DNA from: Octopus sinensis
Taxonomy: Eukaryota
DNA: 36,930 bases
Reading direction: 5' to 3'
Assembly: GCF_006345805.1 (NCBI RefSeq)
Contig: NW_021824711.1
Span: 1 to 36,930, forward strand
In this document: positions 1-36,930 of the stretch, in pieces
How positions within the stretch are numbered: the first letter of the stretch is position 1
How the letters are laid out: each line of letters starts with the position of its first letter
The notes under the pieces: model-generated
Databases searched by the model: none
The model's input: the letters and a program-made list of their open reading frames with translations, nothing else
Told to the model about the DNA's origin: nothing
Position numbers and translations under genes: made by a program

Positions 1-966
1 TTGTGATTTAAGAATTTGAGCTCTGGATATCATATAGTGCCATTGTCATTGTTATCATTGTCATTGTTATTTTAATGTCCACTATGCATGCATGGGTCAA
101 ACAGAATTTGTTGAGGCAGATTTTCTAAGGTTGAATGTGCTTGATATTAATTTCTGATCCTTAACTGGTTCTCCAGAGGTTGAACTGATTGTTGGTGTTC
201 AACCTCTGGTCTGTAGAGACCATATGAGGAAGACTTTGATGCTGTTTTCAGAGTGATGGTTCCCTCGTTGCCTCTTTAGAACAATTCAATACATTTATCT
301 TTTTTATTATTATTTTATTATTTTATTTATATTATTTACAAATTCTCGGGCCTTGTCAAGTAAGGATCCCAACTTTGAGGGGTAGGAGTTCACAATATTG
401 AACTGTACGAATTTAGCTCTAGATTTATCCCTAGTGTCTTTGAACAAGTTAATAATTGTTTTAATACCAGGCCATTGTTGGAACTCATCACTTATCTTTC
501 TAAACTTTTTTATATGCTTTTGTAATTTTTTGCTTCTAAGGTCTCTCTCTGACTTAGTTGGGTTTGTCAGTCATATTTTCTAGTGATTTGTATATTACCA
601 GGAGTCATGTTTTGCAGTATGCAGCTTGATTAATGAATAAGGTGATTTAGTTTCATTTACCTCAAACAAATTATGATGTTTCCCCCAAACATAAAGCTGA
701 GTTGCTACTAATACCAATTAAGTTGCTATATATAAAAATAATACTTATAACTCTTATAAATTGAGTGCTTTCACTAGCTGAACCTTATCCAAGAACAAAC
801 AGCATGCATGTGTACATACATGTGTGTGTGTGTGTTGTGTGTGTGTGTGTGTGTGTGGTGTGTGTGTGTGTGTGTGTGTTTGTGTGTGTGTGTACAGGAG
901 ATAGACAAATAAATAGACAAGCCATTAGACAGGCAGACAGACAGACAGATAGATAAGTAAGCTTAC

Positions 967-1091
967 TTAGCAAGAGTTGGGACATCATATCCAGCATCAA
1001 TTTTTGATTTTCCAGCAGCTACTGCACATGTCAGAATGAGTGGTGTCTGCCCTGTTTCTGTTGCTTCTTTGTCAAATGCTGCTCGTAATTC
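967..1091 (-). CDS. GH18 chitinase catalytic-domain exon (third visible exon; gene continues off the left edge)
   Basis: Encodes ELRAAFDKEATETGQTPLILTCAVAAGKSKIDAGYDVPTLA(K), typical of the GH18 beta5-alpha5 region. Acceptor aataaacAG| before 1091 and donor AA|GTAAGC after 967. Phase 0 start matches the phase 0 end of exon 4488-4725. Confidence 0.93.
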
Positions 1092-2039
1092 CTGTTTATT
1101 AAAGAAAATATTGGAAGACAAATTATTAGACATAAATTGCAAATAGCTTTCAGTCAAATGATATTTTTATTTCCCTGCAAGATCATAGGTTATGTTCTGT
1201 ATAAGCACCACTGATTTTTCATGCATTCTTCAAATTTTCTTTTTGCATCGCCCAACTGATGCCAGTATTGTCTAACAGATGTTAAAGGATAATGGTGTTT
1301 AATAGTTGGCTTTTAAAGAAACAGAGAATGCATATACAAGTATTGGTAAATGCTAGGATGTCTGTATGTAAGTGTGTATGTTGTATGAATAAAAAATATG
1401 GGATGCTTTAGATAACTAATATTGATATGTACTCCAATCAGAACATTGCTTCACCTGACATCAGAGTTCCATGGACATGCAGGAATTTGGACTCTACTAC
1501 TCCATATTAGTATATTGCTTGTTGGCACAAATTGACAGTCAATTAAATTGATCACAATACTGAGTGGTACATTGTTTTATCAGCCCAAGAAATATGAAAG
1601 GTAAAATTGACATAAGTGGAATTTGAACCCAGAACATAAAGAACCAAAAAAATACAGTGTCCAACACCCCTAATGATTCTGCCAATCCACTGGCCCGCTG
1701 ATACTGCATATAATGATATATTTAGAATAGTAAAAGAAGAAAAAGAAATCAAAGATTCTAAAGATGATTCATAATGCCATACTGCTTTACAGCTTTTAAT
1801 GCCTAGAATCTTTCATATATTTAACCCTCTTAGAACTGGGCCCCTGTGTCTAACTTTATCCTCCATCTAGGTTTCTGAGCAAAAAAATAGTTGCATACAC
1901 AGTTCCAGAGTAATAATTGCAGGCAAACTAATGGACAGAATCACAAAAGAATTCAGGAGAATAACAATAATAGTCCTATATCTCAACTACCAAATTTGTT
2001 CACCAGAATTGCTACTTTCTTCATCACTTTCAATAGTTT

Positions 2040-2178
2040 GTCTGAATCACTCCCATTGTCTGCATAAGGGTAAACTCTTTGTCTAAAGAGCTATTAGATC
2101 GAGAGGTAAAAGCGCAAAGAGAGGCTGTGTGCAGGATGGGTGAAGCAGCAGAAAGAACCTCTTGCTGATTATGTACAA

Positions 2179-2264
<86 letters not shown>

Positions 2265-2957
2265 GGGAGTTAAACTGGAAGACGAGAGCAGAAAACAACA
2301 CGTCTCTCTCCAGCCTCAACTTCCTTTTTAAGTGAAACTTGAAAAAATTGATGAGGGATTGGCAAAAGAGGAAAGTGTCTGACTTTAGCCCTTTCAGACA
2401 AGTCCACCATACTACCTCTTTTGCTACATCCACCGGACAAATAAAAACTGCCTGCCCCTCCCAGTCAAAGGAGAGCAGTGGGGCAATCTTTGCTATGGAT
2501 TCAGCTGATAGCTGGATCCATCCTACACACAACAGCAGGCATTTGACATAAACCCCACAGGTCAGCAATACTTGGGCACTGGATGAGGGCATGCAGAATA
2601 GTTTCATCACTCTGCACAGACTTCAGGCAGGCCTGTCTGATAGCACTTCTGTGCCTGTAGAGTTTATCCCAAAACAGGTAGCACCTTTCGGTAGCGCTGC
2701 TAGGCAAGGGATTTCTGGAAGTTATCCAAAGGTCCAGGCCTGAAAGTTCTCCAAAACAGACTAGTTAATTGATCCTTGTCAACCCCCAGAGTTTCTCCAA
2801 AAACATCATTGCACTTTCCCTCCACTAGCCCTCTATAGAACGCTAGAGTGGAACTACCACCGACCGCATTGCTCACCTGGTGGAGAGATGTCAGTGCTTG
2901 ATGGCACTTCAGGTGCCAATCACCCCTCCTCAGTCTACACCTAATCCAGGATTGCAA
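2040..2957 (-). mobile_element. L1/Tx1-type LINE 3' fragment, decayed, with an internal (GA)n tract
   Basis: Minus-strand frames give ETLGVDKDQLTSLFWRTF, a C-terminal zinc-knuckle-like CLKSVQSDETILHALIQCPSIADLW, and LINFFKFHLKRKLRLER. Frameshifted. Same family as 33690-34300. Confidence 0.7.
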
Positions 2958-2959
2958 TC

Positions 2960-3020
<61 letters not shown>

Positions 3021-3026
3021 GTAATA

Positions 3027-3081
<55 letters not shown>
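2958..3081. repeat. (AAT)n microsatellite
   Basis: Long near-perfect AAT run. Confidence 0.95.
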
Positions 3082-3083
<2 letters not shown>

Positions 3084-3084
3084 T

Positions 3085-3750
3085 AACAGGTATACTGGTG
3101 GGTATAATGGAAATACTGATGGGTATACTGGGATTCGTATATTTTGCCCCAGAGTCACTTTGATGGCTGGCACTGCTCTCTCACTCAATAATAATAATAA
3201 TAATAAATGCCCTGATGCAGTACCAGGCAATGGCTTTCATGGCTTCTCATCTTAACTGATTGGAAGTGTTATCATGTACATTGCTTTGTCTTGGTATAAA
3301 AGATGGGCTACAGCAAATATTCTGCTCAATACCACAGATTTGCTTGTCAGTCAGTTGCTTGACCTTCACCAGCTGAACATGTCCCTTAGTGGCTGATGAT
3401 ATGTACATCTCTAATCATGATCAAGAATAGTGGGGAAGCATCATAGCCATGTGTTGAGAGGAATTTTGGTTGGGGTTTGAATAATTCACCGCTGGAAACA
3501 TGAAAGTTTCATTCATCATCCTTAAACCTTATTCAGGGACCTCCTGAGCATGATGGGCTACTCAACCTGAAGAAAATTCTAACTGGACTCCACTTGCAAG
3601 GTCATGCACTGTTTATCTTGACATAAGATCATCATGTTATCACATGTGGTTGTAATGCATGTGCCTGGTGTACCCTCATCAGATGGGTAGTCATGATGGG
3701 TACTTTGGGCTTTGTATGTTTGTACCTCACTTTTATGGCATGCATTGCTC
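3085..3750. mobile_element. Non-coding interspersed repeat (SINE-like); partial copies at about 4075-4355 and 32880-33125
   Basis: The block gggctactcaacctgaagaaaattctaac...cttgataagagatcaccatgtc...ggtgtaccct...gatgggtagtcatgatg recurs three times in the window, usually next to AAT/GAT tracts. Confidence 0.65.
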
Positions 3751-3782
3751 TCTCACTCAATGATGATGATGATGTTGTTGTT

Positions 3783-4070
3783 GTTGTCAGAGCACTAACA
3801 ACCAAGTTCGAGAAATATGTCAAAGAAATCAGAATTGACATGAGAGCAGAACAAGCCCAAAAACATGCTCTGCTGGGGAAAAGCTAGGATTTTGAGATTG
3901 GTACTTGGATGTTGAATGCCTCCAACAATAATTAACCAAGTATCAAAGCTTCTAAAGTGCAAAACGAGACCCTGTGAGACTTCTGACAGTGGGTTGCTGT
4001 CCGCTCTCACAGAAACTAGCAGAACAAACAAGACGAAGCGTTCTGAGATGTAAAACGAAATTGGAGTTTG
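3783..4070 (+). mobile_element. R4/Dong-like RLE non-LTR retrotransposon 3' fragment
   Basis: VRALTTKFEKYVKEIRIDMRAEQAQKHALLGK resembles the extreme C-terminus of R4-clade ORFs. Starts right after a (GAT)/(GTT) tract. Confidence 0.55.
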
Positions 4071-4487
4071 GATAACTCACCTTTAGTAACATGGGTGCTT
4101 TGTTCATCATCCTTAAACAACCTTAATTCAGGGACCTTTTGAGTAGAATGGGCTACTCAACCTGAAGAAAATTCTAACTGGGGCCCACCTGATAGGTCAT
4201 GTACTGTTAATCTTGATAAGAGATCACCATGTCACGCACATATGATTGCGATGCATGCACCTGGTGTACCCTTATCAGACAGGTAGTCATGATGAGCTTC
4301 ATATATTTTACCCCACCATGACTTTGATGGTATGCACTGCTCTCTTGCTCAGTAATAAGGATTTCAAATTTTGGCATCTGCCCAGGAATTTCGAGAAGCG
4401 GGTAAGTCAATTTCATTATAAAAATCTTCATGGTCATTATTGTCATATTTTTAGTATCCAATCCTAAAGTTAAAATATTATACTTAC

Positions 4488-4725
4488 CTTTACCCACTCA
4501 GCAAAATTAGCTTTGTCATTTGACTGTGGATATTCCCAGTCAATATCCAATCCATCGAATTTATGTTTTCTGAGATAAGTGATCGCCTGTGAAATAAAAG
4601 CCTTTCTGTTTCCTGGTGCAGAAGCTATGGCAGAAAAAGGCGAAGTACCCACATTATATCCACCTACAGTTAGAATAACCTTTAAACCAGGGTTAGTTTT
4701 CTTGAAATTAATCACTTGTTGGTAC
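4488..4725 (-). CDS. GH18 chitinase exon containing the catalytic DxxDxDxE motif
   Basis: Encodes (M)YQQVINFKKTNPGLKVILTVGGYNVGTSPFSAIASAPGNRKAFISQAITYLRKHKFDGLDIDWEYPQSNDKANFAEWVK. Acceptor tttttttcttctcAG| and donor AAG|GTAAGT. 238 nt; its first base completes the AT left by exon 8260-8446 to give ATG. Confidence 0.97.
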
Positions 4726-4782
4726 CTGAGAAGAAAAAAAAAAACATTTATAAAGATTAAATAAAAACACAAAAGCACTTAT

Positions 4783-4891
4783 ATATATATACATATATAT
4801 ATATAATATTTGGGAGTATAACTCCAAACTTACTGGGAAAAATTCAATTTAGTATTAAATCGAATTTCCCAATATAAATATATAAAATATA

Positions 4892-4953
<62 letters not shown>

Positions 4954-5052
4954 TATATAGAAGGAGCTTCTACAGGACTAGAACTGTTTCATTCAAGAGA
5001 AATCTTATTTACTGTGGTTAACCCCGAATCAACCCGGGACCTACATATATAT

Positions 5053-5105
<53 letters not shown>

Positions 5106-5114
5106 TATATATAT

Positions 5115-5187
<73 letters not shown>

Positions 5188-5205
5188 CACACATATATAT
5201 ATATA
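4783..5205. repeat. Interrupted (TA)n microsatellite cluster with short unique inserts
   Basis: Several long TA runs separated by 60-90 nt inserts. Confidence 0.9.
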
Positions 5206-5370
5206 GGCGCAGGAGTGGCTGTGTGGTAAGTAGCTTGCTAACCAACCACATGGTTGCAGGTTCAGTCCCACTGCGTGGCATCTTGGGCAAGTGTCTTCTG
5301 CTATAGCCCCGGGCCGACCAATGCCTTGTGAGTGGATTTGGTAGACGGAAACTGAAAGAAGCCTGTCGTA

Positions 5371-5415
<45 letters not shown>

Positions 5416-5627
5416 TTGTGTGTCTGTGTTTGTCCCCCTAGCATTGCTTGACAACCGATGCTGGTGTGTCTGCGTCCCTGCCACTTAGCGGTTCGGCAAA
5501 AGAGACCGATAGAATAAGTACTGGGCTTACAAAGAATAAGTTCCGGGGTCGATTTGATCGACTAAAGGCGGTGCTCCAGCATGGCCGCAGTCAAATGACT
5601 GAAACAAGTAAAAGAGAAAGAGAAAGA

Positions 5628-5630
<3 letters not shown>
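5206..5630 (+). mobile_element. Full-length tRNA-derived SINE
   Basis: Head GGCGCAGGAGTGGCTGTGTGG with A-box-like TGGCTGTGTGG and B-box-like GGTTCAGTCCC, internal TA/TG tract, tail gactgaaacaagtaaaagag. Near-identical to 12760-13183. Confidence 0.9.
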
Positions 5631-5706
<76 letters not shown>

Positions 5707-6190
5707 CAGAGAGAGGCAATTGTGCAGATAAACAAGTTAAATATAACAGCTTGTGTTTGATATACAAAATATATTTAATTTGTTTATCTGCATAATTGCC
5801 TCCATATCTGCTCACCTTTAGTCCTATTAGAGCCACTCTTTACTCCACAGAATTGGTCTCTCGTAAAACATTGGAGTCTAAGTTCGAATCATTTGAGCAT
5901 TACTAAGTGTCTTTTATACTGAGAATCTCTGGATCTCATCTGTTGACTATATATATATATATGTATATAATTTGACATCAGGAAGATGTCACTGACCCAT
6001 GACACCACTCTCTTTTGAAAACACAAGGTTTGCATGTAGTGTTTGAACTTGCTCACTTTTCATGTGCATAATAATGCTCACAAACACATCTTTGTGAAAA
6101 GCATGATGCACATGCAAAATGTTAACTCTCTGGGATATGAAAGGCACCCAAATTTGCCAGCCTGTCATTTGTTTCCCGAACGCAGCAAGC

Positions 6191-6795
6191 CTGCCAAGAT
6201 TGACATGAAATCAGAGAGGGCAAGGAATCGGATGTCTCCATGCTGGTCAACATCCATGGGTCATTGCTAATGACTGGAACTTCAGCATTCAGACAATTGA
6301 GCAGCTGAGGGAACAATACAATGCCACAGACAGCATGGATGATTATCCATGCAGTGGTTGACTGAGGGTTATAACAGCATATCAATCAAGATTACCACCT
6401 GCACTGACAGCACTTGCAGGACCAATTTTGGAAAGCAACAAACGTAGGCAGACCACAGGGACTAACCATAGACCCATTTGTGTGGAGACAGTTTGCCACC
6501 AGCTAAGATCTTCCAATCTGTCTTGTCAACATCCTACTAGAAGCTCCATCCTCACAGAGTGTCATTGACGGGCACATCTGTATTGGGCTCAAAAACGTCA
6601 GAACTGGCAATATCAGCAGTGGAGGACTGCTGTCTTCTCAGATATTGCATTTCTGTGGCATATGACAGAGCTAGGGTTTGGAGAAGAAGAGGGTGAACAT
6701 CATGCCAATAGATTTGTAGTGGAGAGAGGCTCATGGGGAGGACAGAGCATCATGATATGGGGCGGGACTGCACTCAAGCAGAAACTTGGACCAGG
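6191..6795 (+). mobile_element. Decayed Tc1-like transposase fragment
   Basis: Frameshifted remnants of the paired-HTH N-terminus (PRLT..Q; IQTIEQLREQYNATDSMDDYP) and the region GEHHANRFVVERGSWGGQSIMIWGG, matching the Tc1 'ERDRFGGGSVMVWGGI' motif. Confidence 0.7.
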
Positions 6796-7189
6796 AAATG
6801 ACGTTTTATCATTAGGAAAGAACGGTTCCTTAAATAGCATTCTTCAATCAATGCTATGGCAGTCTGTTAATAAACCAGTTTCTATTTAGTATGTGAGCGA
6901 CATTTCTTCTGTGGTTTAGTATGTGTGTGTGTGTATATATATATATTGTATAGTTTACTGTTCCATTAAGGTAAGATGAACGAAAACAGTGTTCCAGTCA
7001 TTGAGAGATAAATATCATTTAATATAAATGGTATTAAAATATATAGAATTCATATTTTTTCTGTCCAAATGATTTTGAAGACTGCAGAAAAATGATAATC
7101 AGAAGGAGCAATGCCTGATCATTTGAAATATGTGTAAGTGAATAAAGTGTCCTATGACTATAATTTTTCTACTCATATACTCTGTAATT

Positions 7190-8040
7190 CATCATCATCA
7201 TTTAGCATCCGTTTTCCATGCTGGCATAGGCTGGACAGTTTGACTAAGGTCTGGAGAGCCAGCAGCTGCACCAGGCTCCAATCTGATCTGGCAATGTTTC
7301 AACAGCTGGATGACCTTCCTAACGCCAACCACTCCGAGAGTGTAGAGGGTGCTTTTTATGTGCCACCAGCAGAAAACCTAGTCAGGCAGGCCTGGTATTG
7401 ATTATGTTCAGATAATGCTTTTTACATGCCACCAGCCCAGGAGCCAGCCAGGGAGTACTGGCATTGGCCATGTTCGGTTGGTGCTTTTCTACATGCCACC
7501 AGCATGAGAGCCAGTCAGGGGGTACTGGCATTGGCCACGTTCAGATGGTGCTTTTGATGTGCCACCAGCATAGTAGCAAGTCAGGCAGACCTGGCACTGA
7601 CCGCATTCGATGGTACTTTTTATGTGCCACCAGTATGGGAGCCAGTCAGGGAGTATTGGCCACAGCTATGATATTGGTTTTGCTTGACTCAACAGGTCTT
7701 CTCAAGCATATCATATCACACAATGCATCAGGGATACTTTTAACTGGGCTGCACATGTGTAGCTACAATCTCACTTTAGTTGCCGGGTCTTCTCAATCAC
7801 AGCATACCTCCAAAGATTTTGGTCTCCTTTCATTGCCTCTGTCAGGCTCAATGTTTGAAGGTCATGCTTCACCACCTCATCCTATGTCTTACCGGGTCTG
7901 TCTCTTCAACGGGTTCCTTCCACAGTTAGGGAGTGAGACTTCCTCACACAGCTGTCCTCATCCATACGTAGCATATGACCATACCAGTGCAGTCGTCTCT
8001 CTTGCACACCACATTTGATGCTTCTTATGCCCAACTTTTC
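7190..8040 (-). mobile_element. RTE-clade LINE 3' fragment (ORF end plus 3' UTR, (ATG)n tail)
   Basis: Homologous to the 3' end of the RTE at 27418-29241 (ccataccagtgcag..tctctcttgcacaccaca; ctggatg.ccttcctaac.c.aaccactccgagagtgtag), with a catcatcat tail. Confidence 0.8.
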
Positions 8041-8259
8041 ACCAAAATTACTAATTGAAATTACTAATTGATTGTTAACTTCAAATTTATATTTTACATA
8101 TCACACATCACACTGTTGATAAGAGGATTTTTGAAATAAAGAGTAAAAAGTTCAAACTGAATACAAGCCATGGTTACTAGACAGTTCCAAGGAGACTTAC
8201 AATAGGAGGCTTACTTTCATATTGTTTAAAAAGAAAAAAAAATACACAATCATACTCAC

Positions 8260-8446
8260 ATTCCTTCTCCACCATTTATAGAAAGATCACTGGTCTCCGT
8301 TGGAGCCAATGAATTACCAGTCAATTTTGCAAAAGCATAGTGGATGTGGGAGCAGAATGATGGGTCAATATTACTTGGTTTGAAACTGCCTTGTCCAGGT
8401 CTGTATTGGGCCCAGTTGGTGAAGTAGCAAATGCGCCGATAAGCTG
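8260..8446 (-). CDS. GH18 chitinase exon encoding the mature N-terminus
   Basis: Encodes (A)AYRRICYFTNWAQYRPGQGSFKPSNIDPSFCSHIHYAFAKLTGNSLAPTETSDLSINGGEG(M). Long polypyrimidine tract with tandem acceptor CAGCAG, phase 1 start, donor AT|GTGAGT. Confidence 0.96.
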
Positions 8447-8558
8447 CTGTTATGGTTGACATTAGAAAAAAAGAGAAGAAAGGAAAAGAAAACAATATTA
8501 CTTAAGCAGATGATGATATTGTAAGTAATAAAGAATTCACAATATTGTTAATGCTATC

Positions 8559-8590
<32 letters not shown>

Positions 8591-8969
8591 TATATATAAT
8601 AATTAGAGACAAAACCACTATTAGGCAACTCAAGCAGTGATAGACATAAACCAATACATAAATAACAAATAATATAAATATAATTAATATAATATCTAAT
8701 ATATATAATGTATAAGATTTAAAATTTTTTTAACCAAAAAGTATAAAAAGAATGATAAATATAATATAATAAGTAAAAACACTATGTATGTCTCATGGCT
8801 ATAATTAAATTCAAATTACAATTAAGTTTAAATTCAATTGAAATAAATTCGAACTAAAATTATAGTCAATCTTCAGGTTAATGATAATAGTTAAATAAAT
8901 AAGCAAATAGAATTAAACAATATTTTTTATGAAATAAATAAAATAATAATTTTTCTTATGTAAATATCT

Positions 8970-9235
8970 CTAGCCAGAAAACTGAAAAAGACACTGGAGC
9001 CTTCAGTCAAATGATCCGGGAGACTAAAAACAGTAAAGGTGACTTGACAGTGGTCTGGGTAGATTGGGAAAATGTGTATGAATCAGTTTCTCATGCCTTC
9101 ATATATGCAGCCCTAGGTCACTACCATATCCATCTGCACATCAAAGGAACAATCACCAGCTACTTTGGAGGAATCTAGTTGTGCTTCAAAATGGCCCACT
9201 TTACGACTTGGTGGCAAGACTTGGAGAAGAGAATT
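8970..9235 (+). mobile_element. Hero-like RLE non-LTR retrotransposon RT fragment
   Basis: FSQMIRETKNSKGDLTVVWVDWENVYESVSHAFIYAALGHYHI...FTTWWQDLEKRI resembles the Hero-type 'DLTVVWLDLANAYGSIPH' region. Contains a stop. Confidence 0.65.
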
Positions 9236-9689
9236 GGGATCTAGCTTTTTTCATTTGCAAAATATACATTTTTTAAAAGACAATGAAAAATCTGAAAATT
9301 GGTAGCCTTCTAGTCTCATTGCTTTGAATGTAGGATGTTGTGGGGGAAAAAAATGGAGAAAAATGTTACAGAGGTTTAAAAATCGAAAAAAATTGTATTT
9401 TTAGCCAATCGCGAGACAAATTTTCTGCATTTAGCGGAATGGTGTCGACTTTAAGGTTGTACCCTATGAAATTTAGAGTTTGGCGTCTGACCTGTTCATT
9501 TTGCAGATGAGGAAGACTAGATCCGGGAATTGTAACTGGCTTCACAATTTCTCCCCGTTCTTTTTATTGCAGAATGAACCTCCTAAAAACAGCTGCAGAT
9601 AAAGAAGTCCAAAGATCAACAATGGAGTCAGGCAGTCAACCACATCCACTAAGGATTTTGACGGACGGACGATCTTACAGTGATGATCA

Positions 9690-10720
9690 CAGCCCATATG
9701 GAGGCGGTGCATGATGCATTTCCAACGCCAACAAACCTGCACAGATGGGGTATGAAAGTGAATCAACTGTGTAGGCTTTGTAGAGAACGGGACACCCTGG
9801 CATATATCCTGGCAAGGTACAAAAGAGCACTTACCCAAAGGAGATATAAATTACGCCATGATAAGGTGTTGCAATACTCGCTCACTTCAACACATAGTAA
9901 CCTGGGCTAGAATGAAGTCTTAGCCTCAGAAATCTAGAAGTAAGGCGATATGAAATGGTAAATGAACGAACGAGATCAAGCTGCAAGTACAAGGAGAGGC
10001 TATTCCGTCAATTGAAGAAAATGTGATCAAATGCCTTGGGAATCGGTTTAACAATTCATTCTATGACAAGCAAAGTCAATAATTCTGAAAAGTAGACAGA
10101 GGAGTGACTGAGAAAGATTGAAAGACCGGGACTTCCAGGAAAATTCAGGGCATTGTTCTACCAACACGAACTGCTTCCAAGCACTCGAGTTCAGGGTGCA
10201 AGTGATTAGTCATCACTTCCGTCGCACAGGCTGAAAACATGCAGAAGGTATGCAACGCCGTTGGAATTACATGCACAGAACGACAGGATTTCGAGTTTTC
10301 CCGTTTCCAACAATGGAAGAAGGCAGATACCAAGGAAAGGAGGACTATGTTCCAGGCAGATGTACTCCACCAGAAAGCCTGGATTCAAAGGAAACTCCTT
10401 AAAAGGAAGATCACGTGGACAGACCCGTAGAGACTAGAGCCTTTCCACATCTCCTTCTTGCCGCGGGCGGTGTATGATGCACTTCCAGCGCCAGTAAACC
10501 TGCACAGATGGGCTATGAAAGTTAACCAACTGTGTAGGATTTGTAGAGAACGAGACACCCTGGCATATATCCTGGCGGGGTACAAAAGAGCACTTACCCA
10601 AGAAGATACAAATTACGCCATGACATGGTGTTGCAACACTCGCTCACACTCTGGAACAGGAAAGACACAAAAAAGTGCCACGTACTCTGCCTCGGACTGC
10701 GTTTGATCCAGAACAACAGT
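9690..10720 (+). mobile_element. Hero-like RLE element C-terminal fragments; the CCHC region is present twice
   Basis: KIERPGLPGKF and AVYDALPAPVNLHRWAMKVNQLCRICRERDTLAYILAGYKRALTQ. About 9699-9885 repeats about 10465-10650. Confidence 0.65.
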
Positions 10721-13700
10721 CTTATCAAGGAGGCAAGCTGCGGAAGTCGCGTCTAACAAACGACTACAACACCTGCTCACCATCAACGAAATTCTGGAGA
10801 TATCGTAGCCTCAGCACATGTCTGGACATCATTATCACAGCACGCTCAGTCCATGCAGTGGATGTTGACAGCAAATGGACCGTCTGAGCGGCAAAACACG
10901 TCCCCTCCACAAAAAGCGCTCCATTCCAGTCACCTATGAAACAAGGTAAGATAAAAAATTCCACCTTTTGCAGTAGTAACTCAAAGAAGGGAAGAAAAGG
11001 AGCATCCTTGACGGACACAACACAAGCTATTGAACGGTTCCGATGGGCAGCAGAAGATGATAGATTCGGTGTAGGTATTTACTACCTCCACTCGATCCTT
11101 CAGGGATAGTTTTTATTCGTCTCATTTCTGGGTGAAATTAGCAACCTTACTCGTCACTTCTCTCCACATTTTGTCCACATGGAGGTCTGGACCAAACCGT
11201 ATCTTGAGCAATGTAACCGTTCGTCTGTCCAATACCTCACAACGCTGTTGGATAGTAAGGACCTGGCTCTCCTTGTACCGAGCGGCAGGCCCAACGACTT
11301 CTGAATAATTGTTACTCTTCTCACACCTCGTATTGCCCTAGAGTAATGTCAATCACCTTGATGTATTTGTTGTCCGACACTGTTACAGTGATATCTTCCG
11401 CATATGCGAACATGGATCTTCTGCATTCTACCTCTCGCAGGATGCCCCTCAAAAACCACCATCTACTACAGCAACGGCTCTAGAGTTAGTACGTACAGAA
11501 GAGGATTAAGGGTCACCTTGACACACCGAACGCATAATACTGAAGGTTCCGACTGGTGGCCTTTACTCTGATCACCAAACAAATGTTGTCGTATGTTGCA
11601 GCGATCCAACAATAGAAGACGGACACAAAACCAGCCTCCTCCAGAACAGCTGCTAAGTAAAGATAGTTGACCCTATCGAAATCTTTCAACTTAACTAAAC
11701 TGATCATGATTCCATCCATGCTAGGTTCTTTACCTACTATTTCTATAAAGTATCACATGAGGTTGAGGTTGTGGATTGATCTGCATAGTATAGTACAGAG
11801 TATAGATAAGCGTTAACCTCTCAGTTAGCACTGTTCCAAAATTTTAAACTCTACATTTAACAGAGTTACAGATGTAGACTTGTTAAAAATTATCCCCTTG
11901 TTTTGGTCCTTACTCAGCACCGCCACCACCACACCTCTTTTCACAAGACTAGCATTCTGTTGCCAGTTGCACTAGACATATGCCAAGGTGCTCCCGCACA
12001 AGTCTGGCATATGAAGATAAGTTCGTAGGGCAGAAAAACCACTCCCGGCGACTTCGCTCTCGTGCAGCCACTCATCGCTTCCTGTATTTCGTTAGCTGTT
12101 ATCAACCCTTTACAGGATTCCGCGTCCCTAGACGAGAACTGCTGCCGGCCGTCGAGGTGGGCAATAAAATCCACCCGGGGCTTCGGTCCACCAACAAATA
12201 GTTGAGCAAAGTGCCTCTGAAAAGCCCACATATCTGCTTAAAATCGAGCAGCACGTACCCCTGCCGATCTGTCAAAGACCGAATTGTGATTTGTTGCTTC
12301 GTTGTACCTCTACTGCCAAAGCCCATCGAACAGCTTTTGTTTCCTCATGTCTTAGGGCACGCACCCTAGCTCCAACAAGGCAACCTTTGTGCTTAACGTT
12401 GAAGAATCATTCAAGAGCCAATCTCGCCGGCAGGCTTCGGTCGCAATGCCTTTACTAAGTACCTCTTCTAGATTACTAATTAGCTCTCCCTCTACTCTGG
12501 AAATCTCATTCTCTATTTTCTAACAAACCTAATCGATTCAAATCTACTAGCCATTTTCAGGACTAGACACCATCGGCTGTTGACGATTGTCCCTGTCAAC
12601 TTCCTCATAAATAATTCTCCTACCCGGTCTCCGTAAACTTGGCGCGTTGGGAAAAAAACAAATTTTGTTTCCAGGGCCTCTGTCTATGCAGCCTCACTAT
12701 CAACCGTACAGATCACACATTTGCTATCTTTGTAGCCAACAACTTTGAAATGTGAACATGGCGCAGGAGTGGCTGTGTGGTAAGTAGCTTGTTTACCAAC
12801 CGCATGGTTCCGGGTTCAGTCCCACTGCGTGGCACCTTGGGTAAGTGTCTTCTACTATAGCCTCGGGCCGACCAAAGCCTTGTGAGTGGATTTGGTAGAC
12901 GGAAACTGAAAGAAGCCTGTCGTATATATGTATATATATGTATATGTATGTGTATGTTTGTGTGTCTGTGTTTGTCCCCCTAGCATTGCTTGACAACCGA
13001 TGCTGGTGTGTTTACGTCTCCGTTACTTAGCGGTTCGGCAAAAGAGACCGATAGAATAAGTACTGGGCTTACAAAGAATAAGTCCCGGGGTCGATTTGCT
13101 CGACTAAAGGCGGTGCTCCAGCATAGCCGCAGTCAAATGACTGAAACAAGTAAAAGAGTAAAAGGGTAAAGAGTAAAGAGAAAGTAACCTATGCTACCCT
13201 TATCTATTGGCTTCTACCTAAAAACCTTCTGGATGATCTGGGGCTGTTTCCCCATGTCCACATTGGCACATTCGGAAAACCCAGTCGGTACCTGTCAGTC
13301 AGCTGGAAACGACTGAACAGTTTGCGAAACTTTTACACCTCCCTCTCCTATCAGCTAGCCTCATACAATCTAGTCATGCATCCAAAACGGTGTTCTAATC
13401 GCCTACTAGCACTAAAAAGCGGGATGTTTCCAGAAAATCTCCAGACGCCTAATGAAATTTAGGTGTCCCTGTCCCGTCGAGACATACACAAGGACTAGTC
13501 TAAATCATGACGTTCGCTTCTGTTGATGCGTAGGATCACCAACTTACCATTTGGATCAAAGAAGATCGACTAAATCATGAGACCCAGGCCTTTCCAAACT
13601 ACCGCCACTCCACCACTAGTTCTTACAGAGTAAGACATGCGAAGATCTCAAAATCGCCAAAGATAGGTGCTAAGGTACGTGTGTCGGAAATCCAGGTTTC

Positions 13701-14100
13701 GTCGATAGCTGTCACACCAAATCTAGCAACCTAAGGTCATTAAGCAGGCGACCCTACTTCCACTGTGACCACATTATATACCCCTCTCTCAAAGTTGTTA
13801 TATTGGTAGAAAGAGAAAGAGGAGTAAAACAAACGAGCTATTTACCTACTTGGTGGTCTCGAAGACCGAGTGACACAGTCACATAGGGACTTTGAGTTTC
13901 CTTTGGAAAGTCTTTTTGGAGCTTACTGCTGGCCCTTGAGCTTAGACTTCTCACATGATTAGGAAATTCTCCCTCAATATTTTGTCTCCAAATTCAACCG
14001 TAACCATAATACTGTAACATTTTTGGCACCTTGAAAGTGCTGGTCCTGAAGACCTTTCACTCTGTTTCAATGTTTTCCTTTTTTCGACGAAGGACATTAG
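10720..14100 (-). mobile_element. Long decayed L1/Tx1-type LINE (APE endonuclease plus RT), interrupted by a SINE
   Basis: Minus-strand remnants: APE motifs (AIDETWISD, LVLVGD) near 13400-13760, EIQEAMSGCTRAKSPG near 12050, DFDRVNYLYLAAVLEEAGF near 11650, degenerate YADD (AYAEDIT) near 11400. Many stops and frameshifts; the right boundary is approximate. Confidence 0.75.
12760..13183 (+). mobile_element. Full-length tRNA-derived SINE nested in the Tx1-like LINE
   Basis: Same head, body and (gtaaaaga) tail as 5206-5630. Confidence 0.9.
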
Positions 14101-15540
14101 TTTGGGGCTTTTTTTTTATTAGCGCTCATTGTCAGCACAGAGTTTGGAGTGGGTATGTTTTACTGATGTTTTGTGTGTCAGTTTGATAATACTGTTCCTC
14201 TGTGTGTTTTGCTTTTTTGAGGTAGTTGGGGGTGAAGTTGTATATTTGTCTGTGTTTGTGTAGATGTGGTTTCTGAGATCTCGCTGTTTCAAAAATGGCG
14301 CTGGCTTCTTTGTGCCTCGCCACCACGGCATATCTATTATTCTGTATACATGACTCACACACAGACACAGATATTAACATTTCAATAAATCTTCTCTTAA
14401 TCATTCTACGCGGTTGTGCCTCCTTTCCCCTCTGGCACTTACATGTACTATTCAAATTATATATTTATTGCAAGGACTGTGATGTACTAAGGAGCCATTC
14501 TCATCACCTCGCTTCGCACGGTCCTTACACCACCAAGCGTTTTGGCATTTTGTCAGGTATTCTAGACTCTATTTTTTGGGTGACTTTCGAGACTATTTGG
14601 GTCTCCACTTAACCCGAATGCGTGTAGCATAGAGAACTCTACTAAAAAAAAACCTAAGGGCCAGATGGTGGTGTTAACCAAGCGAGGAATTAATACAGCC
14701 AATCAATAACTCGGGACGCAAAATACCGGAATAGAAGCCGTAATGGATATCATTAATGATTCTATCAATTCATTCCTTAAACTAATGTTTTATTTTATTG
14801 ACCCCGAAAGAATAAAAGGTACAGTTGACTTCGGCAGTTGAACTCAGAGTGAAGAGAGGTGGAACAAATACTGCAGGATATTTCGTCCAATGTACTTTAG
14901 GGATTTAAACCCCAACTGTGAAATTATCAAAAAAGTTTCACGCGAACAACCTAAAAATCGACCAGTCAACTTGAAGGTATGCCATGAACAGCATTTCGAA
15001 TGTTCTTGAGATTCGTGCTCTGTTTCCCTAGTCAAATATATGCAACCATCCTGATCTCACATTTAATTTTAGTACTACTACTCACAACATCACCCTTCTT
15101 ACGCTAACTCCACCTCGCATAAGGATGACCTCTACGACGAAGGAGGCCTACAAACAAACACGAAAACCACGTGATAGCGCTACGTCTTTGTGCCAATTCG
15201 CTACCGAAAGCAGTTTGTAGAAATAATACTCCACCGTTTAATATCAACAGGTAACATTGCCTTATTATTAGGAACTACGTTGTACAGGTGGGTAAAGGTG
15301 AAATTCATACAGTGGAAACCAGTGCCCTGTCCAGAGAGAAAAAAAACGAATCGCAAATTGCAGCCGCGAATCTGTGACACACGAGTACATAGCTTAATGC
15401 TATCTTCTTGGTCATTTCACGGTTACACTAATATGAATGGGAAAAATTCTGGATGATAGAAAGACTGGTTTCATGGGGAGGTTCTGATTTAAACACAGCA
15501 AAGAAATATGGTTTCATGGAAGTTTTATGCTAAAACTTGG

Positions 15541-15589
<49 letters not shown>

Positions 15590-15590
<1 letters not shown>

Positions 15591-16737
15591 GATGTTTAAA
15601 TACCAATACCATAGATTGTACAGTTTTATGATAGATTTAGTCTACTGCCAAGGTAGACCAACAAGCAATTTGAACTCAGAGCAGGTCTGAACAAATATCA
15701 CAAGACACAACTACACACCAAGTCCATTCTCTAACATTTTTTTTACCAGTTCACTGCCTTAACTGATATTATGTTTATCGACTCTGGAAAATTAAGGCCA
15801 TGCCTGATCTTGGTGGGGTTCAAACACAAAATGCAAGATGCTGGAATGAATGTTACAAAGCATTTTATTTGATGCCCAAACAACTCTTCTACTTCACTAG
15901 TTCCTTTGTGTCTAAAGTGCTAGCCTTATACCGAAATTGGAAACAATAAATTACAATATAAACTAAATGAATACATGATTTAAAACAATGTCATTCATAA
16001 AAGATCTGCAAGTTCCAGTCTTACCGTCTCCTGGTGTCTGTGTCTGAGCTGGAGGTTCAGGGGTTATGACATCCGGCGCACCTGAAATGAAGAGTATATC
16101 AAGTTAATTTTGTCCCCATGAAAGACACAACATGGCAAATCTAAACGAATCGTTAAATTTATAATTTTTATTTGAATAAAAGAAACTTTATAATTTATGT
16201 TATTATATTTATAATGTATGCTTTTGTGTATTGAGCATTGTTCTTGTGTGTGTGTGTGTGTGTGTGCGTGTGTGTACATGTTTCTCTTGCATGTGTAATC
16301 TTGCATCTCGTATTAGCAAATACTCTTGTATCTCCTATTAGCAAATGAAATATCTGAATAATTAATACCAAAACTCTTTTCCAATCTCTTGTTTTGATAT
16401 GTAATTATTATTCTGCAATAAAATATATTCCATGCAGACCCCACCTCAAACAAATATGAGCAACTGAATAAGCAGATGAGCTTCAAGAGAACACACTTTG
16501 GATTATAACCTTATCTGCAATATATATATATATATATATACATATGGACACACACACACACACATGTATAAACAGACAGATAGATAGATAATTAAGTCTC
16601 ATAACTGCCAATTCATGTTACAAAACAGTTTCATGCTGAAGAACCTTTCAAGTGCAGAAATGTAAATTGTCAATCATTGGGCATCATTGATGGAAAGGTA
16701 TCTTTTGACTGGTGAAAACTTATTGGAAAACTATATC
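15590..16737. repeat. Segmental repeat copy A (internally deleted)
   Basis: Colinear with both ends of copies B and C (tgatgtttaaataccaataccatagattg ... ttattggaaaactatat) but lacks the central 1.74 kb. Confidence 0.9.
16025..16081 (-). CDS. Pro/Thr linker exon, copy A (57 nt, phase 1-1, in frame, orphaned)
   Basis: tttcAG|GT GCG CCG GAT GTC ATA ACC CCT GAA CCT CCA GCT CAG ACA CAG ACA CCA GGA GAC G|GTAAGA, encoding (G)APDVITPEPPAQTQTPGD. Use in transcripts is unproven. Confidence 0.5.
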
Positions 16738-17350
16738 AAATAAGCCACCCATAATTGGATACAACTCACCCAACAAAAACTCACTACTTGAATGGACCAT
16801 AAACAAAACTTGACTTAAACAGGATTCAAATAATCCAATCAGGTGGTGCTATTAAGTTAGACATGGCCTGGACCAATCTTTGGTCGAAACATATCTAAGT
16901 TTATCTAAGTTTATGATGTTTAAATACCAATACCATAGATTGTACAGTTGTATGATAGATTTAGTCTACTGCCAAGGTAGACCGACAAGCAATTTCAACT
17001 CAGAGCAGGTCTGAACAAATATCACAAGACACAATTACACACCAAGTCCCATTCTAACATTTTTTTTACCAGTTCACTGCCTTAAACTGATATTATGTTT
17101 ATTGACACTGGAAAAATTAAGGCCATGCCTGATCTTGGTGGGGTTCAAACACAAAATGTAAGATGCTGGAATGAATACTACAAAGCATTTTATTTGATGC
17201 CCAAACAACTCTTCTACTTCACTGAGATATTAGCAAGATTTGGGATGAGAGAGAATTTCAGAAGGGCTACAGCCCTAGAGCGGAACTGACCAAAATGTTT
17301 AGAAAAGGATACAGAGGGATGAGTTGGAGGTGTTATGTAATAGGTAGATG

Positions 17351-17565
17351 GCAGAAACATTAGCACGCCGGGCAAAATGCTTAGCGGTATTTCATCTGCG
17401 TGACGTTGTGAGTTCAAATTCCGCTCAGGTCAACTTTGCCTTTCATCCTTTCGGGGTCGATAAATTAAGTACCAGTTACGCACTGAGGTCGATGTAATCG
17501 ACTAAAATACCTATGTCTGTCCTTGTTTGTCCCCTCTGTGTTTAGCCCCTTGTGGGTAATAAAGA
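17351..17565 (+). mobile_element. 5'-truncated SINE specific to copy B, with a 12-bp TSD
   Basis: Flanked by aataggtagatg at 17339-17350 and 17566-17577; absent at the equivalent site in copy C (about 20915-20925). Confidence 0.85.
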
Positions 17566-18338
17566 AATAGGTAGATGTGAGCAAAAGCAGCCATTGTAGA
17601 AGGGTAGAAAATATAACAGTGAAAGGAAAGAGGTATGAGATGGAGGTGGTATCTAACTGGGTAGATGTGAGCAATGGAGACTGTTCTAGTAGTGACACAA
17701 ATAGTAGGAGTGAGGAGACAGAGAGAGATGAAATGGAGGTGGTGTGTAAATTGAGTAGATGTGAGAAACAGTGACTATCGTAGAAGTGGTCAAACTGTAA
17801 GAGGGAAAAGATAGAGAGAAGAGATGGAGGTGGAGGAAGAAGCTAGAGGTAAAGAACAGAGACTGTTGTGATAATGGTAAAAAAGGTAATATATATCAAA
17901 TATGTGGCCATATGCCCATATTATAAATTAATATTTCAGAAGTGGAAGGTGGCAAGCTGGCAGAATTATTAGCATGTTGGGCAAAATTCTTAGTGGCATT
18001 TTATCCATCTTCATACTCTGAATTCAAATTCCGCTGAAGTCAACTTTGCTTTTCATCCTTTTGTGGGGGTCAATAAAGAAGCACCAGTTGGGTTTTGAGG
18101 GTTGATATAATCAACATACCCCCTCTTCCAAAATTGCTAGCCTTGTGCCTAAATTTGAAATCAATATTTCAGAAGTGGTGTAAGATGTTAGTTTGTGTCA
18201 CAACAGCAGCAAGATCTTATAGAACCAAAGAGTACACTATCATGAGTCTTGCTTGAACCATACTGGAATATTTAAAAGGTCCTTTCACAAAATAAATAAA
18301 TAAATAATAAAGATTGAAAAACAACAAAAAAAAGACAT

Positions 18339-18364
18339 TTTATTTCTTAACAATTTTCTTTATT
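18339..18364 (-). promoter_or_regulatory. Candidate polyadenylation signals after CBM14 exon B
   Basis: Two AATAAA hexamers on the minus strand (18359-18364 and 18339-18344), followed by a GT/T-rich stretch. Confidence 0.5.
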
Positions 18365-18429
18365 TTTCAATTAAATTCGGCTTCGGTAATTTTTTTCTTT
18401 TCACTTAGTATCTTAATAGAAAACAAACT

Positions 18430-18611
18430 TCAACATCCGGGCACTTCTGTAGAGAAGTCACAGTCTTTAATGGCTGTGCTGAAAGACGTTCCAGGAGGAC
18501 AGGGAAGTATTTGTTTACTTCCATTGGAGCATACCATATAGTTTTTGCAGTCTCCTGGGATTGCATGACCTCCTGGTGCCTTACCCACACAACTGGCACT
18601 AGACGACGCCC
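18430..18611 (-). CDS. Terminal chitin-binding (CBM14/ChtBD2) exon, copy B
   Basis: Acceptor tattctttctttcactatttAG|, phase 1. Encodes (G)ASSSASCVGKAPGGHAIPGDCKNYMVCSNGSKQILPCPPGTSFSTAIKDCDFSTEVPGC*, with six Cys in ChtBD2 spacing. Confidence 0.7.
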
Positions 18612-19317
18612 CTAAATAGTGAAAGAAAGAATACATGTGTATATGTGAGTGTGTGAGTGTACACACATATGTACATATATATATACATACGTATGTATGT
18701 ACATATATCACTAACAGAGATATGAATCGGGTGGTTTGGTCGGATCCAGTGAGCCACAGAATTGCATCGCATTCTATGTCAGCTTTAGCATGATTTTTAC
18801 AACCGGATACCCTTCATAATATCAACCACTTTACCGTGTACACCTGATGTTTGTTTTCATTCCACCAGCACTAGTGGGGTTACCCAGTAACTTGAAAAAC
18901 AGGAAAGGACAAGAAAAGATAAAAAAATGGCAGAAAAGAGGAAGGCCTTCTTGACTGAGTGGTGGTGGTATTTGAGAAGGAGGAGATGCGATTTTTATGT
19001 CAGGGAGAAGCAGGTGTCTTGTCATACACAGCTGCCCTGCATTTATATATGGGTAAGTGGGAGTATCTAGACTAAAGGTCAGATGAGAGTCATCAGATGT
19101 CAGTGCAAAAACTAAGGTCAACTTTGTTTTCCCTCCGACACCAGGTCAATAATAAAACACAGTTTAGTAATAGGGCCAATGTAATTAACTAGTTCGTTTT
19201 GTGTCTAAAGTGCTAGCCTTATACCTAAACTGGAAACAATAAATTGCAATATAAACTAAATGAATACATGAATTAAAACAATGTCGTTCATAAAAGATCT
19301 GCAAGTTCCAGTCTTAC

Positions 19318-19381
19318 CGTCTCCTGGTGTTGGTGTCTGTGTCTGAGCTGGAGGTTCAGAGGTTACGACATCCGGCACAAC
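19318..19381 (-). pseudogene. Linker exon copy B, 64 nt, frameshifted
   Basis: Splice sites are intact, but one extra base (GTTGTGCCG vs GTGCGCCG) gives GT TGT GCC GGA TGT CGT AAC CTC TGA, a premature stop. Confidence 0.7.
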
Positions 19382-19514
19382 CTGAATGAAAAGTATATCA
19401 AGTTAATTTTCTCCCCATGAAGGACACAACACACGGAAACTCTAAAGGAATCGTTAATTTATAATTTTTTTTGGACAAAAGAAACTTTATAATTTATTTT
19501 TTATATTTATATGT

Positions 19515-19792
19515 AAAAAACACCACCCGAGCGTGACCGTTCGCCAGCCTCGTCTGGCACCTGTGTCGGCGGGCACAAAAAAACACCATCTGAGCGTGAC
19601 CGTTCGCCAGCCTCGTCTGGCACCTGTGTCAGTGGTACATAAAAAGCACCCACTACACTCACGGAGTGGTTGGCGTTAGGAAGGGCATCCAGCTGTAGAA
19701 ACACTGCCAGATCTGACTGGCTTCCCAGACCCCAGTTGAACCGTCCAACCCATGCTAGCATGGAAAGCGGATGTTAAACAATGATGATGATG
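19515..19792 (+). mobile_element. RTE 3'-UTR fragment specific to copy B, with an imperfect TSD
   Basis: Ends in ccatgctagcatggaaagcggatgttaaacaatgatgatgat. Flanked by atttatatgt (19505-19514) and atttataatgt (19793-19803); absent from copies A and C. Confidence 0.8.
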
Positions 19793-20129
19793 ATTTATAA
19801 TGTATGCTTTTGTGCATTGAGCATTGTTCCTCTGTGTGTGTGTGTGTGTGTGTGTGTCTGTGTGTGTGTTTGAGGGTGTGTGTGTGTGTGTGTGTGTACA
19901 TGTTTCTCCTGCATGTATAATCTTGTAACTCCTATTAGCAAATGAAATATGTGAATAATTAATACCAAAACTCTTTTCCAATCTCTTGTTTTGATATGTA
20001 ATTATTCTGCAATAAAATATACTCCATGCATACCTCACCTCAAGCAAATATGAGTACCAGAATAAGCAGATGTGCTTCAAGAGAACACACTTTGGATTAT
20101 AACCTTATCTGCAATATATATATACATAT

Positions 20130-20168
<39 letters not shown>

Positions 20169-20181
20169 TAGACAGACAGAC

Positions 20182-20228
<47 letters not shown>

Positions 20229-20245
20229 AAGATAGATAGATAGAT

Positions 20246-20318
<73 letters not shown>

Positions 20319-21762
20319 TATAGAGAGAGAGATAATTAAGTCTCATAACAGCCAATTCATGTTACAAAACAGTTTTATGCTGAAGAACCTTTCAACTGCA
20401 GAAATGTAAATTGTCAATCATTGGGCATGATTGATTGAAATGTATTTTTTGACTGGTGAAAACCTATTGGAATACTATATATATATATGATGTTTATATA
20501 CCAATACCATAGATTGTACAGTCGTATGATAGATTTAGTCTACTGCCAAGGTAGACCAACAAGCAATTTGAACTCAGAGCAGGTCTGAACAAATATCACA
20601 AGACACAACTACACACCAAGTCCCATTCTGACATTTCTTTTACCAGTTCACTGCCTTAAACTGATATTATGTTTATCGACTCTGGAAAAATTAAGGCCAT
20701 GCCTGATCTTGGTGGGGTTCAAACACAAAGTGTAAGATGCTGGAATGAATGTTACAAAGCATTTTATTTGATGCTCAAACAACTCTTCTACTTCACTGAG
20801 ATATTAGCAGAATTTGGCATGAGAGAGAATTTCAGAAGGGCTATAGCCCTAGAGCAGAACTGACCAAAATGTTTAGAAAAGGATACAGAGGGATGAGGTG
20901 GAGGTGGTATGTAAAAAGGTAGATTTGAGCAACAGCAACCATTGTAGAAGGGTAGAAAATATAACAGTGAAAGGAAAGAGGTATGAGATGGAGGTGGTAT
21001 CTAACTGGGTAGATGTGAGCAATGGAGACTGTTCTAGTAGTGACACAAATAGTAGGAGTGAGGAGACAGAGAGAGATGAAATGGAGGTGGTGTGTAAATT
21101 GAGTAGATGTGAGAAACAGTGACTATCGTAGAAGTGGTCAAACTGTAAGAGGGAAAAGATAGAGAGAGGAGATGGAGGTGGAGGAAGAAGCTAGAGGTAA
21201 AGAACAGAGACTGTTGTAGTAGTGGTAGAAAAGGTAATATATATCAAATATGTGGCCATATGCCCATATTATAAATTAATATTTCAGAAGTGGAAGGTGG
21301 CAAGCTGGCAGAATTATTAGCATGTTGGGCAAAATTCTTAGTGGCATTTCATTCTTCTTCACACTCTGAGTTCAAATTCCGCTGAAGTCGACTTTGCTTT
21401 TCATCCTTTTGTGGGGGTCAATAAAGAAGCACCAGTTGGGTTTTGAGGGTTGATATAATCAACATACCCCCTCTTCCAAAATTGCTGACCTTGTGCCTAA
21501 ATTTGAAATCAATATTTCAGAAGTGGTGTCACAACAGCAGCAAGATCTTATAGAACCGAAGAGTACACTATCATGAGTCTTGCTTGAACCATACTGGAAT
21601 ATTTAAAATGGTCCTTTCACAAAATAAATAAATAAATAATAAAGATTGAAAAACAACAAAAAAAAAGACATTTTATTTCTTAGCAATTTTCTTTATTTTT
21701 CAATTAAATTCAGTTTCGGTAATTTTTTTCTTTTCATTTAGTATCTTAATAGCAAAGAAACT

Positions 21763-21944
21763 TCAACATCCGGGCACTTCTGTAGAGAAGTCACAGTTTT
21801 TAATGGCTGTGCTGAAAGACGTTCCAGGAGGACAGGGAAGTATTTGTTTATTTCCATTGGAGCATACCATATAGTTTTTGCAGTCTCCTGGGATTGCATA
21901 GCTTCCTGGTGCCTTACCCACACAACTGGTACTAGACGACGCCC
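21763..21944 (-). CDS. Terminal chitin-binding (CBM14/ChtBD2) exon, copy C
   Basis: Phase 1 acceptor ctatttAG|. Encodes (G)ASSSTSCVGKAPGSYAIPGDCKNYMVCSNGNKQILPCPPGTSFSTAIKNCDFSTEVPGC*. AATAAA about 70 nt downstream (21692-21697). Confidence 0.88.
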
Positions 21945-22661
21945 CTAAATAGTGAAAGAAAGAATACATGTGTATATGTGAGTGTGTGAGTGTACACACA
22001 TATGTATATATGTACATACGTATGTATGTATGTACATATATCACTAACAGAGATATGAGTTGGGTGGTTTGGTCGGATCCAGTGAGCCACAGAATTGCAT
22101 CGCATTCTATGTCAGCTTTAGCATGATTTTTACAACCGGATACCCTTCATAATATCAACCACTTTACCGTGTACACCTGATGTTTGTTTTCATTCCACCA
22201 GCACTAGTGGGGTTACCCAGTAACTTGAAAGACAGGAAAGGACAAAAAAAGATAGAAAAACAGGAGAGAAGCGAAAGGCCTTCTTGACTGAGTGGTGGTG
22301 ATGTTTGAGAAGGAGGAGATGAGATTTTTATGCCAGGGAGAAGCAGGTGTCTTGTCGTAGACAAGATACACAGCTGCCCTGCATTTATATATGGGTAAGT
22401 GGGAGTATCTAGACTAAAGGTCAGATGAGAGTCATCAGATGTCAGTGCAAAAACTAAGGTCAACTTTGTTTTCCCTCCGACACCAGGGTCAATAAAATAA
22501 AACACAGTTTAGTAATAGGGCCAATGTAATTAACTAGTTCGTTTGTGTCTAAAGTGCTAGCCTTATACCTAAACTGGAAACAATAAATTGCAATATAAAC
22601 TAAATGAATACATGAATTAAAACAATGTCGTTCATAAAAGATCTGCAAGTTCCAGTCTTAC

Positions 22662-22724
22662 CGTCTCCTGGTGTTGGTGTCTGTGTCTGAGCTGGAGGTT
22701 CAGAGGTTACGACATCCGGCGCAC
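22662..22724 (-). CDS. Pro/Thr linker exon, copy C (63 nt, phase 1-1)
   Basis: tttcAG|...|GTAAGA. Encodes (G)APDVVTSEPPAQTQTPTPGD(G) and splices in frame to the CBM14 exon at 21944. Confidence 0.8.
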
Positions 22725-23032
22725 CTGAAATGAAATGTATATCAAGTTAATTTTCTCCCCATGAAGGACACAACACGGCAACTCCATAGGAATTTCTAAA
22801 TTTCTAAATTTTTATTTGAATAAAAGAAATCTTTATAATTTATGTTTTTATATTTATAATGTATGCTTTTGTGCATTGAGCATTGTTCTTGAGTGTGTGT
22901 GTGTGTGTGTGTGTGTGTGTCTGTGTCTGTGTGTGTGTGTGTGTGCGTGTGTCTGTGTCTGTGTGTGTCTGTGTGTGTGTGTGTGTGTGTGTGTCTGTGT
23001 GTGTCTGTGTCTGTGTGTGTCTGTGTTTGTGT

Positions 23033-23084
<52 letters not shown>

Positions 23085-23186
23085 GTACATGTTTCTCCTG
23101 CATGTATTCTCTTGTTACTCCTATTAGCAAATGAAATATGTGAATAATTAATAGCAAAACTATTTTCCAATCTCTTGTTTTGATAT

Positions 23187-23465
23187 ACTTTTACTTTTAC
23201 TTTTACTTTTACTTTTACTTGTTTCAGTCATTTGACTGCGGCCATGCTGGAGCACCGCCTTTAGTCGAGCAACTCGACCCCGGGACTTATTCTTTTGTAA
23301 GCCCAGTACTTATTCTATCGGTCTCTTTTGCCGAACCGCTGCGCCCCCAGTCGCGTCGGGGTACTCGGCGTGCGGTCGAGGCGGCGGCGCGCTCGCGCGT
23401 CGTCCGTCTTGGCCGTGCCGCCGGCGTTTCTCCGGCCGACCTTAGGCGGGCGTCGGCAACGTCAA
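23187..23465 (-). mobile_element. Chimeric insertion specific to copy C: SINE 3' end fused to a 125-nt GC-rich segment
   Basis: 23188-23340 is the reverse complement of the last 150 nt or so of the SINE at 12760-13183 with a (GTAAAA)n tail. 23341-23465 is 76% GC and unrelated to that SINE. Confidence 0.85.
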
Positions 23466-23845
23466 CTGCAAAAAAATATACTCCATGCATACCTCACCTC
23501 AAGCAAATATGAGTAACAGAATAAGCAGATGAGCTGCAAGAGAACACACTTTGGATTTTAACCCTATCTGGAATATATATATACATATGCACACACACAC
23601 ACACACACACACACATGTATAGACAGACAGACAGATAGATAGATAGATAATTAAGTCTCATAACAGCCAATTCATGTTACAAAACAGTTTCATGCTGAAG
23701 AACCTTTCAAGTGCAGAAATGTAAATTGTCAATCATTGGGCATGAGTGATTGAAATGTATTTTTTGACTGGTGAAAACTTATTGGAAAACTATATATAGC
23801 ATTATTAAATCTCAGAACGAGATGTAAACAGTAATCACTCGACTA

Positions 23846-24058
23846 TGTAAAGTATAATAGCCATCTCAATATGGCTAACCACAAAGTGGGGTGTTACTGT
23901 AGCTTTTTAGCCCCAGGAGATCATCGTCTCCAGCTGGCTTTAGGCACACTATCTGTGCCCTTATGGTATTTGCAAAAGAGACAATGATCTCCTGGGGCTA
24001 AAAAGCTACACTAACACCCCACTTTGTGGTTAGCCATATTGAGATGGCTATTATACTT

Positions 24059-24062
<4 letters not shown>
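23846..24062. mobile_element. MITE/foldback element with 85-bp inverted arms and TA flanks
   Basis: 23846-23930 is the reverse complement of 23978-24062 with 2 mismatches. TA on both sides suggests the Tc1/mariner superfamily. Confidence 0.85.
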
Positions 24063-24800
<738 letters not shown>

Positions 24801-25249
24801 TTCAACAATTGAGGGTAAAATTAATTAATTATTAATCAATTTCACCAAGTATTCAGTATGTAAAGGGACCATTTAAGGCGAATTCAAAATATTACATTTT
24901 ATAAAGGGCTTAGTAAAATAAAGTTCAGTATGTGGCAAAGTAATTTATTTTACTAAGCCCTTTATAAAATGTAATATATATATATATATTGATGTACATA
25001 TATATTTATAAGTATATTTCATATATGTGTTAATCTTGATGTAATATTTATCAAATAACTAACGAGATTATGAATTAGCTGTAAATGAATGGAATAACCA
25101 TTTATTCTTTCACTTATTCATATACATACTCTCCACCATTGTAATTCCTCTATTTTCAGAATGATGCTAAGGCTTATCCCAACCTTAACCATAGTCATTC
25201 TTGTTACCCAAAGAGCTTAATGTGAGCTCTGTTTGACTCTTGGAATCCC

Positions 25250-25286
<37 letters not shown>

Positions 25287-25329
25287 TGTGTGTGTGTATG
25301 ACATTGAGAGAGAGAAAAAGAGAGACAAC

Positions 25330-25482
25330 GGTCTTTTTTGCAGTTTATGTTGACCAAATCCACTCACAAGGCTTTGGTAAGCCCAAGGCCAAGTCCATAG
25401 TAAAAGACACTTGCCCAAGGTGCAGCACAGTGGGACTGAGCCTGAGATGAAGCTTTTTAACCACACTTCTAGACATGCACCT
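25330..25482 (-). mobile_element. tRNA-SINE 5' portion (diverged)
   Basis: Reverse complement of the SINE head (aaatccactcacaaggctttgg...gacacttgcccaaggtgc...cagtgggactga). Confidence 0.7.
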
Positions 25483-25524
25483 ATACATACATACATACAT
25501 ACATACATACATACATACATACAT

Positions 25525-25607
<83 letters not shown>

Positions 25608-25857
25608 GACTGTGACATTATGCTGTTCGTTCTTGACATAAATTCTTCAACAGCATAAATACCGTATTCCATTCTGTTGCAACCCCAATACAAACCTCAA
25701 CTGTGTCATGGTGTGGAGAGGATGTAGAGGAGGAGAAGGTGCATCATGATGGTGGTGGTGGTGACAGTGGCAGTGGCGATGATCATGATGATGATATCAA
25801 CAATGGTGATGATGATGATGATGGAGATGATGATTTTAAAAGGATGTTAGCTCTCAC

Positions 25858-25874
25858 CTGTTGATGAAGATGAC
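25858..25874 (-). CDS. Candidate 17-nt micro-exon encoding SSSST(G)
   Basis: cgtatttcttttcttcatttatgcAG|G TCA TCT TCA TCA ACA G|GTGAGA. Its phase 1 end matches the linker exon's phase 1 start. Confidence 0.55.
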
Positions 25875-26509
25875 CTGCATAAATGAAGAAAAGAAATACG
25901 TTTATGCAATAATAATAATAATAATGATGATGATGATGATAACAATCCTTTCTATTATTAGCACAAGGCCTCCATACAGTTGGCTTTAGCAGGATTTGAA
26001 CTCAGAACATAAAGAGTCAGAAAAAATACAATGAAGTATTTTTTTCTTTTGTGCTAATGATTCTACAATAAACCCCAGCGTATATTATTTGACACATACA
26101 TGCAAAGAGACTTAGAAATAAAAAATACCACAAGATCCATAATGTAGAAAGAAAAATAAAGTAGAAAGAAAAAACAGATATAGTGAATCAGGAATGCAGA
26201 CAAATACTATAGAAATGCAGTTTAAAAGAAATAAGAAGCAAACAATATCAAAGAGCACGTTGCAGAAAAGATCGTCGTTAAATCTCAAAGAATCTGTTTT
26301 TATGAAAAGGGACAGTGATTCTTCATGCAAAACAAACAGTTTGACTCCAACAGAAAACGTTTTTATCAAGAACTTGGTAAAAAACAAAACAGAAATCAAT
26401 AGAATATCAGCAGTATATGAACAGTATATATTCTATGTACTGTTTGTGTAGGTTACGTTTCCTGATGAGTTGTAATGCACCTGAGCACTGTATACAATAA
26501 GTTCATTAT

Positions 26510-26575
<66 letters not shown>

Positions 26576-26599
26576 ATATAGTACGTTTAAATATTTGTT

Positions 26600-26807
26600 G
26601 TACAAAATGGCTGACGGTTAGTAAGGAGAGACACAAATAAGAAAGAAGAAAACAAAGGAGCACTGACGCGGTCACAGGAGTGTGACGAAAGAACTCTGGC
26701 CGAAATAAGATTAAGATTAATGTAAAAAATAAATAACACTGAAGCAAAATAACACCAAATATATAGTGCGTGTGTTTTTATTGGCTAAACTGGCAATATG
26801 ACCATTC

Positions 26808-26810
<3 letters not shown>
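26600..26810 (+). repeat. About 210-bp TA-associated interspersed repeat with a hammerhead-like core; second copy at about 31255-31465
   Basis: Two highly similar copies in the window, both abutting (TA)n tracts. Confidence 0.8.
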
Positions 26811-26869
<59 letters not shown>

Positions 26870-27096
26870 TTTAATGGGGAGGGGTGTGAACAACAAAGAA
26901 AGTGCCACAAAAGTTGTAAAAAAAAAGAAAATCATTTTTGTCCATAATGATGTCTTCTACAGATCAGTAACCTAACAATTGCAAAAATTGTTGTTATTAC
27001 AACACATGAAATAATAACACTTTTTATCTATGCAAAAACTTGGAAATTTGGGTGCTAATAAATTTTCCCTTTAAATTCTCTGGAAAAATTTGGCAA

Positions 27097-27197
<101 letters not shown>

Positions 27198-27262
27198 AAA
27201 TGTAACCGGGTGTGTATCGTTGGCGATTTTCTTGCCCTTCCTTGGACCTTTCCTTTTTCTAT

Positions 27263-27297
27263 ATTTCTGACAAAGAGCTCCGCTCGAAACGTTAAAT
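27263..27297 (+). ncRNA. Degenerate minimal type I hammerhead ribozyme-like motif
   Basis: attt-CTGACAA-A-GAGC-tcc-GCTC-GAAA-CGTT-aaat. Stem II, the GAAA box and a palindromic stem III are present; core G8 is changed to A. Confidence 0.4.
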
Positions 27298-27417
27298 CCT
27301 CCTTCTTTCTTTCTTTTCCTGAGCGTCCAATAACACTATACTTGTTCCACATCCTTGCGTTGTTGTATTTTCTCTATGTTCATGTTTGGAGTAACTATAT
27401 ATATATATATATATATA

Positions 27418-29241
27418 TCATCATCATCATCATCATCGTTTAACGTCCGCTTTCCATGCTAGCATGGGTTGGACGATTTTGACTGAGGGCTGGTGAACCA
27501 GATGGCTGCACCAGACTCCAGTCTTGATCTGGCAGAGGTTCTACAGCTGGATGCCCTTCCTAACACTAACCACTCCGAGAGTGTAGTGGGTTCTTTTTAC
27601 ATGCCACCGGCATAGAAGCCAGTTAGCCACTCTGGCAACGATCACGCTCAGATGGTGCTCTTGGCACCCTACTAACATGGGCACAAGTGCCAGTAAGGTG
27701 ACGCTGGAAATGATCACTCGAACGGTGCCTTTTATATGCCACTGGCACAGAAGTCGGTTAGCCACTCTGTCAACGATCCCATTCGTATAGTGCTCTTTGC
27801 ACCCCGCTAGCATGGATGCCAGTCATCAAATTTGATTTTGATTTCACTTGCCTCAACAGGTCTTCGCAAGCAGAGTTTAGTGTCCAAAAAAGGAAAAGGT
27901 ACGCATTAGTGGGCTGGTTACGCTCCTGGCATAGGCCACGGGTTATGGTCTCATTTGGCTTGCCGGGTCTTCTCAAGCACAGCATATTTCCAAAAGTCTT
28001 GGTCACTAGTCATTGCCTCGGTGAGGCCTAATGTTCGAAGATCGTGCTTCACCACTTCATCCCAGGTCTTCCTGGATCTACCTCTTCCACAGGTTCCCTC
28101 AACCACTAGGGTGTGGCTCTTTTTCACACAGCTATCCTCATCCATTCTCACCACATGGCCATACCAGTGCAGTTGTCTCTCTTGCACACCACATCTGATG
28201 CTTCTTAGGTCCAACTTTTCTCTCAAGGTACTTACCCTCTGTCAAGTATGCGCACTGACATTACACATCCATCAGATCATACTGGCTTCATTCCTTGTGA
28301 GCTTACGCATGTCCTCAGCAGTCACAGCCCATGCTTCACTGCCATGTAGCATGGCTGTTCGCACACATGCGTCATACAGTCTACTTTTTACTCTGAGCAA
28401 GAGGCCCTTTATCACCAGCAGAGGTAAGAGCTCTCTGAACTTTGCCCAAGCTATTCTTATTCTAGCAGCTACACTTTCAGCGCACCCTCCCCCGCTACTG
28501 ACTTGGTCACCTATGTAACGGAAGCTTTCAACTATTTCTAGTTTTTCTCCCTGGAATGTGGCGCAAGTTGTTCTCTGCACATTTTCAGTGTTTATTGCTC
28601 CCGAGCATCTACCACATACAAAAACTATCTTCCCAGTAAGTCTTCCTTTGATATTACTGCACCTCTTATGTGTCCATAGCTTACACTGGGTACATCTTAT
28701 AGAGTTTCTACCTACGCCTCTACTACAGATTGAGCAGGGCCATCTACCTGAAGGGATTTGTGGTTTGCCTGCCTTCCTACTTATTAGGACTTTAGTTTTA
28801 GCTAGGTTGATTCTAAGGCCCTTCAATTCTAATCCTTGTTTCCACACTTGAAACTTCTCCTCTAGTTCTGATAGTGACTCAGCAATTAGAGCAAAGTCAT
28901 CAGCATAGAGGAGCTCCCAGGGGGATCCTATCTTGAATTCCTCCATTATTGCCTGGCCGACTATGTTAAATACAAGGGAGCTGAGGACTGAACTTTGGTG
29001 GACCCCTACATCTACCCTAAATTCTTCAGTGTACTCGTTGCCAACCCTCACCTTGCAGATAGAATCCCTGTACATGGCTTGCACAGCTTTCACTAACCAT
29101 TCATCTTTCCCTAGTTTCCTCATTGACCACCAGATAAGGGATCGGGGGACCCTGTCAAAGGCTTTCTCCATGTCAATGAAAGCCAGGTACAGGGGCTTAT
29201 CTTTGGCTAGGTATTTCTCCTGCAGCTGTCTTACCACAAAT
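27418..29241 (-). mobile_element. 5'-truncated RTE-clade LINE with a long open RT frame
   Basis: About 320 uninterrupted codons (29241-28272) with LAFIDMEKAFDRVPR, GVHQSSVLS and ELLYADD. A frameshifted C-terminus (QERQLHWYGHVVRMDE) follows, then a 3' UTR and (ATG)n tail. Confidence 0.92.
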
Positions 29242-29369
29242 ATATATATATATGCACACACACACACAATACACACACTCTCACACACACACACGCATGC
29301 ATACACACACATACACACACATACGCGCACACATGCACACACACACACACACACACACATGATGAGCCT

Positions 29370-29522
29370 CCTCAGCTCCCAACCACCAAATCCATTCACG
29401 AGGCTTTGTCGGCCTGGTGCTATAACAAAAGACATTTGCACCCAAGGTGCCACACAGCGGGACTGAACATGGAACCATGCCATTAGGAACCAAACTTCTT
29501 ACCACACAATCACACCTATGCC
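29370..29522 (-). mobile_element. tRNA-SINE 5' portion
   Basis: Reverse complement of the SINE head (ccaaggtgccacacagcgggactgaacatggaaccatg). Confidence 0.7.
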
Positions 29523-29842
29523 TAAAGAAAGAAATTATCAAAACTAACCCTGTTCATATTAAAAGCGAAATACTCCAATAAACTTCCTTTCTTCTCTTCT
29601 GTTCTATTTGGTGCTTACATATTTTATGATATGCTAGACTAAATGAAATTCTGAAGCAAATTCCATGGAATGACAATCAAATGGCATATGTGTATGAAAA
29701 TGAACAATAAACACTGTTACAGACAACATATGGATTGTGTCGGGTGATTGACATTAAAGTAGGTTTAGAAAAATGTGCTTTAACAACACGAAAGAGAGGG
29801 AAAATAATTTTTCTTAAATGATTGAAATATTGTAATATATAA

Positions 29843-30148
29843 TCTTTATATATAAAATTGAAGTTGTGTGTGTGAGACTCTGTCTCCTCCGATTTAGATT
29901 CCTAACTACTCCCACATTTTGCGGTGCAGTTTAACCAAAAGCGGGTATCTTATAGTCGTTATTCATATCGAACCCTTCTGGGTATTAGCACGCGTCTACG
30001 ATGAGTCTACGATTTAAAAAAAATTTACCATCATTTTTCTGCATTTTTAATGATTTTTGCTCGGGTTATATAAGGGAAGTAACTCTCTAAAAATGCTTAT
30101 ATAGTTATTTCCCTTACAAACCCAAGCAACGCCGGGCGATACTGCTAG
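29843..30148 (+). mobile_element. Non-autonomous Helitron
   Basis: 5' A|TCTTTATATATAAAA, subterminal hairpin cccaagcaacgccggg, 3' CTAG|T. Inserted between A and T with no TSD. Confidence 0.85.
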
Positions 30149-30327
30149 TATTAGATAAAAGAAACAAGGGTAAGAGAATTAGAACAAGCACAAAATTATA
30201 ACTACTTAGAACTTATGAACATATAAATGAAAGAAAATCTTAGAATGAAATATTCTGGATGTATGTATTAGATTAAAACTTAAAGCAAAACTAAATGCCA
30301 AAAATAATATATGTACTAAATTTGATG

Positions 30328-30512
30328 GTGGCCATGCAGGAGCACCACAATTTAGTGGAAGAAACTGACCCCTGGACTTATTCCCTATAAGCCTGGTGCT
30401 TATTCTATCTATCACTCTCTTCTGCTGAACAGCTAAGTTACAGGGACACAAACACACCAACATCAGTTGTCAAGCGATAGTGGTGATGAGACAAAAACAG
30501 ACACAAACACAG
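30328..30512 (-). mobile_element. Diverged SINE 3' half
   Basis: Similar to the reverse complement of the SINE body and tail (ggccatgcaggagcacc; gctaagttacagggac; ccaacatcagttgtcaagc). Confidence 0.65.
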
Positions 30513-30545
30513 ACTCATACATACATACATACATACATACATACA

Positions 30546-30579
<34 letters not shown>

Positions 30580-31020
30580 CATACATATATACATACATAT
30601 ATATATACAAATAATATATATCAGAATGATAGCAATAATGGCAGTGGTAGGAATAACAGTAATAGCAATAATGGTAGTAGTAGTGGTGGTGGAAGTGGTG
30701 GTGGTAACAGTAGAAGTAGTAATGATAGTACTAGTGATAGTTGTGGTGGTAATAGTAATAATAGTAGTAGTGGTGGTAATGATAGTGGTAATGGTGGCAA
30801 CATATGACAGAAGAGGATCCCCATAAACTGGTTACAATATAAACAAAACTGAAAACATAATAAAATAAAATACACAAATGGAAGTAAATAACTATATACA
30901 TTTTTTTTATTTTTATTTTTATTTTTTTATTTAATCATTTATTTTATTTTTTTATTTAATCATTTATTTTATTTTTATTATTATTACTATTATTGTTGTT
31001 ATACATACATACATGCATAC

Positions 31021-31069
<49 letters not shown>

Positions 31070-31680
31070 GTGGGTGTAAACACATGAACAAAATAAGAAT
31101 AAACAAAAACAAAAACAAATTACATGAACGTATATAAACAGAAGATACAAATATTACAGGCATTCCCCCCCCACACACACACACATGCACACTAACTAAA
31201 CACAGACGCACATAGAGATATACGCATGCACAAATGAAGACACATACAATAGAAATACAAAATGGCTGATGGTTAGTAAGGAGAGACACACAAATAAGAA
31301 AGGAGAAAGCAAAGGACCACTGATGCGGTCACAGGAGTGTGACGAAAGAACTCTGGCCGAAATAAGATTAAGATTAATGTAAAAAATAAATAACGCTGAA
31401 GCAAAGTAACACCAAATATATCGTGCATGTGTTTTTATTGGCTAAACTGGCAAAATGACCATTCCTAAATTCAACAATATATCTATATATATATAATATA
31501 TATATATGACAGGCTTGGAGGTAGTGGTGACGCTGGCTGGTTCGATTTTGTGGTTTCCTGGTATGCTAAGAGAGATCCAGTGGGACCCTTAGTGGTTCCC
31601 CGTTCTTAAAGGTATAATGTGGATGTGCAATGATGGAGTGGATGGTGTGGTGGTGATGCTAGCTGGTGCAGTGGTCTTAC

Positions 31681-32260
31681 TCACAGTACTTCATGGTAGA
31701 CTATATTTTGTGTGTATGTTACATAACGTTTTTGGCCTTGTCTGTTGTCCCAATTGAATGTCATAACTCTTACTTTGATATTGTTCATAGCTCATGCTCT
31801 TGAAACTGCGACATATAATTGGCCATGAGAAAATACCAGTTGAGGCAAATGTATTCCAACTTTTTCAAATGTTTGCCCTTGAGCCTAATTAATTGTCATT
31901 GAATATGCAAGTCGAAGTGGAAACAGAAGTCTGTTTAGTGTGAATGGAATATTTGCATCTCTTGGGCTAAGTTTAATTCTAGGAATTAGAACTGTACGAC
32001 CTCTGTTAGAGCCTGTTACCAATGATGCCTCTACACAATGTTCATGAAGTTTTTGCACTTTCATGCGAGTTCCATTACATAATCCTTGACTGATTGAAAG
32101 ATTTCTTAGCAGCCTTACAATAGACCCTACTTTTAAGTTGAGGTGATGAGGAGGCATACCAGATGGAGTGAGTGAGTTTATGAATTCAAATGGATAGCTC
32201 TGAACCTCCTCTTCATTATTGCAGGACACTGAATCCGTGCTTAAGTACGTTTTAAGTGCC
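31681..32260 (-). mobile_element. Helitron RepHel (PIF1-like) helicase C-terminal fragment, pseudogenised
   Basis: YPFEFINSLTPSGMPPHHLNLKVGSIVRLLRNL..GLCNGTR...[42 protein letters not shown]...NIVYHEVL*. Two internal stops, no frameshift seen. Confidence 0.9.
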
Positions 32261-32522
32261 TCTGGTATAATATTAAGAACTTTTTCATTTATTGCAAGAC
32301 AGAATTTTTAGGAGATAAAATTACTCGTTTTTCCATTTTTTCTGGCATGCAGTTGTTGAAAATTTCTGGGTACAAATGTACAAATTGAAAAGCAAAAGAA
32401 CAAAATAATAAATGGATTTATGAATGAAAGTTTGATAATTGCGTTTATTTCCACTACGCGACACTTATTATTGCAATCATGTTTTAACTAGCCTATACTA
32501 TACACACACATACACAAATACA

Positions 32523-32558
<36 letters not shown>

Positions 32559-33140
32559 TCAAGTTGTAGCTGTAATTCAAAGGGGCCAGCCTTGCCCAGT
32601 ATTTGCTGTGTCTATGTATCTATGAACATGGGTGTTTCATTCAACATCCTTAACCCTTTCGTTACCGTATTTATTTTGAGATGCTCTGAGTTGCTTTCAA
32701 TTATTTTAAATATAACAAAGAATTTAGTAAAATAACTTAGCTATCATTAAGCTAGTGTTAGGAATATAAATTGCAACTAAGGTTTGGTGGTATATTTTGA
32801 TGCAAAACTTATGAAAACAAGACATTTGTACTACAGAGCCAGAGCCGGTTTTGGCTGGGTTAGTAACGAAAGGGTTAAACAACTCTTGTTCAGGGAACTT
32901 TTGAGTGGGATAGGCTACTCAAGCTGAAGAAAATTCTAATTGGGCCCTACCTTCAAGGTCATGTGCTGTTAATCTTGATATGAGATCACCATGTCGAGCA
33001 CATATTGTTGTAATGCATGTGTCTAGTGTACCCTTATCTGATGGGTAGTAATGATGGGTATACTGGGCTTTGTATATTTTACCCCAGAGTCACTTTGATG
33101 GCATACACTGCTCTCTCACTCAATAATAATAATAAATGCC

Positions 33141-33285
33141 AGTGATTGTAGGGACACTTGAAATGATCAAAAAAGGAACTGGAAATAATTTGAGGATAAT
33201 CCCTGGCTTGCCATCCATGCAGGAAGTGTAAAAGATTGTCTTAATTGGTACGTCACATGTATTGAGAAGAGCATTGTCGCTATGA
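33141..33285 (+). mobile_element. R4/Dong-like 3' fragment
   Basis: VIVGTLEMIKKGTGNNLRIIPGLPSMQEV*KIVLIGTSHVLRRALSL*, following a short (AAT) run. Confidence 0.6.
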
Positions 33286-33689
33286 ATTTTCTTTTTTTTT
33301 CCCCTTTATTTTTATTTTCATTGTTTTCTTTTTTTTCGTCTTCTTTCCTTTTTCTCTCTGTCTTCCTTTCTTTCTGTCTTTCAATTTGGTGTCATTATTT
33401 TAATAGCCTACCAATGTCTACAGTGAGTTTCTTTGCCCTAGGTGTCAGGAAGACACTCGGCAAGAAATGGAAATAAAATTGAAAGAAGATGATGATGATG
33501 ATGGTAATAATTTCTTTTCTAAGCCACAGGATCATAGATGAGGTGGACAACACAAGGACAAACAGCAATTTATGTAGGGATTTACATAAAGGATGAAGAG
33601 AAAGACACGGAAAAGATAGTGAAATGTGATAAAAGTATACATAGTATACAAAGTATGTGATAACATGAACTCCAGCTAGGGCCAATCAG

Positions 33690-34300
33690 AGAACCTCATA
33701 GACCCAGGATTACTCTGACCCCCAAAGCATGAACCCTTTCTCATGTTTTCCCCATCAACACGCACATACTTAGAGCAGAGCCACTCACTCTAAACATTTT
33801 TGCCACTGCCACCCATCTTTTCACAAAGTCACTGGGAGGTAGCACTTCCCTCTCCACCCTCACTTTCCTTTCCGAGTGGAACTTGAAAAGGTCAATGAGT
33901 GCTTGACCAAAGAGGAAGGTGTCTTTCCTCAATCTTTTCAACCTCCACTACCCACCCTGCCTTATCAAAGGTGGGTGACAGGGTAATTCTCACAATGGAC
34001 TCAGCAGATAGTTGGACTCATCCCACATGAGTTAACAGCTGTTTGTCATAACTCCATAAGCCAGCAATACTCGGCGGATACTGCATGAGTGAATGCAGAA
34101 CAGTCTCATTGTGCTGAGCATATCTCAGAGAGTCCTCTCTGACAGTACTTCCATGCTTGTAGAGTTTATCTCTAACTCACAGTGCTTCTTGGGTAACACT
34201 GCCAGACCAGGGATTTCTGGAAATTATCCATAGTAGCACCCAGCTCAAAAGTCCTCTGAAATAGACCAGCTAGTTCATCCTTGTCAACACCTAGAGTTTC
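33690..34300 (-). mobile_element. L1/Tx1-type LINE 3' fragment
   Basis: ETLGVDKDELAGLFQRTF and LIDLFKFHSERKVRVEREVL; homologous to 2040-2957. Confidence 0.7.
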
Positions 34301-34386
34301 AGTGAACAATAAATATAATAACAACAACAACAACAACAACAACAATAATAATAACAATAATAATAACAATAATAATAATAATAATA

Positions 34387-34820
34387 AGACCTACCAAAAA
34401 CTGAGCAAATATAAAGATCTTGAAATAGAAATCAGCAAAATGTGGAAGCTGAAGACCAAAACAATACCTGTTGTCATAGGTGCCCTGGGAATGATAGCGA
34501 AAGGGACTGATTGCTACCTAACTCAGATACCAGGAAACCCCAAAATGGCAGAAATTCAAAAGATAGTGCTCATGGGAACTGCTCATATCCTACGCAAAAT
34601 ACTCTCTATGTAATCCCAAGGTTTAAAACAAACTTTTTTTTTATTTTTTTTAGTTTTTTTTTTTTTGTTTATTTTTTTATTTTTATGTATTAGACATTCA
34701 CTAGTAAAATATCAAAAAAAACAAAATATACGGCACAGAACTTCTAACCTGTTGTCTCTTGAGGTCTCTGGGTGAGACTTGGAGCCAACTTGTACAGACA
34801 TAAAGCAAAAGTCAAACATA

Positions 34821-34830
<10 letters not shown>
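34387..34830 (+). mobile_element. R4/Dong-like 3' fragment plus 3' UTR, flanked on both sides by (AAT)n
   Basis: KTYQKLSKYKDLEIEISKMWKLKTKTIPVVIGALGMIAKG...IQKIVLMGTAHILRKILSM* is the C-terminal RLE region. Confidence 0.8.
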
Positions 34831-34854
<24 letters not shown>

Positions 34855-35204
34855 TGAAAAGGTTGCAAGACGCAATGAAAAGTTTAGAAAAATAAAAAAG
34901 AAATAAGTGGAAATTTCACCGATGAGTGTGTTAAATTATAAGGCACTAAAAGAGAATGACTCTCCCCAGACACAACAGAATAATAATAATGATTTCAAAC
35001 TTTGGCACAAGGCCAGCAATTTAAGGGGAGGGGATGAGTTGATTACATTGACCTCAGCACTCAGTTAGTACTTATTTTATCAACTCTGAAAGGATGAAAG
35101 GCAAAGTCAACCTCAACGGAATTTCAACTTGGAATGTAAAAACGGACAAAATGCTGCAAAACATTTTGCCCGGCATGCTAATAATTCTGCCAGCTCACCA
35201 CTCC

Positions 35205-35790
<586 letters not shown>

Positions 35791-35791
<1 letters not shown>

Positions 35792-35990
35792 ACCACCACA
35801 AAAATTTTAAAATATCAAGACCTAGCCAGAGAGACGAAGAAGCTGTGGACAACAAAGGTGACAATTGTTCCTGTGGTAGTTGGCATACTGACACAACACC
35901 TTAACTGCTATCTCAGAAAGTGAAGTATATTGGAATTGAGTCCTGCACAGTCAACCTGTAGGAAAGTGTCACCCTTTCTCCTGTGAAGTC
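35791..35990 (+). mobile_element. R4/Dong-like 3' fragment
   Basis: TKILKYQDLARETKKLWTTKVTIVPVVVG, directly after the triplet array. Confidence 0.6.
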
Positions 35991-36029
35991 TTAAAAATTA
36001 TTCTTGAGATCTGAGGAGACTTGCTGTCA

Positions 36030-36428
36030 TCTTTATATATAAAATTGAAGTTGTGTATGTGAGACTCTGTCTCCTCCGATTTAGATTCCTAACTACTCCC
36101 ACATTTTGCGGTGCAGTGTAACCAAAAGCGGGTATCTTATAGTCGTTATTCATATCGAGCCCTTCTGGATATTAGCGCGCGTCTACGATGAGTCTACGAT
36201 TTTAAAAATAATTTACCATCATTTTTTCCATTTTAATGCATTTTTTTCGCTAAGGGAAGTAACTCTCTAAAAATGTCTACGATGAGTCAACGTTTTTTAA
36301 AAAAATTTACCATAATTTTTTTTCCACTTTTAATGCATTTTTTTGCTATTTTTTGGCTATAACTCTCTAAAAATGCTTATATAGTTATTTCCCTTACAAA
36401 CCCGAGCAACGCGGGGCGATACTGCTAG
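36030..36428 (+). mobile_element. Non-autonomous Helitron, same family as 29843-30148, with an internal duplication
   Basis: A|TC...cccgagcaacgcgggg...CTAG|T termini. The block gtctacgatgagtc...taactctctaaaaatg occurs twice internally. Confidence 0.85.
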
Positions 36429-36479
36429 TCAAAATATAAAAAAAAATATATCCCTGCTAACTAAAGTAAAATGTAATAG

Positions 36480-36526
<47 letters not shown>

Positions 36527-36930
36527 GGGGGACGTTTAAGAAGAGACACCGGGGACGTTTAAGATGTAAGAAGGAAAATACAGAGCTCCGAAATCTATCC
36601 ACAAACATCGAAAAGAAGGACACCCTATGGAGCCAAAGATTTACTAACAAAGAATTGGACTATATCCGAGTAAGTAATACGAATTGAAATTTATTACTAT
36701 TTTCGAAACGAAATGATGTATTTTGACTCGATATTATCTCCACTTCTAACACAACACATGTAAACTTGCATGGAACAACACGATCATCCCCGACCTCAAA
36801 CACCATGTACAAAGGAACTACGAAGAAATTAAATGCCACCGATACTATTCAACCCAAGAATAACAATCGAGCGGTACGTACATTAAACCTACAACAAAAA
36901 ATGTACGAAAAACTACACGTGCGAAATAAT

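What the first reader, a model, noticed from the sequence alone, without database searches (positions are those of the whole stretch)
15590..23797. Triplicated linker+CBM14 cassette: a candidate switchable C-terminus system for a chitinase
Seen: three tandem copies of a roughly 3.3-kb unit containing the last two exons of an upstream gene. In transcription order they run linker C (63 nt), CBM14-C plus polyA, linker B (frameshifted), CBM14-B plus polyA, linker A (57 nt, no CBM14). All acceptors are phase 1 and all splice sites are intact, so one upstream catalytic domain could in principle end in CBM14-C or CBM14-B, lengthen its linker, or run on to the next gene. Established: GH18-linker-CBM14 is the usual animal chitinase architecture, and chitinases are reported from cephalopod posterior salivary glands. 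Inference: exon-level duplication creating alternative last exons rather than whole-gene paralogues. Three diverged copies with private insertions are hard to explain as two mis-joined haplotypes.
Basis: partly seen in the sequence, partly recalled or inferred. Interest (0 to 1): 0.8.

Follow-up and report, generated by a model that had tools for sequence, protein, structure and literature searches.

The report
Octopus chitinase tail-exon cassette array
The repeated stretch is real: it is the first part of a young tandem array of spare "linker + chitin-binding domain" end-exons of one octopus salivary-gland chitinase gene. Public gene models already use these exons as alternative protein tails. 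The "next gene" in this window is an assembly artefact.

Summary
On the minus strand there are two full cassettes of about 3.3 kb and one short cassette of 1.3 kb. Each carries a Pro/Thr-rich linker exon (63, 64 and 57 nt). The two full cassettes also carry a terminal CBM14 exon with its own stop codon and AATAAA signals.

The window is a whole unplaced 36.9-kb contig of Octopus sinensis that re-represents one chromosomal chitinase gene. That gene has five linker exons and four CBM14 end-exons. RefSeq models X1-X7 end in each of the four CBM14s, with 1, 2, 4 or 5 linkers. Model X6 is exactly linker C + CBM14-C.

O. vulgaris has the same array, including the short cassette A. O. bimaculoides has a single cassette, so the array is specific to this lineage.

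The "next gene" is intron 1 to exon 4 of the same gene. It is joined at a (TA)n tract, and about 500 nt beside the join look like raw-read errors, so the join is probably chimeric. The linker B frameshift is private to this contig.

The alternative-tail reading is partly supported. It rests on computed models plus one cDNA-derived protein of the CBM14-C type. Selection signals are weak, and CBM14 #3 of O. vulgaris carries a stop codon. Interest is moderate.

The parts
25858..25874 (-). 17-nt micro-exon GTCATCTTCATCAACAG (phase 2 in, phase 1 out). It encodes (G)SSSST(G) and joins the last GH18 exon to the first linker exon.
   Evidence: Regex and coordinates. The peptide SSSST is present in isoforms X1-X7. 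Flanks are TTATGCAG| and |GTGAGA.
20472..23798 (-). Cassette C (unit 1 of the array), about 3.3 kb. It is 100% identical over 3327 aligned positions to chromosomal cassette 1.
22662..22724 (-). Linker exon C, 63 nt, phase 1/1, encoding (G)APDVVTSEPPAQTQTPTPGD(G).
   Evidence: Identical to chromosomal L1 and to the linker of RefSeq X6.
21763..21944 (-). CBM14-C terminal exon, 182 nt including TGA. It has six Cys. AATAAA lies at 21697 and 21677.
   Evidence: Pfam PF01607, E = 4.2e-14.. Identical to the C-terminus of X6 and of the cDNA-derived BAX02570.1.
16905..20483 (-). Cassette B (unit 2), about 3.6 kb. It is about 93-95% identical to cassette C and orthologous to O. vulgaris cassette 2. It carries a private transposon-like insert at 19515-19793.
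19318..19381 (-). Linker exon B, 64 nt. Compared with the chromosomal and O. vulgaris L2, one T is missing from the polypyrimidine tract and one T is added in the exon. Read from a phase-1 junction it gives GCAGCRNL*.
18430..18611 (-). CBM14-B terminal exon, 182 nt including stop. It is intact, with six Cys, and differs from CBM14-C by 5 amino acids. AATAAA lies at 18364 and 18344.
   Evidence: Pfam PF01607, E = 5.8e-13..
15575..16905 (-). Short cassette A, about 1.3 kb: linker exon and flanks, no CBM14. It is orthologous to the O. vulgaris L3 cassette and absent from the O. sinensis chromosome assembly.
16025..16081 (-). Linker exon A, 57 nt, phase 1/1, encoding (G)APDVITPEPPAQTQTPGD(G). It has a 6-nt in-frame deletion.
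   Evidence: O. vulgaris L3 shares the DVITPEPP motif.
15543..15590 (.). (TA)n tract where the contig jumps from the array (chromosome position L001 about 69.9 kb) to intron 1 (L001 22.5 kb). Probably a chimeric join.
967..8446 (-). Exons 2-4 of the same chitinase gene (8446-8260, 4725-4488, 1091-967), covering GH18 profile positions 1-171 and the DGLDIDWE catalytic motif.
   Evidence: Pfam PF00704. tblastn. Coordinates. Block is 99.5% identical to L001 22509-38037.

Best explanation
The region is the proximal part of a lineage-specific tandem array of 3'-end cassettes belonging to a single GH18 chitinase gene of Octopus sinensis. The gene is annotated as 'acidic mammalian chitinase' and is the homologue of the chitinase found in the posterior salivary gland.

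Each full cassette has two exons:
- a 63-nt, phase-1/phase-1 exon for a Pro/Thr-rich linker;
- a terminal exon for a six-cysteine CBM14 chitin-binding domain, with its own stop codon and two AATAAA signals.

The array arose by repeated tandem duplication. This happened after the split from the O. bimaculoides lineage and before the O. sinensis / O. vulgaris split. It has since been reshuffled by gene conversion or unequal exchange.

Because every linker exon is symmetric in phase, a linker donor has two in-frame choices. It can splice to the next CBM14 acceptor, ending the message there, or skip on to a later linker or CBM14. This yields proteins with 1-5 linkers and any of four CBM14 tails.

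What is shown: the anatomy, its conservation in O. vulgaris, and the existence of RefSeq models that use all four tails.

What is inferred: the proximal path (micro-exon -> linker C -> CBM14-C, then polyadenylation) is the main product. Distal tails are minor alternatives whose use depends on competition between splicing and cleavage at the proximal poly(A) site. Whether that choice is regulated or matters functionally is open.

The window itself is an unplaced contig with a probably chimeric join, so the catalytic exons that follow the cassettes are the same gene's 5' part.
For: - The array is real and the exons are intact.
- The window is the whole 36,930-bp contig that carries XP_029653829.2.
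- The chromosomal locus L001 has linkers at 64285, 67639, 70816, 76011 and 77380, and CBM14 exons at 65065, 68417, 73797 and 80345.
- RefSeq isoforms of 557, 536, 494, 494, 473, 473 and 473 aa differ in steps of 21 aa and end in four different CBM14s.
- X6 and the cDNA-derived BAX02570.1 end in the CBM14-C sequence.
- O. vulgaris L002 has L1-C1-L2-C2-L3(short)-L4-C3. It is collinear with window 20134->15541 in one HSP of 4.6 kb at 95.4%.
- O. bimaculoides L003 has one linker and one CBM14, with the neighbouring gene 2.2 kb beyond.
- In the tree the O. bimaculoides copy lies outside two well-supported clades (99/96 and 100/98). Window B pairs with O. vulgaris C2.
- Chromosomal cassette 2 is a B/C mosaic.
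- The protein group containing BAX02570.1 was identified in the adult O. vulgaris posterior salivary gland proteome (PMC7693380 supplement).
Against: - No transcript or read data could be examined here. The XP_ isoforms are computed models. Junctions among the near-identical cassettes 1 and 2 could come from multi-mapped reads.
- Protein searches found no independent assembled transcript products with these tails.
- Constraint on the CBM14 copies is weak: pN/pS about 0.5-0.8 between the two types and above 1 within types, on very few sites.
- O. vulgaris C3 has an in-frame stop before the last Cys.
- Linker B is out of frame in this contig.
- The O. bimaculoides assembly has N gaps near the locus, so collapse of copies there cannot be excluded.
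Confidence: 0.8

Rival explanations
1. Dead duplicates. The array is real, but only the first cassette (linker C + CBM14-C) is ever spliced in and polyadenylated. Cassettes B, A and the distal ones are young, neutrally drifting pseudo-exons. The RefSeq isoforms that use them come from mis-mapped reads or rare splicing noise.
For: - The only cDNA-derived protein (BAX02570.1) has the C1-type tail.
- A complete terminal exon with two AATAAA signals lies first in line.
- B versus C: 6 exon differences, 5 of them non-synonymous, at a rate like the flanks (3.3% versus about 3%).
- O. vulgaris C3 has an in-frame stop.
- Linker B is frameshifted in this contig.
- No independent transcript-derived proteins were found.
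Against: - All four O. sinensis CBM14 exons keep exactly 182 nt, six Cys, the acceptor, the stop and the poly(A) hexamers. This holds despite about 11% divergence between types and unalignable flanks.
- Models X1, X2, X3, X5 and X7 contain C3- or C4-specific residues that cannot arise from mis-mapping of C1 reads.
- At least three CBM14 copies have persisted since before the O. sinensis / O. vulgaris split.
Confidence: 0.35
2. Real internal tandem duplication. On one haplotype, or collapsed in the chromosome assembly, the segment from intron 1 to cassette A (about 47 kb) is duplicated in tandem. Linker A would then truly be followed by exon 2. Both junctions are phase 1, so a chitinase with two catalytic domains could be spliced.
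For: - The contig has no N gap at the join.
- There is short microhomology at the breakpoint, TAT(C) / AAGTTTT.
- The linker A donor and the exon 2 acceptor are both phase 1.
- An Argonauta hians model has two GH18 stretches in one protein.
Against: - The join lies inside a (TA)n tract.
- The roughly 500 nt next to it carry 84 alignment columns private to the contig, some of them end-gap columns, where the O. sinensis chromosome and O. vulgaris agree. Only 1 column is private to the chromosome. This is typical of a thinly covered, error-rich stretch.
- Neither chromosome assembly shows the junction.
- The rest of the contig differs from the chromosome by only about 0.1% substitutions.
Confidence: 0.1
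3. Assembly artefact. The three copies come from mis-joined haplotypes or over-expansion of a single cassette by the assembler.
For: The window is an unplaced contig. It has one doubtful join and many 1-bp indels relative to the chromosome.
Against: - Copies C and B differ by 5-7%, with private transposon inserts, while the contig differs from the chromosome by about 0.1% elsewhere.
- The same multi-cassette order is present in the O. sinensis chromosome and in an independent O. vulgaris assembly. Window B and A are orthologous to O. vulgaris cassettes 2 and 3.
Confidence: 0.03

Closest known systems
Animal GH18 chitinases with a C-terminal CBM14 (human chitotriosidase CHIT1, acidic mammalian chitinase)
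   Same: The architecture is the same: signal peptide, GH18 with the DxxDxDxE motif, a Ser/Thr/Pro-rich linker, and a six-Cys CBM14. The octopus CBM14 aligns to the CHIT1 chitin-binding domain (PDB 6SO0, 5HBF). The F (type I) or Y (type II) of CDF/CDY falls on CHIT1 W465. From my own knowledge, CHIT1 also has a form lacking the CBM, and W465 is needed for chitin binding. The octopus micro-exon-skipped models ending GCAGCRNL* would be a comparable form.
   Different: The vertebrate genes are described with one linker and one CBM14 exon set. Here the linker exon is present 5-6 times and the CBM14 terminal exon 4 times within one gene, and models use each.
Octopus posterior salivary gland chitinase (BAX02570.1 / A0A1S7J204; enzyme purified by Ogino et al. 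2014, cited in PMC4728518)
   Same: It is the same gene family member. It is identical to the window's exons 2-4 and to CBM14-C. Its protein group was detected in the adult O. vulgaris posterior salivary gland (PMC7693380 supplement).
   Different: This is a single protein sequence with one 23-residue linker and the C1-type tail. No paper found in these searches describes the cassette array or alternative tails.
Alternative last exons created by tandem exon duplication, and mutually exclusive duplicated exons (for example insect chitin synthase 1 exons 8a/8b, Dscam); recalled from memory
   Same: Tandemly duplicated exons of equal length and phase offer interchangeable protein segments from one gene.
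   Different: Here the alternatives are terminal exons, each with its own poly(A) signal. The choice would therefore be a splice-versus-cleavage competition, not mutually exclusive internal splicing. No docking/selector RNA pairing was looked for.
[quoted passage not shown]
   Same: Variation in the length of the Pro/Thr-rich linker between the catalytic and binding domains of GH18 chitinases.
   Different: In the fish these are separate isozymes. In the octopus the length variation comes from including 1-5 copies of a 21-codon exon, plus 6-nt slippage within the exon (57, 63 and 69 nt).
Squid beak chitin-binding protein 3 (PDB 7BWE) and the 25-kDa polyphenol-binding protein (PDB 8IN3)
   Same: These are the closest solved CBM14 domains by sequence (E = 6.7e-8 and 8.2e-12).
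   Different: They are structural or other binding proteins, not attached to a GH18 catalytic domain.

Membership tests
CBM14 / peritrophin-A chitin-binding domain (Pfam PF01607) | Profile match above the curated cut-off over the whole domain | tested here: met
   CBM14-C scores 52.8 bits and CBM14-B 49.2 bits against a cut-off of 22.1, over profile positions 1-53 of 53.
CBM14 / peritrophin-A chitin-binding domain (Pfam PF01607) | Six conserved cysteines and conserved aromatic positions | tested here: met
   All six Cys are present in the 2 window copies, the 4 chromosomal copies, O. vulgaris C1 and C2, and the O. bimaculoides copy. O. vulgaris C3 has a stop before Cys6. The aromatic residue aligned to CHIT1 W465 is F or Y.
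CBM14 / peritrophin-A chitin-binding domain (Pfam PF01607) | Binds chitin | not testable with these tools
   Needs a binding assay of each recombinant tail.
GH18 chitinase (Pfam PF00704) | GH18 profile match and the catalytic DxxDxDxE motif | tested here: met
   Exons 2-4 in the window cover profile positions 1-171. Exon 3 scores 75.7 bits and contains DGLDIDWE. The full-length chromosomal products carry PF00704 + PF01607.
Alternative last exon (alternative C-terminus) gene | Two or more terminal exons, each with its own acceptor, in-frame stop and poly(A) signal, reachable in frame from a shared upstream donor | tested here: met
   All junctions are phase 1, and AATAAA x2 follows every CBM14 exon.
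Alternative last exon (alternative C-terminus) gene | Transcripts or proteins that actually end in each alternative exon | tested here: inconclusive
   RefSeq computed isoforms X1-X7 use all four tails, and a cDNA-derived protein uses C1. No reads or independent transcript-derived proteins could be examined. The salivary gland proteome identifies the protein group but not the tail.
Alternative last exon (alternative C-terminus) gene | Purifying or diversifying selection on each alternative exon | tested here: inconclusive
   pN/pS is 0.5-0.8 between types. C3 versus C4 shows 6 non-synonymous and 0 synonymous differences, with the exon 2.7-fold more diverged than its flanks (Fisher p = 0.036). 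The numbers are too small to decide.
Tandem segmental (exon-cassette) duplication | Head-to-tail copies including non-coding flanks, present in independent assemblies, single-copy in an outgroup | tested here: met
   Caveat: there are N gaps in the O. bimaculoides assembly.
Mutually exclusive exon cluster (Dscam type) | Internal alternative exons chosen one at a time through competing RNA pairings | not tested
   The alternatives here are terminal exons and optional, additive linker exons (X1 includes five), so the one-at-a-time rule does not hold for the linkers. RNA pairing was not examined.

The most novel reading that the evidence does not exclude
A salivary (venom-gland) chitinase of the common-octopus lineage has evolved a combinatorial C-terminus. 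Tissue, life stage or prey would set how many 21-residue linker modules are included and which of four chitin-binding domains ends the protein. The binding hairpin (NKQIL / SKQIL / IIHIL / IKFIF) and the F/Y at the CHIT1-W465 position would be under diversifying selection for different chitin substrates.
Probability: 0.2. Interest if true: 0.65.

Novelty: new variant of a known kind. Interest (0 to 1): 0.42.

Why it matters
If the distal tails are really used, one gene would make a family of chitinases that differ in reach (linker length) and in substrate grip (binding domain). That would be a compact way to diversify a secreted feeding or venom enzyme. It would also be a clean natural experiment on how tandem exon duplication creates alternative protein ends within a few million years.

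The result also serves as a caution for genome scans. The 'two genes in a row' picture comes from an unplaced, permuted contig. The two public versions of the locus disagree in cassette number and content, so copy number and the linker B frameshift need read-level confirmation.

Tried and rejected
1. Exhaustive HMMER search with the 59-aa CBM14-C. The ranking was dominated by unrelated proteins with many CBM14 repeats, so it did not identify the gene.

2. Word-indexed search with the spliced 80-aa linker + CBM14. There were no candidates of 44-140 aa, hence no short transcript-derived fragments.

3. A 322-aa composite query (exons 2-4 + CBM14-B + linker C + CBM14-C). I used it only to pass the length filter. 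It found the O. sinensis gene cluster. The composite is not a claimed protein.

4. Look-ups of isoform X3 and of O. bimaculoides X2 by exact sequence failed, because only the longest product of a gene is indexed. X1 and the longer models worked.

5. I looked for GH18 exons upstream of the cassettes (window 23.8-36.9 kb) by motif and by tblastn. There are none, only a reverse-transcriptase fragment and a Pif1-helicase fragment. This rejects the idea that the catalytic domain of an 'upstream gene' lies in the window.

6. I tried to reach the distal O. vulgaris array through the neighbouring gene's orthologue. It was not in the collection, so whether O. vulgaris has an intact C4 is unknown.

7. 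I searched the supplements of the salivary gland proteome paper for tail-specific peptides. No sequences matched. Some of the stored files are truncated, so this is not evidence of absence.

8. I considered a structure prediction of the CBM14 variants and dropped it. The tool returns no coordinates, so variable residues could not be mapped onto a binding face.

9. The first attempt at a full gapped alignment of contig versus chromosome timed out. I repeated it with megablast.

Full report
1. THE OBSERVATION

Self-comparison of the window shows a tandem repeat between about 15575 and 23798. There are two full units of about 3.3-3.6 kb: unit C at 23798-20472 and unit B at 20483-16905. The longest shared block, 1973 nt, is 94.8% identical. 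A short unit A at 16905-15575 lacks about 2 kb.

- Linker C 22724-22662, 63 nt.
- CBM14-C 21944-21763, with AATAAA at 21697 and 21677.
- Linker B 19381-19318, 64 nt.
- CBM14-B 18611-18430, with AATAAA at 18364 and 18344.
- Linker A 16081-16025, 57 nt.

The linker acceptors, the three ACG|GTAAGA donors and the CBM14 acceptors TTTAG|G are intact, and all are phase 1. Both CBM14 exons match Pfam PF01607 end to end. Private insertions in units B and C are real.

2. WHAT THE WINDOW IS

A composite query found an Octopus sinensis protein cluster. Its members include XP_029653829.2, a 189-aa partial chitinase whose longest contig is 36,930 bp. The window is therefore that whole unplaced contig.

The same cluster holds seven RefSeq isoforms of one chromosomal gene. 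I fetched that gene as L001 (CM016873.1:51,144,541-51,235,066, gene about 70 kb).

Contig and chromosome match in two blocks:
- Window 36930->17565 = L001 50123-69448 (98.8%).
- Window 15543->1 = L001 22509-38037 (99.5%).

In the chromosome the second block comes first: it runs from intron 1 to exon 4. The contig is therefore permuted. The GH18 exons that follow the cassettes in the window (8446-8260, 4725-4488, 1091-967) are exons 2-4 of the same gene. Exons 1 and 5-8 (L001 17.0 kb and 38.7-46.4 kb) are not in the contig.

The switch between blocks lies in a (TA)n tract at 15543-15590. In the roughly 500 nt that follow, the contig has 84 private alignment columns, some of them end-gap columns. 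Most are small insertions and scrambles. At these positions the O. sinensis chromosome and O. vulgaris agree with each other, and only one column is private to the chromosome.

Elsewhere the contig differs from the chromosome by only about 0.1% substitutions, but by 52 one-base indels. I read the join as a chimeric assembly event. A real internal tandem duplication cannot be excluded (confidence about 0.1).

3. THE FULL ARRAY

L001 carries five in-frame 63-nt linker exons (64285, 67639, 70816, 76011, 77380). It also carries four 182-nt CBM14 terminal exons (65065, 68417, 73797, 80345). Each CBM14 exon has six Cys and a TGA stop. Each is followed by two AATAAA hexamers, at 66 and 86 nt after the stop in type I and at about 300 and 320 nt in type II, which has a 232-nt insertion.

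A single 17-nt micro-exon (window 25874-25858) connects exon 8 (phase 2) to the first linker (phase 1). It encodes SSSST.

The RefSeq isoforms map onto these exons as follows:
- X6 = L1-C1
- X4 = L1-L2-C2
- X3 = L1-L2-C3
- X7 = L1-C3
- X5 = L3 or L5-C4
- X2 = L1-L3-L4-L5-C4
- X1 = L1-L2-L3-L4-L5-C4

X6 is letter for letter the window's micro-exon + linker C + CBM14-C. The cDNA-derived chitinase BAX02570.1 has the same CBM14.

4. EVOLUTION

The O. vulgaris locus L002 reads as follows:
- L1 (69 nt), C1, L2, C2.
- L3, a short cassette whose peptide has the DVITPEPP motif, like window linker A.
- L4.
- C3, which has an in-frame stop before the last Cys and a local 203-nt duplication.

The locus I fetched ends there. 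Window 20134->15541 aligns to L002 67840-72423 in one 4.6-kb HSP at 95.4%. Cassettes B and A are therefore real and orthologous. It is the O. sinensis chromosome assembly that lacks cassette A.

Window cassette C equals chromosomal cassette 1 (100% of 3327 positions). Chromosomal cassette 2 is a mosaic: B-like in its first third and C-like from the linker exon onward. This could be gene conversion, haplotype difference or mis-assembly.

O. bimaculoides has one linker and one CBM14, with the neighbouring gene 2.2 kb beyond. That assembly has N gaps near the locus.

In a tree of the CBM14 exons with 60-nt flanks, the O. bimaculoides copy lies outside two clades. Type I contains C1, C2 and window B and C (support 99/96). 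Type II contains C3 and C4 (support 100/98). Window B pairs with O. vulgaris C2, and C3 pairs with O. vulgaris C3. The array therefore formed after the O. bimaculoides split and before the O. sinensis / O. vulgaris split.

5. IS IT USED?

For:
- Four open, full-length, splice-competent terminal exons have been kept despite about 11% divergence and unalignable flanks between types.
- Models contain C3- and C4-specific residues.
- The symmetric phase makes every combination in-frame.

Against, or neutral:
- pN/pS is 0.5-0.8 between types.
- B versus C has 5 non-synonymous and 1 synonymous change, at the same rate as the introns.
- C3 versus C4 has six non-synonymous and no synonymous changes and is 2.7-fold more diverged than 3.6 kb of flanks, but p is only 0.036.
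- O. vulgaris C3 is truncated.
- Linker B is out of frame in this contig through two compensating T indels that neither the chromosome nor O. vulgaris shares.
- No independent transcript-derived proteins were retrievable.

The gene product itself is a genuine secreted enzyme. Its protein group was identified in the adult O. vulgaris posterior salivary gland, and two Trinity isoforms (i1, i3) were listed in that group (PMC7693380 supplement). A chitinase was purified from that gland (Ogino et al. 2014, cited in PMC4728518).

6. MECHANISM (INFERRED)

The default path is exon 8 -> micro-exon -> L1 -> C1, with cleavage at the C1 poly(A) site. If the L1 donor pairs instead with the L2 acceptor (a 3.3-kb intron rather than 0.7 kb), or with a later CBM14 acceptor, the message gains linker modules and ends in another CBM14.

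Skipping the micro-exon puts L1 in phase 2 and gives GCAGCRNL*. That is a chitinase without a binding domain, as modelled for O. bimaculoides X2 and O. vulgaris.

The differences among tails cluster in two places. One is the stretch after the third Cys (NKQIL / SKQIL / IIHIL / IKFIF). The other is around the fifth Cys, where the F or Y aligns with CHIT1 W465. From my own knowledge, that tryptophan is needed for chitin binding.

7. COMPARISON AND NOVELTY

The protein is an ordinary GH18-linker-CBM14 chitinase. Tandem exon duplication giving alternative ends is a known kind of event. Four literature searches found no description of multiple alternative CBM14 end-exons in a chitinase. The isoforms do already exist as database models.

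I rate it a new variant of a known kind and of moderate interest. The 'run on to the next gene' option and the frameshift should be treated as properties of a flawed contig.

Noticed in passing
window 25858-25874 (minus strand): A 17-nt micro-exon (phase 2 to phase 1) encoding SSSST. Skipping it makes the first linker read GCAGCRNL*, giving a chitinase without a binding domain. This is exactly the C-terminus of O. bimaculoides isoform X2 and of two O. vulgaris models.
   Followed up: partly
window 15050-15590: The contig jumps from the cassette array to intron 1 of the same gene inside a (TA)n tract. The next roughly 500 nt carry 84 contig-private alignment columns (some end-gap) where the chromosome and O. 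vulgaris agree. The join is probably chimeric.
   Followed up: yes
L001 66525-69890 (O. sinensis chromosome, cassette 2): Chromosomal cassette 2 is a mosaic: like window cassette B in its first third and like cassette C from the linker exon onward. The chromosome also lacks the short cassette A, which the contig and O. vulgaris share. This could be gene conversion, haplotype difference or mis-assembly.
   Followed up: partly
L002 76258-76644 (O. vulgaris): The third CBM14 exon of O. vulgaris has an in-frame stop five codons before the end (…CDYS*KVSGC). It is preceded by a 203-nt local duplication of its acceptor and first 19 codons.
   Followed up: no
window 28275-29498 (minus); also 27954-28241 and 7909-8100: A reverse-transcriptase ORF fragment (Pfam RVT_1, E = 1.6e-16) of a retroelement lies in the long intron before the cassettes. 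Related fragments occur elsewhere in the window.
   Followed up: no
window 31888-32307 (minus): An ORF fragment with a Pif1 helicase 2B domain (E = 2.6e-18), probably a Helitron-type transposon remnant.
   Followed up: no
window 24049-24798: A local tandem duplication with a 358-nt period (97-100% identical), rich in (TA)n and (GA)n, lies just upstream of the array.
   Followed up: no
window 17346-17477, 17955-18089, 21303-21437, 34985-35199: Copies of a short interspersed repeat (75-80% identical to each other) sit inside the cassettes and elsewhere. Their shared core, GAGTTCAAATTCCGC…, suggests a tRNA-derived SINE to me. This was not checked.
   Followed up: no
window 35116-35900: About 0.8 kb of triplet-repeat-like, low-complexity sequence. 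It translates as long runs of T, A, L, C or Y in different frames.
   Followed up: no
linker exons: window 16025-16081; L002 65247-65318; BAX02570.1: Linker exons vary in length by in-frame 6-nt steps (57, 63 and 69 nt) within the CAGACA/CCAACA micro-repeat. Linker length therefore varies both by exon number and by slippage within the exon.
   Followed up: partly
L001 83776-90526 (minus); L003 29650-37436 (minus): A second GH18 chitinase gene without a CBM14 (389-390 aa) lies tail-to-tail 2-3 kb beyond the array, in both O. sinensis and O. bimaculoides.
   Followed up: no

What the first reader, a model, noticed from the sequence alone, without database searches (positions are those of the whole stretch)
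15896..16081. Microhomology deletion orphaned linker A and left it in phase with the downstream chitinase (possible GH18-linker-GH18 fusion)
Seen: copy A reads ctacttcACTagttcc, joining the cttcACTgag site (20795-20797 in copy C) to the taACTagttc site (22533-22535). This 1738-nt deletion at a 3-bp microhomology removes the CBM14 exon and its polyA signals. Linker A stays open, with intact AG and GTAAGA sites. The next recognisable acceptor downstream is the phase 1 GH18 exon at 8446, which would give ...TQTPGD-AAYRRICYFTNW in frame. Inference: a route to a two-catalytic-domain chitinase, resembling multi-GH18 chitinases of arthropods, built from neighbouring genes.
Basis: partly seen in the sequence, partly recalled or inferred. 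Interest (0 to 1): 0.7.

Follow-up and report, generated by a model that had tools for sequence, protein, structure and literature searches.

The report
Octopus chitinase linker exon, duplication junction
The "orphaned" linker is an old, conserved spacer exon of the octopus GH18-CBM14 chitinase gene, and the "downstream chitinase" is the front part of that same gene placed behind it by a head-to-tail junction on this unplaced scaffold. A two-enzyme fusion is therefore possible on paper, but no transcript or gene model supports it.

Summary
The sequence observations are all correct: the ACT junction, the 1738-nt loss of the CBM14 exon, the intact linker exon at 16081-16025, and the in-frame phase-1 fit to the acceptor at 8446. 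The interpretation needs revising.

The window is a whole 36,930-bp unplaced Octopus sinensis scaffold. Copies C, B and A are the linker/CBM14 unit array at the 3' end of the chitinase gene annotated as "acidic mammalian chitinase". On the chromosome this gene has five phase 1-1 linker cassette exons and four alternative CBM14 terminal exons (isoforms X1-X7).

The exact deletion junction of copy A is also present in the O. vulgaris chromosome. There the exon is followed by the next linker unit, so the deletion is old and the exon is a normal cassette.

The "downstream gene" is intron 1 plus exons 2-4 of the same gene (99.5% identical). It lacks the promoter and signal-peptide exon and is joined to A's (TA)n tail at 15539-15543. 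This is either a roughly 47-kb intragenic tandem duplication or an assembly chimera.

If the duplication is real, GH18-linker-GH18 splicing is mechanistically plausible. No protein or gene model shows it. Multi-GH18 chitinases are already known in molluscs. Interest is modest.

The parts
25858..25874 (-). 17-nt micro-exon (G-SSSST-G). It converts the phase-2 end of the last GH18 exon to phase 1. Skipping it gives the truncated ...ELGCAGCRNL* isoforms.
   Evidence: Pattern search found it at the same place in the window and at L001:61150-61166, with AG and GTGAGA flanks.
22662..22724 (-). Linker cassette exon of unit C, equal to chromosomal L1 (APDVVTSEPPAQTQTPTPGD). 63 nt, phase 1-1.
   Evidence: 100% match to L1 of XP_029645874 and the other isoforms.
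21763..21944 (-). CBM14 terminal exon of unit C (equal to CBMa), with stop codon. AATAAA hexamers at 21697 and 21677.
   Evidence: PF01607 E=4.5e-14. Identical to the C-terminus of isoform X6. Poly(A) hexamers.
19318..19381 (-). Linker exon of unit B (equal to L2, VPDVV...). Here it is 64 nt, one T too many after the acceptor. Spliced from a phase-1 donor it reads GCAGCRNL*.
   Evidence: Comparison of all 12 linker exons from the window, O. sinensis and O. vulgaris. Translation.
18430..18611 (-). CBM14 terminal exon of unit B. It is a mosaic of CBMc/d-like and CBMb-like residues.
   Evidence: PF01607 E=6.2e-13. tblastn.
17349..17573 (.). SINE-like repeat insert in the tail of unit B. It is absent from the O. 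sinensis chromosome copy and present in O. vulgaris. The 98.8% collinear block ends here.
16025..16081 (-). Linker cassette exon A (APDVITPEPPAQTQTPGD). 57 nt, phase 1-1, with intact AG and GTAAGA. It is the orthologue of O. vulgaris L3.
   Evidence: It differs from O. vulgaris L3 only by one in-frame ACACCA unit.
15896..15898 (.). Deletion junction with 3-bp microhomology (ACT on the plus strand, AGT on the minus strand). 1738 nt are missing relative to unit C.
   Evidence: The same 20-mer, AAAGGAACTAGTGAAGTAGA, is at L002:72056 in O. vulgaris and absent from L001 and L003.
15565..16736 (-). Unit A as a whole: unit head, linker exon and unit tail, with no CBM14.
   Evidence: Self-BLAST and MAFFT. 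Collinear with O. vulgaris unit 3 within one 4.6-kb HSP at 95.4%.
15539..15589 (.). The (TA)n tail of unit A (15589-15542) joined to the middle of intron 1 of the same gene (CAAGTTTTAGC..., equal to L001:22512). This is a head-to-tail rearrangement junction with TAT(C) microhomology.
   Evidence: Neither sequence has N gaps.
13846..14007 (-). Homologue of an alternative first exon (MVTVEFGDKILRENF...) annotated in O. vulgaris isoform CAI9735678. Its donor is phase 1. The reading frame is broken on this scaffold.
   Evidence: tblastn. Donor phase in L001.
8260..8446 (-). GH18 exon 2 (AAYRRICYFTNW...). It has the canonical phase-1 acceptor that normally receives the signal-peptide exon.
   Evidence: 100% identical in protein to the chromosomal gene.
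4488..4725 (-). GH18 exon 3, with the catalytic motif FDGLDIDWEYP.
967..1091 (-). GH18 exon 4. The gene then runs off the low end of the scaffold.

Best explanation
Shown:
- The window is an entire unplaced Octopus sinensis scaffold.
- Units C, B and A are the tandem [Pro/Thr-rich linker exon + CBM14 terminal exon] array at the 3' end of the secreted GH18-CBM14 chitinase gene. A cloned octopus chitinase cDNA (BAX02570.1) falls in the same 90% cluster.
- In the annotated isoforms, the linker exons are symmetric phase 1-1 cassettes strung together in series (1 to 5 of them), ending in any of several alternative CBM14 exons.
- Linker A is the third such cassette. Its CBM14 was lost by a 1.7-kb deletion before O. 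sinensis and O. vulgaris split. In the intact O. vulgaris gene the next exon after it is another linker exon.
- About 350 bp past the deletion junction, A's (TA)n tail is joined head-to-tail to the middle of intron 1 of the same gene. Exons 2-4 therefore follow, without the promoter or signal-peptide exon.

Inferred (most likely):
- This is the novel junction of a roughly 47-kb intragenic tandem duplication (L001 22512-69922, equal to CM016873.1:51,167,052-51,214,462). It is carried on the other haplotype or collapsed in the chromosome assembly.

Inferred (weaker):
- On such an allele, any transcript that reads through the CBM14 poly(A) sites, as the longer annotated isoforms do, would splice linker A to exon 2. 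That would encode signal peptide-GH18-linkers-GH18-...
- The frame fit follows from the all-phase-1 design and is not a product of the deletion.
For: Scaffold identity:
- XP_029653829.2 lies on a contig of exactly 36,930 bp.

Gene architecture:
- Isoforms X1-X7 differ by 21-aa linker modules and by their CBM14 ends.
- These map to five linker exons and four CBM14 exons in L001. L4 has no CBM14 after it.

Age of the deletion:
- The identical 20-nt junction is at L002:72056.
- Window 20134-15541 is collinear with O. vulgaris 67840-72423.
- Linker A matches O. vulgaris L3.
- O. bimaculoides has a single unit and no such junction.

Permuted collinearity:
- Window 36930-17565 matches L001 50123-69448 at 98.8%.
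- Window 15543-1 matches L001 22509-38037 at 99.5%.
- The junction sequence has TAT(C) microhomology and no N gaps.

Against a random chimera:
- Both blocks come from one 70-kb gene, in the same orientation.
- The centre of the scaffold carries real haplotype-type differences that follow the O. vulgaris structure: unit A, the SINE insert, and substitutions clustered near the junction.

Splicing logic:
- The signal-peptide, alternative-first-exon and linker donors are all phase 1, and the exon-2 acceptor is phase 1.
- No annotated isoform uses an acceptor inside intron 1.
Against: - The junction is seen only on this one unplaced scaffold. It is absent from the O. sinensis chromosome (L001) and the O. 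vulgaris chromosome (L002), and I could not inspect reads or depth.
- The join lies at a (TA)n microsatellite, a place where assemblies can go wrong.
- The scaffold has about 0.2% single-base indels against the chromosome, so its consensus is imperfect.
- No database protein or gene model contains linker followed by AAYRR.
- NCBI annotated only a 189-aa fragment here.
- Linker B is frameshifted on this scaffold.
- An AATAAA hexamer remains 156 nt downstream of A's donor, at 15869.
- An alternative first exon lies in the duplicated part of intron 1.
Confidence: 0.55

Rival explanations
1. Assembly chimera. The scaffold is a leftover haplotig in which sequence from the 3' unit array, ending in A's (TA)n tract, was falsely joined to sequence from intron 1 of the same gene. 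Biologically, linker A is followed by the next linker unit, as in O. vulgaris, and there is no second GH18 exon set behind it.
For: - The junction is absent from both chromosome-level assemblies.
- The join lies at a 48-bp (TA)n tract, and intron 1 has its own (TA)n about 80 bp upstream of the breakpoint.
- The scaffold was left unplaced and has many 1-nt indels.
Against: - A ligation chimera would rarely join two pieces of the same 70-kb gene in the same orientation.
- The 80 bp between intron 1's own (TA)n and the breakpoint are missing, so this is not a simple false overlap of TA tracts.
- A shared tract under 100 bp is, to my knowledge, far below the overlap length long-read assemblers require.
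- The scaffold's centre is real, distinct haplotype sequence.
Confidence: 0.35
2. Two independent neighbouring chitinase genes exist, and a recent microhomology-mediated deletion removed the upstream gene's CBM14 exon and poly(A) site, creating a read-through GH18-linker-GH18 conjoined gene.
For: The deletion, the intact splice sites and the in-frame join are real.
Against: - The deletion is shared with O. vulgaris, where the exon sits inside a normal single-GH18 gene.
- Two intact CBM14 terminal exons with poly(A) signals (units C and B) still lie upstream of A.
- The downstream exons are a promoterless copy of the same gene without a signal peptide.
- No GH18 exon lies upstream of unit C anywhere in 23.8-36.9 kb of the window.
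- 3-bp microhomology occurs by chance about 6% of the time.
Confidence: 0.03
3. The duplication is real but there is no fusion. Transcripts of the first copy end at the CBM14 exons of units C or B. The second partial copy is then either silent or transcribed from the alternative first exon inside intron 1 (window 14007-13846), giving a product without a signal peptide, or a non-coding RNA.
For: - Intact CBM14 exons with AATAAA signals lie upstream of A.
- An O. vulgaris isoform (CAI9735678) starts at this intronic exon and splices to the same exon-2 acceptor.
- No fusion product is in the databases.
Against: - Chromosomal isoforms X1-X5 and X7 show that read-through past CBMa and CBMb is modelled for this gene.
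- The alternative exon's frame is broken on this scaffold.
- It is annotated in only one species.
Confidence: 0.3

Closest known systems
Octopus sinensis 'acidic mammalian chitinase' gene on CM016873.1 (isoforms X1-X7, XP_029645868.1 and others), and the cloned octopus chitinase cDNA BAX02570.1
   Same: It is the same gene. Exons 2-4, the micro-exon, L1 and CBMa are identical in protein, and the DNA is 98.8-99.5% identical. It uses the same phase-1 cassette logic.
   Different: The chromosomal copy lacks unit A and the SINE insert. It continues from unit 2 into L3/CBMc/L4/L5/CBMd, not into intron 1.
Octopus vulgaris orthologue (OX597831.1), third linker unit
   Same: It has the same CBM14-less unit with the identical deletion junction, the same Ile-containing linker (APDVITPEPP...) and the same B-to-A spacer.
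   Different: In O. vulgaris the (TA)n tail leads into the next linker unit and CBMc. There is one GH18 exon set only. Its linker is 6 nt longer.
Multi-GH18 chitinases: arthropod group II / 'chitinase 10', scallop 'chitinase 3' and 'chitinase 10', and oyster Ca-Chit with two catalytic domains (PMC4457423)
   Same: They have several GH18 domains separated by linkers, often with CBM14. These proteins are the top-scoring relatives of the octopus catalytic exon. This is what the hypothetical fusion would resemble.
   Different: Those are established single genes with cloned or modelled products. Here only one and a half sets of GH18 exons are seen on a scaffold, and no product is known.
Vertebrate AMCase / chitotriosidase (GH18, hinge, CBM14)
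   Same: The domain order is the same, with a Pro/Thr/Ser-rich hinge and isoforms that lack the chitin-binding domain. NCBI names the octopus gene after AMCase.
   Different: To my knowledge they do not have a tandem array of alternative linker cassettes and CBM14 terminal exons. This was not tested here.

Membership tests
GH18 chitinase (PF00704) | Significant match to the Glyco_hydro_18 profile | tested here: met
   P0242 (the window's exons 2-4): E=9.4e-44, 150.8 bits against a cut-off of 29.6.
GH18 chitinase (PF00704) | Catalytic DxxDxDxE motif | tested here: met
   FDGLDIDWE is in exon 3, window 4725-4488.
GH18 chitinase (PF00704) | Complete catalytic domain present | tested here: not met
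   Only profile positions 1-171 of 317 lie on the scaffold. The gene runs off the low end.
CBM14 / peritrophin-A (PF01607) | Profile match with six conserved cysteines | tested here: met
   Units C and B: E=4.5e-14 and 6.2e-13, with full profile coverage 1-53. Unit A has no CBM14, because it was deleted.
Multi-GH18 (two-catalytic-domain) chitinase | Two GH18 domains in one expressed polypeptide | tested here: inconclusive
   The in-frame join exists on paper. No cluster representative of 103-329 aa or 350-1115 aa spans linker to AAYRR, and none of the 11 members of the octopus cluster does. RNA data could not be searched directly.
Conjoined / read-through fusion of neighbouring genes | Two independent genes, each with its own promoter and first exon | tested here: not met
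   The downstream exons are exons 2-4 of the same gene. The 5'UTR exon and signal-peptide exon (L001 about 10001 and 17009-17065) are absent from the window.
Tandem segmental (intragenic) duplication | Head-to-tail junction joining a distal point to a proximal point in the same orientation | tested here: met
   The block order is 50123-69448 followed by 22509-38037, both on the same strand.
Tandem segmental (intragenic) duplication | Independent support: spanning reads, doubled depth or PCR | not testable with these tools
   No read-level data were available. The junction is absent from L001 and L002.
Microhomology-mediated deletion | Shared bases at the breakpoint beyond chance expectation | tested here: inconclusive
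   3 bp (ACT) are shared. P(3 bp or more)=0.06 in 200,000 simulated deletions in unit C.
Symmetric (1-1) cassette exon | Length divisible by 3, same phase at both ends, used optionally in isoforms | tested here: met
   Linker A is 57 nt and the other linkers are 63 nt, all phase 1-1. Chromosomal isoforms carry 1, 2, 4 or 5 of them. Use of exon A itself in mRNA was not tested.

The most novel reading that the evidence does not exclude
A segregating (or assembly-collapsed) intragenic tandem duplication of about 47 kb in O. sinensis has placed a second, promoterless GH18 exon set behind the linker cassettes of the chitinase gene. The gene's existing phase-1 linker splicing would then produce a secreted GH18-linker-GH18-linker-CBM14 enzyme. 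This would be the birth of a two-catalytic-domain chitinase caught while still polymorphic.
Probability: 0.15. Interest if true: 0.6.

Novelty: new member of a known kind. Interest (0 to 1): 0.3.

Why it matters
As it stands, the result is mainly a correction. An apparent gene-fusion lesion turns out to be a conserved cassette exon next to a scaffold-level rearrangement.

Two things could be of modest value to specialists:
1. In the O. vulgaris/sinensis lineage the chitinase gene has expanded a single linker+CBM14 unit (as in O. bimaculoides) into an array of alternative linkers and chitin-binding ends. This would allow linker length and binding module to be varied combinatorially.
2. If the head-to-tail junction is real, it would be a concrete, testable example of how multi-GH18 chitinases arise by intragenic duplication of phase-compatible exons.

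Tried and rejected
- I looked for GH18 exons upstream of unit C (23.8-36.9 kb) by tblastn with 150 relatives, at E<1e-3 and at E<50. None was found.
- I screened the minus strand for a signal-peptide-like first exon with a phase-1 donor between 8447 and 15565. None was found. The real signal peptide (MTMKVCAILCLLLCISATD) is absent from the window.
- I considered that copy A might be a patchwork made by template switching during the rearrangement. I rejected this because O. vulgaris has the same unit and the same junction in a normal context.
- I considered that the window's junction could be simple recombination between two (TA)n tracts. That is unlikely because the 80 bp between intron 1's (TA)n and the breakpoint are missing.
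- I searched the 5.8-billion-protein database for a product spanning linker to AAYRR in two length classes. Nothing was found, but only cluster representatives are searched.
- A look-up of CAI9735677 as a separate gene failed. It is an isoform of the same O. vulgaris gene, not a tandem copy.
- I did not find the O. sinensis assembly paper in the library, so I could not establish the assembly method or how haplotigs were handled.

Full report
**1. Observation**

A has ...tctacttcACTagttcc... (15886-15902). C has cttcACTgag (20795-20797) and taACTagttc (22533-22535).

A self-BLAST and a three-way alignment show three head-to-tail units on the minus strand: C (23798-20476), B (20483-16889) and A (16736-15565). 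A lacks 1738 nt that B and C retain. The missing block holds the CBM14 terminal exon (C: 21944-21763; Pfam PF01607, E=4.5e-14) and the AATAAA hexamers just after its stop codon.

Linker exon A (16081-16025, 57 nt) keeps its AG acceptor and GTAAGA donor and is open. It is phase 1-1. The exon starting at 8446 is phase 1, and the join reads ...TQTPGDAAYRRICYFTNW.

Two caveats apply. Microhomology of 3 bp or more occurs in about 6% of simulated random deletions, so it says little about mechanism. The phase match is a general property of this gene, as shown below.

**2. What the window is**

An exhaustive search with the catalytic exon, followed by a word-indexed search, found Octopus sinensis 'acidic mammalian chitinase' isoforms at 98-100% identity. 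One cluster member, XP_029653829.2 (189 aa), lies on a contig of exactly 36,930 bp, which is this window. That model starts at an intronic ATG (MSTIT...) just upstream of the 8446 acceptor and has no signal peptide.

The same 90% cluster holds a cloned octopus chitinase cDNA (BAX02570.1). Octopus chitinase has been described from saliva and purified from the posterior salivary gland (cited in PMC4728518 and PMC4457423). Whether that purified enzyme is this gene's product was not tested.

**3. Architecture of the intact gene**

The chromosomal locus (L001, CM016873.1) was fetched and the isoforms mapped onto it. In order, it contains:
- a signal-peptide exon, then a 12.5-kb intron 1;
- GH18 exons 2-8;
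- a 17-nt micro-exon;
- L1/CBMa, L2/CBMb, L3, CBMc, L4, L5 and CBMd.

Isoforms X1-X7 (473, 494, 536 and 557 aa) differ by whole 21-aa linker modules and by which CBM14 exon ends them. In these models a linker donor routinely skips a CBM14 terminal exon and its poly(A) signals and splices to the next phase-1 acceptor. L4 on the chromosome has no CBM14 after it, so a linker without its own CBM14 is a normal component. All linker exons share near-identical acceptor and donor contexts.

The micro-exon (window 25874-25858) converts phase 2 to phase 1. Skipping it yields the annotated CBM-less isoforms ending in GCAGCRNL.

**4. Age and identity of copy A**

The O. vulgaris locus (L002) contains the identical 20-nt junction AAAGGAACTAGTGAAGTAGA at 72056. 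Window 20134-15541 (unit B plus unit A) is collinear with O. vulgaris 67840-72423 in one 4.6-kb alignment at 95.4%.

Linker A carries the same diagnostic Ile/Pro variant as O. vulgaris L3 and differs only by one in-frame ACACCA unit. In O. vulgaris the unit's tail runs through a long (TA)n into the next linker unit and CBMc. O. bimaculoides has a single linker+CBM14 unit and no such junction.

So the array expanded in the vulgaris/sinensis lineage, and unit 3 lost its CBM14 before those two species separated. The exon is a conserved cassette, not a freshly orphaned one. The O. sinensis chromosome copy lacks unit A and the SINE-like insert at 17349-17573. This is either an unequal-crossover polymorphism or an assembly collapse.

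**5. The 'downstream chitinase'**

Base-level comparison shows that the window consists of two blocks of the same gene in permuted order:
- window 36930-17565 matches L001 50123-69448 at 98.8%;
- window 15543-1 matches L001 22509-38037 at 99.5%.

The second block is the distal 7 kb of intron 1 plus exons 2-4. The promoter, the 5'UTR exon and the signal-peptide exon are not in the window. No GH18 exon lies upstream of unit C.

The join is A's (TA)n tract (15589-15542) followed by TC and then CAAGTTTTAGC (equal to L001:22512). It has TAT(C) microhomology and no N gaps. This is the signature of a tandem duplication of about 47 kb (CM016873.1:51,167,052-51,214,462) seen across its novel junction, or of a chimeric contig.

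**6. Real or artefact?**

In favour of a real variant:
- Both blocks come from one 70-kb gene in the same orientation, which a random ligation chimera would rarely produce.
- The 80 bp between intron 1's own (TA)n and the breakpoint are missing, so this is not a simple false overlap of TA tracts.
- The centre of the scaffold is real, distinct haplotype sequence that follows the O. vulgaris structure. Substitutions cluster within about 4 kb to the left and 2 kb to the right of the junction, while the outer flanks differ by only about 0.1%.

Against:
- The junction is on one unplaced scaffold only and is absent from both chromosome-level assemblies.
- It lies at a microsatellite.
- The scaffold shows about 0.2% single-base indels.

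I put a real duplication at roughly 55-60% and a chimera at about 35%.

**7. Would a fusion be made?**

If the junction is real, the logic is favourable.
- The exon-2 acceptor is the one that normally receives the phase-1 signal-peptide donor across a 12.5-kb intron, and no annotated isoform uses an acceptor inside intron 1.
- Linker donors are modelled to skip CBM14 exons.
- L_C + L_A + exon 2 reads ...PGDGAPDVITPEPPAQTQTPGDAAYRRICYFTNW... in frame. The residues from the junction Ala onward (AAYRR...) are the same as those that follow the signal-peptide exon in the native protein.

Several things count against it.
- Two intact CBM14 terminal exons with poly(A) signals precede A.
- Linker B on this scaffold has one extra T and would terminate the frame (GCAGCRNL*), although this may be a consensus error.
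- An AATAAA remains at 15869.
- A possible alternative first exon lies at 14007-13846.
- No database protein or gene model spans linker to AAYRR.

I estimate about 15% that such a two-domain protein is actually produced.

**8. Comparison with what is known**

The window's products are bona fide GH18 (PF00704, E=9.4e-44, catalytic FDGLDIDWE) and CBM14.

Multi-GH18 chitinases are common among the closest relatives. They include scallop 'chitinase 3' and 'chitinase 10', amphipod and dipteran 'chitinase 10', and nematode, tardigrade and priapulid proteins. An oyster chitinase with two catalytic domains has been cloned (PMC4457423). The architecture would therefore not be new. Only the possible observation of its origin by intragenic duplication of phase-compatible exons would be of interest.

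**9. Verdict**

- The feature is a conserved linker cassette exon of an annotated chitinase gene, lying next to a head-to-tail junction of uncertain reality.
- Interest is modest (0.3).
- Read-level validation of the junction and a search for splice-junction reads are the decisive tests.

Noticed in passing
window 19318-19381 (minus strand): Linker exon B is 64 nt, where every other copy in O. sinensis and O. vulgaris is 63 nt. One T is lost in the polypyrimidine tract and one T is gained after the acceptor. Spliced from a phase-1 donor it reads GCAGCRNL*. It may be a consensus error, because the scaffold has about 0.2% 1-nt indels.
   Followed up: partly
window 25858-25874 (minus strand); L001:61150-61166: A 17-nt micro-exon (SSSST) acts as a frame switch. 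With it, the linker and CBM14 are in frame. Without it, the protein ends in GCAGCRNL and lacks the chitin-binding domain, as in the annotated isoforms of O. vulgaris and O. bimaculoides.
   Followed up: partly
L001:69448-69971 compared with window 17573-15541 and L002:70400-72423: The O. sinensis chromosome copy lacks unit A and a SINE-like insert, both of which the scaffold and O. vulgaris have. This is either unequal crossover between unit tails or an assembly collapse.
   Followed up: partly
window 13846-14007 (minus strand); L001:24028-24189; L002:24293-24454: An alternative first exon lies inside intron 1 (MVTVE[L/F]GDKILRENF...). It is used by O. vulgaris isoform CAI9735678 and gives an N-terminus different from the signal-peptide one. 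Its frame is broken on the scaffold.
   Followed up: partly
window 8447-8461 (minus strand): NCBI's protein model for this scaffold (XP_029653829.2) begins at an ATG inside the intron (MSTIT) just upstream of the exon-2 acceptor. This is an artefact of the missing signal-peptide exon.
   Followed up: yes
L003 (O. bimaculoides CM046618.1): This species has only one linker+CBM14 unit and a compact 17-kb gene. The unit array is therefore an expansion specific to the vulgaris/sinensis lineage. A convergent second GH18 gene lies just downstream in both O. bimaculoides and O. sinensis.
   Followed up: partly
window 18430-18611 (minus strand): The CBM14 exon of unit B is a mosaic. Its N-terminal residues (SSSASCVGKAPGGHAIPGD) match CBMc/d and its C-terminal part matches CBMb, which suggests gene conversion between units.
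   Followed up: no
window 28272-29483 (minus strand), and 9000-13200: There is a reverse-transcriptase ORF (PF00078, E=1.6e-16) inside the large intron. Retroelement-like ORF fragments and duplicated segments also lie in the intron-1 portion (not checked against Pfam). Many microsatellites are present, with (TA)n at every unit boundary.
   Followed up: partly
P0003 (Argonauta hians, partial model): This annotated partial protein has one full GH18 domain joined directly to exon-3-like sequence of a second GH18. It could be a gene-model merge or another cephalopod tandem arrangement.
   Followed up: no
window about 20900-13500: Substitutions relative to the chromosome copy cluster around the rearrangement junction: 68 of 86 in the last 4 kb of block 1, and 14 of 22 in the first 2 kb of block 2. 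The outer flanks are about 99.9% identical.
   Followed up: partly
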